From IMG/VR virus record IMGVR_UViG_3300042204_000022: a stretch of DNA of 64,000 nt; one strand, 5' to 3'. Shown here in pieces: positions 1 through 64,000 of this stretch. Position 1 is the first letter of the stretch. The number at the start of each line of letters is the position of its first letter. Below the pieces are notes generated by a model, which saw nothing but the letters and a program-made list of their open reading frames with translations, ran no database searches and was not told where the DNA came from. This DNA is from a virus. Taxonomy: Duplodnaviria; Heunggongvirae; Uroviricota; Caudoviricetes. Made by a program: the position numbers and the translations under genes.

Positions 1-190
1 GTGTAGCCGATCACACACGCTATATATGGGGTCTTGTATTGTTGCATATTGTCTGAAATTATATTATAAAATTAGTTATATTTTGGGGTTGTGATTGCTT
101 GCAATATGTCTATGTCTGATATATACTAGTAACAGTTAGCAAGAGTACAGGTTGCTACACAATAATATATAACTGTACAGGAGAACAACA

Positions 191-475
191 ATGGCAACAG
201 TAAAAGTAAATAGTATCCAGAGGAAGCTTTTTGTGGAGCACGCTGGCAAGCTAGTAGAAGTCAAGCAGATTGAGGACGCTACAGAGTATCCAAAGGGCAC
301 TACAATCTACACAAAAGAAGCAGCCAAGGGCAAGGAAGCGGGCAAGGCGCTATATGCCGTAGCCGTGGAGGACTTTATTCCAAAGAAGCGTAAAAGCTCC
401 AAGGAGTCCATCCAGTCTATGCTAGCCAATGGTATGAGCGCCGAGGAGATTGTCGCCAAGCTTGCGGGGCTATAG
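191..475 (+). CDS. hypothetical protein (Lys-rich, 94 aa)
   Basis: ORF with upstream AGGAG-like RBS; no recognisable motif. Confidence 0.45.
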   Translation: MATVKVNSIQRKLFVEHAGKLVEVKQIEDATEYPKGTTIYTKEAAKGKEAGKALYAVAVEDFIPKKRKSSKESIQSMLANGMSAEEIVAKLAGL

Positions 476-693
476 TACACAATACGGGAGACTATGCTAT
501 GTAGTGTAGTCTCCTTATATATATATAATACAAAAAGAGGAGGGACAGAGTATGCCCGCGAAAATAAAGCACGCTATAAATATATTGGCCGGATTCCTTA
601 TTATATGGGGAGGATGGACTTGTATTGTAGCGGATATAAATTATATATGCCTCCCGGCTTTTATGCTCGGACTTGTGGCGTATATGTTAAATA

Positions 694-1011
694 ATGAGGA
701 GGGAGTCCATGAGCTATAAAATACACGGGACGGGAGCCAGTCGGCTGTTAGTGCTGCCAATGAGGGAAGCCCACCGCTGGCGGTTTATGCAAGTTATAAA
801 TGGACAGGCGGTCCTAGTAAAGTTTACACAAGCGGGCAAGCGGCTGCTGGCGGCCGTATCGGACACGGTGCTAGTATATAAGAAGCCTCACGCCAACGCC
901 TTCCACTATGAGTATATGCAAGCCAACAGGGGAGCACTCTCCAGAGGGGAGCCGGGGGCGGACTCGGAGCGTATTCTGGACAATATGCTGGAGTATATAG
1001 AGGCAATATAG
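694..1011 (+). CDS. hypothetical protein
   Basis: ORF, GGAGG RBS upstream. Confidence 0.4.
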   Translation: MRRESMSYKIHGTGASRLLVLPMREAHRWRFMQVINGQAVLVKFTQAGKRLLAAVSDTVLVYKKPHANAFHYEYMQANRGALSRGEPGADSERILDNMLEYIEAI

Positions 1012-1140
1012 CCCGCCAAAAAATATACAATGCAATATAATATACAATCCTTCAAAATTGTTTGGAGGGTTGTTTTTATATTCCATCATATTTTGACAGG
1101 AAAGCAAGTTATGGGGAGGCATTTTTATGCCAAAGCGAGA

Positions 1141-1188
1141 AAATAGCGTTCGCCCCGCTAAACTGCCAATCGTCGGAATTTTTTTGGA
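1141..1188 (+). repeat. conserved early-region intergenic motif, copy 1 (AAATAGCGTTCGCCCCGCTAAACTGCC...TTTTTTTGGAAG)
   Basis: near-identical ~45-nt element recurs at 1196, 4477, 6854, 9587. Confidence 0.6.
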
Positions 1189-1195
1189 AGATAAA

Positions 1196-1245
1196 GAAAA
1201 TCGCGTCTGGGACGTTAAACTGCCAGACTACGGACATTTTTTGCA
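1196..1245 (+). repeat. conserved early-region intergenic motif, copy 2 (GGACGTTAAACTGCCAGACTACGGACATTTTTTG)
   Basis: shares CGYTAAACTGCC core + T-run. Confidence 0.5.
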
Positions 1246-1504
1246 AGTTGCAAGCGGCTTGTGAGAAATTAAAAATTAAAATTAAGGCTTGCAGAGGAGA
1301 CAATTATGTCAAACAATAATCCAGATAAAGATCAACTTTTGGCTGAGGAAATCGCACTAGTTTGCGTTCTTCAAGGAGTGGTATTGTAATGAAGTTTTTC
1401 GATATTATTCCAGAGCAATACAGAGTACGTAAGCCAATAACTGTTAAACAGCTAGGCATCAAAAAAGTGGTGGTTGTTCGCACTCGCCAGAATGGTGGTG
1501 TCGT

Positions 1505-1717
1505 ATGAGGCAAGAACAACTAATCCGAGACGAACACGATTACAATATCGAGTTTACGGATGTTATTAAAGTGGAGCAGGGGGAGCATTATACCTCCATA
1601 TCAAGGTTCTTCCGACTAGGTGAGAAAGCGGATATGGACCTGATACTCTTAACTCCACCAGAACTTAAGAAAATGGCTGAAGCATTGAATAATTTGCTCG
1701 CCGAGAAAGAAGGTTAG
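1505..1717 (+). CDS. hypothetical protein
   Basis: ORF. Confidence 0.4.
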   Translation: MRQEQLIRDEHDYNIEFTDVIKVEQGEHYTSISRFFRLGEKADMDLILLTPPELKKMAEALNNLLAEKEG

Positions 1718-1720
1718 TGT

Positions 1721-2248
1721 ATGGAAACCCCGAAACTATACTGCGGTACTTATGGCAAGTACAACAATGGCTCTATACAGGGTAAGTGGATGGACCTGTC
1801 TGAATACGATTCGGCAGAAGAGTTCTTCGCCGCCTGTAAAGAGTTGCACAAAGACGAGCGAGATCCTGAGTTTATGTTTCAGGACTTTGAGTGTTTTCCT
1901 AAGTCGCTTTATAGCGAAAGCATGGGAACCGAAGAAATTGAGGCTATTATAGCCTATGCAAAACTTAGCGACGACCAAAAAGAAATGGTTGAGGCGTTTT
2001 GTGATGCCACCGGATACACGATTGGCAAGTATTCCATAGAGCAAATCGAGGATGCGCTTGTGTTTACTGCTGATGGATCGAGCTTTTCTAGCGTAGAGGA
2101 GCAGCTTGGGTATGATTATGCCGAGAACGGGATGATTGATATTCCTGAAAGTGTAGCTCCTTATTTTAACTACAAAAGTTATGGCGAAGATATGATGATG
2201 GACCTATCTGAGTCGAATGGCTACGTGTTCAATCTGGACAACCTATAA
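1721..2248 (+). CDS. hypothetical acidic protein
   Basis: ORF, RBS; acidic composition. Confidence 0.5.
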   Translation: METPKLYCGTYGKYNNGSIQGKWMDLSEYDSAEEFFAACKELHKDERDPEFMFQDFECFPKSLYSESMGTEEIEAIIAYAKLSDDQKEMVEAFCDATGYTIGKYSIEQIEDALVFTADGSSFSSVEEQLGYDYAENGMIDIPESVAPYFNYKSYGEDMMMDLSESNGYVFNLDNL

Positions 2249-2299
2249 ATTAAAAGCCCCCAGATGGCGAAAAGTATAAATCTGGAGAAAGAATAAATT

Positions 2300-3175
2300 A
2301 TGCCAACTAAAAATGACGTTGCGACCGCTAAACAGGACCGCTACAAAATATTTTCTGACTATGTTGACAATCACGCCAACGAAATCTACATAGATTATCG
2401 GGACGAGTTGAGCAAAGAGCAGGTTAGTCAAATCCTAGAAGGCAAACTCGCAGAAGTTAGATGGGAAATCGAAGATAACGCAATGAGTTACATGGACAGG
2501 GAAGACTACTACTGGACTCATATGGCAGAAGAACTCAAAGTTGAAAAAGATGAGATTTTTGAGTGGCTTGACGACGAGGGCTTCTGGCCTCACAACGACT
2601 TGACTGACGATGGCATGCGAAGGTTGATGGAGAACACTTCTGTAGAGATTACGGCAATCGTATGGGATGCAGAGTGGAATTTCTACAACTGGGCGTATGG
2701 TGGACCTGTTAACTACTCAGACGTTAAAGAAAGCCTACGCATTCTAGGTATCAATCCACTAGAGTTCAAAAAAGCGTTCGATGATAGTTCAGTTAGCTTG
2801 GGAGGCTCGCACCGTTTGCGAGGGTACTTCCCTGATATGCCCAATCGTAAACCAGCCGTTGACGTAAACGAGCTACGTGGCAATATGATTGTTCTCTATG
2901 ATGGAGTTCTTAACTTCTGTCTAGGGGATTTAGCACAGGTGGCTGAAGTTGCGTCCGGCGAAACGAAGAATATCACATTTAAGGCGGGAACGAACGTCGT
3001 GATGTACGACTTCGGTAACGGGGCTGGTATCACAGAAGTCCAGCTGAAAGAAGACGTTACAATCCCACGCAAAAAAGTAGAGTTCAAAAACGATAACGAA
3101 AGTCGATACGGGATTCAGTCCTGTTATGGCTTTGTTCACAGTTATTGGACAGAAGGGAGCGTTCAAAATGGTTAG
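2300..3175 (+). CDS. hypothetical protein
   Basis: 291-aa ORF. Confidence 0.55.
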   Translation: MPTKNDVATAKQDRYKIFSDYVDNHANEIYIDYRDELSKEQVSQILEGKLAEVRWEIEDNAMSYMDREDYYWTHMAEELKVEKDEIFEWLDDEGFWPHNDLTDDGMRRLMENTSVEITAIVWDAEWNFYNWAYGGPVNYSDVKESLRILGINPLEFKKAFDDSSVSLGGSHRLRGYFPDMPNRKPAVDVNELRGNMIVLYDGVLNFCLGDLAQVAEVASGETKNITFKAGTNVVMYDFGNGAGITEVQLKEDVTIPRKKVEFKNDNESRYGIQSCYGFVHSYWTEGSVQNG

Positions 3176-3887
3176 TGTAGCAACAGATGGCGTAGTAACT
3201 GTACGAAGTTCAGCCTTGAGTGAGCAATTTTACACAATTGACACTTATGGGCAGTTTAGTACAGATTATCTCGACGAAGACTGGAAAGAAGAAAGTGTAT
3301 TTCATCATAAGCAGTTCGTAAAGGACCTTGCAGAGCTACACGCTGAAGTTATTGGCGAATACTGCGAACCGGGACGACCAGTTGAGGGATTACGTGTCGT
3401 AGATACATGGAGCCCGCGAGAATACAACTTTGCAACAGATCAGGCTGAGCTTGAGATTGACGTACATCTCGAAGAGCTTAGGAAATACCTAGAATATGGC
3501 GTTTCGACAGAGTTCGATGAGTTCCTGCACGAAAACTTCACCTCTAGGGACGGTTTTTGGTCGTTCACTCCGAACAATATCATGGACTTTAACGAAGTTC
3601 TTGATGGAGTGTCAGACGAATACAAAAGTCAGGAAGATTTTGATAAGTGCGTGGCTATTCTCGCTGGTTGGTATTTAACTCGTGAGGAGTTGACCGAGCA
3701 AGAGTACTTGGACGCTATGTACGACCGTGTCCATGAGCTGATGTACAACAATTTCGACCAGTTCACACAAGAAACGTGGGACGAGTACGATAAATGGTGC
3801 GAAACCCACACCGCCGAAGATGGAATGCGGGAGCTTGAAATCGACGAGTGGTTTAACGAATATAAGGAGAAGAAAGATGAGGTATAG
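3168..3887 (+). CDS. hypothetical acidic protein
   Basis: ORF; start moved to ATG 3168 (AAGGGAG RBS) to avoid overlap. Confidence 0.5.
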   Translation: MVSVATDGVVTVRSSALSEQFYTIDTYGQFSTDYLDEDWKEESVFHHKQFVKDLAELHAEVIGEYCEPGRPVEGLRVVDTWSPREYNFATDQAELEIDVHLEELRKYLEYGVSTEFDEFLHENFTSRDGFWSFTPNNIMDFNEVLDGVSDEYKSQEDFDKCVAILAGWYLTREELTEQEYLDAMYDRVHELMYNNFDQFTQETWDEYDKWCETHTAEDGMRELEIDEWFNEYKEKKDEV

Positions 3888-4122
3888 ACTATCTTGGCTA
3901 GAAACTTGGTCCGAGAAGCGTCAAGCTGATTTGCCTAACGTTGTTGTTGAGCATTTTGAAAACTCCGATGGTTGGTTCGACCACGAATACTCCTATCACT
4001 TTAGCGCGAACAGCGAGGACGAGGCGAAACAGATAGCGGCCGAATACTCACGACAATTTGAAGGCGGTGCTGTGTGGAGCCTCTATTGTGAAGATCCAAT
4101 AATGACAGAGGAGGATGTATGA
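3877..4122 (+). CDS. hypothetical protein
   Basis: ORF; internal ATG with AGGAGA RBS chosen. Confidence 0.4.
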   Translation: MRYRLSWLETWSEKRQADLPNVVVEHFENSDGWFDHEYSYHFSANSEDEAKQIAAEYSRQFEGGAVWSLYCEDPIMTEEDV

Positions 4123-4475
4123 GTCAAAGTATCATTGAAGAGTTGCATAAAATGCTAGTAAAGCCAACTAATAGCACGGACTACCCGTCAAAGACTGTAG
4201 ATTATACGCCTGAGCTATATTCTGACATCTGCGATAGCTTTCTGGACCACCACCAGACCGGATGGACCGTCTGCGGGGCTCAAGACCCTGCGGTTATTTA
4301 TCTAGGAGAGGCGTTCGCGAAGCAACACCCCGAACTGGCTGAATATGCCGTCGTTCGTGTTATAGATAAGTATTTGAACGAGTGGAACAGCGCAACTCTG
4401 CTCGAATTCTCTAATCAGGACATAACCGACGAGGAATATGCTCGTTACGAGGAGGTGATGCAAGAGCAGGAGTAG
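4119..4475 (+). CDS. hypothetical protein
   Basis: ORF, ATGA overlap with upstream gene. Confidence 0.5.
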   Translation: MSQSIIEELHKMLVKPTNSTDYPSKTVDYTPELYSDICDSFLDHHQTGWTVCGAQDPAVIYLGEAFAKQHPELAEYAVVRVIDKYLNEWNSATLLEFSNQDITDEEYARYEEVMQEQE

Positions 4476-4476
4476 A

Positions 4477-4528
4477 AAATGGCGTTCGGGGCGCTAAACT
4501 GCCTCGCTTACAAAAATTTTTCGAGATA
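4477..4528 (+). repeat. conserved early-region intergenic motif, copy 3
   Basis: AAAATGGCGTTCGGGGCGCTAAACTGCC...ACAAAAATTTTTCGAG immediately after stop codon. Confidence 0.6.
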
Positions 4529-4542
4529 AGAAAGGAACTGTT

Positions 4543-4884
4543 ATGAATATTTCGAGATTGCACTATCTTAGGGGCGAATTAGAAGCCGAAGAGATTAGTT
4601 TAGAAGAAATATCAGAGATTGAGGCTGCTTTTGCTGAAGTCCCTGATGTCGAGTTGACAGACTTGCGTGAAAATGCAATGGCTAGTGATATGCTAGACGT
4701 GCTCGAAGGGCGAGTTAGTACGGTTGAGAAAACTATCTACAATTGGGTGGAGCGAAACTTTGGCGAAAGCGAAGCGAACGACCCTAGCTGGGATATTAGT
4801 TCTCTGGCTGATGAAATAAATAATATACAAGTTATTTTCGGTGCTGAAGATAGCACACTAATCAAGCTCTTAGGAGAGGAGTAA
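4543..4884 (+). CDS. hypothetical acidic protein
   Basis: ORF. Confidence 0.5.
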   Translation: MNISRLHYLRGELEAEEISLEEISEIEAAFAEVPDVELTDLRENAMASDMLDVLEGRVSTVEKTIYNWVERNFGESEANDPSWDISSLADEINNIQVIFGAEDSTLIKLLGEE

Positions 4885-4888
4885 CATT

Positions 4889-5125
4889 ATGCGGTGGGCG
4901 AAAACAACAAAATATCAAGCAAGCGTGATGATAAATCTAAAAGCATACAACATTGTTTGTGAAGGCGAAGCAGGTGAAGACTACGCACTCAGTGTTAATG
5001 GAGAGTATATACGAGATGTATCGGCTCTACCAGAATATGAGGAGCTTGTTCAGATAATAGACGAAGAACTAATGCTCGAAGAGGAGGCCAATATTGGCTT
5101 TCCTCGTGAGCTAGAAAGGATTTAG
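4889..5125 (+). CDS. hypothetical protein
   Basis: ORF. Confidence 0.45.
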   Translation: MRWAKTTKYQASVMINLKAYNIVCEGEAGEDYALSVNGEYIRDVSALPEYEELVQIIDEELMLEEEANIGFPRELERI

Positions 5126-5126
5126 T

Positions 5127-5369
5127 ATGGTTCATTTAACTTTAGAGATAGCGTCGGCTGCGAAAGTAGAAAGGTACGACGAAAGTAAAAGCGACGCTTG
5201 GGAGCCTATAGCATCTTCGCAGGCTGAAGATGAGGTTGCAGCAAAGGCTCTTATGCTAGAAAATATATTAGAAGCCTTGAACGACGAGAGCTTACTGCCA
5301 ACAAATGAATGGCTACGCTTGACGTATCGTGATAAAAACTTTAAGTTCATCAAAAGGGAGACATTCTAA
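5127..5369 (+). CDS. hypothetical protein
   Basis: ORF. Confidence 0.45.
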   Translation: MVHLTLEIASAAKVERYDESKSDAWEPIASSQAEDEVAAKALMLENILEALNDESLLPTNEWLRLTYRDKNFKFIKRETF

Positions 5370-5698
5370 TGGGCTACCGAGCAAACGTAATAACACAACA
5401 TCGAGAATATGGCGACCAGTCGTTTAGCGATTGGGACTTATTTGAAGACCTGTGGGGCGACTTTACTGGTTTTGTGGAGATAAACGTGCCAGAGGCGTGG
5501 ACATCACGTTCTGAAAATCTCGATTATTTTGAAGCCTCGAAAGATGGTATTAAAGAATATATCGAACATATCAAAGTGTTGCCGCCAGAAGAGAAGCACT
5601 CTCATTATGTGGACTACACGAATAAAGAGGTAATCGAGACGCTTGAGCGGGCAATCGAACAAGCACCAGACGATTATGTCAGTTGGGAGTGGTTCTAA
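5369..5698 (+). CDS. hypothetical protein
   Basis: ORF. Confidence 0.5.
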   Translation: MGYRANVITQHREYGDQSFSDWDLFEDLWGDFTGFVEINVPEAWTSRSENLDYFEASKDGIKEYIEHIKVLPPEEKHSHYVDYTNKEVIETLERAIEQAPDDYVSWEWF

Positions 5699-6020
5699 TG
5701 GCGAAAATGAATAATGATGATGCAATAAACGCATTGGTAGTTGTCCTTGAGCAAGATCGGGGCGACTATCATCTAAGCGAGCAGGACCTAGACAGTGCGT
5801 TAAAAGCCTGCGAACACGTTATTAAAATTGTGCAGAAGTATAAGGAGAAGAATAATGCCTAGTGACGAAGAGCTAACGAACCACATTATTTGGCTTACGA
5901 TAAATGAAGCACTCACTGAGAAGCTTGGTATGGAGCATATTGGTGGGGGCGATGGCACGTTCGGGTTCGAGGACGAGTACAAAAAGGGTAACTTTAAGAT
6001 AACGATTGGAATGAAAAACA

Positions 6021-6626
6021 ATGGCTAATTTAAGTGATGCGTTCGGAACAGTTCGGGTCGATGGTGTAGGAAAAGAATTCTTAGAGTTCTTAGATGCAGT
6101 TCAGGGCACCGAAGAAAAAGCCTACTATAAGTTGGTAGATATTGAAGATTATCGAGAAGTTGAGCCCGACGAAAAGAATAATCTTGAGTTCACGTTCAGC
6201 ACATCAGGGCGATGGAGCTACGGTAATAACCTAGAGGGCTATCTGAAGGGTGAGTGGATGAATGGTGAAAATCGTGGTGCGTGGGAGAAACTCATTGACG
6301 CTCTACGAGACAGCGGTGGCTTTATCGAAGTCGATTACAAAGACAGCGACACGGCGATGGACTGGATGGGCGAGGGTGTTGCAACTTTACGAGTCAGTTC
6401 AGAAGAAGGTGGCGATATTGAGTTCAATGACAGTTTTGAGTCCGAAAACATTACTCTTGAGAAGTATGCAGAACAGCAAGGCTTTACAGAGTATGAAGCG
6501 TTTGAGTATATCTACGGCGATGAAGTAGCTGATAAATACAAAGAGTATTGCGAAACTGAAGAAGCGAAAGGTAACACCCCAGCCAAGCCAGATACGTGGT
6601 ACGAAAGTATTTACGAGGACGAATAG
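6021..6626 (+). CDS. hypothetical acidic protein
   Basis: 201-aa ORF. Confidence 0.55.
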   Translation: MANLSDAFGTVRVDGVGKEFLEFLDAVQGTEEKAYYKLVDIEDYREVEPDEKNNLEFTFSTSGRWSYGNNLEGYLKGEWMNGENRGAWEKLIDALRDSGGFIEVDYKDSDTAMDWMGEGVATLRVSSEEGGDIEFNDSFESENITLEKYAEQQGFTEYEAFEYIYGDEVADKYKEYCETEEAKGNTPAKPDTWYESIYEDE

Positions 6627-6627
6627 T

Positions 6628-6855
6628 ATGGATAGCGATGCGTTTTGGTGCATAACATTAGGATTGTTGATTCTGCGTGCGTTCTGGAAGCATCAACGTG
6701 CTAAGGGCGTAGTAGAACGCAATCGCAACACCGTGAAGGCTAAGTGGGACCGTAAGCGTTCTAGAAAGGAGGCGCAAGAAGAAAAAGAAGAGCGGGAGCA
6801 GGAAATAGCCGAGGTTATCTCAGTTATTATTCCTACGCTCGATAATGGACAGTAA
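6628..6855 (+). CDS. small membrane-anchored protein
   Basis: N-terminal hydrophobic helix, basic/acidic tail. Confidence 0.4.
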   Translation: MDSDAFWCITLGLLILRAFWKHQRAKGVVERNRNTVKAKWDRKRSRKEAQEEKEEREQEIAEVISVIIPTLDNGQ

Positions 6856-6903
6856 ATGGCGTTCGCACCGCCTAAACAGCACCGACTACAAAATTTTTTG
6901 AGG
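6854..6903 (+). repeat. conserved early-region intergenic motif, copy 4
   Basis: AAATGGCGTTCGCACCGCCTAAACAGC...ACAAAATTTTTTGAGG after stop. Confidence 0.6.
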
Positions 6904-6910
6904 AGAAAGT

Positions 6911-7273
6911 ATGAAAACATTTGAGATTGTTACCAAGAAAACGGTAACGCAAGAGCAAATCGAAAACATTCTTACGGATGCGTTCGAGGGTGGCGTTATG
7001 ACTGATTGGTGCGAGGGTGTTGTCATCGTGAAGGAGCCAGAAGAGCAGTACGATTATGCAAGTGAGGTACTAACTCGTGGTGGCGAACTGAGTATCGTTG
7101 ACGGTCAAGAATACATCCCCGAAACAGACAGTTATGGTAAGGCGTATACACTAACTTTAGATATGGTGCTGAAAGCACTGGGCGAGTCAAAGATTGATTT
7201 CGAAGACTATGATGCGGTTGATGCCGACCAAGTTATTCAGATTGCATTGTTTGGTGAGGTGATATATGGCTAA
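6911..7273 (+). CDS. hypothetical protein
   Basis: ORF. Confidence 0.5.
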   Translation: MKTFEIVTKKTVTQEQIENILTDAFEGGVMTDWCEGVVIVKEPEEQYDYASEVLTRGGELSIVDGQEYIPETDSYGKAYTLTLDMVLKALGESKIDFEDYDAVDADQVIQIALFGEVIYG

Positions 7274-7517
7274 GGTAGCATTTGAGATGAAGAAATGTCC
7301 TCGATGTGGTGAAGACAGCATGGATGACAGAGAAGTGATGAATGCGTTGAGTCGAAGGGATAACCACACCTATATTTGTAGCCCATGCGGTACGCAAGAA
7401 GCGTTCGTTGATATGGGGCTGATTAGTGAGGTTGAGTGGTATTCAACTATCCCGAAAGTAGAAGAAACGATTAAGGCGCTGGTGGGAGCAGGAAGGATTA
7501 AGTTACAGAATGAGTAA
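7266..7517 (+). CDS. zinc-ribbon protein (CPRCG...CSPCG)
   Basis: two CxxC pairs. Confidence 0.45.
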   Translation: MAKVAFEMKKCPRCGEDSMDDREVMNALSRRDNHTYICSPCGTQEAFVDMGLISEVEWYSTIPKVEETIKALVGAGRIKLQNE

Positions 7518-8217
7518 ATTTTTCGACGGAATAATGGAGGGGTACGATGCAGACGAGAAAGCCAGTAAGTACCCTGTCAGTTTAGGTTACACAGAAACTG
7601 GTACAGAAGTAAAACTGGACATCAAGCAGATGAAGCACACGCTTGTATCTGGTATGAGCCAGTCTGGTAAGAGTACAATGGTACGCAAGTTTTTACCTAG
7701 TCTTGTGAAGTATGCAGATGTTGCTATCTTTAGTACGAAGTCAAGCGATTTCGTTGACTATGAGAAGACGGCGTATGTTGCAGCCGATGTCGATCGAATG
7801 GGAAGTCTTATTCGACGAACGGTGGGCGAAGTAGAGCGACGTATTGACCGACTTGGTAAGCTACGACGAGAGAAGGGGATGGACCAGCAGTGTCCTGACA
7901 CGCCTCTTATTCTGTTGATTGACGAGTTTCAATCGTTTGCAGAACTGGCCGACCAAGCAACTAACGACGCACTGAAGCGGATTATCCGAGAGGGCGCTGG
8001 CTTGAACGTGTTTATCTACATCATTACACAGACTCCTAACAAGCGAGTGTTGGGTGATGGTCTACGAGATAACATTTCAACAGACATCGCCTTCAAACAG
8101 CGTGATGCGTATGGTTCACGAATGGCTATCGGTACACGAGAGGTCGAGTTCATCGAGCTACGACAGTGTATTGTCCGTAACATCGACAAGAAGTTCAAAA
8201 TTACACGTTTGCACTAA
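7510..8217 (+). CDS. P-loop NTPase (FtsK/HerA-like ATPase)
   Basis: Walker A GMSQSGKST, Walker B LILLIDEFQ. Confidence 0.55.
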   Translation: MSKFFDGIMEGYDADEKASKYPVSLGYTETGTEVKLDIKQMKHTLVSGMSQSGKSTMVRKFLPSLVKYADVAIFSTKSSDFVDYEKTAYVAADVDRMGSLIRRTVGEVERRIDRLGKLRREKGMDQQCPDTPLILLIDEFQSFAELADQATNDALKRIIREGAGLNVFIYIITQTPNKRVLGDGLRDNISTDIAFKQRDAYGSRMAIGTREVEFIELRQCIVRNIDKKFKITRLH

Positions 8218-8342
8218 TCACGGTTATATGGTACTTTAGGGTTTTTACGAGGGTCTACGACGATAGACGAGGGTAAAAAGGGTAAAAAAGTACCACACGT
8301 ATTTCAGTGAGGTGTTTACGTACATTACGATTAAATTGAAAG

Positions 8343-8801
8343 GTGATTATGCACAGAGGAAAAGCTATACAGCCAGATCGAGAATGCGAATGGTGCAACA
8401 AGCCGCTACCTGCTCTGCGACATCCGAGTACAAGATATTGTGATACGATTTGTCGTGGACGAGATCGTTGGCAGCGAGAAAACGTTGGTCAGGGCATTAA
8501 GTGTTTAGATTGCGGTAAGCGGTTCAATCGAGTGGGCAGCCACGTCGTACAGGTTCACGGTTATGAGAATGTTATCGAGTACCGCAGAGAGCATGGCTTA
8601 ATGGCGAAAGAGACCCACACAAAAGCACACGCTAATGCAATGCGTAAGAAGGTTGTTGATAAGTCTTTAGATAATCTAAAGCTTGGCAAGAGCACCCGTT
8701 TCGTTGAGGGCGGTTCGCACGCTGAAGAACTGAAGAAGTTCTGGGACAATCGCAAGCAGAAAAAGGGTTACATCGAAAATAATACGCCACTAGGGGGATA
8801 A
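8343..8801 (+). CDS. Ros/MucR-like zinc-finger DNA-binding protein
   Basis: CLDCGKRF...GSHVVQVHGYENVIEYRREHGL resembles Ros/MucR C2H2 finger. Confidence 0.5.
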   Translation: MIMHRGKAIQPDRECEWCNKPLPALRHPSTRYCDTICRGRDRWQRENVGQGIKCLDCGKRFNRVGSHVVQVHGYENVIEYRREHGLMAKETHTKAHANAMRKKVVDKSLDNLKLGKSTRFVEGGSHAEELKKFWDNRKQKKGYIENNTPLGG

Positions 8802-9256
8802 TGAAAGAAGAAAAATTGAAGGCAGCTATTCTGCTTGGCGCTGAGCTAATGATAGAGCACGGGCTAAGTGACTGGAAGTTAGACATCGTTAATAAGCGTA
8901 CAACTCTTGGCGAGACGTACTACCGCACGAAAACTATCGAGTTAAGTCAACGGTTTATTCTTGTCAGTACAAGAGATGAGTTTAGAGAAACAATGCTACA
9001 CGAGATAGCACACGCTCTGATTGGTCCTGGTTATGCACACGGCCCGGTGTTTGTCGAGAAGTGTCTAGCGATTGGCGGCAACCCTGAGTCATCGGGCAAT
9101 ATCACTATTCGCTCATACTTGTACCGTTGCGAGAACTGCGGTACGGCTGGTGGACACAATAAAGTTATTGACGCTTACTGTAAGAAGTGTTTCGATAAGG
9201 GCATATACGCAAAGTTAATCGGCGAAAAGAACAAAATAAAAGTAAGGAGTTGGTAG
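8801..9256 (+). CDS. SprT-like zinc metalloprotease
   Basis: HEIAH motif followed by C-terminal CxxC...CxxC zinc ribbon. Confidence 0.55.
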   Translation: MKEEKLKAAILLGAELMIEHGLSDWKLDIVNKRTTLGETYYRTKTIELSQRFILVSTRDEFRETMLHEIAHALIGPGYAHGPVFVEKCLAIGGNPESSGNITIRSYLYRCENCGTAGGHNKVIDAYCKKCFDKGIYAKLIGEKNKIKVRSW

Positions 9257-9522
9257 TGAGTAACCCTACGAAGACACGCTTGGCGAGAGATTTGTACGAC
9301 GAGCTACGAAAGCAGGATCTGGTACATATAATGTTTGAAGGACTAATGGGTGACGCGGTATGGATTAGTTCTGGTCGTCGAGCGTACAGACTAAAGGACT
9401 TAAGTGATATGCACCTAATGAATATCAAGCAAAAGTACTGGAAGAAATCTCAGTTAGTCCCTGAGTGCATTATGAATGAGTGGAACCGTCGGGAAGAGGC
9501 AAGATTGGCATCCAAATGTTAG
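9250..9522 (+). CDS. hypothetical protein
   Basis: ORF. Confidence 0.35.
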   Translation: MVVSNPTKTRLARDLYDELRKQDLVHIMFEGLMGDAVWISSGRRAYRLKDLSDMHLMNIKQKYWKKSQLVPECIMNEWNRREEARLASKC

Positions 9523-9586
9523 TGCCAGCAGGAAATGGTGATTGTTTGGCTAATCTACCAGCCACGTTTATCATTTCCGCCTCTGA

Positions 9587-9630
9587 AAATGGCGTTTGCG
9601 GCGTTAAACTGCCGTCTGTTGAAAAATCCG
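9587..9630 (+). repeat. conserved early-region intergenic motif, copy 5
   Basis: AAAATGGCGTTTGCGGCGTTAAACTGCC at the + / - strand convergence point. Confidence 0.55.
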
Positions 9631-9792
9631 CCACAAAACCGGGCACTGAAGCACCAACAATATCTGTTTCGATAGGCTGGACTATGAAACCGCCTATGGT
9701 CATATATCCCATGACTGCGTTATACTCATAGTCCCCAAATTGGTACAGATAATCTAAAAACTGCCCATAGAGAAAGATTTTATCGCCGAAAA

Positions 9793-10851
9793 CTACTTTG
9801 GGTTGACCCATACTGGCATTTTTCCTTCTTTTACGTAGACTTGACCGTCAAATAGGTCAATTTCATACACTTTACCTGAATAATTCTGCTTTTTGATGAA
9901 CTTGGGCGAGTAGGTGGCGGTAACTTCGGTTACTTCGAGCTGTAAAACGTCTTTTCTAAGCTCACCACGACCCGCATCAGTACCTTTTGCTGCGACAACA
10001 CGCACCATAGCACCAAAACCCCACACGGTACACAAAAGTACTAGACTTTTTATCAGTTTATCGTTATTTGTTGTAAATCTATAGGGTCCTTCAGTGTCTG
10101 GTTTACGAGTTAGGGACTTCATTGTGTCAATAAGAGCTTTTGAGAGCGTCTTAGAGCCCCCGTAGACCATTTTGTCGGGTAAATACATATCTTTGCGTTT
10201 AGAAGACCCTAGACGCGTTATAAGACGGTCTGAGAGCGTGTTATTCGTCTTTACACGTATCATCCACTTATCATTCGTGAAAGAAGGTATCAAAGACCAT
10301 TCAACGCCAATTCTGTCAAGTATGTCCGCGAGAAGAACAACCTCATCTTCTCTTTTATCTTTGTCTAGGTAGAGAGTGAGTGCTTTTTTGCGTGGTCCTG
10401 CTTTGTCGAAATAGCCTCTGCACAGCACGAAGCCCACCAAAACGTACCAGTCATGCTCTGAGATGGTTACCCACCTTCTGCCAAACTCTGAATGGATGAC
10501 AATAGTCTCCCTTTTGAATTCTTCTGGTGGAACGTACTTAAACTGACGATATATCCTATTATTTTTGTCAATTTTTAGATTTTTAGCTGGTTCATAACGA
10601 AAATCTCTACCCGAAACGTCAGTAGAGCGGTCATAAGCTACTTTATGGTCGGGAGTTGTAGAGAACTGCCAGTTTCTAGCACCGATCGTGAGGATTTCAC
10701 CGTTGTATTGGCTTTTTTTAAGGGCGAAAGGTTGTATAAACTCCGCATCACCTAAAAAATTTCTGACAAGAACCCTGTCACGACCACCGATGTCTTCGAT
10801 GTTCTTGAAGCCTGAGTCTGTGAAGATGGATGTACCTTCAATAAACGCCAT
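9793..10851 (-). CDS. free-standing Hint-domain / LAGLIDADG-like homing endonuclease-like protein
   Basis: intein-like blocks (TIGARNW..TTPDHKV; LVGFVLCRGYFDKAG) but no Cys1 or terminal HN; separate ORF abutting terL. Confidence 0.5.
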   Translation of the reverse strand: MAFIEGTSIFTDSGFKNIEDIGGRDRVLVRNFLGDAEFIQPFALKKSQYNGEILTIGARNWQFSTTPDHKVAYDRSTDVSGRDFRYEPAKNLKIDKNNRIYRQFKYVPPEEFKRETIVIHSEFGRRWVTISEHDWYVLVGFVLCRGYFDKAGPRKKALTLYLDKDKREDEVVLLADILDRIGVEWSLIPSFTNDKWMIRVKTNNTLSDRLITRLGSSKRKDMYLPDKMVYGGSKTLSKALIDTMKSLTRKPDTEGPYRFTTNNDKLIKSLVLLCTVWGFGAMVRVVAAKGTDAGRGELRKDVLQLEVTEVTATYSPKFIKKQNYSGKVYEIDLFDGQVYVKEGKMPVWVNPK

Positions 10852-10852
10852 G

Positions 10853-12289
10853 TTACCACCTAATATATGAGCTGATGTTCTTTGGCTTGAACTTATTAGC
10901 AGCCATATTTGCGATCATGGCTGAGTCGGCATGGTCAGGCGAGCGAGCAAGTAGCTGTCTCAGCTCTTTCTTGTTAGTAATACGAGGCTTGCCCGTGTCT
11001 AGGTCATAACGGTGAGCGGTGAGCTGTCTTAACAGGTTACCTTTTTCAAAAATTGTGTTGAGAACTTTAACCTTGCCTTCGTCACCGTCAAGCATGAACT
11101 GATAATAGCCTTCGTTTCTTGTCTGAAGCGTCGCCATGTACACATTAACAGCCCAACCGTAAACACGTAGTGCGTCTCTTAAACTGGCTCCGATTCCATT
11201 TCCTTCTATAGTGATGTTCTTTGCAAGGGGTTTAGAGAAACCATGCTTCTCGGCGAAAGCAATAAGCTTACCAGCGATGTGAAACCCAATAGCGTCATCT
11301 TTGCCCTGTGGTGATGAAATTTCGATCTGTTCTGTAATAATTCCATCTTCAACAAGAGTAACTACAGTATCGTCTTTACCTGCGTCTGAAGGGTCAACAC
11401 CAATAAACTTGTTGAACTTTCTGGGTTTTCCGTCTTCGTCAACTGAGTTACCGTCTTCATCATAGATATATTCTGGTCTCTTAAACACGGTCATCTTATC
11501 GACAAGCGCCATAGGGAACAGCGAGTCATCTTCATCCAAGTAATCCCAGTCACCGTCGAGCAGACGCTTCTTTTCTTGAGGGGGTAGACGACGTAGACCC
11601 TCAACGTAGTTCTGGTCAATAAATGGGTTGTCGAGTACGGTAGAACGAACGTATGCGCTGTACGCATCAACGCGTTCATCGTTTACCCAAACGTGACCGC
11701 TCTTCCAGCGTTGCATACGACCGCCACCAAGAGCGTCATATTTGTCGAAGTATTCTTGACGAACGAACCCCGGAGATGGGTTACAAGATGAAACTACCTT
11801 ACCAGTAATTCCATACTCTTTGTTCATCCAACGGTTAACACGAGAGGCAAGAACGTCATACGCTTTTTTATTTACCTCACCTACCTCGTCAACGAATGCA
11901 CCAGTAAGTTCAAGCGAACCGAGGCTTTCCATTTCAGGGTCTGATGGCTTTGCGGTTAGATCGAGCAGAAGAATAGATGAACCGTTCGTGTACTCAAGTG
12001 TTGAGTCAAGAAAGTTGATCTTGTAGTCATTCTCAGTAATCCCCAGTGTGCGATGCACTTTTGAAATAAGTGTGGCGAGAGTAGTTTGCTTTAGGCTCTT
12101 TAACTCTTTACGAGCGAGACCCCAACGCGTGCCGGGATATTTCTTACATGCGATCGCACACAAGAGACCAATGAGAAAGGACTTACCACCTCCTGCTCCA
12201 CCACCAAAGACAATAGATACGACTTGGGGGTCGTCAAACTGTTGCATGGCTAGGCTTTGCACTTCTGAGATTGTTAGGTCGGGGGACAT
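10853..12289 (-). CDS. terL: terminase large subunit
   Basis: Walker A VFGGGAGGGKSF near N-terminus; C-terminal nuclease motif IGVDPSDAGKDDTVV. Confidence 0.85.
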   Translation of the reverse strand: MSPDLTISEVQSLAMQQFDDPQVVSIVFGGGAGGGKSFLIGLLCAIACKKYPGTRWGLARKELKSLKQTTLATLISKVHRTLGITENDYKINFLDSTLEYTNGSSILLLDLTAKPSDPEMESLGSLELTGAFVDEVGEVNKKAYDVLASRVNRWMNKEYGITGKVVSSCNPSPGFVRQEYFDKYDALGGGRMQRWKSGHVWVNDERVDAYSAYVRSTVLDNPFIDQNYVEGLRRLPPQEKKRLLDGDWDYLDEDDSLFPMALVDKMTVFKRPEYIYDEDGNSVDEDGKPRKFNKFIGVDPSDAGKDDTVVTLVEDGIITEQIEISSPQGKDDAIGFHIAGKLIAFAEKHGFSKPLAKNITIEGNGIGASLRDALRVYGWAVNVYMATLQTRNEGYYQFMLDGDEGKVKVLNTIFEKGNLLRQLTAHRYDLDTGKPRITNKKELRQLLARSPDHADSAMIANMAANKFKPKNISSYIRW

Positions 12290-12290
12290 G

Positions 12291-12779
12291 TTACTCCTCT
12301 ATTTGCTTGATTTCGCCTTCAAGCACTTCTGACGCATCAATAGCATCGTCTAGTTGCTTAGAGGGAACAACCTGAATCGTAAACTCAGACTTCTGAAAGA
12401 AGCCGTTATCAGATTCGAGAAGAACCTTATCACCGAAACCAGTTTTGCGAATCCATTCAGCGGCTCTGATGTCTCCACCCATAGCCTTAACCATCATAAC
12501 GGTAGCAATAATGTAACCACCGCTTTTAGACGGTAGTCTGCTCCAGTATTCTGGCTGGTTAGCAACAACCTTATCAATCAAATCATCGTCGTTAAGAATA
12601 TCCCTAACGATCTTGTCGAGGTTGCGAGGACGCTTAGCGACAGAGACAGGGGGCACGTATACGCCCGCTTCTTTTGCTGCTTTAGCTTTTTCTCTTTTTT
12701 CTTTTTGAGCGGCTCTGGCTTTTTCGAGGTTTTTCAACAGCCTTTGCTTACGCTCTTCAGGCGTTTCTGTTTTTGTCAT
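12291..12779 (-). CDS. putative terminase small subunit
   Basis: Lys-rich small protein immediately upstream of terL; positional inference only. Confidence 0.35.
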   Translation of the reverse strand: MTKTETPEERKQRLLKNLEKARAAQKEKREKAKAAKEAGVYVPPVSVAKRPRNLDKIVRDILNDDDLIDKVVANQPEYWSRLPSKSGGYIIATVMMVKAMGGDIRAAEWIRKTGFGDKVLLESDNGFFQKSEFTIQVVPSKQLDDAIDASEVLEGEIKQIEE

Positions 12780-12807
12780 TCTCTATCTATTATAACAATT
12801 TTGCCTT

Positions 12808-12845
12808 TTTACAAATAAAAAACCACCGAGGAGGGTTCGGTGGCG
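12808..12845 (-). terminator. rho-independent terminator
   Basis: CCACCGAACCCTCCTCGGTGG hairpin followed by TTTTTTATTT on minus strand. Confidence 0.6.
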
Positions 12846-13127
12846 GGGGAATAATTTCCAAGGACGTGGTGATGGGCTGGGATACTACTTCTAGCACTTT
12901 ACCAGCATGTCTCGGCTACCTAACTAGTCTCAAAGTAAATTGTCGATTTGTTTTCTTGTAATTAGCCGATTTTCCTAAAACACTCCATTTCTGAAGACTC
13001 GTGCCGCGTCCATGGTTACTCCACGACACTTGTACTCTTTCGAGCTATTTCGGGCTTTATCCGTTAGGAAGATTGTTAAGCTACCATCACCTGTCTATAT
13101 CTAATTATAGCAAACCGTTTATGCTTG

Positions 13128-13748
13128 TCAAGCCTTTTTTGCACTTTTTTCCAAAAAATCGAAAGTTTCTTGCCATGTTGGGATTCTGACCACTGTTGGG
13201 TGGACTTCATGACGCATATTCCAGCCGTACTGACCGAATAAGATAGAGCGAACCCCCGCTTCGGCTGCTGCATTAACATGTTCAGGTGCGTCGTCTATTA
13301 AACAGACCGCCCCTATCTTTCTGCATATCTCTACTTTCGGTACTTCAGCTTCAGGTGTTCTATTAAAGTGTATGTCGCTGAAAACGTCAGGCAGTTGGGC
13401 TTCGACCCACTCTACGGTGCGATCTCTTGAACTATAATCCCTAGCAGTAATAATCTGAAGATCAAACCACCTCTTCAGACCGTTCAAGCCTATTCTTACC
13501 TCATCTGAGACAATTTGGCTATCGGGTTCAACACTCTCTTTGAACTGCTCATACCTATCAAGACATTCAGCAGCACCTATGCCTGCTGCACGACCGAGAG
13601 CACGTTCGTAGTACCCCCAGTAATCGTCGTGGTGCATAAAGTGGTCTAGGGTTAGATCAGTACCATACTTTTCGTTCTGGAATGCAATGAACGAGGCTAG
13701 AGAGGGATTTATAACGTCATCAATATCGATTGCAAGAGTTTCTTTCAT
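13128..13748 (-). CDS. HAD-superfamily 5'(3')-deoxyribonucleotidase-like
   Basis: N-terminal IDIDDV motif, HAD fold signature. Confidence 0.55.
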   Translation of the reverse strand: MKETLAIDIDDVINPSLASFIAFQNEKYGTDLTLDHFMHHDDYWGYYERALGRAAGIGAAECLDRYEQFKESVEPDSQIVSDEVRIGLNGLKRWFDLQIITARDYSSRDRTVEWVEAQLPDVFSDIHFNRTPEAEVPKVEICRKIGAVCLIDDAPEHVNAAAEAGVRSILFGQYGWNMRHEVHPTVVRIPTWQETFDFLEKSAKKA

Positions 13749-13767
13749 ATTTCTATTATACAGGAAG

Positions 13768-14127
13768 CTACCTATATTGCCTTATAATCTCTTTAATATC
13801 ATCTTCGGTTACTTTATTTTGAGCTGTGGACAAATAGTAAATGCCATCAACTGCGTCTTGACCATACGCCGCGACCAATTTAGCTTCGTACACCTTCAGA
13901 TTGCCCCCAAGCTCTACGTTGCAATGATTGCACTGAGGCCAGCAGTTAAATGGGTGCCAGCGAGTGTTTAAGTACCTTCTGGGGCGAAAATGACCGCACT
14001 GAAGCTCTTCTATAGATAAATAATCACCACAAGTAAAGCAGTGGTTGCGACCGAACCTCGCACCACGATTACGAATATGCAGGCTGAAAACACGATCAGC
14101 CTCTCTAATTGAGGTTTGTCTCGACAC
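13768..14127 (-). CDS. HNH endonuclease
   Basis: CFTCG...CGHF...H...CNHCN. Confidence 0.7.
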   Translation of the reverse strand: MSRQTSIREADRVFSLHIRNRGARFGRNHCFTCGDYLSIEELQCGHFRPRRYLNTRWHPFNCWPQCNHCNVELGGNLKVYEAKLVAAYGQDAVDGIYYLSTAQNKVTEDDIKEIIRQYR

Positions 14128-14408
14128 TACGCTCCCATTTTCTTGCGGTCTGCTGCCGAAATCTTTCTATCTGATCTCCATGTACGTAAACTCGCCCAAT
14201 AACTAGAGTTATTACCCATCGGTCCACCGCAATATTGACACGGTACGTTGTCGGTACGCATATCTTGCTTAGTGTATTTACCACAGTCAATGCAGGGCTT
14301 CATAACAAAGTCTCTATTAGCGATGTCTTCTTCGGTGTAGAGACCGTCCATCTCGAAGGTGGTAGGAACTTTATTCATCGGGAGTTGCATACTCCCAAAA
14401 ATCGTCAA
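14127..14408 (-). CDS. zinc-ribbon protein
   Basis: CIDCG...CQYCG. Confidence 0.4.
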   Translation of the reverse strand: MTIFGSMQLPMNKVPTTFEMDGLYTEEDIANRDFVMKPCIDCGKYTKQDMRTDNVPCQYCGGPMGNNSSYWASLRTWRSDRKISAADRKKMGA

Positions 14409-14658
14409 ACTTTTCGTACACTAAACAGGCGGGACAGCGAGAATCTGTACCAACAATTTCAGGGAAATCTTCAACGTCTTTCAGTTTACAGCGAGGACCC
14501 CAGCCCTTTCTGAGTAACCTTTCGACCTGTTTCTTGAGTTCTAGATACTCTTGACGGTCATTACTTATCTTTTTCTTCTTGAATAGCACGTAGCATCTCC
14601 TTTCTCGGTGGTTTTTCTGAGCGTCTGCGTCTTGCGTGTATCTCGTTATGTAGGGCAC
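14371..14658 (-). CDS. hypothetical protein
   Basis: ORF; overlaps neighbours, one of the pair may be shorter. Confidence 0.3.
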   Translation of the reverse strand: MPYITRYTQDADAQKNHRERRCYVLFKKKKISNDRQEYLELKKQVERLLRKGWGPRCKLKDVEDFPEIVGTDSRCPACLVYEKFDDFWEYATPDE

Positions 14659-14848
14659 GACAGATAAACACTTTATTGATTTCTAGCGCCCTAAACTGAC
14701 GCTCGACTTTCGTTTTGTAATCTCTTTCTGGCCAATACTCGTGATGAACATCTTCGTAGCATTCGCCTTCTCTTTCAAAGACACGACAATTCTCACGATC
14801 TTCAGGGCTACAGGGAAAGCTCTCCACTATCTTCTCTTTCTGACACAA
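14561..14848 (-). CDS. hypothetical Cys/His-rich protein
   Basis: ORF. Confidence 0.3.
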   Translation of the reverse strand: MCQKEKIVESFPCSPEDRENCRVFEREGECYEDVHHEYWPERDYKTKVERQFRALEINKVFICRALHNEIHARRRRSEKPPRKEMLRAIQEEKDK

Positions 14849-15131
14849 AAATCTTCATAGTTCTACCCTCATCTTGAACGCTCAGATTAACTTTTTTGTT
14901 TTTGTCCCACATCACCACCTGACGACCTATCATCTTTCTACCACAACAGATAGGACATACGTGCCCCGAAATAGAATAATTCTCTGCGACCACGATTCCC
15001 TTACCGTCGCAGGTGACACATGGCGTGTGGTCAATAATCTCAAGACGGCTTACGTCTGTACGTTGTCTCAGTTCTTCTAGTAGGTCTTCGATTTCATATT
15101 CGCCGAGACCGATTGTGTTTGGTTTTCTCAT
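14808..15131 (-). CDS. hypothetical zinc-binding protein
   Basis: CVTCDG...CPICCG. Confidence 0.4.
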   Translation of the reverse strand: MRKPNTIGLGEYEIEDLLEELRQRTDVSRLEIIDHTPCVTCDGKGIVVAENYSISGHVCPICCGRKMIGRQVVMWDKNKKVNLSVQDEGRTMKIFVSEREDSGELSL

Positions 15132-15385
15132 TTATCTAGTAGCTCCATTAGCTGACACTCAGCTTCGTAGTCTGCACGGTCTGCTTCAGGGTCGCCCTCA
15201 AGCTGTTCACCGCAATCTGCACAAACATACCCCTTGCTCTCGGTCTGATAATGACCGTTGATTCCTAGGTGGTCTTCTACGTAGTCAACAATCTCCATGT
15301 CTTCGTCGTGAAGACAGAAAAACATACCGCCCTCGAACTCCCACGTACATCCTGGTATATATTCGATTTTGATATGCTTTACCAT
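15128..15385 (-). CDS. hypothetical protein
   Basis: ORF; TATAAT 7 nt upstream of ATG. Confidence 0.4.
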   Translation of the reverse strand: MVKHIKIEYIPGCTWEFEGGMFFCLHDEDMEIVDYVEDHLGINGHYQTESKGYVCADCGEQLEGDPEADRADYEAECQLMELLDK

Positions 15386-15417
15386 AAGCTCTATTATAAA
15401 GCGGTCATGCTAAAAAA

Positions 15418-15630
15418 TCAAGAGACTGTTTCATTTTTCTCTGGTAGTTGTTTGATTATCTCTGATGCGATCTTCATTGCATTGTAATTACCGAACCTAA
15501 ACCACTTCACGACAGCGGGGTTTGGGTGTTCAATGCTCATCTTTTTTACATCTACCATCGTAAACGCCTTAAGAATCGCTTTTTTATCTGCTTTCGTTAG
15601 CACTCTACGGCGATCTCGCTTTCTGGCCAC
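15418..15630 (-). CDS. hypothetical basic protein
   Basis: ORF. Confidence 0.4.
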   Translation of the reverse strand: MARKRDRRRVLTKADKKAILKAFTMVDVKKMSIEHPNPAVVKWFRFGNYNAMKIASEIIKQLPEKNETVS

Positions 15631-15857
15631 AAGTCTTCGGGTGATAGGGTGTCCTCTACTGAGGTAATCTGTTTTGATTCGATCGCAATCTCTGCTGCCT
15701 CTTCTGGCAGAACGAATTGCTCTGAATTGGTGAGAAAACCTAGAATCTTTTCACCGCAGAGACCGAGCTTACTTCCTAATGAGGTTATCTCCCCATAATT
15801 ACGACCCCCAAGCACTTCTCCGTTAGCGTACATGATAGCTGCCCTTGTGATAACCAT
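15597..15857 (-). CDS. hypothetical protein
   Basis: ORF with AGGGG RBS. Confidence 0.4.
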   Translation of the reverse strand: MVITRAAIMYANGEVLGGRNYGEITSLGSKLGLCGEKILGFLTNSEQFVLPEEAAEIAIESKQITSVEDTLSPEDLWPESEIAVEC

Positions 15858-15920
15858 AAAACACCCCCTAATTAGCTTATATTCCTATTATAACGGAAAA
15901 TAATCCAAAATGGAAGTGCT

Positions 15921-16562
15921 TTAATTTAATTCGTAAATATATTTGAATTCGGTGTAGTAGACGGTACGATCGTTCATGTTATAAAGACCACCGTAGTTCA
16001 TTTCTCTAATCGTCACCCATTTTTGGTCAAGCGATACACCAGTAACGTATGCTACGTGCCCCGCCCAACCCTGAGTAGTGGTTGCAACGGCTCCCTTTTT
16101 AGGCAGGTCGCCAACACTCCAGCCTTGAGCCTTTGCGTTTTGGTACCAAGTATTTGCATTTCCCCAGAAGTTACCGATGTCTGGTCTCATCGACTTCACG
16201 TACCACGTACAGTTACCGGCAGCATAACGGTTGCCCGCTGCGTCTGGTGCGTACTTATTGATGTGTACGAACATATTATCAAGATTTGCAAGCTGTGATT
16301 TAAGGGCTGTTAGCTCTTTAGAAAGCTCTTCTTTTGTCTTGCTTACCGTTTCAAGCTCTTTAACATGAACCTGTACTTCTTGAGTCTTTGTTTGAACGGT
16401 GTTCTTAATGCTGTCTACTTCGGATTGACGGCTAAAACCCCCACCAAAGATAGAGGGTTCAAGCCCTAAAGCACTGACCTGAGACGAAAATAAAAAGACA
16501 CTGACGAATAAAACGCACAGTGTCGCTAAGATAAGTTCGGAGATTGGTCTAAAACGGCTCAT
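15921..16562 (-). CDS. membrane-anchored CHAP-domain peptidoglycan hydrolase
   Basis: N-terminal TM, coiled coil, C-terminal GNCTWYV...GHVAYV Cys/His CHAP signature; start set at ATG overlapping upstream stop (TAATG). Confidence 0.6.
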   Translation of the reverse strand: MSRFRPISELILATLCVLFVSVFLFSSQVSALGLEPSIFGGGFSRQSEVDSIKNTVQTKTQEVQVHVKELETVSKTKEELSKELTALKSQLANLDNMFVHINKYAPDAAGNRYAAGNCTWYVKSMRPDIGNFWGNANTWYQNAKAQGWSVGDLPKKGAVATTTQGWAGHVAYVTGVSLDQKWVTIREMNYGGLYNMNDRTVYYTEFKYIYELN

Positions 16563-17263
16563 TAGTACCAACCCATCCTGTCGTGGTGTTCTTTTGCTGC
16601 CTCCCATGAGCCATAACGACCATATACGTAAGACTGCATCCAACGTAGTTGACAAACAGCGTCGGTCATCGCACACCCTGCGGTGTCACGAAGTTTTGAG
16701 CATGGTAGAGCCTGTGGGATGCCACACGCTGCGTTACCCTTATAATTACAGTCTGACTGACCGGGATTGTAAGCACATGGGTTACAAACTGATTCGCGAG
16801 TAATCAGATCAACGGCTATTGGGTGGGTTATACCAGCTTGTGCTAACCACGTAGAGCAGTTACCGCTGAGAGCTGATGCTGTCTGGGTTGCTGTTGCTGC
16901 GTTGATAACACGACTTGAAGAAGCTGCGAGTTTGGCTTTAGCTTCTGCTTTGGCTTGAAGCTCTTTTTCTAACCTCTGTCGCTCTTGTTCAAGTTTATTT
17001 TTTTCTTCTTCTAGTTTTTGAACTTCTTCTTGACTCTTTTGTTTGGACTCTTTGGTATGGTCAAGTTCTTTATCAAGCTTCTTGTACTCAGTGTTGAGTT
17101 GCTCGATACTATTTTTCTGGTTCTGTAAGTTTTGCCAAGTTCTTACGGCGTCCTGGAATCCTATGTATGCGATAGTCGCTACGAGGATTAGACCAAGGAC
17201 TATGGTAATTCTTTTGGTACTCATAATCCGGTTGCTGTTACGATTGCTCGTGTGAGTAGACAA
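16562..17263 (-). CDS. membrane-anchored coiled-coil protein with Cys-rich C-terminal domain (possible lytic/transglycosylase-like)
   Basis: TM + long coiled coil + 12-Cys C-terminal domain. Confidence 0.45.
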   Translation of the reverse strand: MSTHTSNRNSNRIMSTKRITIVLGLILVATIAYIGFQDAVRTWQNLQNQKNSIEQLNTEYKKLDKELDHTKESKQKSQEEVQKLEEEKNKLEQERQRLEKELQAKAEAKAKLAASSSRVINAATATQTASALSGNCSTWLAQAGITHPIAVDLITRESVCNPCAYNPGQSDCNYKGNAACGIPQALPCSKLRDTAGCAMTDAVCQLRWMQSYVYGRYGSWEAAKEHHDRMGWY

Positions 17264-17275
17264 CCTTGGTTCTCC

Positions 17276-17659
17276 CTATTTATACAATTTTGAGAATGCT
17301 TTAACTAATATTACCAGCCCGAAAACTGCTTGCGGAAGCAGAGCGATTCTCGATTCTGGGCTATCTACACCTATGAAGATGGTAGCGGTGCTGTAGGCAA
17401 TACTCACAAATACCAGCAGCTGTCCTATCCCCATTATAACATTATTTCTCTCCCTTTTGGCTTGCTCTTTCTCAGCTTTGGTGAGTTTTTTTGCTTTTTT
17501 AGGTGCTAATTTCACTTTTTTGACCGCTTTTGTAGCTTCAATAGCTGCGGTTTTAATCGCCTTAATAGGCGTGAACTCGAACTTTAGTTTATACTTTGAT
17601 AATTCACTCGTTTTCTTGCTCATGTTTCTTATGTTACTAAACGTAAGCACGATTGTCAA
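17276..17659 (-). CDS. holin-like small membrane protein
   Basis: Lys-rich N-terminus, two C-terminal TM helices. Confidence 0.4.
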   Translation of the reverse strand: MTIVLTFSNIRNMSKKTSELSKYKLKFEFTPIKAIKTAAIEATKAVKKVKLAPKKAKKLTKAEKEQAKRERNNVIMGIGQLLVFVSIAYSTATIFIGVDSPESRIALLPQAVFGLVILVKAFSKLYK

Positions 17660-17687
17660 GTATAATTTGTTATACTTGAAAGAGGTT

Positions 17688-18086
17688 ATGTTAAAAGATA
17701 AAAAGAAAATATGCTACAAATGCAAGGGAACTGACGATTTATTCGAGATCAGGGCTCATAAGGGCAAGAATATATACTTCTTGTGCAAACCTTGCAATAA
17801 AAAAGATAAAAAATACTACCACGATTCGGGTAAGAAGATGGTATACGAACATTATGGGGCACGTTGCAACTGCTGTGGCGAAAGCAAGTACCAGTTTCTC
17901 TCTGTTGACCATGTGAACAACGACGGTGGCGAGGAGAGATGGCCTAATGGCAACAGAATAACCGGAGTTCACCTATATAGAAGAATAATTTCATCCAATT
18001 TCCCCGACAAATACCAGATTTTGTGTATGAATTGTAATTTTGGTAAGCGTATGAACGGCGGAATTTGTCCTCACGCAACAGAGTAA
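17688..18086 (+). CDS. HNH endonuclease
   Basis: CYKCKG...CKPCN...CNCCG...VDHVNN...N; start trimmed to ATG with AAGAGG RBS. Confidence 0.7.
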   Translation: MLKDKKKICYKCKGTDDLFEIRAHKGKNIYFLCKPCNKKDKKYYHDSGKKMVYEHYGARCNCCGESKYQFLSVDHVNNDGGEERWPNGNRITGVHLYRRIISSNFPDKYQILCMNCNFGKRMNGGICPHATE

Positions 18087-18092
18087 GAACAG

Positions 18093-18410
18093 ATGTATGT
18101 AAAAAGAAATGGTAGATTAGTTAAAATCACCAAAATATCAATCGGTGCGGTGTCGCCATCACTTCTAAAGACAAAAAGAGACGCTTTCGAACGCAAAAAG
18201 AAGACAGCGGCATTCAAGAGGTGGAGAAAATACCAATATGCCATCGTTCAGAAGGGTCGCTGTTACTACTGCCACAGACCAATTAAGGGTAAATGGGTGA
18301 CAGACCACATCATTCCCCTGTTTAGAGGGGGCACTTCAGCGTATAAAAACCTCTGCGTAACATGCTGGGAGTGCAATCAACGCAAAGGTATTAAGATTTT
18401 GAAGCCGTAG
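18093..18410 (+). CDS. HNH endonuclease
   Basis: CYYCHRP...DHIIP...CWECNQRKG. Confidence 0.7.
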   Translation: MYVKRNGRLVKITKISIGAVSPSLLKTKRDAFERKKKTAAFKRWRKYQYAIVQKGRCYYCHRPIKGKWVTDHIIPLFRGGTSAYKNLCVTCWECNQRKGIKILKP

Positions 18411-18470
18411 ATATTGACATCGCTTATGTTATATAATATACTGCACTTATAAAATAATTAAGGAGAAGCG

Positions 18471-18905
18471 ATGTCAAAGAATACTAAAGAGTGGGACGAT
18501 ATGACAAAATCAGAAAAAAGAATTGGTATTATCGGTCTGATAGTTATATGTATTATAGTCCTAGGGGTTATAGGCTCTCTATTCGGTGGGGGCGACGCAG
18601 CGAGCGACAGAAGCATAAACCTCAATGATATTAAGGGCAAAGAGGGTCTAGTGGTATACAAAGACCTAGTAAACAAAAACTACGTCGTGAGCGCTGAGTA
18701 TGTCAACGATAGACTTCCGTCTGTGAACAAAGATATGACAGAATCATTTACGTCGGCGAATGTAGACAATTGCGAAGATAGGTTGGGATTTGATGCCTAC
18801 ACCGTGAGCGATATTGAGCAGAGCGGCGATAACGTGAAGATTGTTCTAACTGTAACGCCAAACAGTAACCAGACATGCCCTGACGGTTCAAAATATAATC
18901 CATAG
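18471..18905 (+). CDS. membrane-anchored hypothetical protein
   Basis: signal-anchor TM after Lys-rich N-terminus. Confidence 0.45.
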   Translation: MSKNTKEWDDMTKSEKRIGIIGLIVICIIVLGVIGSLFGGGDAASDRSINLNDIKGKEGLVVYKDLVNKNYVVSAEYVNDRLPSVNKDMTESFTSANVDNCEDRLGFDAYTVSDIEQSGDNVKIVLTVTPNSNQTCPDGSKYNP

Positions 18906-18923
18906 AAATAATACCTTGATTAA

Positions 18924-18957
18924 AAAACACCCTGCGATGTGGGGTGTTTTATTTTGA
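18924..18957 (+). terminator. rho-independent terminator (bidirectional)
   Basis: AAAAAACACCCTGCGATGTGGGGTGTTTTATTTT. Confidence 0.65.
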
Positions 18958-18969
18958 GGCCGTGAGACG

Positions 18970-19341
18970 CTAGATAGAATAGGGAGTGTGACAATGAGGA
19001 CAGATTATGTCAGACGCTCTCTGCCCGTACCTTATTCCACCCAGCCATAACTCTAAATTCTCTGGACGGTTATCCGTTCTGATGCCGTTGACATGGTGGA
19101 CACTCTCATTACGCTCCAGCTTCCTACCGAGTTTTTCTTGCATCACTACTCTGTGATGAGCGATTCTCTTGCCCTCATGCCAGACCTGGACATACCCATC
19201 CTTGTCTATGTATGTCTCATCGGCCCTGCGACCACGCTGCGATAATGAGTAATGGTCGTTGCACTTGACATGCTTAACTACCTTGCCTAGACGAACATAG
19301 GTCTTAACGGGTCCACCGCAGCCGTCTACTATACAAGTCAT
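18970..19341 (-). CDS. HNH endonuclease (HNH_3-type)
   Basis: HHRVVMQEKLGRKL...VHHVNGIRTDNRPENLELW; start trimmed to internal ATG. Confidence 0.65.
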   Translation of the reverse strand: MTCIVDGCGGPVKTYVRLGKVVKHVKCNDHYSLSQRGRRADETYIDKDGYVQVWHEGKRIAHHRVVMQEKLGRKLERNESVHHVNGIRTDNRPENLELWLGGIRYGQRASDIICPHCHTPYSI

Positions 19342-19628
19342 GACTTCGTGTAACGCTCTACAAGCACGGTAATCGCTGAAAACGATATTGCATACGCTAT
19401 AACCTGAAAAGCGTCTGTAGCGACGAATAGAGCGGTCACAGCACCTATATAGATCGAGAGACAGGTCATACACGATATAAGATCGAATAAACCGCCTCTT
19501 TGTTGCTGGTTTTTAGCTAATTTTGCCCTCAATATCTCGAAAATAGCGACGGGACCCATTTCGTGTGCGAGCATATACGATAAACGCCACGTAATTAGGC
19601 CGCCGACAATAATGGTTACGATGTCCAT
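19338..19628 (-). CDS. membrane protein
   Basis: 3 TM helices; start at MDIVTIIVGG. Confidence 0.35.
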   Translation of the reverse strand: MDIVTIIVGGLITWRLSYMLAHEMGPVAIFEILRAKLAKNQQQRGGLFDLISCMTCLSIYIGAVTALFVATDAFQVIAYAISFSAITVLVERYTKS

Positions 19629-19632
19629 GTCT

Positions 19633-19875
19633 CTAGGCCGGGCTGTCCGGAGTCTCAGGCTCTTCGACTTTATCGGGGTGGCTTGCAAGAATCTTGTCGA
19701 GTTCTTCTTGGTCCATTTTTGTCCCCGAAACGACAAAGCCATCTTGGGAGGTAACGAAGTAGGTGCCGTCCTCAAGCTTATAGATTAAGCCTGTCATAAA
19801 CATACGCTTAGACAGCTCTTCGTCGAATAGTGTCTCAACTACCTTAAGCATCTGTGGTAGCCTCTTCTGGTTCAT
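19633..19875 (-). CDS. hypothetical protein
   Basis: ORF. Confidence 0.4.
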   Translation of the reverse strand: MNQKRLPQMLKVVETLFDEELSKRMFMTGLIYKLEDGTYFVTSQDGFVVSGTKMDQEELDKILASHPDKVEEPETPDSPA

Positions 19876-20236
19876 TTAAGAATCCATTATCGTCAAGACC
19901 ACGCTCTTCGATTGCGGCAAGGTAATCCTTTAGCTGTTGTGCTTTGTTCTCGTAGACTGTAATACGTGACTGAACTTCAGCTTTCTCGATGTCTTCGTAC
20001 TTGAACTCTTTAAGTGCTGTCTCAAGAGCAGCCTTCAGTTCATTAAACGAGTTGAACCTGAATGGGATCTCCTGCACGTGACGAGATGGAGAGGTGATAA
20101 GTGCAGAGTACTTAACCTTGCCCGGTTCGATACTAGAGGTTGACACCTGAACCGTATAATCAAGGGTTGAATCCTTGAATACGTTGCGAATAATTTTCTT
20201 GATGATTTTTTCTGCTGCTAGTATGTCTTTTTCCAT
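19844..20236 (-). CDS. hypothetical protein
   Basis: ORF. Confidence 0.45.
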   Translation of the reverse strand: MEKDILAAEKIIKKIIRNVFKDSTLDYTVQVSTSSIEPGKVKYSALITSPSRHVQEIPFRFNSFNELKAALETALKEFKYEDIEKAEVQSRITVYENKAQQLKDYLAAIEERGLDDNGFLNEPEEATTDA

Positions 20237-20571
20237 TATTTTCTTCCTAATTTACGTTTGCGTTTTAATTCTTTGCGAGACTGACGAGCCCATGTTGCTT
20301 TTGTCTTATCTGGGTCATCTGGTGGAAATGTCCTGCGAGTCTTGCGGTTATTGACAACGATTTCGCCGTCGTTGCTAAAATTCAGGTTGTTTGATTTTTC
20401 TACTGGTCCCATTTACTTTTCCTTCTGTCCGAAGCCGAGCTTTTCTTTGTTTATGTGTTTTAAGTACCTGTTAAAAGCCTTAGCTAGAATCCTGACCTCT
20501 TTATTCTCGGCAGATTCTTCGAGGTCTTCTAGCCTCAGCAACAGTAACGCAAGTTCATCCATACTTCTATT

Positions 20572-21627
20572 TTAATCTTTTTTCTTACGCTTGTCCAGCA
20601 CAATATCTGTTCTTTCGTTAGAAAACTTCAGACGGTGGCATATTCCTGTGTTAATTTCACGAGCGATTTTCTTTTGTAGGTCGTACCCGATGTAACCGTA
20701 CTCGTCCCACTTACGAGACGCTGGCATTGACACATGCTCTAACCACTTCTTCCACCTAACATCTACACTGTCTTCTGGTGAGAAGATAGGATTAGCGTGT
20801 AGTTGCTCCATATCAAAGGTGTAGTGACGCTTCGACCACTCGTTGCCAGCAACTTTGTTCTGGTTAATCATAAACGAAAGCTCAGGGATCATAAACTTCA
20901 GAACTCCGAACTCCTCTAGTAAGGCGATACCAGTGTTGTGGTACTCGCCCATGAGAAGTTTGTCAATTTCCTGCACCCAACGCTCCTTTGAAACGTCAAG
21001 AATGCGATCTGCGAGCTGACGAGACTTACCAGTGAAATTAGGGTCAATATTGAAACCGTAGCGTGCGGCAAAGCGGGCAGCACGAAGAATACGAAGTGGG
21101 TCTTCTTGAATGCGGTCTTTAGGCATACCGACAGTCTTAATCTGCTTTGCGTAGATGTCGAGCTTACCGCCATAAGGGTCATAGATAGAACCGTCAGAGC
21201 GTAGAACCATTGCGTTCATCGTGAAGTCACGACGAGCAAGGTCTTCGTCAAGAGAAGTTACAAATGCTACCTCTGGCTTACGAGACTTAGAGGTGTAAAC
21301 TTCTGAGCGGAAGGTGGTTACTTCAACGTATTCGTACTTAAATACAGCATCAGAGAACCCGTATCCGTCATCGCCTATCATCTCAAGCTTGTCTTGAATC
21401 GGCACCTTAAAACCGATAGTACCAAACTTCTCACCGATAGTGTAGACACGACGACCCGCAGCCTTGACCTTCTCTGTCATTTCATCGGGCAGTAGAGAGG
21501 TGGTGAAATCGTAGTCTTTAGGTGTGTTACCCATTACGAGGTCACGAACAGAACCACCGACAAGATAAACATCTTCGGTGCCTAAAATTTTCTGTACTTC
21601 TTTTTGTATGTATAGTGCTTTTTCCAT
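20572..21627 (-). CDS. tRNA nucleotidyltransferase (CCA-adding enzyme / poly(A) polymerase family)
   Basis: GGSVRDL...DYDF nucleotidyltransferase head motif, RRDFTMNA, LRILRAARFAA; start set at MEKALYIQ. Confidence 0.75.
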   Translation of the reverse strand: MEKALYIQKEVQKILGTEDVYLVGGSVRDLVMGNTPKDYDFTTSLLPDEMTEKVKAAGRRVYTIGEKFGTIGFKVPIQDKLEMIGDDGYGFSDAVFKYEYVEVTTFRSEVYTSKSRKPEVAFVTSLDEDLARRDFTMNAMVLRSDGSIYDPYGGKLDIYAKQIKTVGMPKDRIQEDPLRILRAARFAARYGFNIDPNFTGKSRQLADRILDVSKERWVQEIDKLLMGEYHNTGIALLEEFGVLKFMIPELSFMINQNKVAGNEWSKRHYTFDMEQLHANPIFSPEDSVDVRWKKWLEHVSMPASRKWDEYGYIGYDLQKKIAREINTGICHRLKFSNERTDIVLDKRKKKD

Positions 21628-21896
21628 TATTCTATTTCCTCTAGGGTTGAAATGTCGATTTCGTGCATCTCCATCTCGATACGCATTCCCCAATCAGCCC
21701 AACCGTTTTCAATGATGTAATGTTTTGTGTGTTCTTTTACGAATTGATCGTGTTCTTCTTGTGTGCTTATCGGGTAGGGCTGAGCAGATAAATGCTTTAC
21801 ATAATACCCTTTGACTTCACGAGTTCTATAGCCAACAAATGGGTCGGGCGTTTCTGGGGGCAGTGTTGTAGCCTTATACCTTTTTGGCTCAGTCAT
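21627..21896 (-). CDS. hypothetical protein
   Basis: ORF. Confidence 0.4.
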   Translation of the reverse strand: MTEPKRYKATTLPPETPDPFVGYRTREVKGYYVKHLSAQPYPISTQEEHDQFVKEHTKHYIIENGWADWGMRIEMEMHEIDISTLEEIE

Positions 21897-22093
21897 TAGT
21901 CTTTATTCCCGCGAATTGCACCACCGAACAGCCACAGAAGGGCGTTGATGGCTAATGCTACATGAAATACGAGTGGCGTTGCACCGTAGTATTCAAGAAT
22001 AATGTTAGTCAAGAGCATAAGAACGAATGCACTTGCGAAAAAAATACCTACGAATAGGACTGCGATCATCCCTGTTGCTAAAAATGCTTTCAC
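21896..22093 (-). CDS. small membrane protein
   Basis: 2 TM helices. Confidence 0.4.
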   Translation of the reverse strand: MKAFLATGMIAVLFVGIFFASAFVLMLLTNIILEYYGATPLVFHVALAINALLWLFGGAIRGNKD

Positions 22094-22347
22094 TTCTTTG
22101 TCTCCTTTTCGACATATTCTTTGCCGTTTACTTTAATGGTTGTCTTACCGTTTTTAGTGACGATTTCAATCTTATTACCACCCTGTGAGATGGTTGATCT
22201 GCTCGTACCGAATGAAGATTTCTGAACTACCGAGCTATTGCCGTTAATGACAATATTATTCTCGCCGACAGAGTTAATCTCATTTTCGATTTGATCTGGC
22301 AGAGAATCCATCAAATCACTAAATTTATCCCAAAATCCCTTTTTCAT
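22090..22347 (-). CDS. hypothetical protein
   Basis: ORF. Confidence 0.4.
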   Translation of the reverse strand: MKKGFWDKFSDLMDSLPDQIENEINSVGENNIVINGNSSVVQKSSFGTSRSTISQGGNKIEIVTKNGKTTIKVNGKEYVEKETKK

Positions 22348-22465
22348 AGCTCGTCCTTTCTGTAATTTACGATTGCGTATAATTGGTCGTAGGTGAATGG
22401 GAATTCTGTGAGAAAAGCCTCGCTCACAACTGTTTTTTGCATATAGCTTGTAACAAAGATACTCA

Positions 22466-23395
22466 TTATTTTACCCTCTTATAACGACCTTTTATTTTTG
22501 GCTCACCATAATCTCCAGTATCTTCACGAGCCGATAGTAATTGGTCAATCAACTTAAAGTCCTCATCGCTAACGGTAAGCTGTTCTGATTTAGCTCTTGC
22601 TGGCGGCTTGCCCGTGCTGAACCAACTCCATTTATTCTCTACGTGTCTCTTAAGAAATGGTGTTAGACTAAGTTCGCCATCATAAGTTTCAGAATATGAC
22701 ATCCACGCAAGAACCTTGACAGGCTTTTCTCTTTTGACGAGAGTTCTGCGAGACCTGTTATACCAATACCTGTTGTCCTGTTCCTCTTTTTCTTCGTAGT
22801 AATCCCATACTTCACCAATACAGATGCTTTTCTGGGTAATCGTAGCATAAACACCACCGATCTCCCACTTAGTAGTCTTTTTAGCACTCTTCATTGCCTC
22901 TTTGTGGTTCTTGTCTTTGACAGCCTCTGCGTAAGCGTCCATACCCTCGTGTATGAATCCCGGTTGACCGCCCTTGCGAACAAACATAAGACCCTGTTTG
23001 ACTTTACCCTTCTCCATATCGCTATTGCGAATTAGGTCGGCGAGAATAGCGTCATTAACACCTACGATGAACTCCACCCCATCTTTCTCTACCTTGCACT
23101 TCCAGAACGATAGACGACCGCCTTGAGATGAACCGCCCGCTGAGTCAAGAATTGTAACGGTGAACCCGCTATTATCGAAAATATGTACATTTGGTGCGTG
23201 CACGATCGTCTCTTTGTCGTTATCGTACCTATTGTCGTAGCGAGTAGCCCAATCTTCTGCCGTTTTGCGAGCTTTTTCGTCATCGGCTTCGAAAATATAG
23301 CCGTCAAACGTCTCTTTACCGCGCCAAGACTGCTGTTTCTGAGAGCAGACAGCAACGCCTACTTTGTCCATCATTTTCCAGTAGTTATACGCCAT
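22466..23395 (-). CDS. hypothetical protein (member of RNA-repair cassette)
   Basis: 309-aa ORF, no recognised motif. Confidence 0.5.
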   Translation of the reverse strand: MAYNYWKMMDKVGVAVCSQKQQSWRGKETFDGYIFEADDEKARKTAEDWATRYDNRYDNDKETIVHAPNVHIFDNSGFTVTILDSAGGSSQGGRLSFWKCKVEKDGVEFIVGVNDAILADLIRNSDMEKGKVKQGLMFVRKGGQPGFIHEGMDAYAEAVKDKNHKEAMKSAKKTTKWEIGGVYATITQKSICIGEVWDYYEEKEEQDNRYWYNRSRRTLVKREKPVKVLAWMSYSETYDGELSLTPFLKRHVENKWSWFSTGKPPARAKSEQLTVSDEDFKLIDQLLSAREDTGDYGEPKIKGRYKRVK

Positions 23396-24074
23396 GTTTC
23401 ATCCTTATCTCGTACAAGAGATTGTTAAGTCTTTCATAGTCTGGCTCATCTGGCAGCACAGATACAATATTCTCAAACTCTGCGTCTTGACGCATAAACT
23501 CATCAACCACTTCATCTGCTGTCTTTTCGCCCATAGCAAAGAGGTATTCACGCTGTTCTGGGGTGACCTTAACCTGAAGCGTGCCAGTTTCAAGTAGCTG
23601 ACGTGCTTGCATGAGAAGTCTGAAGCAGTGACGTGTGTGTTTTGCGAAACGATTCTTAAGAGAACTGTCGTAGCCGTCGAGACCCTGCTCGGTGCGGTTG
23701 TTCAGACGCTTAGCTTGCGAGAATGCGTACCCACGATAGGCGTTCATCACCGCTTTCGTAGATAGAAATGCGTCGCGGTTATCAATCAACATCTGACCGA
23801 TAGGTGAAAGCTCTGTGTATTCATTTAAGTAAAGAAGCTCGGTGACAGTTGGGTTGCCCGAAACGACAAGTTTCATAAATTTACCCACTTCGTGATATAC
23901 CCAATCTGGGTCTACGTGGTCTTTTGTCGTGTGCTGTGGGTCGAAGCCCATCTCCAACACCTTGCGGGTAGGAAGTAAGTAAACACCCTTAATATCAACA
24001 TCCGAATTTTCAGTGTTAAGTCCGTATGCGGTGCTACCCGTAATACCTTCTAGAATAATATTATCTGGCTTCAT
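23385..24074 (-). CDS. Pol-beta-superfamily nucleotidyltransferase
   Basis: GSTAYGLNTENSDVDIKGV (GS-x9-SDxD nucleotidyltransferase fold motif). Confidence 0.55.
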   Translation of the reverse strand: MKPDNIILEGITGSTAYGLNTENSDVDIKGVYLLPTRKVLEMGFDPQHTTKDHVDPDWVYHEVGKFMKLVVSGNPTVTELLYLNEYTELSPIGQMLIDNRDAFLSTKAVMNAYRGYAFSQAKRLNNRTEQGLDGYDSSLKNRFAKHTRHCFRLLMQARQLLETGTLQVKVTPEQREYLFAMGEKTADEVVDEFMRQDAEFENIVSVLPDEPDYERLNNLLYEIRMKHGV

Positions 24075-24432
24075 CTCTCTTCGCTTTCATTAGAGTTATT
24101 CCATCTTTTGCATCTTGCAGTCTTTTTTCGGTGTATTCGCTTTTGTAAGAGCCTTTTTCATAGTCTGCGATGTCGCCATCAACCATATCTGACATCATGT
24201 CTATAACACTAGTCGCTTTTAGCTCTTCTTCTTTGACTTCGATCTCGACAATTTCAGCATCGAGATAAACCTCAGCACGTGACGGCCTATAGCTATAGCG
24301 GTCCATAAACTGACGTAGGTGATTTTTAAGGTGACCGATGTTAGCCCAAGTCTTACCGCCCTTAGTAAAGTCAGGGTCCATTCCACCAGAGGAGTAACGT
24401 CCATCTTTGTCTCTAATCCTATAGACTTTCAC
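24061..24432 (-). CDS. hypothetical protein
   Basis: ORF. Confidence 0.4.
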   Translation of the reverse strand: MKVYRIRDKDGRYSSGGMDPDFTKGGKTWANIGHLKNHLRQFMDRYSYRPSRAEVYLDAEIVEIEVKEEELKATSVIDMMSDMVDGDIADYEKGSYKSEYTEKRLQDAKDGITLMKAKRDEAR

Positions 24433-24901
24433 GTGCAGCCTTTTTCAGACCCCTAAATACGAATCCGCTTTCTACTTTTAGATTTCCGGGAATAATAATC
24501 TTCTCTTTTGTACCTACGTCGATACCAAGTGCTGTGTCTACGTGCTTTACAGTTACGTGACCATTGTAAAGTGGGAATGCTTCGAATACCTGACGCAGCT
24601 CCTCGTTGTCACCTACGAATGCTGCAAGAGCGGTGATAGAGTATGCGTCTACTTCGTTTACGCCTTCATCGATGTAATAATCTGAGTCAATCTCAGCACC
24701 GTCGAGGTAAATTGCGAGGTTCTGAAGTTGCATGGCGTTCTTCGCTTCAAGAACAATTACTGTGCGACGAAAATCGCTTAAGAAGTCTTCTTTAGAGTTG
24801 CCATTAAGTAACATTGCTGAGTGAACAGCTTGAGCAGCTGCTTTGCCGGGAGACATCTTTAGCTCGCCGTTCAAAACTACGTACATTATTGGATTTTTCA
24901 T
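24419..24901 (-). CDS. peptidyl-tRNA hydrolase, PTH2 family
   Basis: YVVLNGELKMSPGKAAAQAVHSA resembles PTH2 N-terminal signature. Confidence 0.6.
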   Translation of the reverse strand: MKNPIMYVVLNGELKMSPGKAAAQAVHSAMLLNGNSKEDFLSDFRRTVIVLEAKNAMQLQNLAIYLDGAEIDSDYYIDEGVNEVDAYSITALAAFVGDNEELRQVFEAFPLYNGHVTVKHVDTALGIDVGTKEKIIIPGNLKVESGFVFRGLKKAARESL

Positions 24902-25230
24902 TTTTGTGCCTCCATAAGATAGTCGTACAGCTCGCCAGCGTCATGAATCGCCAACCTTTTGGTGTTCGGGTCATCTGCATCGCCGAGATAAACAGCATAC
25001 GTCTCAGCATTCTTGCCACACTCAGGGCCGTCCCAGAACCACCAGCTGATGATTTCATCGTGGTCGAGCGTCTCAATTACCTTCTCTACGAGAGGAGTAC
25101 TGAACACAAGACTATGATTAAATCCGTCTTTTACAACATTATCCAGAGACTTACCAATTTCCCTGTCACGTTCTTCTTGTGCGATTAGTGCGTTGATGAT
25201 TTGTACGAACTGCTCTTTTGATATATTCAT
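24898..25230 (-). CDS. hypothetical protein
   Basis: ORF. Confidence 0.4.
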   Translation of the reverse strand: MNISKEQFVQIINALIAQEERDREIGKSLDNVVKDGFNHSLVFSTPLVEKVIETLDHDEIISWWFWDGPECGKNAETYAVYLGDADDPNTKRLAIHDAGELYDYLMEAQK

Positions 25231-25265
25231 GTACTAAATATAACAAAGCATAAGCAGAATGTCAA

Positions 25266-26180
25266 CTAAAATTCGTAACGAACATCACCCCTCTGTAGGA
25301 CGTTGATTCCATAGTAGTCTCTCAGGTGATTTGCTACACGAGGACGGTCATCAATCCAGAATAGGATGTTATACTTCCCGCGAATATGCTCTTCGATGAA
25401 CTCACCTTTAACGATAGCGTCGTTGCGGTTGTCGTTCTCTGCACGCATCACGAGCTTGTCGTATTCGATGTCGTTTTTCTCTAACCATGCCTCAGTTTCT
25501 GGGCGACATACTGCGTCACGTCCTGAGAAGATAAATAGCTCTACGTCATCTATGCCACGTTTGCCGTGTATAAACTGCACCCCGTCTAATAAGGCTGCAA
25601 CACCGAGGTTAATTTCGTCATTACCAACTTTATGCCATTCATAAGGCGAACGGTTTTTTGGACCGTTTGTGAGACTGCCGTCTAGGTCGCTTACTACCAA
25701 CCATTTGAGGCTTGGGTCGTAGCTAAGAAATGTTGGCAGCGTCTTAACGCTTTCATGAAACATTCTGCGGATAACTTGTTCGCCAACACTGTCTTCACGG
25801 TTCTTATCACGTTCAATCACCTCTGCGAGTGGTACATCTAAGAAACTTTCGATGACCACCTCAGCACCAAATTCTTTTGCGATATTTGTGATTCTGGTGA
25901 CGTGTTTTTGCACAAGGTTTGTGTCTGAAGAGACTACGCTTTTACCTTGTGAAAGTGCTTGCTGAATAAGACGGTCACGTTCTTTGATAACGATTGACTC
26001 ATCGCCACGTTTGTGACTGTACGCACCGTCCTTAAACAGGCGACCATCTTTGCGGATTTCATCTTTTTCTACACGTACACGATTCTCTTTATCTTCTGAT
26101 ACCCATTGACGGGCGAACGTAGTTTTACCAGAAGCCGGTAGACCCCTAGTAATTACTACGGTTAATTTACTATTCTTCAT
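25266..26180 (-). CDS. polynucleotide 5'-kinase / 3'-phosphatase (Pnkp, T4 PseT-like)
   Basis: N-terminal P-loop GLPASGKTTFA; C-terminal HAD phosphatase DLDGSL...FWIDDRP. Confidence 0.75.
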   Translation of the reverse strand: MKNSKLTVVITRGLPASGKTTFARQWVSEDKENRVRVEKDEIRKDGRLFKDGAYSHKRGDESIVIKERDRLIQQALSQGKSVVSSDTNLVQKHVTRITNIAKEFGAEVVIESFLDVPLAEVIERDKNREDSVGEQVIRRMFHESVKTLPTFLSYDPSLKWLVVSDLDGSLTNGPKNRSPYEWHKVGNDEINLGVAALLDGVQFIHGKRGIDDVELFIFSGRDAVCRPETEAWLEKNDIEYDKLVMRAENDNRNDAIVKGEFIEEHIRGKYNILFWIDDRPRVANHLRDYYGINVLQRGDVRYEF

Positions 26181-26412
26181 TTTGATTTTCTCCACGAAGG
26201 GCTACGAGTGTGGTGTCTCTTTTTCTAAGTATAGTATCTACGGTAACTCCGTAAGCGCCTTCAAGTACCTCTGATGCGAGGTTCATTCTTTTTTCTATTT
26301 CTGTAGCTTTTTCGCCAAGCTTTAGTATATGATCTACGATTCCTTCTGGACCCATAGATTCGAGTAGTTCAACTTCTGACAATCCGGGCAATGATTCTTG
26401 GCGTTCTATCAT
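26170..26412 (-). CDS. hypothetical protein
   Basis: ORF. Confidence 0.35.
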   Translation of the reverse strand: MIERQESLPGLSEVELLESMGPEGIVDHILKLGEKATEIEKRMNLASEVLEGAYGVTVDTILRKRDTTLVALRGENQNEE

Positions 26413-27680
26413 TCTACTTTACCTTCCTCTTCCATATCTAGTGCTTCTTCGTCCATCATCTTGCTTTCGTGAGCAAAAAATAGAGGACTCTTCAGCTTAG
26501 CAATATATGGGGCTAGACCTTCGATGCGAATACACACGCCTTCGTCACAAGGGCTTTCCTTGTCTAGCGGTACAGCATTAGCGTAACCACCATGTAGTGT
26601 ATCATGATAATTCGTATCTAACCACTCTTCAGGGTTAAAGTCTTGGTGCTTACCACGCCATAGTTCTGGCACGTGCTTCAAGCCACGATCGCGAGTCCAC
26701 TCTTTGAGCTGATCCCAGCTAAGGTCAGTCATAATACCCTGACCGTTGATCTGTGCGACACGGTAAACGTAGAAGTCGTTTGTCATGTGAGGCACACGGT
26801 AGGTATAGTTCTTCTGAATTGGTACACCATCTGGTGTCCATCCGATTAGCTCGCCATAAACGACGAAGTTTTCAGGAACGAGGTCGTCGTACTTCTTCGC
26901 TGCTTCAGTCCAGATGTCGTGTTCATAGAAGTGCATCTGACGTTCGTTATTCGCATCCTTAATAACACGGTTTGAACCGTACACGTGGTCGTATTCAGTT
27001 TTCTGCACACGTACACCAAGCTTAGATGCGACCTTCTCAACGACAGATAGTTTGCGTGCTACGGGAATGTTAGAGAAACGAAGCAGGGTACCGTGAAGCT
27101 TCTGAGTCACGATGATTTCTGTGTATGGCTTGAACGTATCGAGAACACGGTAGTACTGTGATGTGTCATAGTGACGAGGGAAGAGTTTTTCGTCTACACG
27201 AGTGAACACCTTGTGCTTGTTATTTTCGTGAGCTGGTGTTGATTTGCGCTTGACTTCATACTTCTTACAGATTTCGAAGCCATTCAATTCTTCAAATACG
27301 TCACCGACCTTAAGTTCGCTCAGGTCTACCTTAGTGTAGGCGAGAGATGAAAGTGGCATGAACAACGCATCAGAGCGGTTGCCGCGAAGCTTAATAGCCT
27401 TAACACGACGGTTGTCTTCGATGAATCCAGTCTTGTCTTTGTCTTCGTTAAACTCGTGATGACGAAACAGGTTGTTCTTAGCAGTGTACTCATCGCTAAG
27501 CTGCGTTCCCGCTACGAATACGACACCGACAGTGCCAATCTCAGTTTCCTTAGAAACTACCGCCTGCATACCCAGCAGTGGTGCACCAAGAAGATTGTCA
27601 CTGTTTTCAAGTGGGTTGAGAGCACTAATCTTTACGATCTGTGCTGCATAGTTTATGTTTTCAGGTTCTTTTAGTTTCAC
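26409..27680 (-). CDS. ATP-dependent RNA ligase (Rnl2-like motifs; N-terminal extension + C-terminal nucleotidyltransferase domain, DraRnl/Rnl5-like architecture)
   Basis: motif I TQKLHGT (KxHGT), motif III-like VYGELIGW, motif IV EGVCIRIEG, C-terminal K-rich; NTase domain located in C-terminal half. Confidence 0.65.
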   Translation of the reverse strand: MKLKEPENINYAAQIVKISALNPLENSDNLLGAPLLGMQAVVSKETEIGTVGVVFVAGTQLSDEYTAKNNLFRHHEFNEDKDKTGFIEDNRRVKAIKLRGNRSDALFMPLSSLAYTKVDLSELKVGDVFEELNGFEICKKYEVKRKSTPAHENNKHKVFTRVDEKLFPRHYDTSQYYRVLDTFKPYTEIIVTQKLHGTLLRFSNIPVARKLSVVEKVASKLGVRVQKTEYDHVYGSNRVIKDANNERQMHFYEHDIWTEAAKKYDDLVPENFVVYGELIGWTPDGVPIQKNYTYRVPHMTNDFYVYRVAQINGQGIMTDLSWDQLKEWTRDRGLKHVPELWRGKHQDFNPEEWLDTNYHDTLHGGYANAVPLDKESPCDEGVCIRIEGLAPYIAKLKSPLFFAHESKMMDEEALDMEEEGKVE

Positions 27681-28038
27681 TTTCTTTTTCCTTTTTGAAT
27701 AAATCGTTTAGCTCTGGTAAATTCTCCTCATAGAACATTAGTGCCATTGCGTTCCATGCTACTGCTGCTATGTGGTCTTCAGTTCTGTCGCCCTCTCTCC
27801 ATTGAATGAGGTGACGAAATAATGATGCGTAGGCACGAGAAAACGGTTGACCTTTCTTCCAGTTGTCGTCGCCGTATTTCTCTGCACCACGTGCATACAA
27901 GTCTGCGAGTCTGCGAAGCCCCTCTGTTGGGATTAGATCAAAGCGAGGCTTGCCATCTTGAACGTCTCTCACCATGCCAGTTGAAAAGCTCTGCCTCTTG
28001 CCAGAATCCTTTGTAATAAATTCTTTCTTACCGCTCAT
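27661..28038 (-). CDS. MazG-like / dNTP diphosphohydrolase N-terminal-domain-like protein
   Basis: RFDLIPTEGLRRLADLYARGAEKYGDDNWKKG; start moved to ATG 28038 (leaderless). Confidence 0.35.
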   Translation of the reverse strand: MSGKKEFITKDSGKRQSFSTGMVRDVQDGKPRFDLIPTEGLRRLADLYARGAEKYGDDNWKKGQPFSRAYASLFRHLIQWREGDRTEDHIAAVAWNAMALMFYEENLPELNDLFKKEKESETKRT

Positions 28039-28075
28039 GCTTTTATTATATCTGAGCAAAGTGCTTATGTCAACT
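28039..28075 (-). promoter_or_regulatory. sigma70-like promoter, leaderless start (TTGACA-N17-TATAAT-N6-ATG)
   Basis: minus-strand TTGACATAAGCACTTTGCTCAGATATAATAAAAGC-ATG. Confidence 0.6.
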
Positions 28076-28867
28076 AGAGACGTACCAAATTCCCTCAGAT
28101 TGATACGTGAACTTTACGACGATTGATCTATCTGTTGCGGGTATCTCAATTTCAAGATTCTGAAAGCTTGTGAGGTGGGTTACGTGAACTGACCAGTCAA
28201 TATAATTCTTAAACCCTTGCTGACGAAGAAACAGCCCCAAGTTAACATCGGGACCGAGCCCGTTACTTGAGAAGAACCTATGCTGGACATAGTAATCAGC
28301 CCTAATAAGAGCACAATAGAGACCACAAGCATCAATTTCATCTATTGTAGGGTCTTTTGCTTTACTTTCGAGTGAAGTGACGGCTTTCGGTTCAAATACA
28401 TCATTCGCACGCCACGCACCAACATAAAACGAACCCCACCTGCCAAGCTCGACACCAGTAATCATTCCTGCATCTGGTTTTGACTCAGCGATAGCAACGA
28501 GACGCTCTAGGGCGTTGGGGGGTAGAATACCGTCATCTTCAATGCTAAAAACCCAGCTCGGCTCATAATCTTCTGTCACGAGCTCTGGGGCTGGCGGCAG
28601 TATGTCTGCAATCTGGTTGTGTATGTTTGAGATGTTTATGCGACGCTCAGCGATGGTCGCACCGGGACCGCTATTTGTTGATTTGACGCAAAGCTTCTGC
28701 TCAAAATCTAGTTCGAGTATTTTGTTTCTTACAGTTACAAAGTCTTCATCAGAGCCATCAAATATGACTATGAGATTATTCGGTTTATGTGTTTGTTTTA
28801 ATAGGGATTCAATAACTCTATCTAGGTACTTCGTCCTCGACACTGGCAGTATTGTTGTTATCGTCAT
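28070..28867 (-). CDS. glycosyltransferase family 2-like (GT-A)
   Basis: ILPVSRTKYL...VIFDGSDED pattern. Confidence 0.45.
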   Translation of the reverse strand: MTITTILPVSRTKYLDRVIESLLKQTHKPNNLIVIFDGSDEDFVTVRNKILELDFEQKLCVKSTNSGPGATIAERRINISNIHNQIADILPPAPELVTEDYEPSWVFSIEDDGILPPNALERLVAIAESKPDAGMITGVELGRWGSFYVGAWRANDVFEPKAVTSLESKAKDPTIDEIDACGLYCALIRADYYVQHRFFSSNGLGPDVNLGLFLRQQGFKNYIDWSVHVTHLTSFQNLEIEIPATDRSIVVKFTYQSEGIWYVSS

Positions 28868-29519
28868 TTTTGTTTAATTCTATTTTGTTAAATTCCTTGC
28901 CATCGATAATCTCTAGCACGGTTTGATCGCCGATAGGCGTGTTGTCTTGATGTTCTGAGAATGTGTCTATGCACCAAACATTCTCTTGTGGGTTCCAGAT
29001 CGTCTCGCTTGGGTTGTGTCCGATCACCTGTGGACCTGACTTATAGGTAACATACCCGCCGTACTCTCTAGGGCGAGCCCAAATAGGGCTTGTGTCATTC
29101 CATAAACCAGCTACACTTTCATCGCCGTCCCATTCTTCAGTAACGCCAGCATGAGAGAATGTTACTCCATCTAGCTCAAGAATTGGCGGTAGAGATAGAA
29201 GCCATTGTTTGATTTTCTTATTTTCTGGTGCGTTAACAAGTTGGTAAGTCACCCCATTCCATCCACTTGAGCGACCTGCAATTTCTGGGTGAATGTAGGC
29301 GTAGTCATGGTTGCCAATAACAGCGAACACCTTTTTAGGATTAGAATCCATTAGCATCTTTAGTAGACGCCACGTTGCAAGAGATTCACCGGGAGTCGTG
29401 TTCCAGTTATCTGCGTAGTCCCCGCAAAAAACAACAGCATCGTAATCTTCTACGATCTTTTCTACTTTTTCAATCATCCATGACTTTGTGTGTACGTCAC
29501 CTACCGCAAGTATCTTCAT
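28818..29519 (-). CDS. calcineurin-like metallophosphoesterase
   Basis: GDVH...GDYAD...GNHD motifs. Confidence 0.65.
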   Translation of the reverse strand: MKILAVGDVHTKSWMIEKVEKIVEDYDAVVFCGDYADNWNTTPGESLATWRLLKMLMDSNPKKVFAVIGNHDYAYIHPEIAGRSSGWNGVTYQLVNAPENKKIKQWLLSLPPILELDGVTFSHAGVTEEWDGDESVAGLWNDTSPIWARPREYGGYVTYKSGPQVIGHNPSETIWNPQENVWCIDTFSEHQDNTPIGDQTVLEIIDGKEFNKIELNKNDDNNNTASVEDEVPR

Positions 29520-29526
29520 ATCTCTA

Positions 29527-30585
29527 TTATACCTCTAATTTCGCCAAAAGTAAATCCCACTTATGCTTAATTACTTCGTAAGAGTATTGGTCTTTTGCTA
29601 TTTTTCTTGCTGAATCCTTGTACCCGATTCTTAACTCGTCACCTAAGACAGCAAACTGAGTGATTCTACCCGCCAGAGCGGTGTGGTCTGCTGAGTAAAC
29701 ATCAATCATGGTTCTCGCCATAAACTCGGTCTTTTTTTCTGCTGGTACGAGCCAGTAGGGTGGCAAAATCTTATTATTAGGGTCAATGTCGGTCATAATG
29801 ACGGGCAAACCCGCTGCGAGTGCTTCATTCATCGGTAAGCACGCCCCAGCGTACCTGCGAGGTAGAATCATAGCGTCATACCAGCGGTAAAGCTCCCTCT
29901 CATCTGCTGGCTCTTCTCTGTCAATTCTCACCCTTGGGTCATCTGACTCAACTTCAGTTGTTTGCGTTTTAATAACAAGCTCAAAGTCTACCTCAGCAGG
30001 AATAAGTTTAACTGCTGCGAGTAGGTCTTGTGTACCGTTGCGATCTTCATACGTTTTACGGCCAGCGATATGTAGAAACCTAGGCTTACCAAATCTGTGC
30101 CTATTCTGCTGGTAGATGATGTCATACGCCTCTAGGTCTACTGGTGATTTTAGAATAGGTACTTCGCCGAAAATCGTCTCAAGCTTATCGTTGTTCCACT
30201 CAGAGTGATTTGCGAGAATATCTGGTCTAGGTAGAAGTGGACGCTGAAGCCAGTCGCAGAACTCATAATTAGACACCAAAATAGTCTTAACACCAAGCTG
30301 TTTTGCACGAGCAGTCAGTTCATACCCAGCCGTGTAGTCGATTTCGCACGTAACGAGAACATCTATGCCTTCAAGTACCTGATCGAGATTTCTCAAATTG
30401 ATGAAACCGTGTACGCTGTATCTATTGTCTGTGAGACCATCTAATAGCTCTGGATGCTGTTCGTTGCCATTAACCGAACTGAAGTCTATGACGATCAACT
30501 TGTCAGCGTTCAACATCTTAGCGATGTTTCTTGTCTGCACCCCTAAACCAGTAAGGTCTTGACGAACAATAACTCCTATTTTCAT
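29527..30585 (-). CDS. GT-B-fold glycosyltransferase (GT4-like)
   Basis: C-terminal EALAAGLPVIMTD nucleotide-sugar binding motif. Confidence 0.5.
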   Translation of the reverse strand: MKIGVIVRQDLTGLGVQTRNIAKMLNADKLIVIDFSSVNGNEQHPELLDGLTDNRYSVHGFINLRNLDQVLEGIDVLVTCEIDYTAGYELTARAKQLGVKTILVSNYEFCDWLQRPLLPRPDILANHSEWNNDKLETIFGEVPILKSPVDLEAYDIIYQQNRHRFGKPRFLHIAGRKTYEDRNGTQDLLAAVKLIPAEVDFELVIKTQTTEVESDDPRVRIDREEPADERELYRWYDAMILPRRYAGACLPMNEALAAGLPVIMTDIDPNNKILPPYWLVPAEKKTEFMARTMIDVYSADHTALAGRITQFAVLGDELRIGYKDSARKIAKDQYSYEVIKHKWDLLLAKLEV

Positions 30586-31205
30586 GCTAGCCCCCTTCTT
30601 TTTCTCTCTATGTCCAGATCGTAGCCCGCATTATTTTTGTAATTCTTTGTACGCTCTTCGTGTGGGTGCCAATGATGGATAAAAGAGTCTGGGGTGTCCC
30701 TAATCATCGTGTGGTTCAGTTTATACGGTTCGACGAACATGTTATCGTCACCGCCGTATGATTTCCACTCAACCCACTTGTGATCTTCCCATTGCTGTTT
30801 TGTGACCGCTACTTGCCCGAATGAATGAACGCCCCAATCGCCCGTTTTGCGATCTTCGTTCTCCATCCACATTATCGGTGCATAAACCCACCCTTCGGGT
30901 ACTAACCTAACAATTTTATCGATAACTTCTTGCACCACGACCACATCAGCATCTAAGAAGAAGAGAATATCACCCTTTGCGCTCTCTGCTGCAACATTTT
31001 TCGCTTTACCTATTGACCAGTCGCCTTCCCATCTAGCTACGGTGATCTCAAATTCATACGCATGAGCTAGCGCCTCCCAGTTAATGTCGTCTGAGTAGTT
31101 GTCCCCGATAACAACCTCAAAGTCGCCCTTAACACGTCTTAGCGAATCTAGACAACGAATTAAGTTGGCTGCACGGTTCTTTAGTGGGATGCAAATTGAA
31201 ATCAT
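30582..31205 (-). CDS. glycosyltransferase family 2
   Basis: ICIPLKNR...EVVIGDNYSDD...ILFFLDADV (DxD). Confidence 0.7.
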   Translation of the reverse strand: MISICIPLKNRAANLIRCLDSLRRVKGDFEVVIGDNYSDDINWEALAHAYEFEITVARWEGDWSIGKAKNVAAESAKGDILFFLDADVVVVQEVIDKIVRLVPEGWVYAPIMWMENEDRKTGDWGVHSFGQVAVTKQQWEDHKWVEWKSYGGDDNMFVEPYKLNHTMIRDTPDSFIHHWHPHEERTKNYKNNAGYDLDIERKRRGLA

Positions 31206-31912
31206 TTGTGGTTCTCTAGGTAGATGTTACAGCCTCTTTCTGGTACGCCGAACGTGGAGAAGCTGAAGTCACTTAAGAATGGTTTAATAATCGATACGAA
31301 GTCTTCTACATTGTTGTGTTCGTCAAACTCAATCGCATACCTTCTCGCTCTGAGAATTGAAGCTTCACTCGCACCAGTAATCATTGGTAGCTCTGAGCCC
31401 TCGATGTCGCACTTAACGAAGTCAATTTTGTTTTCACTCACTTCTTCCAACAACTCATCGTAGGTGATAATCTCAATCTCTTGAGTATTGACAGCACCCG
31501 TAAGGCGGGAGCTACCTGCGTTGTTCGTGATGCCCGAATAGCCACTAAAGTCAGATACACCCTTTGGTATAACCGTTACCTTAGAGCCTCTTTCGAAAAG
31601 CTGTTTGTTTGCGAGAAGGTTTTTGCGAAGTATCTCAATGTTATTCTCTTCTGGCTCAACCGCATAAACGTGAACCGCTTTTCCTGCTTCGTGAGCGACG
31701 CTCAGAACGAATAGGGTGAAGACACCGATGTTCGCGCCAATATCAAGCACGACAGGATTTTTCTGCTCTAGAAAGTTGCCATCGAACCTATAAATGTTGA
31801 GGTTGAATATTTCTCTAACCACGGCATAGTCATCGTCGCTGTCGGGACGAGTGCTGATTATTATGTCGGTGTATAGACCGGGAATTGTATAATCTCTATA
31901 CTTCATTTTCAA
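31202..31912 (-). CDS. FkbM-family methyltransferase
   Basis: VLDIGANIGVFTL...VYAVEPEENNIEIL. Confidence 0.6.
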   Translation of the reverse strand: MKMKYRDYTIPGLYTDIIISTRPDSDDDYAVVREIFNLNIYRFDGNFLEQKNPVVLDIGANIGVFTLFVLSVAHEAGKAVHVYAVEPEENNIEILRKNLLANKQLFERGSKVTVIPKGVSDFSGYSGITNNAGSSRLTGAVNTQEIEIITYDELLEEVSENKIDFVKCDIEGSELPMITGASEASILRARRYAIEFDEHNNVEDFVSIIKPFLSDFSFSTFGVPERGCNIYLENHK

Positions 31913-32849
31913 ATACCGTGTTTAGAATTGTTTGCCAGCGGGTAACGTAGGTATGGTCACGCTTCGTTCTCAGGAAACCTGCATGACGAATCGCCTCACG
32001 TTCTTCGTCGTGGGTAAGATAATAGTCAATTTTCTCTTTAAGGTCGTCAAGATTTCCGTGCTCGTAAAGAACAATTTCTTTACCATCTTCGTACTGGTCT
32101 TCAACTCCTTTAATGTTGGGGAAAATCTGAAATGCGCCACGCCCAGGCTGCTCAAAGAGACGGTCGCTAAAGTAATATGGGTACTCGAAGTTGAGATTAA
32201 GCGTGTCACCAACCGCAATCTTCGCATTGCGATAAATCTGATTAAGCGGTAGACCTCTAATCTGACCAACATCTCCGTCGTTGCCGATATGAATAAAACG
32301 CTGACCGTATGTCTTCTTTAGAAAATCAACCAACTGTGGGCGGTACGGGTACTCTGGGTGGTACTTTCTACTTCCTGTGAATACGATGTCGTATCTGACA
32401 CGTTGCTGTGGTAGCATCTGCACTTCTTCGCCGAATACACCAGCCGGTAGATAAACTCCCTTAGTGTCGGTGTTTTCATTCATCCAGTCAGCCATTAACT
32501 TGTCTACTGTGAAGAAATAATGAAGACTCTTGTAATAGTCGTCGTTCGTAATATCTTTTTCACGATCAAGACCGAACCATAGGTCGAGGTGATAAGTGAT
32601 GAAGGGAATACCCTTATCTTTGAGTGCATCTGAAACCATTTGCCACGTCATAAAGCCGGGGGTGTTCCACCCGTGCGTGTGAATCGCAACAACGAGATCG
32701 CTTCTAAGACCGTGCTCTAGTAGTTGTTCCTTCGTCGTGTGCGATTCTTGAAGCCTTACTACCTCATGCCCCATTGAAGATAGGCTACGGGCGTGGTGAG
32801 ACTCACTGGTAAAATCGACAGAAAAATTGCCTAATATAACTATCTTCAT
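31896..32849 (-). CDS. CgeB-like / GT1-like glycosyltransferase
   Basis: C-terminal GRGAF...EAIRHAGF...TW pattern; weak. Confidence 0.4.
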   Translation of the reverse strand: MKIVILGNFSVDFTSESHHARSLSSMGHEVVRLQESHTTKEQLLEHGLRSDLVVAIHTHGWNTPGFMTWQMVSDALKDKGIPFITYHLDLWFGLDREKDITNDDYYKSLHYFFTVDKLMADWMNENTDTKGVYLPAGVFGEEVQMLPQQRVRYDIVFTGSRKYHPEYPYRPQLVDFLKKTYGQRFIHIGNDGDVGQIRGLPLNQIYRNAKIAVGDTLNLNFEYPYYFSDRLFEQPGRGAFQIFPNIKGVEDQYEDGKEIVLYEHGNLDDLKEKIDYYLTHDEEREAIRHAGFLRTKRDHTYVTRWQTILNTVFENEV

Positions 32850-33089
32850 CTACTTCTCGTCTACGGGAACAACCCTCGCCGTTCTCGCCTCTGTATCAAA
32901 TTCAACAGTGATATATTCTCCGTACTCCCACCATTCGCCTGCGACATCAAGAGCCTTCTCTACACGTAACTCACGAACCGCTTCTTGTTCGTCTTCAGCG
33001 AGACCGCTATTCTTTAGCTCTTCGTCTACGGCTTCTTCTACTGCGTCTTGAAGAACGTCTGTGTCTTTAATAAATACTTTTACTTTCAT
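32850..33089 (-). CDS. hypothetical acidic protein
   Basis: ORF. Confidence 0.4.
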   Translation of the reverse strand: MKVKVFIKDTDVLQDAVEEAVDEELKNSGLAEDEQEAVRELRVEKALDVAGEWWEYGEYITVEFDTEARTARVVPVDEK

Positions 33090-33349
33090 GCTAACTCCTT
33101 TGGCTTTTGGGTGCTCGTGCCTTTAATACCGCATTGAACTGCGAGCGACATTTGGTCTACTGGTGATGAATAATCGTTTGGTCCCGATTTAAGAATTGCT
33201 TGGCGAAACTGAGTGATGCCCTGACGATTCCAGTTATTGTACTGGTTGTAGGATACGTACTGACCACCGCCGACGCTAACGACGACCATTTCTGGGTACA
33301 AGACGTAGGTTAGTTTTCCCCTATTGATGATTTTTGGTTTTTCTTTCAT
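33086..33349 (-). CDS. hypothetical protein
   Basis: ORF. Confidence 0.4.
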   Translation of the reverse strand: MKEKPKIINRGKLTYVLYPEMVVVSVGGGQYVSYNQYNNWNRQGITQFRQAILKSGPNDYSSPVDQMSLAVQCGIKGTSTQKPKELA

Positions 33350-33369
33350 ACACTCAGATTAGCATAACC

Positions 33370-34182
33370 TTAAACATTTACAAACTCTGGTTTTACGTCT
33401 CCCTGACTCTCTGTTATCGCCTTGCGATCACTAAAGTAGCCATAACACTCGTTACACTGGTACTGGCGGTAGCGAGAAGTGTTTGTCGTGCGATACGCCT
33501 TAACCCTGAAACTATATGAACCACAGCGAGGGCAGGAATCCCACTCTCCCGAAATACGAGATAAACTTGGGTGCGAGTGCATAAACGAACGCATCTTGAG
33601 GTAGATTCCCGTCGTGACCCTTACGTCTTGCTCGTTATAAATCTTGAGCTTCTTGTAGGCTTTAGGATCGTTATTGATGAAACAATCCTCCCACAAATCT
33701 CCGACCTTGAATTTTGTCTTTTTGCCGACACCCAATTCTTCGCCCAAGTTGTCTAGGGTGTTGTTGTTGAACCTGAAGTAACGCTTAGCGATCTTCTTGG
33801 TGTCGATTGACTTAGTAGGTGGAATCGGCTCTAGACCGTTATGGATAAAGAACGTATTCGCCATCTTGATGTCGAAATTGTCTGAGTTCTGACCGAGAAT
33901 AATGTCTGCGTCAGAAAGAACCTTGTGTAGTTCGAGTGCGAGCAGTTTGTCGTTGTGCGGGTCAACCTTAAAGGTGTCCATGTCAGCGAGACTAAGCGAG
34001 TGAATCTTCTTCTGCCCTACCACCTGCCACGCAAAGCTCATGAGCACTTGGCGATCTTTTACTTTTAATATTCCCGTCTCCCATGTTGGCGGGTAGAAAT
34101 AGCCTAACGCCGGGCTGACCTCTAGGTCAAAGCTAATGATGCAAGGCTTTTTGATTGCTTGGATTGGTTCGTCATGTTGCAA
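33370..34182 (-). CDS. RNase H-fold 3'-5' exonuclease-like protein with C-terminal zinc ribbon
   Basis: ISFDLE (DxE), QNSDNFDI, YNEQDV acidic motifs; CPRCG...CNEC. Confidence 0.4.
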   Translation of the reverse strand: MQHDEPIQAIKKPCIISFDLEVSPALGYFYPPTWETGILKVKDRQVLMSFAWQVVGQKKIHSLSLADMDTFKVDPHNDKLLALELHKVLSDADIILGQNSDNFDIKMANTFFIHNGLEPIPPTKSIDTKKIAKRYFRFNNNTLDNLGEELGVGKKTKFKVGDLWEDCFINNDPKAYKKLKIYNEQDVRVTTGIYLKMRSFMHSHPSLSRISGEWDSCPRCGSYSFRVKAYRTTNTSRYRQYQCNECYGYFSDRKAITESQGDVKPEFVNV

Positions 34183-34236
34183 GATTTTGTTTCTCCATAT
34201 CTGTTCCTCCTATAATAACCATAAGCGTTTTGAATG

Positions 34237-35133
34237 TCAAGACTTTTTCCTAATTTTCACACTTTCCTTGAGGATTTTAGGGGCGACGTGCTTCCACTTG
34301 ACTGTATGATGAACCCTGAACGCATCCGTATTCACCCTATCGCCCCTGTTATGAAGAACTCCGATCTTAACACCAGAAGGGTGGCTCATAACCGAGTAGA
34401 AGGATTTAACATACGTGCCAAACTTTTTGTACATATCGGTGTTACCGCTATTGTTACTTTGGGTTTGCTTCTGGTTGATTGCGATGAATCCTGTCGTCAA
34501 GAAGAGCACGCCTCTACTGGATAGGGTGGTGTATGCAACAACATCGTCGTTCATTGTGCCCGAAAAGTCGAATGGTCTCTCGGTATCGATAATCCATGAA
34601 TTCATGCCTTTTCTTCTATACTGATCGACCGCCATTTTTGATTGACCGCCCCCAATATAGTCGCCTGACTGAGCCATGCAGATGGACTGAAGTCTTGGTG
34701 TTGATTTTAGGTAATCAAGCATTATTTCGAACACTTTGTCAAGTGCATTATTGTCTTCAGCGAGCATTTTTGAAGAATATTCGATCTGAGGATTCATTCT
34801 CCACCTAACTGAGTCGTAATCGTCTTCAAACTCAGCGAAATACCTGTAGCCAAGACCCTGTGCAATGTCAATACACGCTTGACGAGCGTAAACGATTGAT
34901 TTATGAAAGTTGAAGTTGTCCATAGAGTCGGTTAACCCCATGTAGGTCTTCTTGTTGAATACGACAATCTTGTCTTCGCCGAAAATCTCTTTATAGCGGT
35001 CTATAGTGGGGTCTAAATCATCAAGTACGATGTACCAATCCCCCGTATAGCCAAACCTTTTAAGAGTATTGACAGTAAATACGTTATCTGGTCTGCCATG
35101 AGACAAAATTAGAACACAAAAATTACTCTTCAC
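34237..35133 (-). CDS. putative nucleotide-sugar transferase (GT-A-like)
   Basis: ILSHGRPDN...LDDLD pattern; weak. Confidence 0.3.
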   Translation of the reverse strand: MKSNFCVLILSHGRPDNVFTVNTLKRFGYTGDWYIVLDDLDPTIDRYKEIFGEDKIVVFNKKTYMGLTDSMDNFNFHKSIVYARQACIDIAQGLGYRYFAEFEDDYDSVRWRMNPQIEYSSKMLAEDNNALDKVFEIMLDYLKSTPRLQSICMAQSGDYIGGGQSKMAVDQYRRKGMNSWIIDTERPFDFSGTMNDDVVAYTTLSSRGVLFLTTGFIAINQKQTQSNNSGNTDMYKKFGTYVKSFYSVMSHPSGVKIGVLHNRGDRVNTDAFRVHHTVKWKHVAPKILKESVKIRKKS

Positions 35134-35467
35134 TCTTGCGAATCTCCATCAGACGCTTATTCATCTGAACGAAGCCATTTGCGATCGCATCATCAAAGTC
35201 GATAATCACTAAACCTGATTGTTCGAACAATTCCTGCACTTCAGCAGGAGAATTTGCGTAATATTCAGCGACTTTGTCGTAATTGAACTTGTAATGACGA
35301 GTCGCAGCAGCACGCAAGAAAGTTTTCACGCCATTCGGTGCCACGCTATCGTTAATTTTGCTTATTAAGTCATCAAATACAGTTGTGTCAACTAATTCTG
35401 AGAGTTTTGGCTTTTCTCCCTTAATTTCATAGATGGGGGCCTTAATTTTTGATGTGTACTCACTCAT
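35123..35467 (-). CDS. hypothetical protein
   Basis: ORF. Confidence 0.4.
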   Translation of the reverse strand: MSEYTSKIKAPIYEIKGEKPKLSELVDTTVFDDLISKINDSVAPNGVKTFLRAAATRHYKFNYDKVAEYYANSPAEVQELFEQSGLVIIDFDDAIANGFVQMNKRLMEIRKSEE

Positions 35468-35867
35468 TTCTGATTTTTAGAACCTCTTTTGTTGTTGACC
35501 ATTTGTGTTTTCTTGGTAAATATTGTAAACGTTCGTTTCCGATTATTTTTTTGCCTTCTTCGAATCCTGTTTCTTTGTACTCGTCTGACAAAAAATACAC
35601 GTCGTAGTCTAGTAATTTTAGTAGTTCTAACAGGTTTTCCTCACTTTCACAAGGGATTACCTCATCGACACACTCTAGCGCCATCAATTTCAGGTATCTT
35701 TCTTCGATCGGCTCTGTATAGAGCTTATGACTTCTAATACTTTGGTCTCTGACTATGATGCAAATCAATTTTGTACAATGTTTTTTTGCTAATTTCAATG
35801 CTTCGATGTGACCGACGTGTAGAAGGTTGAACCCACCGGGCATTATTCCGATTTTTTCAGTATTCAT
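35460..35867 (-). CDS. cytidylyltransferase-like nucleotidyltransferase (HxGH)
   Basis: GGFNLLHVGHIEAL motif as in glycerol-3-P cytidylyltransferase/PPAT. Confidence 0.65.
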   Translation of the reverse strand: MNTEKIGIMPGGFNLLHVGHIEALKLAKKHCTKLICIIVRDQSIRSHKLYTEPIEERYLKLMALECVDEVIPCESEENLLELLKLLDYDVYFLSDEYKETGFEEGKKIIGNERLQYLPRKHKWSTTKEVLKIRNE

Positions 35868-36282
35868 ATTTCTATTATACAGGAATGGTTTTCTAAAGCG
35901 TAAGAAAAATGGTATTTCAGAGAGAGGGCAAGGAGACTCCTCCCCCTACCCCTCCAAGAGATAGGGAGAGAGAATGACTTATTTCGTCGGTCGGTTAGTC
36001 AACTGGCGGTTCCCCTCGGATTTCTCCTATTATACCCGCCCAACAAACTCGCCGTCTACGTCTACCGCACCTTGACCATTTCTGCCCACGCTAGTACTAA
36101 CGAACCATTTTGGTAATTAACAGCATTGGGGACTTGCACCCCTCTTATGACCCCCGTCATATAGCTTGTTGCTCATTCGCTCGTCTGAAAGACTTGCTCT
36201 TCTAAGTTTAGCACGTAAAGCTTATGCTTTGCAAGACCATAAGCGGGACAAACTGTCCAATTTATTATCATGCTAATGTCTA

Positions 36283-36318
36283 TTGCTTTTATTTTACGCT
36301 AATGCTATATTAAAACGC
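36283..36318 (+). promoter_or_regulatory. sigma70-like promoter (TTGCTT-N17-TATATT)
   Basis: sequence inspection upstream of 36332. Confidence 0.4.
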
Positions 36319-36331
36319 AAGGGGAATCAAA

Positions 36332-36796
36332 ATGTTTATAGAACTCAAAAAAGCTGTCGTTAACACAAACCTTATAGAATCATTCACTGAGCAGTACGTG
36401 TGGTTTACGTCAAGCAGAGAAGCGATGGCTATTGATACTGATGACTACCAAAAACTTTACGACGCTCTAGTGCCTCGTACTCGCAAGACAAAAGATGTTG
36501 TACCAAAAAATGAATTAAACATTTTATTCGACGAACTACACACGCTCACTGGCGGCAAGGGTAAAGCGGTCTTCTCGCTGAACCGTGAAAAGAAACTGAA
36601 CGATCTTATTACCAAGCACAGGTTGACTCCTGAAATACTCAAGGTCGCAGCCGAGAACATTGGTAAAGACGCTTTCTTGCAGGGCGATAATGATTCTAAA
36701 AAACGCTACGGCGATATTGACTATTTGCTTCGCCCAGATAAGGCCGCTAAATGGTCTGAAGTGGTAGTGCAAAGAAAGAGGGGAATGTTTCAGTAA
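36332..36796 (+). CDS. hypothetical protein (possibly replication-associated)
   Basis: ORF immediately upstream of dnaB-like gene. Confidence 0.5.
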   Translation: MFIELKKAVVNTNLIESFTEQYVWFTSSREAMAIDTDDYQKLYDALVPRTRKTKDVVPKNELNILFDELHTLTGGKGKAVFSLNREKKLNDLITKHRLTPEILKVAAENIGKDAFLQGDNDSKKRYGDIDYLLRPDKAAKWSEVVVQRKRGMFQ

Positions 36797-38109
36797 TGGA
36801 TGATAACGCCGTATATGACATCGATGCAGAAATGTCGGTGCTTGGTTCACTGATGATTGATGGCGAGAGAATCGCCAAAGTAATGGAAATTTTGACTCAC
36901 GAGGATTTCTACGAAAGACGTAATGAACTCGTATTTCGTGGTATGGAGTGGCTCGCTAAAAAGGGAATTGAGATTGACATCATCACCCTATCTGATGCGC
37001 TGAAGCAGGCGAAAGTTCTCGACGAGATCGGAGGCAGTGCGTATCTTGCAGAAGTCACAAATTATGTTCCTACATCTTTGCATGTGTTAAACTATGCAAA
37101 GATAGTAGCAGACCATTCTGCGAAAAGAAAAATAAACAAAATGGCAGTAGAAATGTCAGAGATGTCAACCAACGGTGCGAGCCTCGAAGAGACTCTTGCT
37201 AAGGTTAAAGAGAAAATCTCTGAAGTTAATAACTTGGGCGGTAAAGAGAATAAATACCAAGTTGCTTCGATGCTTGATTATATTGACGAAGCCCAAGAGA
37301 GGTATGATAACTGGGGTAAGATGCAGGGATTATCAACTGGTTTTCCTAGTATCGACAAACTCACTCTCGGTCTTGTTGGCGGTGAGCTGATTATTGTCGC
37401 AGGTCAGACATCTCGTGGTAAAACACTATTGTCTATGAATATCGCTAATAACATAGCAAAGACAGGTAAGACGGTTCTTTTTGTCACGCTCGAAATGACA
37501 CACGCCGAGCTTACGTCAAGGTATATGTTTGTGAACGGTGGTGCTGGCAGCGAGAGTTTTGGCGGGGTTGCAGCAAACACGCTATTTCAGGCGAATGACG
37601 AACTCGACTGGAAAGACATCGATGGTCTCATCAAGAACGCAAAAGAAGAGCTGAACGTTGACCTTGTAGTGATTGACCACCTTCACTATTTCACTCGTGA
37701 ACTTGCAAACGTCGCTGAAGATTTAGGTCGTATCACGAAAGAGTTCAAGAAGAACGCCATTCGCTATAACATTCCTATTATCCTCATTTCGCACGTGAGA
37801 AAGATGGCTAAAGACGAGCAGCTGTCAGGTGAATCGCTTCGTGGTTCATCGCTTATCGCACAGGACGCAGACATCGTGCTTCTCGTTGACCGTGACCCAG
37901 AAACTAATGCAATGGGTGTGATGGTTGATAAGAACCGTAACCGTGGAAAGCTCAGTGATCGTACTAAAGACTGGCAGGGCAAGGACGAGCGTGAGATTAA
38001 CACCATCTTCCTTGAATTCAACAACACGAAGTTGCACGACCCAGAAGATGTACCGAAGCCTCTTCAGCAGTTATTTCCCGGCTCGGTCTCAGTCCCTCTA
38101 AACGAATAG
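36796..38109 (+). CDS. dnaB: DnaB-type replicative helicase
   Basis: N-terminal DnaB domain (AEMSVLGSLMID), Walker A GQTSRGKT, ISHVRK. Confidence 0.85.
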   Translation: MDDNAVYDIDAEMSVLGSLMIDGERIAKVMEILTHEDFYERRNELVFRGMEWLAKKGIEIDIITLSDALKQAKVLDEIGGSAYLAEVTNYVPTSLHVLNYAKIVADHSAKRKINKMAVEMSEMSTNGASLEETLAKVKEKISEVNNLGGKENKYQVASMLDYIDEAQERYDNWGKMQGLSTGFPSIDKLTLGLVGGELIIVAGQTSRGKTLLSMNIANNIAKTGKTVLFVTLEMTHAELTSRYMFVNGGAGSESFGGVAANTLFQANDELDWKDIDGLIKNAKEELNVDLVVIDHLHYFTRELANVAEDLGRITKEFKKNAIRYNIPIILISHVRKMAKDEQLSGESLRGSSLIAQDADIVLLVDRDPETNAMGVMVDKNRNRGKLSDRTKDWQGKDEREINTIFLEFNNTKLHDPEDVPKPLQQLFPGSVSVPLNE

Positions 38110-38135
38110 TTTTGCCAAAATAGTATAATGAAGGT

Positions 38136-38510
38136 ATGAAACTAACCATAAGCGGCGACTGTCCTTCAAAGAAAAACAACAAAAGGATAGTCACAAACAG
38201 AAAAACAGGCAAGCCCTTCATTATCTCCAGCGAACGTCATAATACGTGGGAGTCTACTGCACTAGTAGAGCTTCAGCAACAATTTCAGGGTTGTAAAGTG
38301 ACCGAATACCCGATCGGAATTACCGCAATATTTTATAACGGTTCTAAAAGAAGAAAAGACCTAGATAATCAAATATCAAGCGTGCTTGATGTGATGGTAA
38401 AAGCAGGGGTAATCGAAGACGACAATGTTAATTTTATAGACTCAATTCAGCTACAGTATGGCGGGGTCGATAAAGAAGCACCTCGTGTTGAAATATTCTT
38501 AGACGATTGA
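38136..38510 (+). CDS. rusA: RusA-like Holliday junction resolvase
   Basis: KDLDNQISSVLDVMVKAGVIEDDNVN matches RusA catalytic motif. Confidence 0.7.
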   Translation: MKLTISGDCPSKKNNKRIVTNRKTGKPFIISSERHNTWESTALVELQQQFQGCKVTEYPIGITAIFYNGSKRRKDLDNQISSVLDVMVKAGVIEDDNVNFIDSIQLQYGGVDKEAPRVEIFLDD

Positions 38511-38578
38511 CAATAAGATTTTAATTCTGTATAATTCGAATCGGTGGCATTACTAGCTAAAAACCAGCAGGAGGACAT

Positions 38579-38758
38579 ATGTTCGGTTTTAAGAAGAAGG
38601 TGCAAGAAATCAAAGAGCAGCCAGTCAAGAAGAAGACAGCTCCTCGCAAATACAAGCAACTAGCAGTTACAGCTGAAGCTCACGCTAAAGTCAGCAAGAT
38701 GGCTCTAAAGAAAAACACGACAATCATCGATCTAGTAGACGAACTTGTCGGAGTCTAA
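38579..38758 (+). CDS. ribbon-helix-helix DNA-binding protein
   Basis: KQLAVTAEAHAKVSKMALKKNTTIIDLVDELV RHH pattern. Confidence 0.45.
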   Translation: MFGFKKKVQEIKEQPVKKKTAPRKYKQLAVTAEAHAKVSKMALKKNTTIIDLVDELVGV

Positions 38759-38773
38759 CAGAAAGGGAGAAAC

Positions 38774-39328
38774 ATGGGAATACTAAAAGACTGGAAAGAA
38801 GATACCAATGGGTATGTTTTTACTTCTAGAGTAGCCTATTTTTTCTCCCCTAAAGTTTGGCTCAGACTTCACAAGTGGCGTAAACAGCGTGCTGATCGTG
38901 GATGGTCAGACCGTGACACTTGGGGTGCTGGCGACCATATCGCAAGAATGACAGCTGAAATGCTTCAGCACTTAAACGACGAGAGTTACTGTGATTGGCC
39001 TGAGTGGTTCAGGCTGAATGTAAAAGAAGAAGGAAAAGGGGCGTACAAAGACCTTCAGTCTGTAATTGATGACATCAACCAATTTCTTGACTTCACACAT
39101 ACGACTTGGGCTGACGGTCTATCACCAAAACCAAAGAGCGAAGGACTAGTAATTGACGGAGTCTATAATTCACCCAACTGGGTAGAAGACGAGACCGGCA
39201 AGACCCTCACCGAAGCAGCCGTCAAGCGTCGCATCACTAAGCACGCAGACGAATGGAACAGACGCTATAAGAAAGCAAATAAGGCGATGGGATTCTTCGG
39301 TCGCCATTTTACTAGCTTCTGGGACTAA
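38774..39328 (+). CDS. hypothetical protein
   Basis: ORF. Confidence 0.5.
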   Translation: MGILKDWKEDTNGYVFTSRVAYFFSPKVWLRLHKWRKQRADRGWSDRDTWGAGDHIARMTAEMLQHLNDESYCDWPEWFRLNVKEEGKGAYKDLQSVIDDINQFLDFTHTTWADGLSPKPKSEGLVIDGVYNSPNWVEDETGKTLTEAAVKRRITKHADEWNRRYKKANKAMGFFGRHFTSFWD

Positions 39329-39332
39329 AAAA

Positions 39333-39356
39333 GAACCCCCAACTAAGGGGGTTTTA
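39333..39356 (+). terminator. rho-independent terminator
   Basis: AGAACCCCCAACTAAGGGGGTTTTAAT. Confidence 0.65.
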
Positions 39357-40006
39357 ATATTCAGTACGGCTAGATGTAAAGCTTTGCGACCATTAAGTTC
39401 GCTGAGATGATACATATCTACACACTAGCCGTATTCGCGAGAGATAACGCTCTTTTTCTTTTTGTAGACTCTGTATCTATCTACTCTCATTATACATCAA
39501 GCTTATGCTTTGTAAAGTTCAAAATGGTGGAGCTGCGGGGTACTGCCCCCCGGTCCTCATAAAATCCAACTAGACTTCTACAGGTTTAGTTTCATTTATC
39601 CGTGAAACGACGGGATGTTTGCGGGGATCTCCTGCCAGGGCACTTTTTACGTTAAGTCCGAAACGTAAAGTTTGAGTTCGCTTTTGGCGAAACTCTTGTT
39701 CATTCTTCTCAATAGTTTGTGATACAGCCTGATCTCTTTGCGTCCAGAGCGTTTATTCTCCTTCTTCCCAGAGGGGCAATATCTACAGTAAGACAGACTA
39801 GCTGCCATAACGCGTCTCTTAAACCAGTGCGTAAGCTGGCTGAAGGCTAAACATTGCCTTCACTTTTGCGAATAGTTTTGCAATTAAAATAGTTTTAAGT
39901 CTTACGACTACCTGCGATCTAATTTTCAATATACAAGTCGAATCTTGGTCAACCCCATATAACTATTATATACCATAAGCATAAATAAAAAAAGTCTAAA
40001 AAAGTG

Positions 40007-40042
40007 TTGACATTGAAAAACATAAGCTGTATAGTGGGTTAT
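40007..40042 (+). promoter_or_regulatory. sigma70-like promoter (TTGACA-N17-TATAGT)
   Basis: TTGACATTGAAAAACATAAGCTGTATAGT upstream of 40059. Confidence 0.55.
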
Positions 40043-40058
40043 ATAAGGAGAAAAAGAT

Positions 40059-41501
40059 ATGAGCTTTTTAGACGAATTGCAAAAGAATACAAACAAGAAC
40101 ACTCGCACACTCAATGGTGCGGTAACTAACGATAGTACCCTAGATGCTAATCTAGACTACTTCTCACTCGCAGGAGCGATGCGTAATCGTGTAAACGATA
40201 CACGCCGCCTTTTCGCTAAGGCTTTCGCAGCCGACCCGCAGACAGCTTTGCGTACACTATTCTATCTACGTGACATTCGTGGTGGTCAGGGTGAGCGTGA
40301 AGTCTTTCGTGCTGGTCTTCAGGAGCTAGAAGATATTTCGCCAGAAACCGCTAACTTGGTAATCCAAAACAACTGGATCGGTGAGTATGGCCGTTACGAT
40401 GATCTATTATCATTCCGCAACGGCGAAACACTCGGCGCTCTTGCAGAATTCATTCGTCACCAGCTCGATGCCGACACTGACGCTATGGCTGATGGTGATC
40501 CAGTATCGTTGCTTGCTAAGTGGCTACCTTCAGAAAACGCATCAAGCAAGACTACTCGTGGTCAGGCTGTTGCACTAGCTAAGTTGCTTGGCTTGAAGCC
40601 AAGTCAGTACCGCCGTAAGATCGTTGCTCTTCGTAAGTACATCAAGTTGCTTGAACAGCAGATGTCTAAGAACGAATGGTCTGAAATTGACTACTCTAAG
40701 ATTCCTTCACAGGCTGGTCGCAAGCACGTTAAGGCGTTTATGCGTCATGACGAAGAACGCTACCGTGACTTCTTGAGCAAGGTAGAAAAGGGTGAAGCTA
40801 AGATCAATACAAGCACTCTATACACATACGAAGTGTTTGACATGGTTCGCAGTGGTCACGACCAAGCTGCAAACGCAATGTGGGCTAACCTACCAGATTA
40901 CACAAACGGTACAGACGCACTTGTTCTCGCCGACGTATCTGGTTCAATGAGCGGTCGTCCTATGAGCGTATCAGTATCACTTGCCCTTTACTTCGCAGAA
41001 CGTAACAAGGGTGTGTTCAGTAACAAGTTTATGACCTTCAGCGAACGCCCAGCGGTTGTAGATGTAGTTGGTAACTCTCTCACAGATAAGCTTCGTTTCA
41101 TCGAAAGCCGTGACTGGGGTATGAGCACCAACCTTGAAGCTGCATTTGACGCTATTCTGTCAGCAGCCGTAGCATCTGGTCAGGGTCAAGACGGTATGCC
41201 TAAGACTCTATATGTCATCTCAGACATGGAGTTCAATCAGGCTGTATCAAACCCAAGCGAAAGCATCTTCGACAACGCACAGCGTAAGTTCAAAGAAAAG
41301 GGTCTTGAGCTACCACACGTAGTGTTCTGGAACGTCAACTCATGGCAAGACCAAGCACCAGCGACAAAATTTGACAATCGTGTTACACTTATCTCAGGTT
41401 CGAGTCAGAGCACATTCCAGCACGCCGTGAACGGCAAGACACCAATCGAGCTCATGCTAGATGTAGTGAACAGCGAACGCTACGCACAAATCGTACTTTA
41501 A
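40059..41501 (+). CDS. vWA-domain protein with N-terminal helical domain (DUF2828/TROVE-Ro60-like architecture)
   Basis: MIDAS motif LVLADVSGSMSG; ~280-aa N-terminal domain; immediately followed by tRNA-like ncRNA array. Confidence 0.55.
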   Translation: MSFLDELQKNTNKNTRTLNGAVTNDSTLDANLDYFSLAGAMRNRVNDTRRLFAKAFAADPQTALRTLFYLRDIRGGQGEREVFRAGLQELEDISPETANLVIQNNWIGEYGRYDDLLSFRNGETLGALAEFIRHQLDADTDAMADGDPVSLLAKWLPSENASSKTTRGQAVALAKLLGLKPSQYRRKIVALRKYIKLLEQQMSKNEWSEIDYSKIPSQAGRKHVKAFMRHDEERYRDFLSKVEKGEAKINTSTLYTYEVFDMVRSGHDQAANAMWANLPDYTNGTDALVLADVSGSMSGRPMSVSVSLALYFAERNKGVFSNKFMTFSERPAVVDVVGNSLTDKLRFIESRDWGMSTNLEAAFDAILSAAVASGQGQDGMPKTLYVISDMEFNQAVSNPSESIFDNAQRKFKEKGLELPHVVFWNVNSWQDQAPATKFDNRVTLISGSSQSTFQHAVNGKTPIELMLDVVNSERYAQIVL

Positions 41502-41564
41502 TAGATTAGACGCTTACAGCAACCATAAAAAAATTCAATTTTGCATTTGAAAAAGCTCATGCGT

Positions 41565-41647
41565 CTAGGTACATTTAGAACATTTTAGTCTCCAACAGCA
41601 ACACTACAAAAACTTTCAACTATTCAATGAAACAAATAAGTGAGACT
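41565..41647 (+). ncRNA. tandem ncRNA module 1 (minimal; closing helix AGTCTC/GAGACT + CAACAGCAAC motif)
   Basis: CTAGGTAC leader, helix 41587-92/41642-47. Confidence 0.4.
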
Positions 41648-41652
41648 AGGTA

Positions 41653-41784
41653 CATAGAAATTTAACAATTAGACCCAACCAGCAACTATCTACTTTCCAC
41701 TTTCAATTGGAGTGATGTCGGTTCGAATCCGGCTGGAGCTTCGGCTCTATCGTCTAACGGTAGGACACTATTTATTTGGGTCTA
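41653..41784 (+). ncRNA. tandem ncRNA module 2: circularly permuted tRNA-Glu(UUC)-like domain
   Basis: closing helix TAGACCC/GGGTCTA; anticodon arm (CUUUCAA)-T arm GGTTCGAATCC-acceptor 3' TGGAGCT-2 nt-acceptor 5' GGCTCTA-D arm TCGTCTAACGGTAGGAC; acceptor strands pair 7/7. Confidence 0.5.
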
Positions 41785-41788
41785 GGTA

Positions 41789-41931
41789 CATTGACATATT
41801 TAGTCACTTCCAGCAACTATATCGCATAGGGAGCGAGATCATGGTGGTTCGAGTCCACCCGCCCTGAACATGACAGTGTGTAGCCGAATTGGTTTAGGCG
41901 CTCGCACGCAACAACAGTGACTAGGTACTTT
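41789..41931 (+). ncRNA. tandem ncRNA module 3: permuted tRNA-like domain
   Basis: closing helix AGTCACT/AGTGACT; T arm GGTGGTTCGAGTCCACC, acceptor 3' CGCCCTG-A-6 nt-acceptor 5' CAGTGTG-D arm. Confidence 0.45.
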
Positions 41932-41936
41932 GAAAA

Positions 41937-42120
41937 TTTAGGCGCAACCAGCAATTATATATTTGGATGTTAACCACGTGGTCGCAGGTTCAAGTCCTGC
42001 CTCCCCGACCAAATACTGTTCATTAAGCCTCGACTCATGCGGATGGAGCTATGAGCCATCAGGGTGGACAGTACCGGCGGGGAGTAGCTCAGTTGGTAGA
42101 GCACGTATTATTTGCGCCTA
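41937..42120 (+). ncRNA. tandem ncRNA module 4: permuted tRNA-like domain with encoded CCA
   Basis: closing helix TAGGCGC/GCGCCTA; T arm GCAGGTTCAAGTCCTGC-CTCCCCG-A-CCA ... CGGGGAG-TAGCTCAGTTGGTAGAGC. Confidence 0.45.
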
Positions 42121-42234
42121 GTATTAAAATCTTCAGTGTTTTAACGACGATATTGGTGATGGGTTTGAGTCTCATTCCAGTGCACGCTGGCTAGTATCGT
42201 CTTTTAAGCACTGAAAAGTAATAAAGGAGAGAGA

Positions 42235-42861
42235 ATGTCCAAAAAGAGCGTAGAGAAGAAGCTCAAAGGTGGGTTCTTCAGCTTCAATCAGAAGATTCCT
42301 AGTGGGATAACACTCACAAGCGAAGAGACCAAAGAGGTCATCGAGCTATGGAAAGAAGACGTAGAGGTCATAAAGACCAACACCGAGAAGCTTAACAGCG
42401 CCGACACAGCAATCGAGAGAAATCTGACTAGACTGCCAGAAAGTCTCTCTCAAGTTAGCAACGCCAGAAACGATGCTATACGTTACTTTAAGATCACCAA
42501 AGACCCGATTAAGCGTCGTGAGTGGGCTCGCAGGTTGATAGTTGCAGATAATGCACATAAGTCAATCAAAGCATCTCAAGACCGCATGAACGTCACCAGA
42601 GCGAGAATTCAGTCAGTCGTCAAAGACGCTGCACTCGAAAAACTAGCACTAGACGTGAGAATTTCAGAAGCAGAAGCCTACGTGAAGATGGGCGAGGGTC
42701 TTCAACTAGTAGGTGAGATGCTTGTCTCGGCGAGAACAAGGGCAAAGAGAGCTGATATGGAGTTCTCGACGCTTGAGTTTAACACCGAACAGCTAGAAGC
42801 CCACGTCGTAAACTATAAAGATGAAAAACTAATCGCAGAAGCGGAGAAAATACTAGGTTAA
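42235..42861 (+). CDS. hypothetical coiled-coil protein
   Basis: ORF with GGAG RBS. Confidence 0.5.
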   Translation: MSKKSVEKKLKGGFFSFNQKIPSGITLTSEETKEVIELWKEDVEVIKTNTEKLNSADTAIERNLTRLPESLSQVSNARNDAIRYFKITKDPIKRREWARRLIVADNAHKSIKASQDRMNVTRARIQSVVKDAALEKLALDVRISEAEAYVKMGEGLQLVGEMLVSARTRAKRADMEFSTLEFNTEQLEAHVVNYKDEKLIAEAEKILG

Positions 42862-42863
42862 TT

Positions 42864-43055
42864 ATGAGCGGTAAATTAGACGAAATTGTAGAAAAGTTCA
42901 AAGATCAAGCACCCGAATTGGTCAAAGACAACAAAGGTGCACTTATTGGTGCGGTACTTGGTTACCTTCTGACTGACAGTAAGCAAGCCCAGAGCACTAT
43001 TCTCGGTGCAATCGCTGGTGCTGTTATCGTAGACAAGAAGAAGGACGAAGAATAA
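42864..43055 (+). CDS. small membrane protein (glycine-zipper)
   Basis: GALIGAVLGYLL...GAIAGAVI. Confidence 0.4.
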   Translation: MSGKLDEIVEKFKDQAPELVKDNKGALIGAVLGYLLTDSKQAQSTILGAIAGAVIVDKKKDEE

Positions 43056-43330
43056 TGAAAGTACTCGAAGTTTACGGAGATGGCGATTATTCAGCTGTTA
43101 GCTATGAAGACGCTATCAGTAGCGGTGAAGTCAACGCCCTAGAGCTGTGGAATAAAGCAAATGAAAACGGTAGTTCGCTCGAATACGAGAACGAAGACAC
43201 CGATACATACTTCGAGTACGAAGCACATGAGTTCGGCGAAGTAGACCCAGCATTTATTAGTTTCGTGCTTGATGAAATCTGTGATTATGATTATCTTAAG
43301 CACCACAATATGTACGTGGTAGAGGGCTAA
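43055..43330 (+). CDS. hypothetical acidic protein
   Basis: ORF. Confidence 0.4.
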   Translation: MKVLEVYGDGDYSAVSYEDAISSGEVNALELWNKANENGSSLEYENEDTDTYFEYEAHEFGEVDPAFISFVLDEICDYDYLKHHNMYVVEG

Positions 43331-43486
43331 GATGATTTTGGTAATACTAGGGTGTTTAACCGCTCTTCTAAACCTAATCATAGCTGCGTTTGTCGGGCTT
43401 AGCTCGTCAACGTTTCTTGGTCTAGGGTTCTCTGCAATAACAATTATTATCGGTTTCGCCGACATAGCACTAGAAAGGAAAAAGTA

Positions 43487-43816
43487 ATGGCAAAGGCAAC
43501 AAAATCATTAGTTGACGCACAACTACCATCAACCATTAAAGAGGGCGTTGAAGCGATCGCAAAAGGTCTTGGAGTAGCAGCTATCGAGCTTTGGTCAATC
43601 TTCGTTCGCCAGTACGTAGTTAAAGGTATCACAGAAGTGTTTACCGCACTTGTCCTTATCGGTGCTGGTGTATTTATCGCATTTCAGGCTGGTTATTGGG
43701 CGTTAATTCCACTTACAGCAGCGTTACCGTTCTGCTATGGTGCAATTCTGCTTCTTGGCAACCCAAAATACTACGCAATTCAGGATATTACGAAGAAAAT
43801 TAAAGAGCTGAAGTAA
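43487..43816 (+). CDS. membrane protein
   Basis: 2-3 TM helices. Confidence 0.45.
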   Translation: MAKATKSLVDAQLPSTIKEGVEAIAKGLGVAAIELWSIFVRQYVVKGITEVFTALVLIGAGVFIAFQAGYWALIPLTAALPFCYGAILLLGNPKYYAIQDITKKIKELK

Positions 43817-44115
43817 TGTTTGTCGTCTCTCATCATATCGGCGAAATCTACAGTCGCAAGAATGAAGCCTACGAAAAGATGATTAAAGAGAGGGCTCGTA
43901 ACTCTAGCTACTATACAGAATCAGAGCTACGCGATCGTTACCCAAGCCCAAAGGCACAAATCATCAAGTTTCTCAAGATGACATCCGCCTCTGTCGGTAT
44001 AGCGTTGTTCGGTATTGCTTTCATTGCATACATCGTAACGCACGTCGAGGTTGAGGTAGAAAGTAATCAAACAACAAGTCAGGAGCAAAAGAATGCAACA
44101 GATACTAGCAAGTAA
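43816..44115 (+). CDS. membrane protein
   Basis: C-terminal TM. Confidence 0.4.
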   Translation: MFVVSHHIGEIYSRKNEAYEKMIKERARNSSYYTESELRDRYPSPKAQIIKFLKMTSASVGIALFGIAFIAYIVTHVEVEVESNQTTSQEQKNATDTSK

Positions 44116-44656
44116 GTGGGCGAAACCAGCAATCATTGCGGGTATCGTATTAGTCGCCTTACTCACAATAATCCCTATCTTTTCGGGGACATATAATCGT
44201 GTCGTTACCCTAGAAGAGAATATCAACACATCAAATAGTAACATCAACAAAGAAGAACAGCGTCGTGTAGACCTATTCAATAACTTGGTTGATGCGGTTG
44301 AGTCTTCTAAGAAGTTCGAGCAAGACACTATTGTAAAGCTGTCTGAAGCACGTGGTCTCGCTAATTCAGGTAAGATCGAGCAAGCACAGCTAACACTCGC
44401 GGCAACCGTTGAGGCGTACCCAGAGATTAAATCGGTCGCACTTTATGACAAGACAATGACCGAGTTCTCTATAACAGAAAACCGCATTGCTGGCTACCGT
44501 GAGCAGTATAACAGCGATGTTCGTTCATATAACCGTAAAGTTCGTTCGTTCCCTACAAACCTAGTTCTAGGTATCATGGGTTACGAGAAACAGGATTTCA
44601 AGTACTTGGATTATGATGTACCAGCCCAAGGACATCGCAACCTATTTAGCGAATAA
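44093..44656 (+). CDS. LemA-family protein
   Basis: N-terminal TM then RRVDLFNNLV...YPEIKS...ENRIA..R..YN..V..YN....FP pattern. Confidence 0.65.
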   Translation: MQQILASKWAKPAIIAGIVLVALLTIIPIFSGTYNRVVTLEENINTSNSNINKEEQRRVDLFNNLVDAVESSKKFEQDTIVKLSEARGLANSGKIEQAQLTLAATVEAYPEIKSVALYDKTMTEFSITENRIAGYREQYNSDVRSYNRKVRSFPTNLVLGIMGYEKQDFKYLDYDVPAQGHRNLFSE

Positions 44657-45461
44657 GAAAAGACTGCTGTACCTTGCTGTTGTAGCGGGTGCAGTATTTC
44701 TTATATTCATAGGCATACCGATTAAGTATGCAATTATGGATGGTGCTGAGCAAGAGGCTCGTCTCTATCAAACTGCTATACAGGCTGCCGATACTACACA
44801 GTTAAACTATTCTATTGATACAAAGCAGGGCAATGTTCTCGCCGAAGTAACTGTTAAGTCGGTTGACCTAGTTAAGTTCCCAGAAATGAACAAATCATTC
44901 TCTAAAGTAGAGAAGAGAGAGCAAACCTACACTAAGCACTACCGCACCGTCTGTACCTACGATGATGAGGGCAATGTTAAAGAGTGCCACCAAGAAACTT
45001 ATTATACTTGGGACACCACTGATAATTGGGAGCTGTCAGGCAGTCAAGTTGAGATGGCTGAGAGAAAGTACCCAATTAGTCTATTCGCATTAAGCACTCG
45101 TGGTGTTGATGCAAGTGAAATTATTGATGGTCAAGATGGTCATTACGTCTACGAACGCACAAAGGGTGGTATTTTTGGTAGATCATGGCTGAGTAGTGAT
45201 ACTGAGGGCGATAAAAGGTATTCTTATAGCATTTTAGAGCTGCCTAAGTCAGGCACGATTTTTTTGAACCTCTCAGAGAGCGTACAACCAGTTTTCGGTA
45301 ACAAAGTTGAGTTGCGTACCAAGAAACCAGCTGAACTCGTCACAGACGCTCAGAATAGCGTACAAACAAAAAGCACCGTTTTCACGGTGTTTTGGGTAAT
45401 TCTGATTCTTGCAGAGCTTGGCGGCCTAGGTTACGCTGTCTTTCGTTACGAAGATTATTAG
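44613..45461 (+). CDS. membrane protein (N- and C-terminal TM, periplasmic middle)
   Basis: downstream partner of LemA. Confidence 0.5.
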   Translation: MMYQPKDIATYLANKKRLLYLAVVAGAVFLIFIGIPIKYAIMDGAEQEARLYQTAIQAADTTQLNYSIDTKQGNVLAEVTVKSVDLVKFPEMNKSFSKVEKREQTYTKHYRTVCTYDDEGNVKECHQETYYTWDTTDNWELSGSQVEMAERKYPISLFALSTRGVDASEIIDGQDGHYVYERTKGGIFGRSWLSSDTEGDKRYSYSILELPKSGTIFLNLSESVQPVFGNKVELRTKKPAELVTDAQNSVQTKSTVFTVFWVILILAELGGLGYAVFRYEDY

Positions 45462-45609
45462 CTCTGACTTCTTCTAGAACCCTATTCATGACTCTAAAGA
45501 ATATTTCATCGTACTGCTGACACATCTCGTCAGCTATTTCGCTCACTCTTGCTTGACGCTCGAATGGGTCTTCTGGTAAATTCCATGTGTTTATTTTTTC
45601 GGGGCTCAT
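45382..45609 (-). CDS. hypothetical protein
   Basis: ORF convergent with upstream gene; weak. Confidence 0.25.
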   Translation of the reverse strand: MSPEKINTWNLPEDPFERQARVSEIADEMCQQYDEIFFRVMNRVLEEVRANNLRNERQRNLGRQALQESELPKTP

Positions 45610-45627
45610 ACCCCTATTATACTCTTG

Positions 45628-45702
45628 TGGCTCAGAGACTAGGGCTCGAACCTAGATAACAACCTTCAAAGGGTTGCGTCCTACCAGTTAGACGATCTCT
45701 GA
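45628..45702 (-). tRNA. tRNA-Gln(TTG)
   Basis: manual cloverleaf: acceptor TCAGAGA/TCTCTGA, T-loop GGTTCGAGCCC, anticodon loop CTTTGAA, CCA encoded. Confidence 0.7.
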
Positions 45703-45705
45703 TTA

Positions 45706-45793
45706 TGGCGGAAGACGTAGGACACGAACCCAACGCCCTTGCGAACGCACATATCTTAGCAGGATAGTCTAGCACCTCGCTAGTTCATCTTCC
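45706..45793 (-). tRNA. tRNA-Ser(GCT), type II
   Basis: 88 nt, long variable arm, anticodon loop CTGCTAA; T-loop with T58. Confidence 0.55.
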
Positions 45794-45797
45794 ATCT

Positions 45798-45871
45798 TGG
45801 CTGCCTCGCGTGGATTCGAACCACAATTAACTGATTCAGAGTCAGTCGTCCTACCATTAGACGACAAGGCA
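45798..45871 (-). tRNA. tRNA-Gln(CTG)
   Basis: anticodon loop ACTCTGA, T-loop GGTTCGAATCC. Confidence 0.65.
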
Positions 45872-45878
45872 ATAATTA

Positions 45879-45953
45879 TGGGGTGTCAGACGAGTCCCGA
45901 CATCGCAACTCCAACGTCACAGGTTGGTATGATTCCTTTTCACTACCGACACC
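45879..45953 (-). tRNA. tRNA-His(GTG)-like with G-1/C73 and aberrant T arm
   Basis: G-1 + GTGTCGG/CTGACAC acceptor, anticodon loop CTGTGAC; T arm non-canonical. Confidence 0.35.
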
Positions 45954-45961
45954 ATATTGTT

Positions 45962-46050
45962 TGGCGGAAGGCTGAAGTGTCGATCTCCAAGAGGTTGCCC
46001 CCTCCAACTGTTTTCAAGACAGTGCCCAGAGCCGTCTGGGATAACCTTCC
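45962..46050 (-). tRNA. tRNA-Ser(TGA)-like, type II, non-canonical T-loop ATCGACA
   Basis: acceptor GGAAGGT/GCCTTCC, anticodon stem ACTGT/ACAGT loop CTTGAAA. Confidence 0.4.
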
Positions 46051-46056
46051 TTATTT

Positions 46057-46139
46057 GGTCGCCCTACTAGGATTCGAACCTAGAGTCAATTAAGACAGCG
46101 GGTTTAAGCCGCCTGCGTGAACCTTTTCGCCATAGAGCG
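46057..46139 (-). tRNA. tRNA-Leu(TAA), type II
   Basis: anticodon loop CTTAAAC, T-loop GGTTCGAATCC. Confidence 0.6.
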
Positions 46140-46145
46140 ATATTC

Positions 46146-46231
46146 TGGTGCCGAAGGAGAGACTCGAACTCTCACGCCCTCACGGGCACTGGTTTCTAAA
46201 ACCAGCGTGTCTACCATTCCACCACTTCGGC
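46146..46231 (-). tRNA. tRNA-Leu(TAG), type II
   Basis: anticodon loop TTTAGAA, variable arm GCCCGTGAGGGCG. Confidence 0.6.
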
Positions 46232-46244
46232 ATAAATTGTTAAT

Positions 46245-46330
46245 TGGTACGTCTAGCTAGATTCGAACTAGCACACCCTTTCGGGCAACAGGGTTTGAGC
46301 CTGCCGTGTCTACCGTTCCACCATAGACGC
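46245..46330 (-). tRNA. tRNA-Leu(CAA), type II
   Basis: anticodon loop CTCAAAC. Confidence 0.6.
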
Positions 46331-46335
46331 TTATC

Positions 46336-46410
46336 TGGAGCACCCAACCGGAATCGAACCGATGTATTCCGCTTTGCAGGCGGTCGCCTAGGCCACTCGG
46401 CCATAGGTGC
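46336..46410 (-). tRNA. tRNA-Cys(GCA)
   Basis: anticodon loop CTGCAAA, T-loop GGTTCGATTCC. Confidence 0.65.
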
Positions 46411-46417
46411 ATAATTT

Positions 46418-46493
46418 TGGTGGCACCGGTTGGACTTGAACCAACGACCCCTCCCTTTTCAGGGGAGTGCTCTACCAGCTGAGCTACAGTGCC
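46418..46493 (-). tRNA. tRNA-Phe(GAA)
   Basis: anticodon loop CTGAAAA, D arm GCTCAGCTGGTAGAGC. Confidence 0.7.
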
Positions 46494-46496
46494 ACA

Positions 46497-46571
46497 TGGT
46501 CAGAGTTCTGGGAGTCGAACCCAGCATATCCCGCGTCCAAGGCGGGCATCACACCCCGCAATCTAACTCTG
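46497..46571 (-). tRNA. tRNA-Pro(TGG)
   Basis: anticodon stem CCCGC/GCGGG loop CTTGGAC. Confidence 0.55.
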
Positions 46572-46577
46572 ATAATA

Positions 46578-46654
46578 TGGTCAGGATAGGAAGTGCTGCC
46601 CTCCCCGCCTCTGAGTCCCAAACCCAGCGCTCTGCTAACATGAGCTATATCCTG
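46578..46654 (-). tRNA. tRNA-Pro(TGG)-like with non-canonical T-loop GGCAGCA
   Basis: good acceptor/D/anticodon arms (loop TTTGGGA) but T-loop lacks TTC. Confidence 0.4.
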
Positions 46655-46657
46655 ATA

Positions 46658-46731
46658 TGGCTCCTCCGACTGGACTCGAACCAGTAATAACTCCTTAACA
46701 GGGAGACGTGTTACCATTACACTACAGAGGA
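46658..46731 (-). tRNA. tRNA-Asn(GTT)
   Basis: anticodon loop CTGTTAA. Confidence 0.65.
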
Positions 46732-46745
46732 ATAAATTGTTAATT

Positions 46746-46821
46746 TGGCGGAGAAGACGGGATTCGAACCCGCGATCTCTCCCGTGACAGGGGAGTGTGT
46801 TAACCGCTACACCACATCTCC
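46746..46821 (-). tRNA. tRNA-Asp(GTC)
   Basis: anticodon loop CTGTCAC, T-loop GGTTCGAATCC. Confidence 0.65.
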
Positions 46822-46826
46822 AAATT

Positions 46827-46900
46827 TGGCAGGCCCCAAAAGATTTGAACTCTTACTAAGGGGTTTGGAATCCCTTGTGCTGCCATTACACTAGAGGCCT
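46827..46900 (-). tRNA. tRNA-Trp(CCA)
   Basis: anticodon loop TTCCAAA, T-loop AGTTCAAATCT. Confidence 0.6.
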
Positions 46901-47404
46901 AAAAGTGCTTAGTTTTGTTGATTTGTACTAAGCTTCACCGATTGGCGCTACCTGTCGCCATCAAATCGGGAACAAAATCCGGCAAGACCTTTCATCGGTA
47001 GCCTTGCATGAGCCTGACACTATGCTGTTTTCGCTTATTCAACACATAGCCGCGAACGTACTCGCAGAGGGCAGCGAAGCCCTATCGTACAACCAATATT
47101 CGTGGTTCAGTCTTTCAGCTAGACACGACGCATAGCTAGCTATAGCACTATACGCCTCTCAATTGGCTATCACCACTTATAGTATATGACCACGCGCCTC
47201 CCACAGTCGTGTTGGTTTCCCTCATACTCCTCTCTTTCGAGTGCTACCCTCATCACCGTGTTTTCGAGCTTTCGCATGTTCACAGCATGTTAGGGTAACT
47301 TTTAGCCTTGTCCGTCATTCTAATTGTTAAAGTAAAAGCACCAACCTTTGTGGGATTGGTGCCTTATATGTTTGTTTTACTTTGCTCTAACTATAGAGAA
47401 AACA

Positions 47405-47478
47405 TTAGACACCAATACCAAACTGATCTGGGCAATTCCAGAGCAATGAGGGCTGTAGATGACTAAATAAGTTACTCA
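47405..47478 (-). CDS. tiny leaderless ORF (24 aa) downstream of tRNA-array promoter
   Basis: ATG 7 nt after TATAAT; MSNLFSHLQPSLLWNCPDQFGIGV. Confidence 0.25.
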
Positions 47479-47479
47479 T

Positions 47480-47514
47480 ATCTCTATTATAGCACACATA
47501 AATATAAACGCAAG
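47480..47514 (-). promoter_or_regulatory. sigma70-like promoter with extended -10 (TTGCGT-N16-TGTGCTATAAT) feeding minus-strand tRNA array 1
   Basis: near-identical to promoter at 56720-56755. Confidence 0.55.
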
Positions 47515-47635
47515 CACTTTTTATAAAAATAAACAAAAACACCCCACTCGAATGGGGTGACAACCACTGCGTTATACCTGATACGGCGGTCAAGGCAACC
47601 GTCCTTCCCGTAACGAGGTGTGTGATTCTTCGTTA

Positions 47636-47671
47636 CTTCTTATTATAGGCGGTCAAAATGCTTATGTCAAT
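47636..47671 (-). promoter_or_regulatory. sigma70-like promoter (TTGACATAAGC-N-TATAAT)
   Basis: minus-strand TTGACATAAGCATTTTGACCGCCTATAAT. Confidence 0.5.
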
Positions 47672-47814
47672 AGTCTGGGGGAGGGTTTTCGGCGAAAAAC
47701 ATTTGTTACCCTCTAATTTGTGTGGTCTTACATCAGAATTGATGAACGAATTCTACCCATCAAATCAACTACCTACCGATACGCTTATGTTATCAAATTA
47801 AATCTATATGTCAA

Positions 47815-47901
47815 TGGTACCAGCTGGAGGATTCGAACCTTCCGAAGCCCGAAGGCGAGTGATTTACAGTCACTATGCTTTGACCGCTTGCATAAACTGG
47901 C
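47815..47901 (-). tRNA. tRNA-Tyr(GTA), long variable arm
   Basis: anticodon loop CTGTAAA, T-loop GGTTCGAATCC, CCA encoded. Confidence 0.6.
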
Positions 47902-47904
47902 TTA

Positions 47905-47979
47905 TGGTGACCCTAGCGGGATTCGAACCCGCGATCCGGGAGTGAAAGTCCCGTGACTTAACCGCTTGTCCATAGGGCC
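47905..47979 (-). tRNA. tRNA-Glu(TTC)
   Basis: anticodon loop CTTTCAC, T-loop GGGTTCGAATCCCGC. Confidence 0.65.
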
Positions 47980-48079
47980 ATGAAATTAAAAAACCGCCTC
48001 TCGGCGATCTACTTTGAGCATATACAAAGAGTGCCGAGTTATTCGGTTACACGTTCCTCGTATGAATATGTCTTGCTCA

Positions 48080-48116
48080 TACCCTTATTATAGCACATGA
48101 AAAAAATAAGCACAAT
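48080..48116 (-). promoter_or_regulatory. candidate promoter with extended -10 TGTGCTATAAT for tRNA-Glu/Tyr
   Basis: weak -35 TTGTGC. Confidence 0.35.
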
Positions 48117-48121
48117 AAGTA

Positions 48122-48157
48122 TTGACTTTATTTCCGCTTACGCCTATAATGAAAAGC
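48122..48157 (+). promoter_or_regulatory. sigma70-like promoter (TTGACT-N17-TATAAT)
   Basis: upstream of 48192. Confidence 0.6.
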
Positions 48158-48191
48158 ATAAGCAGTCCTAAACTTCAAGAAAGGAAGAAAC

Positions 48192-48407
48192 ATGAAAGAA
48201 ATTAAAGAGCTTATCGATGTCACCCTAGCTTGGGGTAGTGATATAGCGGATTTGTGGACAGGTACACAATTCGAAAAACAAATAGACTTGCAGCAAGCAC
48301 AAATAATAAAAGCAGCAGAAAAAGAAGACTGGAAGAAAGCCGAAAATCTCACCACAGACTTAGCACAATTTCTCTTCTACGCTGAAGAGGAGTACGCACG
48401 TGGCTAA
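48192..48407 (+). CDS. hypothetical protein
   Basis: ORF. Confidence 0.4.
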   Translation: MKEIKELIDVTLAWGSDIADLWTGTQFEKQIDLQQAQIIKAAEKEDWKKAENLTTDLAQFLFYAEEEYARG

Positions 48408-49473
48408 CACAACCAGTTATCATAGTAAATTAGTAGGAGTCAGCTTTGAGGGTCGTCAAGACGTTATTGCTGATATTAAGCAGTTAGTTGATGACGGTAA
48501 CGACATCGATCTTCGTTTTCGCCGTGAACCAGATAATGAATACGACAAAGACGCAGTGGCGATTGACGCTCTCATTCCCGGCGGTACTGTTGGCTTTGAT
48601 GACAACACTAGCGTAGATGTGTCTGAAGAATGGGTACAGGTAGGTTATATCGCCCGTGATAAGAACAGCGAGCTTGCAAGTGTGCTAGATGCGGGTAAGA
48701 AAGCAAGCATTAAACTGAGCGACATCACTGGTGGCGACGGTAAAAGCTATGGTGTCAACGTCTACATCGAATACGAGAAGAAACGTAAGACAGTTAGACC
48801 AGAAACAGCAGAGCTTGTCAAAGACATCTTCGGTAACGAAATCTTTTACGATGACGCAAGCCACCAATACACCAACGCATTAGGTGAAATTTACCTTTCG
48901 GGCAGTAAATATGCTGAACAATTCGAAAAACCATTCCCTAAAGAGCAGATTAGTAACGCCATGGCGAGAAAGAACGGTCTCGGTGATGGTGGCGCGAAAG
49001 AAATTCAAGAAATGTGGGAGCTAAAAGCACTTGCTTCAGCTTCATTCGGTACAGCGATTCACGCTGCACTAGAGCTTTACGGTCGTTTTAAGAAGCTTGC
49101 AGAGAGTGTAGGTAAAGAAACCCACCTTCACGACAATACGGTGCTAGGACAAGCTGTGACGAGCTTCTACGAAGAGCATCCAGACGTTACTAACGCTCGT
49201 TACGAGTGCTTGGTGGTTGACCACAACAAAAAGCGTGCTGGTCGCATTGACCGTATTGAAATTAACGAAGATAAGAGCGTGTATATCACCGACTTCAAGA
49301 CCAACTCAGATATTCAGAAGAGTCTCAGCAAGTATTGGCTACAGCTCAGTTTCTACGCTGCGATTCTGAAGGCGAACGGTGTTAAGGTTAAGGGTCTGAA
49401 GATTTACCACTACGCAGGTGACAAATGGAACACAATTCTCGGCGATGTAGTCGATATTGACAATGAAGCTTAA
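48400..49473 (+). CDS. HIRAN-domain / PD-(D/E)xK nuclease fusion protein
   Basis: N-terminal HIRAN-like LVGVSFEGRQ...LRFRREPDNEYDKDAV; C-terminal GRIDRIE...YITDFKT...QLSFYAA (D..D/ExK + QxxxY as in RecB/Cas4-family nucleases). Confidence 0.5.
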   Translation: MANTTSYHSKLVGVSFEGRQDVIADIKQLVDDGNDIDLRFRREPDNEYDKDAVAIDALIPGGTVGFDDNTSVDVSEEWVQVGYIARDKNSELASVLDAGKKASIKLSDITGGDGKSYGVNVYIEYEKKRKTVRPETAELVKDIFGNEIFYDDASHQYTNALGEIYLSGSKYAEQFEKPFPKEQISNAMARKNGLGDGGAKEIQEMWELKALASASFGTAIHAALELYGRFKKLAESVGKETHLHDNTVLGQAVTSFYEEHPDVTNARYECLVVDHNKKRAGRIDRIEINEDKSVYITDFKTNSDIQKSLSKYWLQLSFYAAILKANGVKVKGLKIYHYAGDKWNTILGDVVDIDNEA

Positions 49474-49491
49474 GCTTGATAGTATAAAACC

Positions 49492-49995
49492 ATGAGCAAT
49501 TACATTTTCGTAGACGTAGAAGCACGCGGGTCATCACCAGTAAACGGTACGATGACAGAATTTGGTGCAGTACATGGAACAAGCAAAGAAACATATCACG
49601 GTGTACTATTTGAGGGTTCACCAGACCCAGAAAACCCGGCTATTCCCGTAGTAGGTAAGCGTCTTCTATCAGACAAAGAGGTCGCTGAAGACTTTCTTAA
49701 CTGGTTGAGGCATGTTTGTAAGAATGACCGTCCCGTATTCGTGAGCGACAACGTAGCTTACGACTGGATGTGGATTGCTGGTATGTTTGATCGTGCAGGT
49801 ATCGATAACCCATTTGGTCATTCTGGTCGTCGCATTTCTGACTTTTGGGCTGGTCTTCAACATAATTTCGGCGAAACACAGTCGTGGAAGCGTTTTCGTA
49901 AGACTAAGCACGACCATAACCCTGTAAACGACGCTATGGGCAACGTAGAAGCATTCGAAGAGATTAAGAAGATAGCAAAGGAGTTAAGAAAATGA
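49492..49995 (+). CDS. DEDDh 3'-5' exonuclease (DnaQ-like)
   Basis: FVDVEARG (DxE), SDNVAYDWMW (D), HNPVNDAMG (H..D). Confidence 0.6.
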   Translation: MSNYIFVDVEARGSSPVNGTMTEFGAVHGTSKETYHGVLFEGSPDPENPAIPVVGKRLLSDKEVAEDFLNWLRHVCKNDRPVFVSDNVAYDWMWIAGMFDRAGIDNPFGHSGRRISDFWAGLQHNFGETQSWKRFRKTKHDHNPVNDAMGNVEAFEEIKKIAKELRK

Positions 49996-50095
49996 GACGC
50001 TTACTATGTTTCATAGGATTCCATTCGTATAGAGTGATTGGCATCATTACCACGCCGCTATTCAGCGAAGAAGGCCGTGCCACAGTGTGTAAAGT

Positions 50096-50449
50096 GTGCG
50101 GGAAAAGCAAGTGATTATGTCGAACTACATAGACGAAGTAAAAGAAGAGCTCGCTAAGCACATTAGGGTCGGCAAGGGGTTGATGAATGTCTACTCCCTG
50201 CTGGTGCTTGTGAAGGGTACAGATACCACCCTAGAAGACGTACACGACGCTTGGGCTGTCAATATTAACCAGTCGTGGGACAAAGAACAATACGGTGAAC
50301 ATTTCTCGATGGTGCCATTTAACGAATTAAAGAAGGAGACGCAAGACAAAGATCAGCATTTTGTAGACGGTATTCATAAAACAGCTCAGATACTTAAGGA
50401 GAGGGTATGGCAGTCAGAGATACAAGCAAGAGAGCATACGAAGAAGTAG
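50096..50449 (+). CDS. hypothetical protein
   Basis: ORF. Confidence 0.45.
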   Translation: MREKQVIMSNYIDEVKEELAKHIRVGKGLMNVYSLLVLVKGTDTTLEDVHDAWAVNINQSWDKEQYGEHFSMVPFNELKKETQDKDQHFVDGIHKTAQILKERVWQSEIQAREHTKK

Positions 50450-50682
50450 CCCCAGAGTTGGGCGACCGACAGAAAGTCGTGTTAGAGACCATTGGTCGTG
50501 CGAAGAGACCTGTTAATAATCAAGAGATAGCTAATTTTCTCGGAAAACCTATTAACACTATCACCCCAAGAACCAATGAACTCGTAGGACTAGAAAAGGT
50601 AGAGCTTGCGTTCAAAGCAGTCTATCCAGCAACAAAGAGAACGGTCTGTTACTGGAAAATAAAAGATGTGTCTATTGCATAA
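50407..50682 (+). CDS. winged-helix DNA-binding protein (MarR-like)
   Basis: VLETIGRAKRPVNNQEIANFLGKPINTITPRTNELV. Confidence 0.4.
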   Translation: MAVRDTSKRAYEEVAPELGDRQKVVLETIGRAKRPVNNQEIANFLGKPINTITPRTNELVGLEKVELAFKAVYPATKRTVCYWKIKDVSIA

Positions 50683-50772
50683 GTACCAATACATCGGGTA
50701 CGTGATGGTCACAAGGTGGCTAGGAGGTGTCGCAGGGGGAATACCCTATGAACACCTAGAAGAAGCAAAAAA

Positions 50773-51138
50773 ATGCAAAAAGTGCGGGAAGATAAAGGTA
50801 ATAGAATGAGATACGGAAAAATACAAGAAACCAATCAGTCAGCTGAAGACTTCAGAAAAGATACTGTTCTGTACGACATAGATCGTGGTCAGTTCGGTAA
50901 TGGTGGCTTCAGCAAGGAGATGGTTGAGTTTTTGAGAACTAATAAAGAAGAAATTCAGGATATATTCTGTGACAGCGATACGGTCTATATTCTACCAGCA
51001 TCAAAGCAGTTCGCAGCCGACTTATTTAATAAGTGTATCGGCGAAAAAGACAGCTATGACGATTATTCTGGTATTGCAGATGAAATCGACTGGCTAAAAC
51101 TCGGAAAGCGCTATTGGCTGCGTCTATGGTGGGACTAG
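50773..51138 (+). CDS. hypothetical protein
   Basis: ORF. Confidence 0.4.
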   Translation: MQKVREDKGNRMRYGKIQETNQSAEDFRKDTVLYDIDRGQFGNGGFSKEMVEFLRTNKEEIQDIFCDSDTVYILPASKQFAADLFNKCIGEKDSYDDYSGIADEIDWLKLGKRYWLRLWWD

Positions 51139-51626
51139 ACCAGTATGTCACAATCGCTACTGACGTAAGTTCTGACCACGAACACGGTATTACGACTTGG
51201 GCTTGCTATATACGACATGATGGAGGTGTAATAAAATATGTTGCACCATTCAAAGAACATTATGTCAATACAGCACTCGCCGAAACTTACGCCTTAGCGA
51301 ACGCATTAGTTCTTGCAGAAAAAAGCATCAAAGACTGGTCTCGTAGCAAAGTTATCATATATAACGAAGTTGCGATCGTACTAAGTCCTTGCAAAACAAA
51401 AGCGGGTAATATACGCAAAAGAGATGCCATAAGGTCAGAGCAAATCATGAAAATTTCTCTACCAATTCTGAACAGGGCGAAGAGCTATGAGCTGCGTGAC
51501 ATCAAAGCCCACTACAAACACTGGAGAACCGATGCAAACCCAGCCAAGTACGCAATTAACAGATGGTGCGATGTTGAATCAAGAACTTTACTGAGGTACT
51601 TGAGAAGACAGAAAAAACGCAAATAA
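51114..51626 (+). CDS. hypothetical protein
   Basis: ORF. Confidence 0.4.
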   Translation: MAASMVGLDQYVTIATDVSSDHEHGITTWACYIRHDGGVIKYVAPFKEHYVNTALAETYALANALVLAEKSIKDWSRSKVIIYNEVAIVLSPCKTKAGNIRKRDAIRSEQIMKISLPILNRAKSYELRDIKAHYKHWRTDANPAKYAINRWCDVESRTLLRYLRRQKKRK

Positions 51627-51692
51627 AGTGCTTGTGCTTATCGATTTTTTCAGCTATAATTAGATAAGAAAGAAATAATATAAGGAGAATCA

Positions 51693-52379
51693 ATGAGTCT
51701 ATCACAAGAAAGACCAACTAACCCAGCGACACGCTTTTTGAAAGTCAAGAGCGGTGCCGTAGTATATTACGATAAAGAAACCCAAGAGAATGTAACGGTA
51801 CCAACGCCATTTGAGTTCATCGTTCTCGATCAGCTTGCAACCATTCGTGGGTGGAGCGACGCAGACGGCTCAGGCTTCTGGAGCAATGAAGTTCGCAAGG
51901 TAGGTAGCGATACACTTACAGTTCGTACCTCAAAGGGTATCAAAGAATCTGGTATCTGGCGTGACATCAAGGGAAGTGCAGACCTTTCGGGTGCTAAGTA
52001 TAATGCAAGCATCTATGTAGCACATGCGTCTACAAACGGTCTCGCAATCGCAAACTTTGGTTTGTCAGGTGCAGCACTCAATGCGTGGATTGAATTCACA
52101 CAGAAGAACCGTGTTACAAACTCAAAGGTCGTCCTAAAAGAATGGGCTGACGCTAAGAAGGGTGCAGTATCTTACAAAGTGCCTGTATTCGAAGCAGTAC
52201 CATTGACCGATGCAGAAAAAGCCGAAGCAGTACAGCTCGACCAAGAGCTTCAGGCTTACTTCGCTGAATATTTTAGCTACACACCAGATAGCCACACAGA
52301 AGCTGTTGGCTTGACTCAAGACGTAGTTATTGACGACATCGATGACGGACCTATTGACCTAAGCGAGATTCCTTTCTAG
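51693..52379 (+). CDS. SSB-like protein with acidic C-terminal tail
   Basis: C-terminus VVIDDIDDGPIDLSEIPF resembles SSB DDDIPF protein-interaction tail. Confidence 0.4.
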   Translation: MSLSQERPTNPATRFLKVKSGAVVYYDKETQENVTVPTPFEFIVLDQLATIRGWSDADGSGFWSNEVRKVGSDTLTVRTSKGIKESGIWRDIKGSADLSGAKYNASIYVAHASTNGLAIANFGLSGAALNAWIEFTQKNRVTNSKVVLKEWADAKKGAVSYKVPVFEAVPLTDAEKAEAVQLDQELQAYFAEYFSYTPDSHTEAVGLTQDVVIDDIDDGPIDLSEIPF

Positions 52380-52507
52380 GAGAATCGTATGGCAGCTGGT
52401 CTATTGATCGTAGCTCTAGTTCTGGCGGTATGTACAGTGATCTTACTGGTTACCGTCAGGGCTGACATAAAAGAACAAAATAATAAAACTAAGAAGGGCA
52501 AGAAGTA

Positions 52508-53302
52508 ATGTATAGCGGTAACAACACTCGTAAGTATGTAGGTTTGATTCTCGCAGGTATTTTGGTACTTTTGGGCGTAATCACTCTATTCTCATCGATG
52601 CGTAGTGTAGACACTGGTCAAGTTGGTGTCGTAACACAGTATGGTCGTGTAACAGGTCGTGAACTGAGCGAAGGTTTCTCATGGGTTCTTCCTTGGGGAA
52701 TTAACAACGTCACAGTATATGATGTCAAAAATCAAAAAGAAGAAGTTCAAAGCAACGCTGCAACAAAAGACTTGCAGGACGTTGGCGGTACTCTCGTTAT
52801 CAACTACCAGTTGAATCGTGGCGAAGTATCAAAGATGCACAAAGAGGTTGGTAAAGAGTACAAAGATAAGCTCGTAACACCAGCTCTCAACGAAGTGTTC
52901 AAGGCGGCTACAGCCAAATACAACGCAAGTGAGCTAATCACCCAGCGTGCTGAAGTCAAGAACGACGTGTATGAAGGTCTTAAGTCTCGTCTAGAGAAGT
53001 ACGGCATTCAGGTACTCGATGTAAGCATCACAAACTTTAACTTCAGTAAAGAATTCAACGCAGCTATCGAAGCAGTTCAGATCGCAAATCAGAACGTAGC
53101 ACGTGCTCGTCAGGAACTTGAAACAGCTAAGGTTGAGGCAGAAAAGAAGGTCGCAGAAGCAGAGGGTGCAGCTGAAGCACAGCGTCTACAGCAGCAGACA
53201 TTGACCCAAGAACTGTTGACAAAGCAGTACCTCGAAAAGTGGGACGGTAAACTACCAACCTACGTAGGTAACGGCGCAAACTTCTACATGCCGGTAAAAT
53301 AA
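52508..53302 (+). CDS. SPFH/band-7 (prohibitin/HflK-like) membrane protein
   Basis: N-terminal TM; VDTGQVGVV...QVLDVSITNFNFSKEF...coiled coil. Confidence 0.7.
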   Translation: MYSGNNTRKYVGLILAGILVLLGVITLFSSMRSVDTGQVGVVTQYGRVTGRELSEGFSWVLPWGINNVTVYDVKNQKEEVQSNAATKDLQDVGGTLVINYQLNRGEVSKMHKEVGKEYKDKLVTPALNEVFKAATAKYNASELITQRAEVKNDVYEGLKSRLEKYGIQVLDVSITNFNFSKEFNAAIEAVQIANQNVARARQELETAKVEAEKKVAEAEGAAEAQRLQQQTLTQELLTKQYLEKWDGKLPTYVGNGANFYMPVK

Positions 53303-53304
53303 AC

Positions 53305-53673
53305 ATGAACATCGATACCGCAATCAGTGGTATGATGCAAGCAAGGGAGGCTCTTCAAGAAGCAGAGAGCCTCTCATCACCAACACACATCAGCGACAAC
53401 ATGTACCGTCTCGCACAATACGTCTCAGCGGTCGAAGAAGGTCTTGGTACACTAGAAGAAGACCTCGAAGTAAAAGAGTCAGTATTCTTCAAGGAAATGA
53501 CCGACGCTGGTAACTCGGTTAACGCAACTCAAGTGTCGATGAAATACGAGTTTGCAAAAGACAGGGCATACATAAACAAGATAACGAGACTCGTGTCAAG
53601 TAGCTGGAAGCTAATTAGTGCATCACAGTCACGCATAAAAAATCTCGTAGAAGAAAGCAAAAACCAAATATAA
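53305..53673 (+). CDS. hypothetical protein
   Basis: ORF. Confidence 0.45.
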   Translation: MNIDTAISGMMQAREALQEAESLSSPTHISDNMYRLAQYVSAVEEGLGTLEEDLEVKESVFFKEMTDAGNSVNATQVSMKYEFAKDRAYINKITRLVSSSWKLISASQSRIKNLVEESKNQI

Positions 53674-53675
53674 AA

Positions 53676-53703
53676 AAGCCCCAACTAAGGGGCTCTTTTT
53701 TTA
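53676..53703. terminator. bidirectional rho-independent terminator
   Basis: AAAAAAGCCCCAACTAAGGGGCTCTTTTTTT between convergent genes. Confidence 0.7.
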
Positions 53704-54048
53704 TTCCCAATCTTCGGGAAAACTATCCATCGTTGCGAGATCGTGCAGTGAAGCTCTCTCGAATGCTTCAACGTCTGATCTTGAAATTTCTGGTAGGTTA
53801 AGGTGTTGTGGGTATTCGTTCTCTTTCATATATTCTGAAAGCTCTTGATACCCGTTTACAAAGTTGAACACATAGAACGATTGCTGAACTTCGTTGTCTC
53901 TGACATCATAGCAGTAAACGTGGTTGTAAATAGCGAGTTTACCCATGAAGGTGTATAGCGACGCGGTGTCTCTTCTCGCTTCAAACGTCTCCCCATTAGG
54001 GAGAGTTAGCTTTGCAACTGGCTCACTCTCATTCATGTCTCTTTCCAT
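53701..54048 (-). CDS. hypothetical protein
   Basis: ORF. Confidence 0.45.
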   Translation of the reverse strand: MERDMNESEPVAKLTLPNGETFEARRDTASLYTFMGKLAIYNHVYCYDVRDNEVQQSFYVFNFVNGYQELSEYMKENEYPQHLNLPEISRSDVEAFERASLHDLATMDSFPEDWE

Positions 54049-55024
54049 CTAGATAGAATCCGTCTTCTTGGAACATCACCGGCTGTATGTGGTGGTTTGA
54101 ACCGTTATGATCTATCATTATTAGTCCTTGCTGCCAGTCTTCGGCTCTTTTAACCAGTACGCCTTGCGAATCAACAGTATGACGAAAACCAGGCACAGCC
54201 CCGTCAGTACGAGCCAGACAACCGGGAGAAGCAGCAGCAATAGTAAGTTGGCCAATCCTGCGAGGGAAAGTACGATAAGCAAGCTCCTGTCTGTGGGTGT
54301 GTCCGTAGAGAGTTGTTTCTCTTTCTTCTTTGAGGTATTTTGCGGCATTTGAGCCTCCCTTGGCTACATTAGTTCCGTGAATAGCCTTTAGGTTATCCTC
54401 TAGCCACAATGTGCCGTTAGGGTAGCCGTCTATGCTGTTTATTTCTAGGTCATCGTATCTCACGAGATACTGAAGTGTTAGAACCGCAAGTTCGTGTGCT
54501 GCGTTCGCACGTCTCAATCCCAGAACTTCAGCTGCATTTTTGCGGACATAATCGTCCATGCGTTGTTCGTGATTGCCGTGTACAACAGAGATATTAGCAT
54601 CAGGTGCATTAGCACGGGTTTGTGCTAAGAAGTTATGATATGTATCGATAGCTCCCTGTGTTGACCCAACCCACTCTGTTCTTTGTGCGAAACGTGACAT
54701 TGATGGTAGGTCAACCATGTCGCCGACAAAAACAATGTTGTCTGGCTGAGTTTCAACTACCGCCTTCTGAAACCTATCGAATGCTTCTTGGTCGTGAAAG
54801 GGGATTTGTGCATCACCAGCGACGAGAGTACGAGCATCCGATCTGAAAGCTTTGCCTCTTCTGGTTGGCGTTATTTTAGTTGGTGCTGCTCTACTGACTA
54901 CTAGATCGTGTATATCTACATCTTCTACTGTGTGGTCATAGCTGTGAAGGGTTGTATGAACCCACTCACCTTTTTCGCGGTCGAAGGCACCAGCCTCCCA
55001 TGATTTGGCAGGTTTCTGCTCCAT
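54029..55024 (-). CDS. calcineurin-like metallophosphoesterase
   Basis: GDMVD...GNHE...GHTH motifs. Confidence 0.6.
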   Translation of the reverse strand: MEQKPAKSWEAGAFDREKGEWVHTTLHSYDHTVEDVDIHDLVVSRAAPTKITPTRRGKAFRSDARTLVAGDAQIPFHDQEAFDRFQKAVVETQPDNIVFVGDMVDLPSMSRFAQRTEWVGSTQGAIDTYHNFLAQTRANAPDANISVVHGNHEQRMDDYVRKNAAEVLGLRRANAAHELAVLTLQYLVRYDDLEINSIDGYPNGTLWLEDNLKAIHGTNVAKGGSNAAKYLKEERETTLYGHTHRQELAYRTFPRRIGQLTIAAASPGCLARTDGAVPGFRHTVDSQGVLVKRAEDWQQGLIMIDHNGSNHHIQPVMFQEDGFYLDGKRHE

Positions 55025-55153
55025 ATATTTTCTCTCCGATTATTTGTTTTATATGCAGCATCTACCGTGCTTGTTTTGAACTGTGTTTTTTGTAAGGTTC
55101 TATACTCATTATAGCAAATTAAAAGACCCATCTCTGGGTCTGGGATTTTTCTA

Positions 55154-55229
55154 TGGAGGGCTCGGTGGGGATCGAACCCACGACTTTTCGGTTAAGAGCC
55201 GAATGCTCTGCCAGCTGAGCTACAAGCCC
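55154..55229 (-). tRNA. tRNA-Lys(CTT)
   Basis: anticodon loop CTCTTAA, T-loop GGGTTCGATCCCC. Confidence 0.65.
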
Positions 55230-55237
55230 ATAGTTTT

Positions 55238-55314
55238 TGGTGGAGTGACGGGGAGTCGAACCCCGCTCAGTCTGCTTGCAAAGCAGTCTCGCCTACCTCG
55301 GAACATGTCACCCC
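55238..55314 (-). tRNA. tRNA-Ala(TGC)
   Basis: anticodon loop TTTGCAA, T-loop GGTTCGACTCC. Confidence 0.65.
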
Positions 55315-55319
55315 GTGTA

Positions 55320-55396
55320 TGGTGCAGAGTCAGGGATTCGAACCCCGAACCTTCACGTTCGTAGCGTGATGCTCTATCCAGTTGAGCTAACCCTGC
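55320..55396 (-). tRNA. tRNA-Arg(ACG)
   Basis: anticodon loop CTACGAA, D arm GCTCAACTGGATAGAGC. Confidence 0.65.
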
Positions 55397-55399
55397 TTA

Positions 55400-55474
55400 T
55401 GGTTGCGGGCCAGGGAGTTGAACCCTGCTCTTAGGCTTATGAGACCTACCAGTTCACCGGAACTGTAACCCGCA
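55400..55474 (-). tRNA. tRNA-Met(CAT) (elongator/initiator/Ile2 not distinguished)
   Basis: anticodon loop CTCATAA, T-loop GGTTCAACTCC. Confidence 0.6.
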
Positions 55475-55500
55475 TTATGGGTACACTATTGCTACAATCA

Positions 55501-55571
55501 ACTCTTGGTTGGATTCGAACCAACGACCTACGGGTTTTCGACCCGTTGCTCTACCGCTGAGCTACAAATTC
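55501..55571 (-). pseudogene. chimeric tRNA-like element with non-complementary acceptor strands
   Basis: good D arm, anticodon arm (loop TCGAAAA, C33) and T arm GTTGGTTCGAATCCAAC but 5' GAATTTG vs 3' CAAGAGT do not pair. Confidence 0.4.
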
Positions 55572-55635
55572 TGACATAGTGTACGGTTCTGTAAAAGTAG
55601 GCGTGCACACCTACATGAACATACGAATTGTTAAA

Positions 55636-55712
55636 TGGTGGCTCCTCAAGGACTCGAACCTTGAACTTCTGGTATGTAACACCAGCGCTCTAACCAATTG
55701 AGCTAAGGAGCC
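55636..55712 (-). tRNA. tRNA-Val(TAC)
   Basis: anticodon loop GTTACAT, T-loop GGTTCGAGTCC. Confidence 0.6.
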
Positions 55713-55726
55713 ATGAGTTGTTATTT

Positions 55727-55800
55727 TGGTCGGCGTAGAAGGTAACGCTCCTTCGTCAACCGCGTATAAGACGGTCGCTCTACTTTTGAGCTATACGCCA
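55727..55800 (-). tRNA. tRNA-Ile(TAT)-like with non-canonical T-loop AGCGTTA
   Basis: acceptor TGGCGTA/TACGCCG, anticodon loop CTTATAC. Confidence 0.35.
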
Positions 55801-55804
55801 TTAT

Positions 55805-55880
55805 TGGTACCGCCGGAAGGATTTGAACCCTCACCGCCGACGTTAGAACCGTCGTGTGCTATCCATTACACTACAGCGGT
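55805..55880 (-). tRNA. tRNA-Arg(TCT)
   Basis: anticodon stem CGACG/CGTCG loop GTTCTAA, T-loop GGTTCAAATCC. Confidence 0.65.
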
Positions 55881-56216
55881 ATATCTTTGATAGGTTCTCT
55901 CTGCATGACAGTTCGCACAGACAACCTCACATTTCGCAATCTCATCAAGTATTCTTTTTTCTGAGTACCCCTTCTTGTGAGCTTTGCCTAGATCGAATAG
56001 CTTATCTTCATCACTCACGTGGTCATATTGCATGACATAAGGAGGGTACTGTATACCACAGTCTACACAAGGTTTCTGCTTATACGACCTGATTAGGTCA
56101 AGCAGTTTCTTCTTACGTGCGTCTGCCCTATCGATGTAATATTGCTTGTTGTTTTTGTAATGTTCACGAATATACTTTGCCATATATTCTTTTCTATTTT
56201 TGTGTTCTAAGGTCAT
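55866..56216 (-). CDS. HNH endonuclease inserted in tRNA array
   Basis: CVDCG...YDHVSDE...CANCH; 3' end overlaps 5' end of tRNA-Arg(TCT) by ~13 nt. Confidence 0.65.
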   Translation of the reverse strand: MTLEHKNRKEYMAKYIREHYKNNKQYYIDRADARKKKLLDLIRSYKQKPCVDCGIQYPPYVMQYDHVSDEDKLFDLGKAHKKGYSEKRILDEIAKCEVVCANCHAERTYQRYTAVV

Positions 56217-56245
56217 AATATAATTATAACACTTATGCTTTTGGT

Positions 56246-56323
56246 CGTGCTTCAGGGATTCGAACCCTGACCGTCTGGTTGGAAGCCAGAAATGCTAATC
56301 CATTGAACACCAAAGCACGGTCT
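56246..56323 (-). tRNA. tRNA-Gly(TCC)
   Basis: anticodon loop CTTCCAA, perfect acceptor CGTGCTT/AAGCACG. Confidence 0.6.
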
Positions 56324-56327
56324 TGGA

Positions 56328-56403
56328 GCCGCCTTCCGGAATCGAACCGGAAACCTGATGCTTACAAAGCAACTGCTCTACCAATTGAGCTAAGGCGGCG
56401 TAT
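56328..56403 (-). tRNA. tRNA-Thr(TGT)
   Basis: anticodon loop TTTGTAA, D arm GCTCAATTGGTAGAGC. Confidence 0.6.
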
Positions 56404-56406
56404 GGT

Positions 56407-56481
56407 TGGCGATGGAGGTGCTGCCCCTCCGACCTCTTGAGTATCAGACAAGTGCTCTACTGCTGAGCTAATCGCCAAAAT
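56407..56481 (-). tRNA. tRNA-Ile(GAT) with non-canonical T-loop GGCAGCA
   Basis: perfect acceptor TGGCGAT/ATCGCCA, anticodon loop CTGATAC; T-loop identical to that of 46578-46654. Confidence 0.45.
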
Positions 56482-56492
56482 GTTAATGTGGT

Positions 56493-56568
56493 GGGCTCGG
56501 TCGGAGTCGAACCGACGATCGTTCGCTTAAAAGGCGAGTGCTTGACCAAACTAGCTTCGAGCCCTTAA
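56493..56568 (-). tRNA. tRNA-Lys(TTT)
   Basis: anticodon loop CTTTTAA, T-loop GGTTCGACTCC. Confidence 0.55.
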
Positions 56569-56719
56569 GAATGAAAAAAGGGCTTTTTGCCCCTTACTAT
56601 AATCTACTTGAATGTGAAAATAATAAGGGTTTACTGTTTGGCTTTGCCTCCGCGAATGACCATAGCGAAAGAAGCCGTTGTCACGGTTGCCTTTGTTGTA
56701 GCTATAATTCTTTCAGCCA

Positions 56720-56755
56720 TATCTCTATTATAGCACAGAGAATAATAAACGCAAG
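56720..56755 (-). promoter_or_regulatory. sigma70-like promoter with extended -10 (TTGCGT-N17-TGTGCTATAAT) feeding minus-strand tRNA array 2
   Basis: near-identical to 47480-47514; followed 7 nt later by a tiny leaderless ORF. Confidence 0.55.
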
Positions 56756-56790
56756 CGATTTCACAAAGATTTTTATTTTCAGGTAATATT

Positions 56791-56826
56791 GTTGACAAAC
56801 ATAAGCGTTTTGTGTAGTATAGTGAT
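56791..56826 (+). promoter_or_regulatory. sigma70-like promoter (TTGACA-N17-TAGTAT)
   Basis: TTGACAAACATAAGCGTTTTGTGTAGTAT upstream of 56851. Confidence 0.55.
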
Positions 56827-56850
56827 ATAAACCATCAATAGGGCAAAAAC

Positions 56851-57105
56851 ATGAGTTTATTCAAAAAATATCGAGCGTTCATAGAATCAATCAAGCCATA
56901 CGGTCTCTACACCGAAATATCAAAGAAGCACTTGAAGATCATGAAAGATGGCAAGATGGTTACGAGCGTGTCACTCACCCCTAGAGAAACTGAAGTCGCT
57001 ATCGATCATACCCTTCGACACTTGATAAAAGATGGTCACTTACCTAAAATAAACAGAAGTCACTACGAGCACGAACTAAAGCAGCTAGCACGGAATAAAT
57101 CATGA
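56851..57105 (+). CDS. hypothetical protein
   Basis: ORF. Confidence 0.4.
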   Translation: MSLFKKYRAFIESIKPYGLYTEISKKHLKIMKDGKMVTSVSLTPRETEVAIDHTLRHLIKDGHLPKINRSHYEHELKQLARNKS

Positions 57106-57305
57106 ATATAGTATTTGATAAATCACTCGGTAGAAAATTGCTAGTAGCTATCTTTAAGAGGCAATCTTCTAGGTGTCAGTACTGCGACAAGAAGGTCACC
57201 GAGAAGAACTTGGGAATGGTCGTGCAAACTGAAGATGGTATGCGTGCTAGGTGTAACAGCGTCTTGTGCTTGATTCAATATATTAACGAAAAGGACAGTA
57301 AGTAG
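57102..57305 (+). CDS. hypothetical Cys-containing protein
   Basis: ORF. Confidence 0.35.
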   Translation: MNIVFDKSLGRKLLVAIFKRQSSRCQYCDKKVTEKNLGMVVQTEDGMRARCNSVLCLIQYINEKDSK

Positions 57306-57553
57306 TGTTATACGAGAAAGTTTTTAACAGAATCTTTCGCAGGTGGAGGTGCGACCACGACCCAGTTGAGTATGACAAAGAGGTGTATAAGACATCAGAC
57401 AGTGGCGGTAGTTTTTACTACTATTACGACTACCATACCGTGTATACGCACACAACTACGTTTTATAAATGTTCTTTTTGCGGGTATAAGACTAAAGAGA
57501 CGAAGACGACAGGCGAAAGGATTGAACATAGCAGGAGTACATACTGGAGATGA
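57305..57553 (+). CDS. zinc-ribbon protein
   Basis: CDHD...CSFCG. Confidence 0.35.
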   Translation: MLYEKVFNRIFRRWRCDHDPVEYDKEVYKTSDSGGSFYYYYDYHTVYTHTTTFYKCSFCGYKTKETKTTGERIEHSRSTYWR

Positions 57554-57963
57554 GAACCCTAGAAAAGAGGTTTGGCGATAAGGTGATACGCATACAGGTT
57601 GACTCTGACGACCCAGATGTTGTTGCTTACGCACAGAATCAGCTAGACACTTACGAAGAACGTGAAGAGCAGAAAAGACTTAACACTATTCGTCGTGGTC
57701 GTATTGAGTTATTACTTATTGAGCTAAAGGCTATTGACCAGAAGATATTGAACGCCGCAAAACACTACGCACCGTTTGGGTATCAGCCATTTGTTGATAG
57801 CTACTCTGCTTTGATTACCGCTACGCTGCTTCAGGGGGGTGTTGTGCTTGGTCTAATCAACCAGAAAGAACTGTCGCTCATTCACGAACTCAGACGCTCT
57901 GTTCCTATTGATTTATATGAAGAGAAGAAGCGTATTGAACAAGAATTGGAACTTTTGAGATGA
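57550..57963 (+). CDS. hypothetical protein
   Basis: ORF. Confidence 0.4.
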   Translation: MRTLEKRFGDKVIRIQVDSDDPDVVAYAQNQLDTYEEREEQKRLNTIRRGRIELLLIELKAIDQKILNAAKHYAPFGYQPFVDSYSALITATLLQGGVVLGLINQKELSLIHELRRSVPIDLYEEKKRIEQELELLR

Positions 57964-58126
57964 GTGAAATCAGCAATGCTGAATACGAAGCGGCACTAGA
58001 GAGACTTGCAGAGATCGAGTCTGAGGCCGATGGTCTGTATGACCGTCTTGATGAGTTACAGAATGAGCGACAGGAACTCGATGATGTGGTGTATCTTTAC
58101 GAAAGAGAGCAGGAGGCTTTAGACGA

Positions 58127-58549
58127 ATGAAAGTATTATTTCTTGACATCGATGGCGTGGTAAACAAGCAAGAGAACTTCGATCGCAGTAAAAACCCCGG
58201 ACCATACCCGCTTGACAGCTACTGTGCGTTCTTAGTGGGTCGCATACAGCTTCAGACGGGTTGTGAGGTCGTTCTAAGCTCAAGTTGGAGACATCACCCA
58301 GAAGGTGTGCAGAACGTCTCTGAGAGGGTCGTGCCGCTCTTAGACAAGACACCTTATTTACCGGGAGTTCGTGGTGATGAAATCAAAGCATGGCTAGACA
58401 AGCACCCCGAAGTAGAAGGATATGCAATTCTCGATGACGATAGCGACATGCTTGACGAACAGAAGCCTCATTTCTTTAAGACCAGTTTCAAAAAAGGTCT
58501 GACTGATGAGATAGCCGAGAAAGTGATTGAGCATCTTGGGCGTATTTAA
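58127..58549 (+). CDS. small HAD-superfamily phosphatase-like protein (RNA-repair-associated HAD type)
   Basis: LFLDIDGVVN ... SSW ... ILDDDSD. Confidence 0.5.
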   Translation: MKVLFLDIDGVVNKQENFDRSKNPGPYPLDSYCAFLVGRIQLQTGCEVVLSSSWRHHPEGVQNVSERVVPLLDKTPYLPGVRGDEIKAWLDKHPEVEGYAILDDDSDMLDEQKPHFFKTSFKKGLTDEIAEKVIEHLGRI

Positions 58550-58808
58550 TAAGAGGTGGAGCCAACTGTGGTGTCTACACTTCTGGTGTAAGGGTGTTGC
58601 TATTTCTGCCGAGTACGGCAAGGGCTATCTATACAGGTATCATTGTACCGAATGCGATAAGGTCATTCATCGTTGGTCGGCTTACGGAGAACCTATTAGC
58701 GGTATCGTCAGAACAAGGTGGGAAGAATATAAAAAGAAGGACCCAAGATATAACTTAAGTCCTCCGATTATACCTTTGAATAAAGATATATCTGATTATC
58801 TAGATTAG
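58527..58808 (+). CDS. hypothetical protein
   Basis: ORF; start uncertain. Confidence 0.3.
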   Translation: MSILGVFNKRWSQLWCLHFWCKGVAISAEYGKGYLYRYHCTECDKVIHRWSAYGEPISGIVRTRWEEYKKKDPRYNLSPPIIPLNKDISDYLD

Positions 58809-58830
58809 TGTCGCCGGATAAGTTTTTATT

Positions 58831-59292
58831 TTATCCTATTGATAGGGTGTAGTTTGTTTTGTATTGATCGCCAGTGGTGCCTGACATTCTCACATTATCA
58901 CCAACCCAATATTTTTCCCAGTATGGGTTTAGACGACGGGGTACTTCTACGACCCTTGTGAACGGTACGATCTGCGTAACGTTAGGGCGAGCAAGCAGGT
59001 CTTTGACCATCTCCTGAAGAGTGTTTACCATCTCTTTAAGAGCCTCTACTTCGTCTGATTGTTTGACATCCTCTTTGAAGAGAATGTCTCTTGCTTCTTC
59101 TGGCTTAATAACGCCAGTCTCAACAAGTTGTGCTACCGAACTTGCTGTTGGTAGTTCTTTTAGTTTCCAAGTCAATTTCTTTTCTAATTCTGGTGCTTGA
59201 CCAGTTCCCTTTGGGGGTAGTGTTTCTTTCTTCATCTTCTTCATCTCCGATTGACCCGGCAACACTACTTTTATTATATCAAAAAGCCCCAA
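58831..59292 (-). CDS. hypothetical protein
   Basis: ORF. Confidence 0.45.
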   Translation of the reverse strand: MGLFDIIKVVLPGQSEMKKMKKETLPPKGTGQAPELEKKLTWKLKELPTASSVAQLVETGVIKPEEARDILFKEDVKQSDEVEALKEMVNTLQEMVKDLLARPNVTQIVPFTRVVEVPRRLNPYWEKYWVGDNVRMSGTTGDQYKTNYTLSIG

Positions 59293-59329
59293 CTGTGGAG
59301 GAGGGGCTTTGCTGTATATTAGCAGTATT

Positions 59330-59569
59330 TTATACTGTCGTCAACGCTGCGAGAAGTGATGGTCTGTCGAAACCACGAATAACTTTGCCGTTAATGACCG
59401 TTACAGGGACTGAAGTGCCGACGTTTAGTGCTTCAAGCTCTGCAAGTGCTTCATCATCTGAGTCGATCATCTTTGAGACATATTTATGCCCAAGCGAATC
59501 AAGCCACTGCTTTTCAGTCTTGCAGAATGCACACCACTCAGTCGAGTAGATTGTTATCACTACTGGCAA
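59330..59569 (-). CDS. nrdH: glutaredoxin-like NrdH-redoxin
   Basis: IYSTEWCAFCK CxxC thioredoxin-fold motif, 79 aa. Confidence 0.6.
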   Translation of the reverse strand: MPVVITIYSTEWCAFCKTEKQWLDSLGHKYVSKMIDSDDEALAELEALNVGTSVPVTVINGKVIRGFDRPSLLAALTTV

Positions 59570-59845
59570 CCTTCACACATAGTAAGGTCTGCTGGGTCAA
59601 CTGGAGCGTCAGCCTGACGACCGTTCTTCTTGTTAAAATCAACCTTCGCCGCTTCCATGGCTGCATCGATTGCCTTGAGTTTATCTTCGAGTGACATTTC
59701 GTCAGTAATAATTGCGTTTGCGTTCATGAAACCCTCCTTTTGGGCGAAAAATAATAACGTCCAGAGAGGAAGTTATATTCAATTTAATTGTGTCTGTCTT
59801 CTAATTATAGCACTTTGAGACTATGACATATTGTAGAGAAATGAA

Positions 59846-59872
59846 AAGAGCCCGAAGGCTCTAATCACCACT
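59846..59872 (-). terminator. rho-independent terminator
   Basis: minus-strand AGAGCCTTCGGGCTCTTTTCATTT. Confidence 0.5.
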
Positions 59873-59877
59873 AATGA

Positions 59878-60117
59878 CTACTTTTTTTTAGTGTCAACAA
59901 CCAATGAGGCTGTGTCTGTACCAGAGGTGGCAGCAGAACCAACACTGGTCAAAACTGATAGAACACCAGCACCGACAGCTACGCCGATTGCCTGAGCCCA
60001 GTCAACAGTAAGAATGTTAAACACTGCGTCGCTTGTAAGCCACAATGTAACAAGTGTCTGTGCCATAGTCTTGATAGCACGCTCTACTGCGTCTTTCCAG
60101 AATAGTTTTGTAAACAT
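59878..60117 (-). CDS. holin
   Basis: 79 aa, two TM helices, charged C-terminus KKK; immediately upstream of endolysin. Confidence 0.55.
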   Translation of the reverse strand: MFTKLFWKDAVERAIKTMAQTLVTLWLTSDAVFNILTVDWAQAIGVAVGAGVLSVLTSVGSAATSGTDTASLVVDTKKK

Positions 60118-61526
60118 TATTTGTCTCCCTTTAATTTGTTAATAAACTCACTGATTAGCTTCACAATCATTTCTAAGAATGCTGTTACCACGTTCTTGTC
60201 GATAGTCTCGATAGGTGGCTGTTCAGGAGCTGGAGCTGTAGGTTCTTCGGTAACAGGCTTCAGGTCGAGGTCGTCGAGGCGAATACCACGTCCTTCTTTC
60301 TTTTCTGTGCTGTACTGCGTAATCGCGTATTTGTGACCGAACCACTCAGTCATAGAGGCGACACGAATCTTCTCGCCACGAGGGATAACCTTAACAGTTG
60401 AACCATCTTCTAGGTTAACGAGGTCTGTGTCTGCACGAGTGTACATATCAACGTCTTCGATGTCGTACCACTTTTCTAGCCATTCTGGTTTTTCGTTGCC
60501 AGGAGTTTCAGGTACACCAACGTCTGCACGCTTGATGCCGTTTGCTACAGCGTGTTCTGCTGACCAGCTAGAGATGAGATACTCAACACCACCGACTGTC
60601 GTGGTCTTTACGAAGTCAACCCACGTACCGCCACCGAGTTGCTTAACGATAGAACCGTCAAGAAGGTTTACGATTGGGGTCTGTGTTGTAAGAACCTGAA
60701 GCTTAACAGGGGCAATATCTTTAAGGTTACGCTCCCATTCAGGCTTGGTTGGCACTGGTGCTGGGGCTACATAAATATCAAGGTCAGCTTGGTTGAAGCC
60801 ATTTGTAATTTTCTGCGTATAACTGTATTCAGTTAGTAGATAGGTAGAGCCGACAGACTTGTTAGTAACTTTACCGTAAATATCTACACGGTCGCCCTTA
60901 GCGAAAGTCTTAACTGAAATCATTCCTGCATGAGTAGTGGCGTTGAAGTTCCATAGATTTGTCTGCTTATTGAAGACATAAGTAACAGGTTTTGCAAGTT
61001 TCTCCCACACAAGGTCTGCTTTTGTTACTGGTGGTGGAGTAGGAGTGTTTGAAGAGTTGATAATCTGGGTAGCACGGTTCCAGATTTCTTCTACAGGAAG
61101 GTCGGCAGAGCAGAGCGTGTAAACTGAAGAAACATCACGGTGACGGTAGTAGTGGTTTACTATGCCACGATCACGAAGCCACGCCACAAGCTGTGCGGCG
61201 TTCTGAATAACAGTCTCGTTACGATAACCATTACGCCAGTCGCCATGATGTTCTACTGTAATAGAACGACGGTTTGAGGCGAGATTGCCGTCAGCCCAAG
61301 AGGTGTTTGCTTCAGATACTGCTTGATAAACAACTCCCGGAGTTGCAGTCACGATGTATGTAGCACTCGCTTGACGACTAGGGTTCTGAAATACCGCAGC
61401 AGCAGAGTCCGCCGACCCTACTACGTGGTGAAATGTGTGCTGACCATTACGACCACCGACACGACCAACTGTGTAGTTGTTTGGGTGGGCTGGTTTTTGA
61501 ATAATTGTTGGTGCTGCTACTGCCAT
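60117..61526 (-). CDS. endolysin: N-acetylmuramoyl-L-alanine amidase (Amidase_2/PGRP) with C-terminal duplicated binding domains
   Basis: HHVVG...ATYIV...SWADG...SITVEHHG...HYYRHRD...CSADLP; two C-terminal ~70-aa repeats. Confidence 0.75.
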   Translation of the reverse strand: MAVAAPTIIQKPAHPNNYTVGRVGGRNGQHTFHHVVGSADSAAAVFQNPSRQASATYIVTATPGVVYQAVSEANTSWADGNLASNRRSITVEHHGDWRNGYRNETVIQNAAQLVAWLRDRGIVNHYYRHRDVSSVYTLCSADLPVEEIWNRATQIINSSNTPTPPPVTKADLVWEKLAKPVTYVFNKQTNLWNFNATTHAGMISVKTFAKGDRVDIYGKVTNKSVGSTYLLTEYSYTQKITNGFNQADLDIYVAPAPVPTKPEWERNLKDIAPVKLQVLTTQTPIVNLLDGSIVKQLGGGTWVDFVKTTTVGGVEYLISSWSAEHAVANGIKRADVGVPETPGNEKPEWLEKWYDIEDVDMYTRADTDLVNLEDGSTVKVIPRGEKIRVASMTEWFGHKYAITQYSTEKKEGRGIRLDDLDLKPVTEEPTAPAPEQPPIETIDKNVVTAFLEMIVKLISEFINKLKGDK

Positions 61527-61545
61527 GTTTATTTTCCTACTCTTT

Positions 61546-62202
61546 TTAGTTTCTTAGATCGATTGGGTTTGTACATTCTGCCCAAGTTGGTAGTTTGTAT
61601 AAGTCACGCCATTCTGTTTTTGCTTCTGTGGTGTACTTCCACGCTACGTATCTCGTAGCAAGTGAATTGGTCGTGCGAATCACACAGGCGATTTCTGGTG
61701 TCAAACCGTTTGTACCGTTTGAACCCGCTGCCCCTGTCGCACCAGTTGCCCCCGTGTCACCTTTATCACCTTTGTCTCCCTTGAGGCCGATAAGTGATGC
61801 AAGCCATTCACTTTGAGTTCCTGCGAACCCATTTGCTGTCGCTACCTGATATGCTGAAAGACCTCTTGGTCCAATCAACGATGTGAGCCAGTCTGACTCG
61901 CTACCGTTGTAGCCGTTTTGTGCTGCTACTTGATAAGCACTAAGACCGTTGCTGCCGGGCTGCCCTTTGAAGGTCGCAAGCCACTCGGTTTCTGAACCCT
62001 TGTACCCGTTTCTGACGGCGATTTCGTATGCTGATTCACCTGCTTTTCCGGGAGCGCCGGGTGTAACGATACTGACTGGTTGTTTTCCCTGCCTGCTGAG
62101 TTCGTTTACTGTCTCATAATTCCGAATCATGAGCAACGACATCACTACGAGGACTACTCCTATTGTTGCTGGGAAAATTATCTTTTTTAGCGTGTTGCGC
62201 AT
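61546..62202 (-). CDS. collagen-like repeat protein (fibre-like)
   Basis: GxY triplets GLKGDKGDKGDTGATGATGAAGSNGTNG; three SAYQVA..NGY.GSE.WL repeats; N-terminal TM. Confidence 0.55.
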   Translation of the reverse strand: MRNTLKKIIFPATIGVVLVVMSLLMIRNYETVNELSRQGKQPVSIVTPGAPGKAGESAYEIAVRNGYKGSETEWLATFKGQPGSNGLSAYQVAAQNGYNGSESDWLTSLIGPRGLSAYQVATANGFAGTQSEWLASLIGLKGDKGDKGDTGATGATGAAGSNGTNGLTPEIACVIRTTNSLATRYVAWKYTTEAKTEWRDLYKLPTWAECTNPIDLRN

Positions 62203-62207
62203 TTTGT

Positions 62208-62513
62208 TTATACCTTCGCGGAGTTAACCACTAGTTGCCAAATGATTAGTACAACGACAGGTATCAGGGTGCTTACGATCAACCAAACTACCTTGTTGTA
62301 GGTATTCAGGTTCTTACGTAGCTCGGTGATCTTGTTGTCCCTCTTTTCTAGTTCGAGGGCGAGTTCTGTTTTTGTGGGGAAGTTTGCTGACTGATCTTTT
62401 ATTAGCTGCTTAATCTCGTTTTGAGTTGTCACAATGCTATCGATCTTGTCGGCTAGGTCAGTTACCTGCCATACCTTTGCTGGCTTCTCAGATTCTTCAA
62501 TTGTTTTTGTCAT
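62208..62513 (-). CDS. membrane protein with coiled coil
   Basis: C-terminal TM. Confidence 0.4.
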   Translation of the reverse strand: MTKTIEESEKPAKVWQVTDLADKIDSIVTTQNEIKQLIKDQSANFPTKTELALELEKRDNKITELRKNLNTYNKVVWLIVSTLIPVVVLIIWQLVVNSAKV

Positions 62514-62521
62514 TTTTTGTT

Positions 62522-62899
62522 TTATATATAGTTAGATTTATCTACGGCTACTAACTCTACCGTGACTTCACCATATTTGCACTCATTCAAGAAGCTTACC
62601 TTGTGGTCTGCTGCATAATACTGTGCTGTTTTATGTGAACTCGTCTGGGTGTCCCAAAACGTAACAGAGAAATAATCTTGGTTAATCGCTGCTGAAAGTG
62701 ACTGTGCGTGTGAGAAGTCGAGCACGCTTGTTGTCACGCTAATGTTTGGATAGACACCTATCATTGTCGCAACAATTCGTCCACTCATGTTACGATTAGC
62801 GTTCTTCCACAACTTGTTATACGTTAAAGTATAGTCAGTTACCTGACTAGTTGTTAAAGATACGCCATTGATGGTGATGATAGGGTTAGTTACGGACAT
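62522..62899 (-). CDS. hypothetical protein
   Basis: ORF. Confidence 0.4.
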   Translation of the reverse strand: MSVTNPIITINGVSLTTSQVTDYTLTYNKLWKNANRNMSGRIVATMIGVYPNISVTTSVLDFSHAQSLSAAINQDYFSVTFWDTQTSSHKTAQYYAADHKVSFLNECKYGEVTVELVAVDKSNYI

Positions 62900-62951
62900 T
62901 TTTTGTTTTTATCTCTTGTTTTATTATAACATAAAACAGATACTCTTCCAG

Positions 62952-63803
62952 CTAGACGCGAGTGAGCTTGGCGTGGGCTTTTTCTATGTCGTCTGTAATC
63001 AAATGTTCGTATAATTGTGTGATAGAAACGTTTGCATGACCCATAAGACGTTGCGTGTGCGAAAGTGATACGCCTTTTCTGAGTAGTTCTGTTGCGAATG
63101 AGTGTCTTAGGGCGTGGGGATATGCGTTAGGATAACCCGCTAAAATCATAGCTTTCTTAACTACGTGGTACGCCTTCTTTCTGGTGAGTGGTTCTCCCTC
63201 TGGGTCTATAAAACAAAAACCGCCATTTTCGGCGGATAATTGCTCAAGTTCGTCATATAGGTCTCTGGTCAGGAAAATCGGTCTCATATTACCACCCTTG
63301 CTCTTGATATAGAGCGTCGTGTCCCCCATTAAGTCTCTCTCGTTGATTGATATTGCCTCGCTGATTCGCATTCCCGTTGTGTACATAAGCCTTATTAGGG
63401 TGTCAGCAGGGTATTCTGCACATCTAACTATTTGTTTTATCTGTGCTGGTCGTAACCACGTTCTCGATTTGTAGTGTGGTCTGCACTTGACTTGGGTTTC
63501 ATCTACGTCCACCTCGATACCCATTTGTCTGATGAAATTTATATAAGATCGGATTGAGTTGTAGTAGGTGTACAAGGTTGATCGGGAGATTGTTTCGAGC
63601 TTTATCTCGCCCCACCTGAGTACGCTTTTTGTTGTTATCTGCGAGAAACTTCTTATTCTCATGTCTCTGATGTACATCGAGGTGTTCAGAACCACTCGGT
63701 CTATTGTTTGCTGAGAGTACCCCATGGATTTCTTTCTCGCATAGTACTGCTCAAGCAGTTTCTTCGGTGTTTCGTTCACTATTGATCTCCTTCTACCCTC
63801 CAA
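62952..63803 (-). CDS. int: tyrosine recombinase / integrase (XerC/D family)
   Basis: C-terminal HALRHSFATELLRKGVSLSHTQRLMGHANVSITQLYEHL with catalytic Tyr. Confidence 0.8.
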   Translation of the reverse strand: MEGRRRSIVNETPKKLLEQYYARKKSMGYSQQTIDRVVLNTSMYIRDMRIRSFSQITTKSVLRWGEIKLETISRSTLYTYYNSIRSYINFIRQMGIEVDVDETQVKCRPHYKSRTWLRPAQIKQIVRCAEYPADTLIRLMYTTGMRISEAISINERDLMGDTTLYIKSKGGNMRPIFLTRDLYDELEQLSAENGGFCFIDPEGEPLTRKKAYHVVKKAMILAGYPNAYPHALRHSFATELLRKGVSLSHTQRLMGHANVSITQLYEHLITDDIEKAHAKLTRV

Positions 63804-64000
63804 AACGTTAATGATTTTCCCCGTCCGACTATTCTATACTAAAATATATACTTTGTCAAGGCCCAATCGTTCAACACTCTTGCAGATAATGTTATAACGC
63901 CAAGAAAACTCAATACTGGCGCGACTACAGCTTTTGTAGCCACACAGCAAAGCACCTCTACGGTCGGTTCTTTTGTTGACTTAGCAACTACAGGTCCATC

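What the first reader, a model, noticed from the sequence alone, without database searches (positions are those of the whole stretch)
20572..27680. Phage RNA-repair cassette: Rnl2-type ligase, Pnkp, PTH2, Pol-beta nucleotidyltransferase and CCA-adding enzyme
- Six co-directional genes combine four RNA end-healing and end-sealing enzymes: a ligase with KxHGT/EGxxxK motifs, a T4 PseT-like kinase/HAD phosphatase, a CCA-adding tRNA nucleotidyltransferase and a GS-x9-SDxD Pol-beta nucleotidyltransferase.
- They sit with a PTH2-family peptidyl-tRNA hydrolase, which is unusual in phages, and a 309-aa unknown protein.
- Together with ~30 tRNA genes this looks like an elaborate counter-defence against host tRNA-cleaving nucleases (PrrC/RloC/colicin-like).
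- That is more elaborate than the classical T4 pnk+rnl pair.
- The PTH2 + Pol-beta nucleotidyltransferase + unknown-protein combination may define a new repair or counter-defence module.
Basis: partly seen in the sequence, partly recalled or inferred. Interest (0 to 1): 0.75.

Follow-up and report, generated by a model that had tools for sequence, protein, structure and literature searches.

The report
Phage tRNA-repair and ribosome-rescue gene cassette
An uncultured ~100-kb phage carries a tight row of genes for mending broken tRNAs (end-healing kinase/phosphatase, RNA ligase, two tRNA-end nucleotide adders, a peptidyl-tRNA hydrolase); this toolkit is already described for large phages, and the only open part is one conserved phage-only protein of unknown function.

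Summary
On the minus strand, 28073..20572 is a gap-free, co-directional gene array behind two sigma-70 promoters. Five of the six large genes pass profile or structure tests:
- RNA ligase (PF09414)
- T4-type Pnkp
- PTH2
- RlaP nucleotidyltransferase (PF10127)
- class II CCA-adding enzyme

- The ligase is Rnl5-like, with an N-terminal OB domain plus a nucleotidyltransferase domain. Its best structural match is Naegleria NgrRnl. It is not Rnl2 in the strict sense.
- The "Pol-beta NTase" is the already named and assayed RlaP family.
- PTH2 is documented in jumbo phages.
- The window has 25 tRNAs plus a tmRNA, not about 30 tRNAs.

The same six genes are syntenic in 8 of 10 diverged metagenomic relatives; RlaP, the unknown and CCA are together in all 10. 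Among 80 other viral loci with this ligase type, ligase+Pnkp is common (63) and the full set is clade-specific.

Verdict: a new member of a known kind.

The parts
28045..28073 (-). Promoter P1: perfect sigma-70 consensus TTGACA-N17-TATAAT, directly upstream of the MazZ-like gene and the ligase
   Evidence: Four perfect matches in the window against 0.03 expected from shuffles.
27661..28038 (-). MazZ-like dATP/dGTP diphosphohydrolase N-domain protein (125 aa). It overlaps the ligase start by 20 nt. It is the first gene of the transcription unit and probably belongs to the upstream DNA-modification block.
   Evidence: PF18909 1.5e-22. Gene call on L007/L008.
26409..27680 (-). ATP-dependent RNA ligase, Rnl5-like: N-terminal OB domain (about residues 1-140) plus nucleotidyltransferase domain (K194 nucleophile; motifs III, IIIa, IV, V). 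No C-terminal domain.
   Evidence: PF09414 and phrog_968. AF2 model pLDDT 81. Foldseek top match is NgrRnl, E 3e-13. TIGR02306 weak hit. Motifs are invariant in alignment A4.
26170..26412 (-). Small ORF (80 aa) between the ligase and Pnkp. No family match. A small ORF also occupies this position in L004 and in XacN1, without detectable similarity.
25266..26195 (-). Bifunctional polynucleotide 5'-kinase / 3'-phosphatase (T4 PseT-type Pnkp): P-loop GLPASGKT, HAD motif DLDGS
   Evidence: AAA_33 plus HAD_PNKP. phrog_505 4e-72. T4 Pnk 1ltq 1e-18 and Pnkp1 4xrp 2e-23 over both domains.
25237..25265 (-). Promoter P2: TTGACA-N17-TATATT with an extended TG, in the 35-nt gap between Pnkp and the next gene
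   Evidence: 11 of 12 consensus positions.
24898..25230 (-). Small ORF (110 aa), no family match, seen only in near-identical contigs
24419..24901 (-). PTH2-family peptidyl-tRNA hydrolase (core residues 6-112) with a variable extension of about 48 aa at the C-terminus
   Evidence: PF01981 48 bits. Aligns to archaeal Pth2 structures 1rzw, 1wn2 and 1rlk with GK-AAQ-H and D-G-EV conserved. The extension is absent in L004, L010, L013, L014 and L016.
24061..24432 (-). Small ORF (123 aa) overlapping both neighbours. It is conserved (about 52% identity) just upstream of RlaP in L003 and L015. No family match.
23385..24074 (-). RlaP-family Pol-beta nucleotidyltransferase (GS-x10-DVD)
   Evidence: PF10127 82 bits. 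phrog_388 1e-43. 85-88% identical in L003/L004.
22466..23395 (-). 309-aa protein of a phage-restricted family of unknown function. It overlaps the RlaP gene by 11 nt. Signature motifs: SAGGSSQGG(K/R)LSFWxC, KKTSKW, PPAR.
21627..22466 (-). Four small overlapping ORFs (40, 85, 65 and 89 aa). The 89-aa ORF is conserved in L003 and L013.
20572..21627 (-). Class II tRNA nucleotidyltransferase (CCA-adding type), 351 aa from ATG 21627
   Evidence: PolyA_pol head plus RNA-binding domain. NCBIfam CCA models score 197 and 192 bits against 132 for PcnB. Motifs A-D present.
19844..20236 (-). 130-aa ORF found downstream of the CCA gene in most clade members (41-54% identity). No family match.
39525..39956 (-). 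Phage-encoded tmRNA. It lies outside the reported interval but belongs to the same translation-rescue theme.
   Evidence: Rfam RF00023, 72 bits against cutoff 47, full-length model. Tag frame ends ...PAYALV*.
45628..56564 (-). Two tRNA arrays with 25 genes in total. All 23 ARAGORN-called genes encode their own 3' CCA.

Best explanation
This is a phage-encoded tRNA repair and translation-rescue cassette of the kind catalogued for large phages. It is transcribed from host-type sigma-70 promoters.

Inferred pathway:
1. A host or competitor RNase cuts tRNA, leaving 2',3'-cyclic-phosphate or 3'-phosphate and 5'-OH ends.
2. Pnkp heals the ends. Its HAD phosphatase yields a 3'-OH and its P-loop kinase yields a 5'-phosphate.
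3. If nucleotides were lost, RlaP adds one or two NMPs to the 3'-OH.
4. The Rnl5-like ligase, whose N-terminal OB domain resembles tRNA-binding OB folds, seals the nick through a lysyl-AMP intermediate at K194.
5. The CCA-adding enzyme rebuilds damaged acceptor ends.
6. PTH2 releases peptidyl- or N-blocked aminoacyl-tRNA that falls off stalled ribosomes.
7. The tmRNA and 25 phage tRNAs elsewhere in the window back this up.

What is shown: domain identities, catalytic motifs, operon-like packing and conserved synteny. What is inferred: the enzyme activities (from family membership), tRNA as the substrate, and the counter-defence purpose. The 309-aa protein is provisionally an accessory factor of the RlaP/CCA step, but this is weakly supported.
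For: Family assignments:
- All five assignments pass curated Pfam cutoffs.
- Pnkp matches solved T4 Pnk over both domains.
- The ligase model matches NgrRnl full-length at E 3e-13. Its N-terminal OB also hits the tRNA-binding proteins 3bu2 and Trbp111 at E 4e-3 to 7e-2.
- PTH2 aligns to archaeal Pth2 with GK..AAQ..H and D.G..EV conserved.

Gene packing and promoters:
- Genes overlap or abut.
- Two consensus promoters sit in the only sensible positions.

Synteny:
- The order ligase-Pnkp-PTH2-RlaP-unknown-CCA recurs in L003, L004, L010 and L013-L016, at 44-88% protein identity.
- RlaP, the unknown and CCA are together in 10 of 10 clade loci.
- Among 80 IMG/VR loci with this ligase type, Pnkp lies within 10 kb in 63 and RlaP in 21.

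Other support:
- All 23 ARAGORN-called phage tRNA genes already encode CCA. The CCA enzyme is therefore not needed to make them and fits a repair role.
- Literature: PMC7824862 section 3.4.9 describes the same ensemble. PMC12776372 shows that RlaP adds 1-2 NMP to the 3'-OH of damaged RNA and is needed to restore aminoacylation of over-damaged tRNA.
Against: - No host and no host nuclease are known, and no activity was measured.
- Rnl5 enzymes characterised so far (DraRnl, NgrRnl) are duplex nick sealers with no proven tRNA substrate. DraRnl has a DNA-repair phenotype (PMC5397189).
- The first transcription unit starts with a MazZ-like gene and follows a DNA-hypermodification block.
- A near-identical natural contig (L009) carries a 10-bp frameshifting deletion in PTH2, so that gene is dispensable at least sometimes.
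- The Thr of the Pth2 'TEV' motif is Asn here.
- The specificity of the class II enzyme (CCA-, CC-, A- or poly(A)-adding) cannot be read from the sequence.
Confidence: 0.7

Rival explanations
1. Housekeeping support for the phage's own translation, not counter-defence. The CCA enzyme, PTH2, tmRNA and tRNAs simply raise translational capacity and maintain the 25 phage tRNAs during a heavy late-protein burst. The ligase and Pnkp are general RNA quality control.
For: The cassette co-occurs with a near-complete tRNA set and a tmRNA. PTH2 is lost in one natural variant. No defence-related gene or target is identifiable.
Against: All ARAGORN-called tRNA genes encode CCA and none has an intron. Maturation therefore needs neither CCA addition nor ligation. 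A kinase/phosphatase paired with a ligase (63 of 80 loci) is the signature of repairing endonucleolytic breaks.
Confidence: 0.15
2. The ligase and Pnkp pair acts on DNA or on RNA-DNA junctions. Examples would be sealing nicks with ribonucleotide 3' ends in the phage's hypermodified genome, or repairing restriction damage. It would not act on tRNA.
For: DraRnl, the founding Rnl5 member, sensitises Deinococcus to ionising radiation when deleted and tolerates DNA in the 5'-PO4 and template strands (PMC5397189). T4-type Pnkp also works on DNA ends (established knowledge). The ligase shares promoter P1 with a MazZ-like dNTP pyrophosphohydrolase. It follows glycosyltransferase, TAGT and methyltransferase genes.
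Against: The second unit (PTH2, RlaP, CCA) is strictly tRNA and RNA oriented and stays linked to the ligase and Pnkp in 8 of 10 clade loci. The ligase's OB domain resembles tRNA-binding OB folds.
Confidence: 0.1
3. The adjacency is inherited gene order in an accessory region, not a functional module. In particular the 309-aa protein has nothing to do with RNA repair. It could be, for example, an early host-takeover or virion-associated protein.
For: Distant family members sit among nucleotide-metabolism genes such as TK, NrdD, ThyX and NT5C. Others sit next to peptidoglycan hydrolases: Phage_lysozyme2 in L017 and L023, M23 in XacN1, an amidase in L021. Only 5 of 80 ligase loci contain the protein, and all five are in one clade.
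Against: In the clade it stays beside RlaP and CCA through rearrangements, including inverted order in L010, L014 and L016. In unrelated phages it is immediately next to RlaP (L024), Thg1 (L021) or the Rnl5-like ligase (XacN1 ORF119).
Confidence: 0.05

Closest known systems
Jumbo-phage RNA-repair / ribosome-rescue complement (Burroughs & Aravind 2016; Iyer et al. 2021, PMC7824862 section 3.4.9)
   Same: The parts list is identical: many tRNAs, an ATP-dependent RNA ligase, a PNK-HAD kinase/phosphatase, RlaP, a CCA-adding enzyme and PTH2. A tmRNA occurs with these genes in jumbo phages such as AP-J-162 (PMC11242549).
   Different: Here the parts sit as one contiguous, promoter-delimited block in an uncultured phage of about 90-110 kb. 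There is no nucleotide match in GenBank phages. The terminase is only about 30% identical to the nearest known, which are Bacteroidota phages. The block also includes an uncharacterised 309-aa protein.
T4 Pnkp (PseT) + Rnl1 tRNA-Lys repair pathway against PrrC
   Same: The logic is the same: heal the ends with a bifunctional kinase/phosphatase, then seal with an ATP-dependent ligase. The Pnkp is a true homologue of T4 Pnk.
   Different: The ligase is not Rnl1; T4 Rnl1 2c5u is only a marginal structural match at E 4e-3. Nucleotide-restoring enzymes (RlaP, CCA) and PTH2 are added. The target nuclease is unknown.
Rnl5 nick-sealing RNA ligases (DraRnl, NgrRnl)
   Same: Both have an N-terminal OB domain, a C-terminal adenylyltransferase domain and no extra C-terminal domain. 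NgrRnl is the best structural match and the DraRnl model is the only NCBIfam hit.
   Different: This protein is 423 aa, against about 340. A disordered linker of about 25 residues (142-165) joins the domains. Sequence identity is about 15%, and the score is far below the TIGR02306 equivalog cutoff (34 against 151 bits). It forms its own phage clade (phrog_968) with XacN1 ORF121 and the mycobacteriophage cluster E ligases.
Mycobacteriophage 244 / cluster E and Xanthomonas phage XacN1 ligase loci
   Same: The ligase is orthologous (47-50% identity). In phage 244 it lies next to a pseT-type Pnkp. In XacN1 it lies two genes from a divergent member of the 309-aa family.
   Different: Those loci have no PTH2, RlaP or CCA genes beside the ligase.
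Bacterial RtcB-RlaP-RtcA operons (PfRlaP, PaRlaP; PMC12776372)
   Same: An RlaP nucleotidyltransferase is embedded in an RNA ligase operon.
   Different: The ligase chemistry differs: 5'-phosphate/3'-OH ATP-dependent here, against 3'-phosphate GTP-dependent RtcB. The phage RlaP is short (229 aa) and was too divergent to hit any PDB chain by sequence.

Membership tests
Rnl5 RNA ligase (DraRnl/NgrRnl type) | N-terminal OB domain fused to a C-terminal adenylyltransferase domain, with no further C-terminal domain | tested here: met
   The AF2 model shows a beta-rich domain at 1-140 plus a nucleotidyltransferase domain at 170-411. Thirteen NgrRnl entries align over 413-423 columns at E 3e-13 to 2e-11. 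PHA02142 OB hit at residues 13-110.
Rnl5 RNA ligase (DraRnl/NgrRnl type) | Covalent nucleotidyltransferase motifs I (KxxG), III, IIIa, IV and V | tested here: met
   K194-LHGT, YGEL at 275, FYVYR at 303, EGVCIR at 380, KLKS at 395. All are invariant in 30 homologues.
Rnl5 RNA ligase (DraRnl/NgrRnl type) | Sequence-level equivalence to DraRnl (TIGR02306 trusted cutoff) | tested here: not met
   34.4 bits against a cutoff of 151. This is a distinct phage clade, so I call it 'Rnl5-like' rather than an orthologue.
Rnl5 RNA ligase (DraRnl/NgrRnl type) | Seals 3'-OH RNA / 5'-PO4 nicks, Mn2+-dependent | not testable with these tools
   Needs an enzyme assay.
Rnl2 RNA ligase (T4 Rnl2 / REL1 type) | Nucleotidyltransferase domain followed by the Rnl2-specific C-terminal domain, with no N-terminal OB | tested here: not met
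   The protein ends about 26 residues after motif V. T4 Rnl2 and REL1 align only over about 275-300 columns of the nucleotidyltransferase domain, at E 1e-7. By sequence, T4 Rnl2 scores E 0.15.
T4-type Pnkp (PseT) | N-terminal P-loop 5'-kinase plus C-terminal HAD (DxDxT-class) 3'-phosphatase in one chain | tested here: met
   AAA_33 at residues 13-145 and HAD_PNKP at 167-301. GLPASGKT and DLDGS present. T4 Pnk 1ltq matches residues 13-292 at E 1e-18.
Pth2 peptidyl-tRNA hydrolase | Pth2 profile above the curated cutoff and alignment to solved Pth2 proteins | tested here: met
   PF01981 48.2 bits against 23. Matches 1rzw, 1wn2 and 1rlk.
Pth2 peptidyl-tRNA hydrolase | Catalytic Lys (GK-AAQ) and Asp (D-x-G) residues. 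Their importance in S. solfataricus Pth2 is recalled from memory. | tested here: met
   K20 in GKAAAQAVH and D78 in IDEG align with the archaeal residues. The neighbouring Thr of 'TEV' is Asn here.
RlaP (PF10127) nucleotidyltransferase | PF10127 profile above cutoff, with the Pol-beta GS...DxD catalytic motif | tested here: met
   81.9 bits against 23. GSTAYGLNTENSDVD at residue 13.
RlaP (PF10127) nucleotidyltransferase | Genomic association with an RNA ligase | tested here: met
   The ligase lies 2.3 kb upstream in the window. RlaP lies within 10 kb of this ligase type in 21 of 80 viral loci.
Class II CCA-adding tRNA nucleotidyltransferase | Head domain motifs A-D (GGxVRD, DxD, RRD, DxxGGxxD, EDxxR) plus the RNA-binding neck | tested here: met
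   PF01743 and PF12627. Motifs present.
Class II CCA-adding tRNA nucleotidyltransferase | CCA specificity, as opposed to CC-, A- or poly(A)-adding | tested here: inconclusive
   CCA models score highest (197 and 192 bits against PcnB 132), but all are below their equivalog cutoffs.
309-aa protein: any known fold or family | Significant match to Pfam, NCBIfam, PDB sequence or PDB structure | tested here: not met

The most novel reading that the evidence does not exclude
The 309-aa protein represents a large, phage-restricted and structurally unassigned family: 445 clusters at 50% identity, spanning PHROGs 12487, 2475 and 6266. Under this reading it is a previously unrecognised accessory factor of tRNA-end repair, for example a tRNA-binding or presenting partner for template-independent nucleotidyltransferases (RlaP, CCA, Thg1). 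Its recurrent adjacency to those enzymes in unrelated phages would then be functional.
Probability: 0.25. Interest if true: 0.55.

Novelty: new member of a known kind. Interest (0 to 1): 0.35.

Why it matters
The cassette is a compact, promoter-delimited and unusually complete example of the phage RNA-repair and ribosome-rescue toolkit. It occurs in a phage lineage that has no cultured or GenBank relative and is well below jumbo size. That makes it a convenient source of enzymes for testing the proposed pathway of healing, nucleotide restoration and sealing.

It links an Rnl5-type ligase, whose physiological substrates are still uncharted, to a clearly tRNA-oriented gene set. This gives a testable hint about what Rnl5 enzymes do in phages. 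It also flags a widespread phage protein family of unknown fold as a candidate new partner of tRNA-end nucleotidyltransferases.

It does not reveal a new kind of system.

Tried and rejected
- Megablast of the 7.1-kb region against GenBank phages found no match.
- The ligase and RlaP found no PDB match by single-sequence search.
- Foldseek against afdb50 was unavailable.
- tblastn of a central family member (P0269) against GenBank phages found no match.
- The genome-contig scan returned only 6 loci, all MAG contigs that look like phage. There is therefore no cellular operon context to borrow function from.
- Burroughs & Aravind 2016 (PMC5062991) is not held. It is cited only through PMC7824862.
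- I first assumed XacN1 ORF119 was the Pnkp. I rejected this because it has no Pnkp similarity. It is instead a divergent member of the 309-aa family.
- I considered that the DUF2828/DUF7788 protein (40059-41501) is a Ro60/TROVE-like RNA-repair platform. There was no PDB sequence match and no informative literature, so this is left untested.
- A Bacteroidota host was suggested by the terminase relatives. The canonical TTGACA/TATAAT promoters argue against it. The host is unresolved.

Full report
**1. What is there**

All ORFs of the reported interval lie on the minus strand and abut or overlap. In transcription order they are:

| Coordinates | Size | Assignment |
|---|---|---|
| 28038..27661 | 125 aa | MazZ-like dNTP diphosphohydrolase N-domain protein |
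| 27680..26409 | 423 aa | RNA ligase |
| 26412..26170 | 80 aa | small ORF |
| 26195..25266 | 309 aa | Pnkp |
| 25230..24898 | 110 aa | small ORF |
| 24901..24419 | 160 aa | PTH2 |
| 24432..24061 | 123 aa | small ORF |
| 24074..23385 | 229 aa | Pol-beta nucleotidyltransferase (RlaP) |
| 23395..22466 | 309 aa | unknown protein |
| 22466..21627 | 40, 85, 65, 89 aa | four small ORFs |
| 21627..20572 | 351 aa | class II tRNA nucleotidyltransferase |

Gene callers on near-identical public contigs (L007-L009) give the same layout. They start the last gene at ATG 21627 rather than at the TTG at 21693.

There are four perfect TTGACA-N17-TATAAT promoters in the window, against 0.03 expected by chance. 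One, at 28073..28045, sits directly in front of the MazZ-like gene and the ligase. A TG-extended match to 11 of 12 consensus positions, at 25265..25237, fills the only real intergenic gap, between Pnkp and the 110-aa ORF. The block therefore looks like two host-sigma-70 transcription units.

**2. Identity of the parts**

Pfam and PHROGs confirm five of the six assignments above curated cutoffs.

*Pnkp.* It matches solved T4 polynucleotide kinase over both domains (1ltq, E 1e-18) and bacterial Pnkp1 (4xrp, E 2e-23). It carries GLPASGKT and DLDGS.

*PTH2.* It aligns to three archaeal Pth2 structures with the GK-AAQ-H and D-x-G-x-EV signatures kept. The Thr of 'TEV' is Asn. A C-terminal extension of about 48 residues is present only in some relatives.

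*The nucleotidyltransferase.* It is RlaP (PF10127, 82 bits). This family was named for its linkage to RNA ligases. It has recently been shown to add one or two NMPs to the 3'-OH of damaged RNA (PMC12776372).

*The last gene.* It has the full class II head-domain motif set. It scores best against CCA-adding models (197 and 192 bits, against 132 for PcnB) but below their equivalog cutoffs. Its exact specificity is therefore not settled.

**3. The ligase is Rnl5-like, not Rnl2 in the strict sense**

- Sequence similarity to T4 Rnl2 is marginal (E 0.15).
- An AlphaFold model built on 30 homologues (pLDDT 81) shows an N-terminal beta-rich domain, a disordered linker (142-165) and a nucleotidyltransferase domain. 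The chain ends shortly after motif V.
- Foldseek against the PDB returns 13 entries of Naegleria gruberi RNA ligase, the Rnl5 prototype, aligned over the whole chain at E 3e-13 to 2e-11.
- REL1 and T4 Rnl2 follow at 1e-7 over the nucleotidyltransferase domain only. Rnl3 scores about 1e-3 and Rnl1 4e-3.
- The only NCBIfam hit is the DraRnl model, far below cutoff.
- The N-terminal domain alone also hits the tRNA-binding OB proteins 3bu2 and Trbp111 at E 4e-3 to 7e-2.
- Rnl5 enzymes are duplex nick sealers whose physiological substrates are uncharted (PMC5397189).
- The closest annotated relatives are XacN1 ORF121 (50% identity) and the mycobacteriophage cluster E ligases (47%), which sit beside pseT.

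**4. Conservation**

There is no nucleotide-level relative in GenBank phages. The terminase is only about 30% identical to Bacteroidota phage terminases.

Metagenomic relatives are abundant. In ten diverged loci (L003, L004, L010-L016 and the window), protein identity to the window's proteins ranges from 85-88% (ligase, RlaP) down to 44-49% (PTH2). RlaP, the unknown and CCA lie together in 10 of 10. Ligase, Pnkp and PTH2 lie within 6 kb upstream in 8 of 10. There are local rearrangements: the unknown lies before RlaP in L010, L014 and L016.

I also took 80 IMG/VR loci chosen only for carrying this ligase type. Home-made HMMs find the following within 10 kb:

| Partner | Loci out of 80 |
|---|---|
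| Pnkp | 63 |
| RlaP | 21 |
| PTH2 | 9 |
| CCA | 7 |
| 309-aa family | 5 (all from the same clade) |

The ligase and Pnkp are therefore the widespread core. The full set is a clade-specific elaboration.

**5. Wider context in the window**

- ARAGORN finds 23 tRNAs. Rfam adds two more and a full-length tmRNA at 39525..39956 (72 bits, cutoff 47). The tmRNA tag frame ends ...PAYALV.
- All 23 ARAGORN-called tRNA genes encode their own CCA. The nucleotidyltransferase is thus not needed for their synthesis, which favours a repair role.
- Upstream of the cassette lie glycosyltransferase, methyltransferase, metallophosphatase and TAGT genes, a DNA-hypermodification block.

**6. The 309-aa protein**

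*Family and fold.*
- It has 173 close metagenomic homologues.
- A profile search finds 445 clusters at 50% identity, 157 of them below 1e-30.
- Across the broad family the conserved features are W49, N75, the loop SAxxSSQGG(K/R)LSFWxC, G112, G130, G146, Y155, KKTSKW, G180 and P265-x-R267. There is no conserved acidic or His set typical of a metal-dependent enzyme.
- The AF2 model is confident (pLDDT 88), except for the invariant Gly/Ser loop.
- Foldseek against BFVD matches only uncharacterised proteins of large phages: Listeria P100 gp62, Bacillus W.Ph. gp153, Yersinia fHe-Yen9-04 (two paralogues) and Agrobacterium Atu_ph07.
- Only six loci exist in 185,579 species genomes, and all are MAG contigs. 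The family is effectively phage-restricted.

*Context of distant members is mixed.*

Neighbours related to RNA repair:
- RlaP immediately upstream in L024.
- Thg1 one small gene downstream in L021.
- An RlaP-like gene 9 kb away in L017/L018.
- RtcB 6 kb away in Bastillevirinae.
- XacN1 ORF119, two genes after the Rnl5-like ligase, is a divergent member (hhalign 86.7%, E 4e-6; shared phrog_2475).

Other neighbours:
- Thymidine kinase, NrdD, ThyX, NT5C and Sir2.
- Peptidoglycan hydrolases.

I therefore treat a role in tRNA-end repair as a hypothesis (about 25%), not a finding.

**7. Comparison with what is known**

Iyer et al. 2021 (PMC7824862, section 3.4.9), building on Burroughs & Aravind 2016, describe exactly this complement for jumbo phages: tRNAs, ATP-grasp RNA ligases, PNK-HAD, RlaP, CCA-adding enzyme and PTH2. 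They give the same mechanistic rationale. A tmRNA together with PTH, CCA and ligase is also reported in jumbo phage AP-J-162 (PMC11242549).

What is new here is modest:
- The set is contiguous and promoter-delimited.
- It sits in a non-jumbo, uncultured lineage. Contigs run up to 109 kb.
- The ligase is of the Rnl5 architecture.
- An uncharacterised conserved protein is embedded between RlaP and CCA.

**8. Verdict**

The best explanation (confidence about 0.7) is a tRNA repair and translation-rescue cassette working by end healing, optional nucleotide restoration, sealing, CCA repair and peptidyl-tRNA recycling. The rivals are housekeeping translation support, DNA or RNA-DNA nick repair by the ligase and Pnkp pair, and mere synteny. 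It is a new member of a known kind. Interest is 0.35.

Noticed in passing
window 39525-39956 (-): A full-length phage-encoded tmRNA (Rfam RF00023, 72 bits against cutoff 47) that ARAGORN missed. The acceptor end is GGGG...CUCCACCA and the tag frame ends ...PAYALV*. It lies about 100 nt from, and divergent to, the DUF2828/DUF7788 gene.
   Followed up: partly
window 40059-41501 (+): A 480-aa DUF2828 + DUF7788 (vWA-like) protein. The same gene follows the cassette in relatives L003 and L004. It may be a Ro/TROVE-like RNA-binding platform (recalled from memory). There was no PDB sequence match.
   Followed up: partly
L009:7440-7600 (JGI 3300042262 contig, otherwise about 100% identical to the window at 24600-24760): A 10-bp deletion (AGATTGACTC, between AGATT direct repeats) frameshifts the PTH2 gene just before its IDEG motif. 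This is a natural PTH2-null variant of the same phage.
   Followed up: yes
window 13104-13131 (-), 28045-28073 (-), 38507-38535 (+), 47642-47670 (-): Four perfect TTGACA-N16-17-TATAAT promoters (0.03 expected). P1 and P2 end only about 6 nt before the annotated ATGs, so the first genes may be translated from leaderless or near-leaderless mRNAs. The canonical consensus argues against a Bacteroidota host, despite the terminase relatives.
   Followed up: partly
window 28070-35133 (-): A DNA-hypermodification block directly upstream of the cassette. It holds GT2, GT4 and GT1-type glycosyltransferases, a Methyltransf_21 gene, a metallophosphatase, a TET-associated glycosyltransferase (TAGT, 34237-35133) and the MazZ-like dATP/dGTP diphosphohydrolase domain (27661-28038).
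   Followed up: no
window 55505-55567 (-) and 56406-56477 (-): Two tRNA-like genes found by Rfam (55 and 51 bits) but not by ARAGORN. They bring the total to 25. No Ser or His tRNA is in the ARAGORN list, and the identity of these two was not determined. A tRNA-Ile with anticodon UAU is also present (55727-55800).
   Followed up: no
L001:13511-14359 (Xanthomonas phage XacN1 ORF119): This 'hypothetical protein', two genes after the XacN1 Rnl5-like ligase, is a divergent member of the 309-aa family. It lacks the SSQGGKLSFW loop. Thg1 lies 5 kb upstream and an M23 peptidase lies immediately downstream.
   Followed up: partly
L010, L014, L016 versus L003, L004, L013, L015: Within the clade the ligase comes in two versions (about 83-85% and about 50% identity to the window's) while RlaP, Pnkp and CCA stay similar. 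This suggests that the ligase gene was exchanged between lineages.
   Followed up: no
window 18093-18410 (+), 18970-19473 (-), 17457-18086 (+): Several HNH-type endonuclease ORFs lie just downstream of the cassette. They are present in only some near-identical contigs (L008 has extra HNH genes that L007 lacks), so they look like mobile homing-endonuclease insertions.
   Followed up: no

Follow-up and report, generated by a model that had tools for sequence, protein, structure and literature searches.

Two adjacent, probably separable modules of glycosylation genes in the replication arm of an uncultured tailed phage

The DNA between positions 28070 and 35867 of a 64,000-nt viral stretch (hereafter the window) very probably consists of two adjacent glycosylation modules that can be separated from each other, module A (34237-35867), made up of three genes of a family known to sugar phage DNA, and module B (28070-33349), a widespread phage operon. 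The source genome is that of an uncultured tailed phage of about 88 kb that encodes no recognisable DNA polymerase, and the block sits in its replication/RNA-repair arm. The explanation as a whole, with module A acting on DNA and module B working as an autonomous glycan operon, is put forward tentatively, its chances being somewhat below even.

An unbroken run of open reading frames on the minus strand leads from 35867 to 28070, with gaps or overlaps of -50 to +54 nt between neighbours, so that the extent and strand given in the first-pass annotation were right, whereas its count of nine genes was too low, the tally being 12 (Table 1). Its four to five glycosyltransferases agree with the five assigned by Pfam, which are accompanied by an FkbM methyltransferase, an HxGH nucleotidyltransferase, a metallophosphoesterase and a DEDDy exonuclease; it had missed that one of the five is a TAGT protein, the sole direct tie of the block to DNA. 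The block is not a chance pattern: diverged relatives (loci L001, L004, L005, L006, L101, L175, L176, L095-L100 and L187) repeat its gene order. The possibility of a host-derived cargo was also considered and is not supported, as the GC content of the block equals that of the rest of the phage and its nearest homologues are viral contigs.

Table 1. Genes and promoter candidates of the block and its borders (window positions).
Feature	Position	Strand	Basis or remark
Sigma-70-like promoter candidate ahead of module A	36029..36058	-	TAGACG-18-TATAAT, 10/12, consensus match only
HIGH-motif nucleotidyltransferase, 135 aa, module A	35460..35867	-	Pfam CTP_transf_like 6.5e-13
TAGT partner, 114 aa, module A	35123..35467	-	Corresponds to the C-terminal half of ParB-like proteins linked to TAGT
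TAGT-family GT-A glycosyltransferase, 298 aa, pI 9.0, module A	34237..35133	-	PF20691 3.9e-28
Sigma-70-like promoter candidate, TAGT/exonuclease boundary	34212..34240	-	TTGACA-17-TATTAT, 11/12
DEDDy 3'-5' exonuclease with C-terminal Zn ribbon, 270 aa, pI 8.7	33370..34182	-	PHROG 403 'DNA polymerase exonuclease subunit' 4e-59
Basic 87-aa protein, pI 9.6, module B	33086..33349	-	Conserved, precedes GT1_2 gene
Acidic 79-aa ORF	32850..33089	-	Poorly conserved filler, found in only 2/14 relatives
GT4-like retaining GT-B (GT1_2), 317 aa, module B core	31896..32849	-	Pfam Glyco_trans_1_2 1e-24, 'CgeB-like'
FkbM-family SAM methyltransferase, module B variable slot	31202..31912	-	Pfam 1.8e-18; NCBIfam fkbM_fam 1.1e-19
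GT2 (GT-A, D85-A-D87), 207 aa, module B variable slot	30582..31205	-	Pfam 6.9e-19
GT4-type GT-B, 352 aa, module B core	29527..30585	-	Pfam Glyco_trans_1_4 1.2e-10
Calcineurin-like metallophosphoesterase, lambda NinI/ApaH type, module B	28818..29519	-	Pfam Metallophos 2.6e-11
GT2-like GT-A (GT2b), 265 aa, E110-D111-D112, module B	28070..28867	-	Glycos_transf_2 2.4e-9; Glyco_tranf_2_3 1.3e-8
Sigma-70 perfect consensus, island end and start of MazG-like/RNA-repair unit	28045..28073	-	TTGACA-17-TATAAT, 12/12
MazG/MazZ-like dNTP diphosphohydrolase, outside island proper	27661..28059	-	PF18909 1.5e-22

The single island first described breaks up on comparison, as there are loci with the TAGT cassette but not the remaining four glycosyltransferases, and loci with the reverse. 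TAGT was absent from all 85 viral GT1_2 loci, 75 of which carry the GT-B partner (Glyco_trans_1_4). The close relative L101 (order DnaB-154aa | Exo-87aa-GT1_2-FkbM-GTB-Mphos-GT2b-Rnl-PNKP) lacks all three module A genes and keeps module B; locus L016, with a terminase 58% identical, has the ParB-C and TAGT genes beside the terminase gene and lacks the module B glycosyltransferases. The modules also appear to be separately promoted, judging from near-consensus candidates at their boundaries, in a scan that overall showed no enrichment, with 18 such sequences against 19.8 expected from shuffles. The candidate ahead of module A falls inside a 464-nt intergenic region from which the nucleotidyltransferase gene and the 154-aa/DnaB genes diverge, and that at the TAGT/exonuclease boundary lies in or at a gap of 54 nt, the one break of any size within the block, where the module B transcription unit may start, apparently with the co-transcribed exonuclease gene first. 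A functional link between the modules would also fit the data, given that they are still adjacent in five diverged lineages. The proposal that the genes build and transfer an activated, methylated sugar keeps its activating, transferring and O-methylating gene set, distributed over two separable parts instead of one island.

The module A glycosyltransferase scores 99 bits against PF20691 (cut-off 27.5). Its conserved residues R14, D38-D39-x-D41 and E103-D104-D105-Y106 fit the R...DDD...EDY/F pattern seen in phage GT-A enzymes acting on DNA, and its AF2 model (pLDDT 80) has a GT-A fold whose best neighbours in BFVD are viral TAGT proteins (1e-24 to 1e-9), including a T4-like beta-glucosyl-HMC-alpha-glucosyltransferase (2e-7). 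The protein is basic, compared with pI values of 4.6-5.7 for the module B enzymes. Characterised members of PF20691 act on DNA, including the T2/T6 beta-glucosyl-HMC-alpha-glucosyltransferase and TET-associated glycosyltransferases (PMC13216743, PMC13390438, bioRxiv 10.1101/2023.12.21.572611). The enzyme is accordingly predicted to glycosylate a DNA base or a DNA-linked sugar, and we consider it probable that module A acts on DNA. DNA glycosylation, a form of the hypermodification that the first-pass annotation had raised for the entire cluster, is favoured for module A alone.

The 114-aa protein had no match in Pfam; it shares 48% identity with residues 134-240 of the ParB-like protein of phi jlb1 and matches positions 149-216 of the 217 in PHROG 620. 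Of 94 loci, 93 have a homologue of its domain immediately ahead of TAGT, some as a separate protein of 112-156 aa and others joined to a ParB N-domain in a protein of 240-340 aa; a motif is conserved among them (alignment A4). In the phage studied here the ORF of the 114-aa protein shares 11 nt with that of TAGT and 8 nt with the nucleotidyltransferase gene. ParB-like proteins have been shown experimentally to activate phage DNA-modifying dioxygenases (PMC13229309), although that system needed the ParB nucleotide-binding domain, and the 114-aa protein consists of the C-terminal domain only. It is presumed to serve TAGT as an adaptor, tethering the enzyme to DNA or positioning it there.

The third product of module A carries the motifs H17-V-G-H20 and W-S-T-T (123-126). 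Its best NCBIfam matches were rfaE_dom_II (heptose-1-P adenylyltransferase; 2.7e-16) and TagD (1.6e-12), both far under the equivalog cut-offs, and its PDB matches include ethanolamine-P and glycerol-3-P cytidylyltransferases. Homologues adjoin TAGT in three gene orders on unrelated phage backbones (L011-L015, L055), and the enzyme is predicted to make an NDP-activated donor; as a precedent, a cytidylyltransferase-like enzyme and a glycosyltransferase together yield heptosyl-5mC on DNA. Module A would then be a portable DNA-glycosylation cassette, in which the nucleotidyltransferase would turn a sugar phosphate of the host, or a polyol phosphate, into the donor, and the basic TAGT, with the 114-aa protein as its obligatory partner and adaptor on DNA, would move this donor onto phage DNA after replication. 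The family assignments, catalytic motifs, modularity and partner linkage are observed, whereas the donor sugar and the DNA acceptor in this scheme, like the acceptor of module B, are inferred.

The supply of a modifiable base was searched for in several data sets. About 96% of the genome was covered and yielded no TET/JBP dioxygenase, thymidylate-synthase-like hydroxymethylase or C5-methyltransferase: listed window ORFs of at least 160 aa gave no Pfam match to Thymidylat_synt, TET_JBP or DNA_methylase, and the two flanking genome segments have no base-hydroxymethylating or C5-methylating enzyme on record. Five relative loci annotated with Pfam showed no hydroxymethyl-pyrimidine supply genes in the 10 kb to either side of TAGT, a probe with E. 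coli ThyA gave zero matches in 179 loci, and the complete genome of phi jlb1, with the same ParB-like and TAGT pair, has no annotated dioxygenase, thymidylate synthase or methyltransferase. The known acceptor of the TAGT family is therefore missing, and the TAGT proteins in this subfamily may have a different target. The nucleotide-pool editing suggested earlier is not supported, as none of these enzymes was found in the window or the flanking segments examined; of its two supporting genes, the MazG-like one matches PF18909, whereas the '5'-nucleotidase' (13128-13748) is under the NT5C cut-off (8e-5; 23.0 bits vs 24.8). At the place behind GT2b, L006 carries a dGTP_diPhyd_N gene, L001 a DUF6378 gene and L175 a MazG homologue; in other relatives, such as L004, L095-L100 and L101, no homologue was found at that place.

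Module B is envisaged as a horizontally mobile, autonomous phage operon of soluble acidic enzymes. Its widespread core consists of two retaining GT4-like GT-B transferases, which in the present clade are accompanied by the NinI/ApaH-like phosphoesterase, a pair of inverting GT2 enzymes and, in a variable slot, an FkbM O-methyltransferase. The AF2 model of GT1_2 (pLDDT 93) best matched the methylmannose-polysaccharide mannosyltransferase 7qsg (5.5e-12), followed by MshA, PimA, PglA and BshA, with T4 beta-GT outside the top 50 PDB matches. IMG/VR holds 250 relatives of GT1_2 (56-68% identity among the 80 matches listed). The FkbM protein (motif D57-I-G-A-N-I-G) is predicted to be a sugar O-methyltransferase. 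An FkbM gene follows GT1_2 in most wider-family loci (cluster c4, 53/73 loci), its slot being taken by PIG-L and Methyltransf_23 in L004. The GT2 at 30582-31205 has no homologue in any of 179 loci and is thus peculiar to this genome among those examined. The metallophosphoesterase (PHROG 246 NinI-like Ser/Thr phosphatase, 4.4e-11; NCBIfam ApaH-like, 5e-9; motifs GDVH7, GDYAD33 and GNHD69) and GT2b, 51-59% identical to its relatives' copies, occur in module B in the present clade only, and their 50-nt overlap is kept in relatives. Elsewhere in the wider family GT1_2 is surrounded by genes for an epimerase-like protein (by inspection), a GlcNAc-transferase, a Stealth-like protein (under the Pfam cut-off) and GT25-like and carbamoyltransferase-like proteins (inspection only). 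In Streptomyces phage Dryad a distant GT1_2 homologue lies together with a methyltransferase where the structural/lysis operon ends.

The fold shared with the cytoplasmic 7qsg enzyme, the FkbM linkage and the lack of transmembrane segments suggest that the product of module B should be a short O-methylated oligosaccharide made in the cytoplasm. The acceptor of this glycan does not depend on TAGT, and we favour, with rather less than even confidence, a phage protein, that is, virion O-glycosylation, even though the module lies in the replication/repair arm, away from structural genes. Extension of a DNA-linked sugar into a DNA glycan is our second choice and only slightly less probable, and some other acceptor is about as probable as that. 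Remodelling of host teichoic acid or polysaccharide, another of the earlier suggestions, is unlikely, since none of the 12 block proteins is membrane-spanning and the nucleotidyltransferase is no TagD equivalog (47.6 bits vs a cut-off of 165).

The exonuclease retains its DxE, NxxxFD and YxxxD motifs (FDLE18, NSDNFD99, YNEQD182) and Zn-ribbon cysteines (CPRC217, CNEC243), also matches Pfam RNase_H_2 (1.8e-5), and is probably a replication-type proofreading subunit, a role as a sugar enzyme being unlikely. It is kept in L101, L175 and L176, which have no TAGT, while L095-L100 and L187 lack it but retain module B. The 87-aa protein has no Pfam or PHROG match; in 13 of 14 relatives a homologue is encoded immediately ahead of GT1_2.

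The block of sugar-enzyme genes consists of 12 minus-strand ORFs in an unbroken run from position 35867 down to 28070, with consecutive genes overlapping by 4-50 nt or separated by gaps of no more than 54 nt. The first-pass annotation had described a nine-gene cluster at this place; the observation of a sugar-gene cluster holds, whereas the count becomes 12 ORFs with five glycosyltransferases (GTs), and the enzyme belonging to PF20691, the "TET-associated glycosyltransferase" family (TAGT), had been overlooked in its list of GTs. The small ORFs of 114, 87 and 79 aa matched no family in a Pfam scan. The GC content of the block (0.44-0.45) equals that of the rest of the window, and megablast of the block against 50,697 phage records returned zero matches, as did an exact-match search of IMG/VR with the window. 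An origin as foreign or host-derived cargo, also considered in that annotation, was rejected because of this uniform GC content and because the closest homologues are viral.

Genes of the sugar-enzyme block with the profile matches that identify them
Feature	Position	Strand	Evidence
HxGH nucleotidyltransferase	35460-35867	-	Pfam CTP_transf_like, 6.5e-13
114-aa TAGT partner		-	no Pfam family
TAGT	34237-35133	-	PF20691, 3.9e-28, 99.2 bits vs cut-off 27.5, residues 7-227
Exonuclease, RNase_H_2-type + Zn ribbon	33370-34182	-	Pfam
GT1_2, Glyco_trans_1_2 ("CgeB-like")	31896-32849	-	Pfam, 1e-24
FkbM methyltransferase	31202-31912	-	Pfam, 1.8e-18
GT2	30582-31205	-	Pfam, 6.9e-19
GT-B, Glyco_trans_1_4	29527-30585	-	Pfam, 1.2e-10
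Calcineurin-like phosphoesterase	28818-29519	-	Pfam, 2.6e-11
Second GT2-like enzyme	28070-28867	-	Pfam, 2.4e-9

The window represents 64 kb of a circularly permuted phage genome of ~88 kb, a size deduced from the 100% identity of window positions 1-11011 to JGI 3300042205 contig Ga0451583_000305 (88,145 bp) and from the presence of the right-end window genes on the same contig in circularly permuted order. The other ~24 kb carries a portal gene, a 767-aa protein, the tape measure, C1q-like fibres and small ORFs, and our survey covered ~96% of the genome, with ~3 kb outside the window unseen. Replication and repair functions comprise DnaB, RusA, the proofreading-type exonuclease and a PD-(D/E)XK/HIRAN nuclease, with no DNA polymerase gene recognised in the window or the flanking segments. 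Also encoded in the window are a terminase, only ~30% identical to those of isolated phages, CHAP and amidase lysins, and an integrase. Directly downstream of the block lie genes for a MazG/MazZ-like dNTPase, an RNA ligase, PNKP, PTH2, RlaP and a CCA-adding enzyme.

The first-pass annotation had taken the contiguous minus-strand genes for a single sugar-modification island. The contiguity is real, but comparison with related viral loci indicates that the run very probably comprises two modules. A common gene order is found in loci L001, L004, L005 and L006, whose TAGT enzymes are 54-83% identical: it starts divergently from DnaB with the nucleotidyltransferase (uncalled in L005), a 112-119 aa protein, TAGT and the exonuclease, and continues with an ~87 aa protein, GT1_2, a variable slot, GT-B, the phosphoesterase, the GT2-like enzyme, in some cases a MazG-like protein, and then RNA ligase and PNKP. 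The variable slot is occupied by FkbM and GT2 in the window, by FkbM, an FkbM-like gene and a 494-aa ORF in L001, by PIG-L and Methyltransf_23 in L004, and by FkbM with ORFs of 154 and 522 aa in L005. In L101, a close relative (RNA ligase 84% and DnaB 64% identical), everything from the exonuclease through PNKP is kept, and the nucleotidyltransferase, the 114-aa gene and TAGT are missing. The part from GT1_2 to the GT2-like gene is likewise found without TAGT in L175, L176, L095-L100 and L187. Conversely, in L016, whose terminase is 58% identical, the 114-aa homologue and TAGT adjoin the terminase gene, with none of the other four GTs within 10 kb.

Near-consensus sigma-70-type hexamers fall exactly at these joints: at 36058-36029 (10/12 matching positions), ahead of the nucleotidyltransferase gene; at 34240-34212 on the minus strand (11/12, 17-nt spacer), in the sole real gap, between TAGT and the exonuclease; and at 28073-28045 on the minus strand (12/12, 17-nt spacer), past the last GT. 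As the promoter scan overall was not enriched over shuffled sequences, these boundary promoters are to be read as suggestions only, and in that sense they suggest that the phage uses the host primary sigma factor for its minus-strand units. On the basis of the gene-order comparisons and the boundary promoters, we took 34237-35867 as module A (nucleotidyltransferase, 114-aa protein and TAGT) and 28070-33349 as module B. The exonuclease, with which module B is apparently co-transcribed, belongs to a "DNA polymerase exonuclease subunit" family and has its DEDDy motifs intact; in view of this family and of its absence from relatives that keep module B, we regard it as a replication gene on a shared transcript, and a role in sugar chemistry was discarded for the same two reasons. 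A further sigma-70 match (25237-25265, minus strand, 11/12, 17-nt spacer) also lies at a module boundary of the minus-strand arm.

Glycosylation of phage DNA is a major means of escape from restriction and CRISPR and a source of DNA-labelling enzymes. PF20691 was detected in all 120 TAGT homologues listed. The window enzyme carries the motifs R14, D38-D39-L-D41 and E103-D104-D105-Y106, with R14, D41, D104 and D105 invariant in an alignment of 25 TAGT sequences, and phage DNA GT-A enzymes have an R...DDD...EDY/F active-site motif (bioRxiv 10.1101/2023.12.21.572611). Its AlphaFold model (AF2, pLDDT 80) has a GT-A fold and matches GT-A structures. The closest viral structures in BFVD are TAGT-annotated proteins (1e-24 to 1e-9), and a T4-like match was obtained to the beta-glucosyl-HMC-alpha-glucosyltransferase of Klebsiella phage PKO111 (2.2e-7, TM 0.61). 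PF20691 includes the beta-glucosyl-HMC-alpha-glucosyltransferase of T2 and T6, which puts a second glucose onto glucosyl-hmC in DNA (PMC13216743, PMC13390438), and phage GT-A enzymes encoded next to C5-MT/TET genes have been shown to build mono- to tri-saccharides on 5hmC (bioRxiv 10.1101/2023.12.21.572611). With its family, its basic charge (pI 9.0), a partner derived from a DNA clamp and a replication/packaging setting, module A probably has DNA as its predicted target.

The 114-aa protein encoded ahead of TAGT is 48% identical to the C-terminal half (residues 134-240) of a 243-aa ParB-like protein of Lactobacillus phage phi jlb1, whose gene also sits upstream of a TAGT, and it matches the C-terminal third of PHROG 620 (positions 149-216). 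Of 94 TAGT loci, 93 encode a homologue of this domain immediately ahead of TAGT, and the lone exception is cut at the locus end; the homologue is either a stand-alone protein of 112-156 aa or makes up the C-terminal portion of a ParB-like protein of 240-340 aa. The short stand-alone forms constitute a large family, which shows a clearly conserved motif and has no model in Pfam. In the window the alignment covers the C-terminal region only, and the N-terminal ParB/Srx nucleotide-binding domain is not in the 114-aa protein. ParB-like proteins without a DNA-binding domain have been shown to act on dsDNA as activators of phage thymine dioxygenases, a function for which they need their C-terminal domain (PMC13229309). 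Some 5 kb past the left end of the window, at 3528-4166 of the flanking segment L181, a 212-aa protein is encoded close to the portal gene; it shows weak ParB-N similarity (PHROG 723, 3e-5; PHROG 620 positions 12-90) and the motif LLDGHQRKH, with no significant BLASTP match to the phi jlb1 ParB-like protein. Judged by these similarities, the 212-aa and 114-aa proteins could be two halves of a split ParB-like protein.

Homologues of the nucleotidyltransferase adjoin TAGT in unrelated PolA-type phages as well (L011-L015, L055), in three arrangements: after TAGT, before the partner, or between TAGT and the partner. As the order changes and the adjacency is kept, a functional link is indicated, most simply donor synthesis. 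The enzyme is assigned at superfamily level only (PF01467, TIGR00125), its NCBIfam scores being about one third of the equivalog cut-offs, both for rfaE_dom_II (heptose-1-P adenylyltransferase; 59.7 bits vs 181.5) and for TagD (glycerol-3-P cytidylyltransferase; 47.6 vs 165.4). Accessory enzymes for donor formation or glycan extension cluster with TAGT, the nucleotidyltransferase adjacent to it and the four other GTs and FkbM within 6 kb. A cytidylyltransferase-like enzyme acting with a HAD/APH kinase-phosphatase and a GT-B produces heptosyl-5mC (bioRxiv 10.1101/2023.12.21.572611); unlike that cluster, the window has no HAD/APH-type kinase partner for its nucleotidyltransferase. The recurrent coupling of this enzyme to TAGT points to a non-standard sugar donor. 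One unrelated phage of the PolIII-alpha type (L007, ENA ERZ27299036 k141_90894, 8765-12900) has another set of companions for this TAGT subfamily: the ParB-C-like/TAGT pair is preceded by a radical-SAM enzyme and followed by a 271-aa ORF and a PAPS-reductase-like enzyme.

To our knowledge, the known phage DNA-glycosylation pathways all begin with 5hmC, 5hmU or 5-hydroxy-C made by recognisable enzymes. Pfam scans of the listed window ORFs of at least 160 aa revealed no TET/JBP (PF12851), thymidylate synthase (PF00303) or C5-methyltransferase (PF00145), PHROGs gave the same result for the ORFs so scanned, and these families were also absent from the precomputed Pfam tables of the flanking segments L181 and L182 and from the 10 kb around TAGT in five Pfam-annotated relative loci. 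A tblastn probe with E. coli ThyA (an approximate query) gave 0 matches in 179 loci, a search that very divergent hydroxymethylases could escape, and a phmmer search for a hidden dioxygenase, of low sensitivity, found nothing in the PDB for the ORFs at 22466-23395, 2300-3175 and 44613-45461. The complete 38 kb genome of phi jlb1, in which the pair is present, has no annotated dioxygenase, thymidylate synthase or methyltransferase, and the 1.4 kb without annotation ahead of its ParB-like gene contains no ORF. Next to the pair, terminase, portal and DnaB genes (all assigned by inspection) occur most often, and not a conserved unknown protein; the terminase large subunit is the top neighbour cluster (39 of ~90 loci), and terminase small-subunit and portal clusters are also common. 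Precedents for such gaps exist: thousands of contigs recovered with 5mYOX profiles have no Pfam TET/JBP annotation (O'Toole et al., PMC13229309), and about 65% of GT contigs have no neighbouring 5mYOX or ThyS (Pyle et al., bioRxiv 10.1101/2023.12.21.572611). Pfam may miss divergent 5mYOX enzymes. A Z-genome (2-aminoadenine) pathway, prompted by the MazZ-type PF18909 match, was rejected for want of PurZ: the scanned ORFs contained no Adenylsucc_synt match, and the three of PurZ size (352, 357 and 373 aa) had no match, a PDDEXK match and a CCA-adding enzyme match, respectively.

Given the lack of an acceptor-making enzyme, this TAGT subfamily would work with its ParB-derived partner and host-supplied components only, depend on a hydroxylase too divergent to be detected, or use another acceptor. 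At this point the DNA reading is weakest and also most interesting. A TAGT/ParB subfamily residing in complete genomes without a known acceptor route leaves a hydroxylase that has escaped notice or an acceptor of a new type to discover. One improbable version is that the ParB-C/TAGT pair glycosylates canonical or host-modified DNA without a phage-made hydroxymethyl base, at an exocyclic amine, a terminus or a phosphate, using an unusual donor supplied by the nucleotidyltransferase, with module B extending the sugar to an O-methylated oligosaccharide. If true, this product of four GTs and FkbM would be the most elaborate DNA-borne glycan yet seen.

The same absence has to be weighed in favour of a target other than DNA, in which the ParB-linked TAGT would glycosylate a protein or other acceptor (the ParB-like partner, or a packaging or virion protein) and module B would extend this sugar or act in parallel. 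Small complete phage genomes that carry the pair without an enzyme making an O-acceptor on DNA, and the frequent vicinity of the terminase large subunit, agree with such a target, and actinophages and chloroviruses are known for virion glycosylation by soluble GTs. On the other hand, all characterised PF20691 members act on DNA, TAGT is basic, its obligatory partner comes from a DNA-clamp family shown to aid DNA-base modification, and larger phages keep the pair among replication genes (PolA, clamp and dUTPase in L014, by inspection; DnaB in the window). We regard this reading, in which nothing in the block would touch DNA and the whole island would serve protein (virion) glycosylation, as quite unlikely.

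Module B has a distribution of its own. Its GT1_2 enzyme has at least 250 relatives in IMG/VR (56-68% identical among the 80 listed) and 1,539 in a large protein collection (E <= 1e-10), and among isolated phages homologues were found in Streptomyces phages only, at 25-28% identity. TAGT or its partner occurred in none of 85 GT1_2 loci, a GT-B homologue in 75 of them, and a census with all window ORFs showed that GT1_2 and GT-B alone travel with the wider family. In that family the operon runs from GT1_2 and FkbM through a protein with weak similarity to GT47, under the Pfam cut-off, and one of 252 aa to GT-B. Its neighbours include a GlcNAc-transferase and epimerase-like, GT25-like, carbamoyltransferase-like and, again under the cut-off, Stealth-like proteins, three of them recognised by inspection only. 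The apparent single sugar island is a juxtaposition of module A with a very widespread phage operon, the predicted maker of a methylated glycan. Besides GT1_2 and GT-B, the sole window ORF that recurs in the wider family at more than two loci encodes a 116-aa protein in the second tRNA array (55866-56216, minus strand), with homologues in 13 of 73 otherwise unrelated GT1_2 loci.

The GT1_2 model (pLDDT 93) is a complete GT-B structure of the retaining GT4 type, whose best fold match is the cytoplasmic mannosyltransferase of methylmannose-polysaccharide synthesis (7qsg, 5.5e-12), followed by MshA, PimA, PglA and BshA; T4 alpha- and beta-GT are not among its best 50 matches, a result that says nothing on the acceptor. 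All module B enzymes are acidic (pI 4.6-5.7). None of the 12 block proteins has a transmembrane segment by 19-residue hydropathy, the highest value (2.08) belonging to the SAM-binding strand of FkbM. The phosphoesterase is of the lambda NinI/ApaH type and could serve as a protein phosphatase or as an NDP or NDP-sugar hydrolase; the 50-nt overlap of its gene with the following GT2 gene is conserved. Taken together, these data show module B to be a soluble, TAGT-independent machine for a short, O-methylated, lineage-variable glycan.

Whether the two modules nevertheless form one DNA-hypermodification pathway, the first option named in the first-pass annotation, was examined against these data. 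TAGT would place the first sugar on a modified pyrimidine, the four other GTs would extend it and FkbM would O-methylate it, and the product, an unusually large methylated DNA oligosaccharide, would block both restriction and modification-dependent nucleases. Five lineages with TAGT identities of 54-83% keep modules A and B side by side in one common order, and the block stands between DnaB/proofreading exonuclease and the MazG-like dNTPase. There are also precedents in phage clusters where a primary DNA GT and secondary GTs of LPS/teichoic type yield di- and tri-saccharides on 5hmC, and in 5mYOX neighbourhoods with O-methyltransferases, epimerases and kinases, and the changing content of the middle slot (FkbM, GT2, PIG-L, extra ORFs) is reminiscent of arms-race diversification. 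Against a common pathway, module B occurs without TAGT in L101, L095-L100, L175, L176, L187 and 73 more viral loci, its enzymes are acidic whereas TAGT is basic, GT1_2 has no special similarity to T4 alpha- or beta-GT, the ~96% of the genome viewed yielded no hydroxymethylating enzyme, and the presence of an ArdA anti-restriction gene implies a phage that does not depend on DNA masking alone. We consider a single pathway, with the large oligosaccharide as its product, unlikely.

For module B itself, tentatively and by analogy, the acceptor may be virion proteins. The actinophages Che8, Corndog and Myrna glycosylate virion proteins with their own soluble GTs, and the chlorovirus PBCV-1 protein A064R combines two rhamnosyltransferase domains with an O-methyltransferase domain for virion glycosylation. 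Similarly to these systems, module B combines soluble GTs with a sugar O-methyltransferase and no membrane machinery, and GT genes in such systems may lie outside the structural module; in the Streptomyces phage Dryad, a distant GT1_2 homologue and a methyltransferase are located at the end of the late operon. The comparison differs in that module B is known from its genes alone, that the Streptomyces phage GT is only 25-28% identical, and that module B lies in the replication/repair arm beside a DNA GT cassette. A DNA-linked sugar as the acceptor is a more doubtful option, based on the long adjacency to module A, the replication setting and the known cases of secondary GTs acting on DNA glycans, and an acceptor of some other kind is doubtful to the same degree. 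The likeness to mycobacterial methylmannose-polysaccharide synthesis (7qsg), where a soluble cytoplasmic GT4 alternates with O-methylation, is an analogy of mechanism and not membership: GT1_2 is 14% identical to that enzyme, and many GT4 enzymes score within two orders of magnitude of it.

Two further assignments were evaluated. Remodelling of a host envelope polymer (teichoic acid, capsule or LPS-like glycan) for superinfection exclusion, proposed in the first-pass annotation, would be in line with a nucleotidyltransferase resembling TagD and RfaE, with GT2 and GT4 families typical of envelope glycan synthesis and with an integrase that makes lysogenic conversion conceivable. However, it is contradicted by the lack of membrane-spanning segments in the block proteins and by the sub-equivalog scores of the nucleotidyltransferase, and the block includes no flippase, polymerase, polyprenyl-phosphate transferase or TagB/TagF-type glycerophosphotransferase and lies inside lytic replication/repair operons, away from the integrase. 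An envelope-glycan assembly cluster was accordingly rejected, Pfam and hydropathy revealing no membrane-embedded initiating transferase, flippase or polymerase, and envelope remodelling as a whole appears highly improbable. Equally remote is a role of module B in modifying phage tRNAs or producing a small-molecule glycoside as part of an RNA-repair/tRNA arm. The module always has replication genes on one side and RNA ligase/PNKP on the other, with PTH2, RlaP and the CCA-adding enzyme further along, the genome has 23 tRNA genes, and MshA, BshA and tetrahydrobiopterin glucosyltransferase are among the fold neighbours of GT1_2; but the GT1_2/GT-B core occurs without an RNA-repair gene in 71 of 73 loci, and adjacency is the sole evidence. 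We know of no precedent for decoration of bacterial or phage tRNA by multiple GTs.

The nearest described systems to module A are the GT-A "TET-associated" clusters (Burke et al. 2021; bioRxiv 10.1101/2023.12.21.572611), which share with it a PF20691-type enzyme with the R...DDD...EDY motif, secondary GTs, ParB-like genes nearby, a location among replication/packaging genes and a cytidylyltransferase-like sugar activator (their contig 53, heptosyl-5mC). In contrast to them, the ~96% of the phage genome that was viewed showed no C5-methyltransferase, 5mYOX or thymidylate-synthase-like hydroxymethylase, its five GTs and O-methyltransferase exceed any reconstituted cluster, four of these five GTs are part of a module circulating independently of TAGT, and the nucleotidyltransferase is without a kinase or HAD partner. 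The T2/T6 enzyme (PMC13216743, PMC13390438) belongs to the same Pfam family, with the T4-like structural match (TM 0.61), and it demonstrates that the acceptor of a TAGT can be a DNA-linked sugar and not the base alone, whereas T-even phages make hmC before replication (gp42, gp56, gp1) and attach the first sugar with alpha-GT, none of which is present in our phage. The similarity of TAGT to the T2/T6 enzyme is below the reach of tblastn at 1e-5. The ParB-like dioxygenase activators (O'Toole et al., PNAS 2026, PMC13229309) are likewise ParB-derived neighbours tied to a DNA-modifying enzyme, but the partner enzyme is a glycosyltransferase in our case and the protein corresponds to the C-terminal region only.

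Published work already covers DNA sugar-hypermodification clusters, TAGT enzymes, ParB-like helpers and cytidylyltransferase-assisted donors. What is new is the near-obligate pairing of a TAGT subfamily with a ParB C-terminal domain, reduced in this phage to a 114-aa stand-alone protein, the repeated coupling of that subfamily to a small nucleotidyltransferase, and its presence in genomes where no hydroxymethylating enzyme is recognisable, together with its juxtaposition to a widespread methyl-glycan operon. We know of no ParB-like partner of the T-even enzyme. The module split designates three genes for DNA-modification tests and six for protein-glycosylation tests.

Outside the block, the genome contains an unusually complete RNA-repair/tRNA-maintenance set, distributed over 20572-27680, 40059-41501, 49492-49995 and 58127-58549, with RNA ligase, PNKP, PTH2, RlaP, CCA-adding enzyme, HAD_SAK_2, a Ro/TROVE-like vWA protein (DUF2828/DUF7788) and an Rv2179c-like exoribonuclease, and its 23 tRNA genes form two arrays (45628-47979 and 55154-56564). 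The product of 13128-13748 (minus strand), annotated in the first pass as a 5'-nucleotidase, is a HAD-type phosphatase whose NT5C score (23.0 bits) falls below the cut-off of 24.8 and which is better matched by PHROG 420 (unknown function, 4e-16) and PHROG 415 (polynucleotide-kinase phosphatase, 3.6e-9); by these matches it may belong with the RNA-repair genes and not with dNMP pool editing. A plus-strand block at 191-9522, flanked by the terminase gene (10853-12289) and, beyond the window, by the portal gene, encodes the ArdA anti-restriction protein (1721-2248), an FtsK/SpoIIIE-like ATPase (7510-8217), a MucR/Ros-like protein (8343-8801; weak, below the Pfam cut-off) and a SprT-like protease (8801-9256), the terminase-portal interval being an odd location for ICE-like or early anti-defence genes. 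The DnaB proteins of L095-L100, L187 and L188 contain an intein (PT-HINT, Intein_splicing; 832 aa), and the window DnaB (36796-38109, 437 aa) is intein-free. Finally, L187, a 76 kb contig that is a clear phage relative (DnaB, PNKP, CHAP, module B), encodes a GT1_2 homologue (P0266) that is 67% identical to that of the window and that NCBI attributes to a "Candidatus Saccharimonas sp." MAG, which hints at a Saccharibacteria (TM7) host or else at mis-binning.
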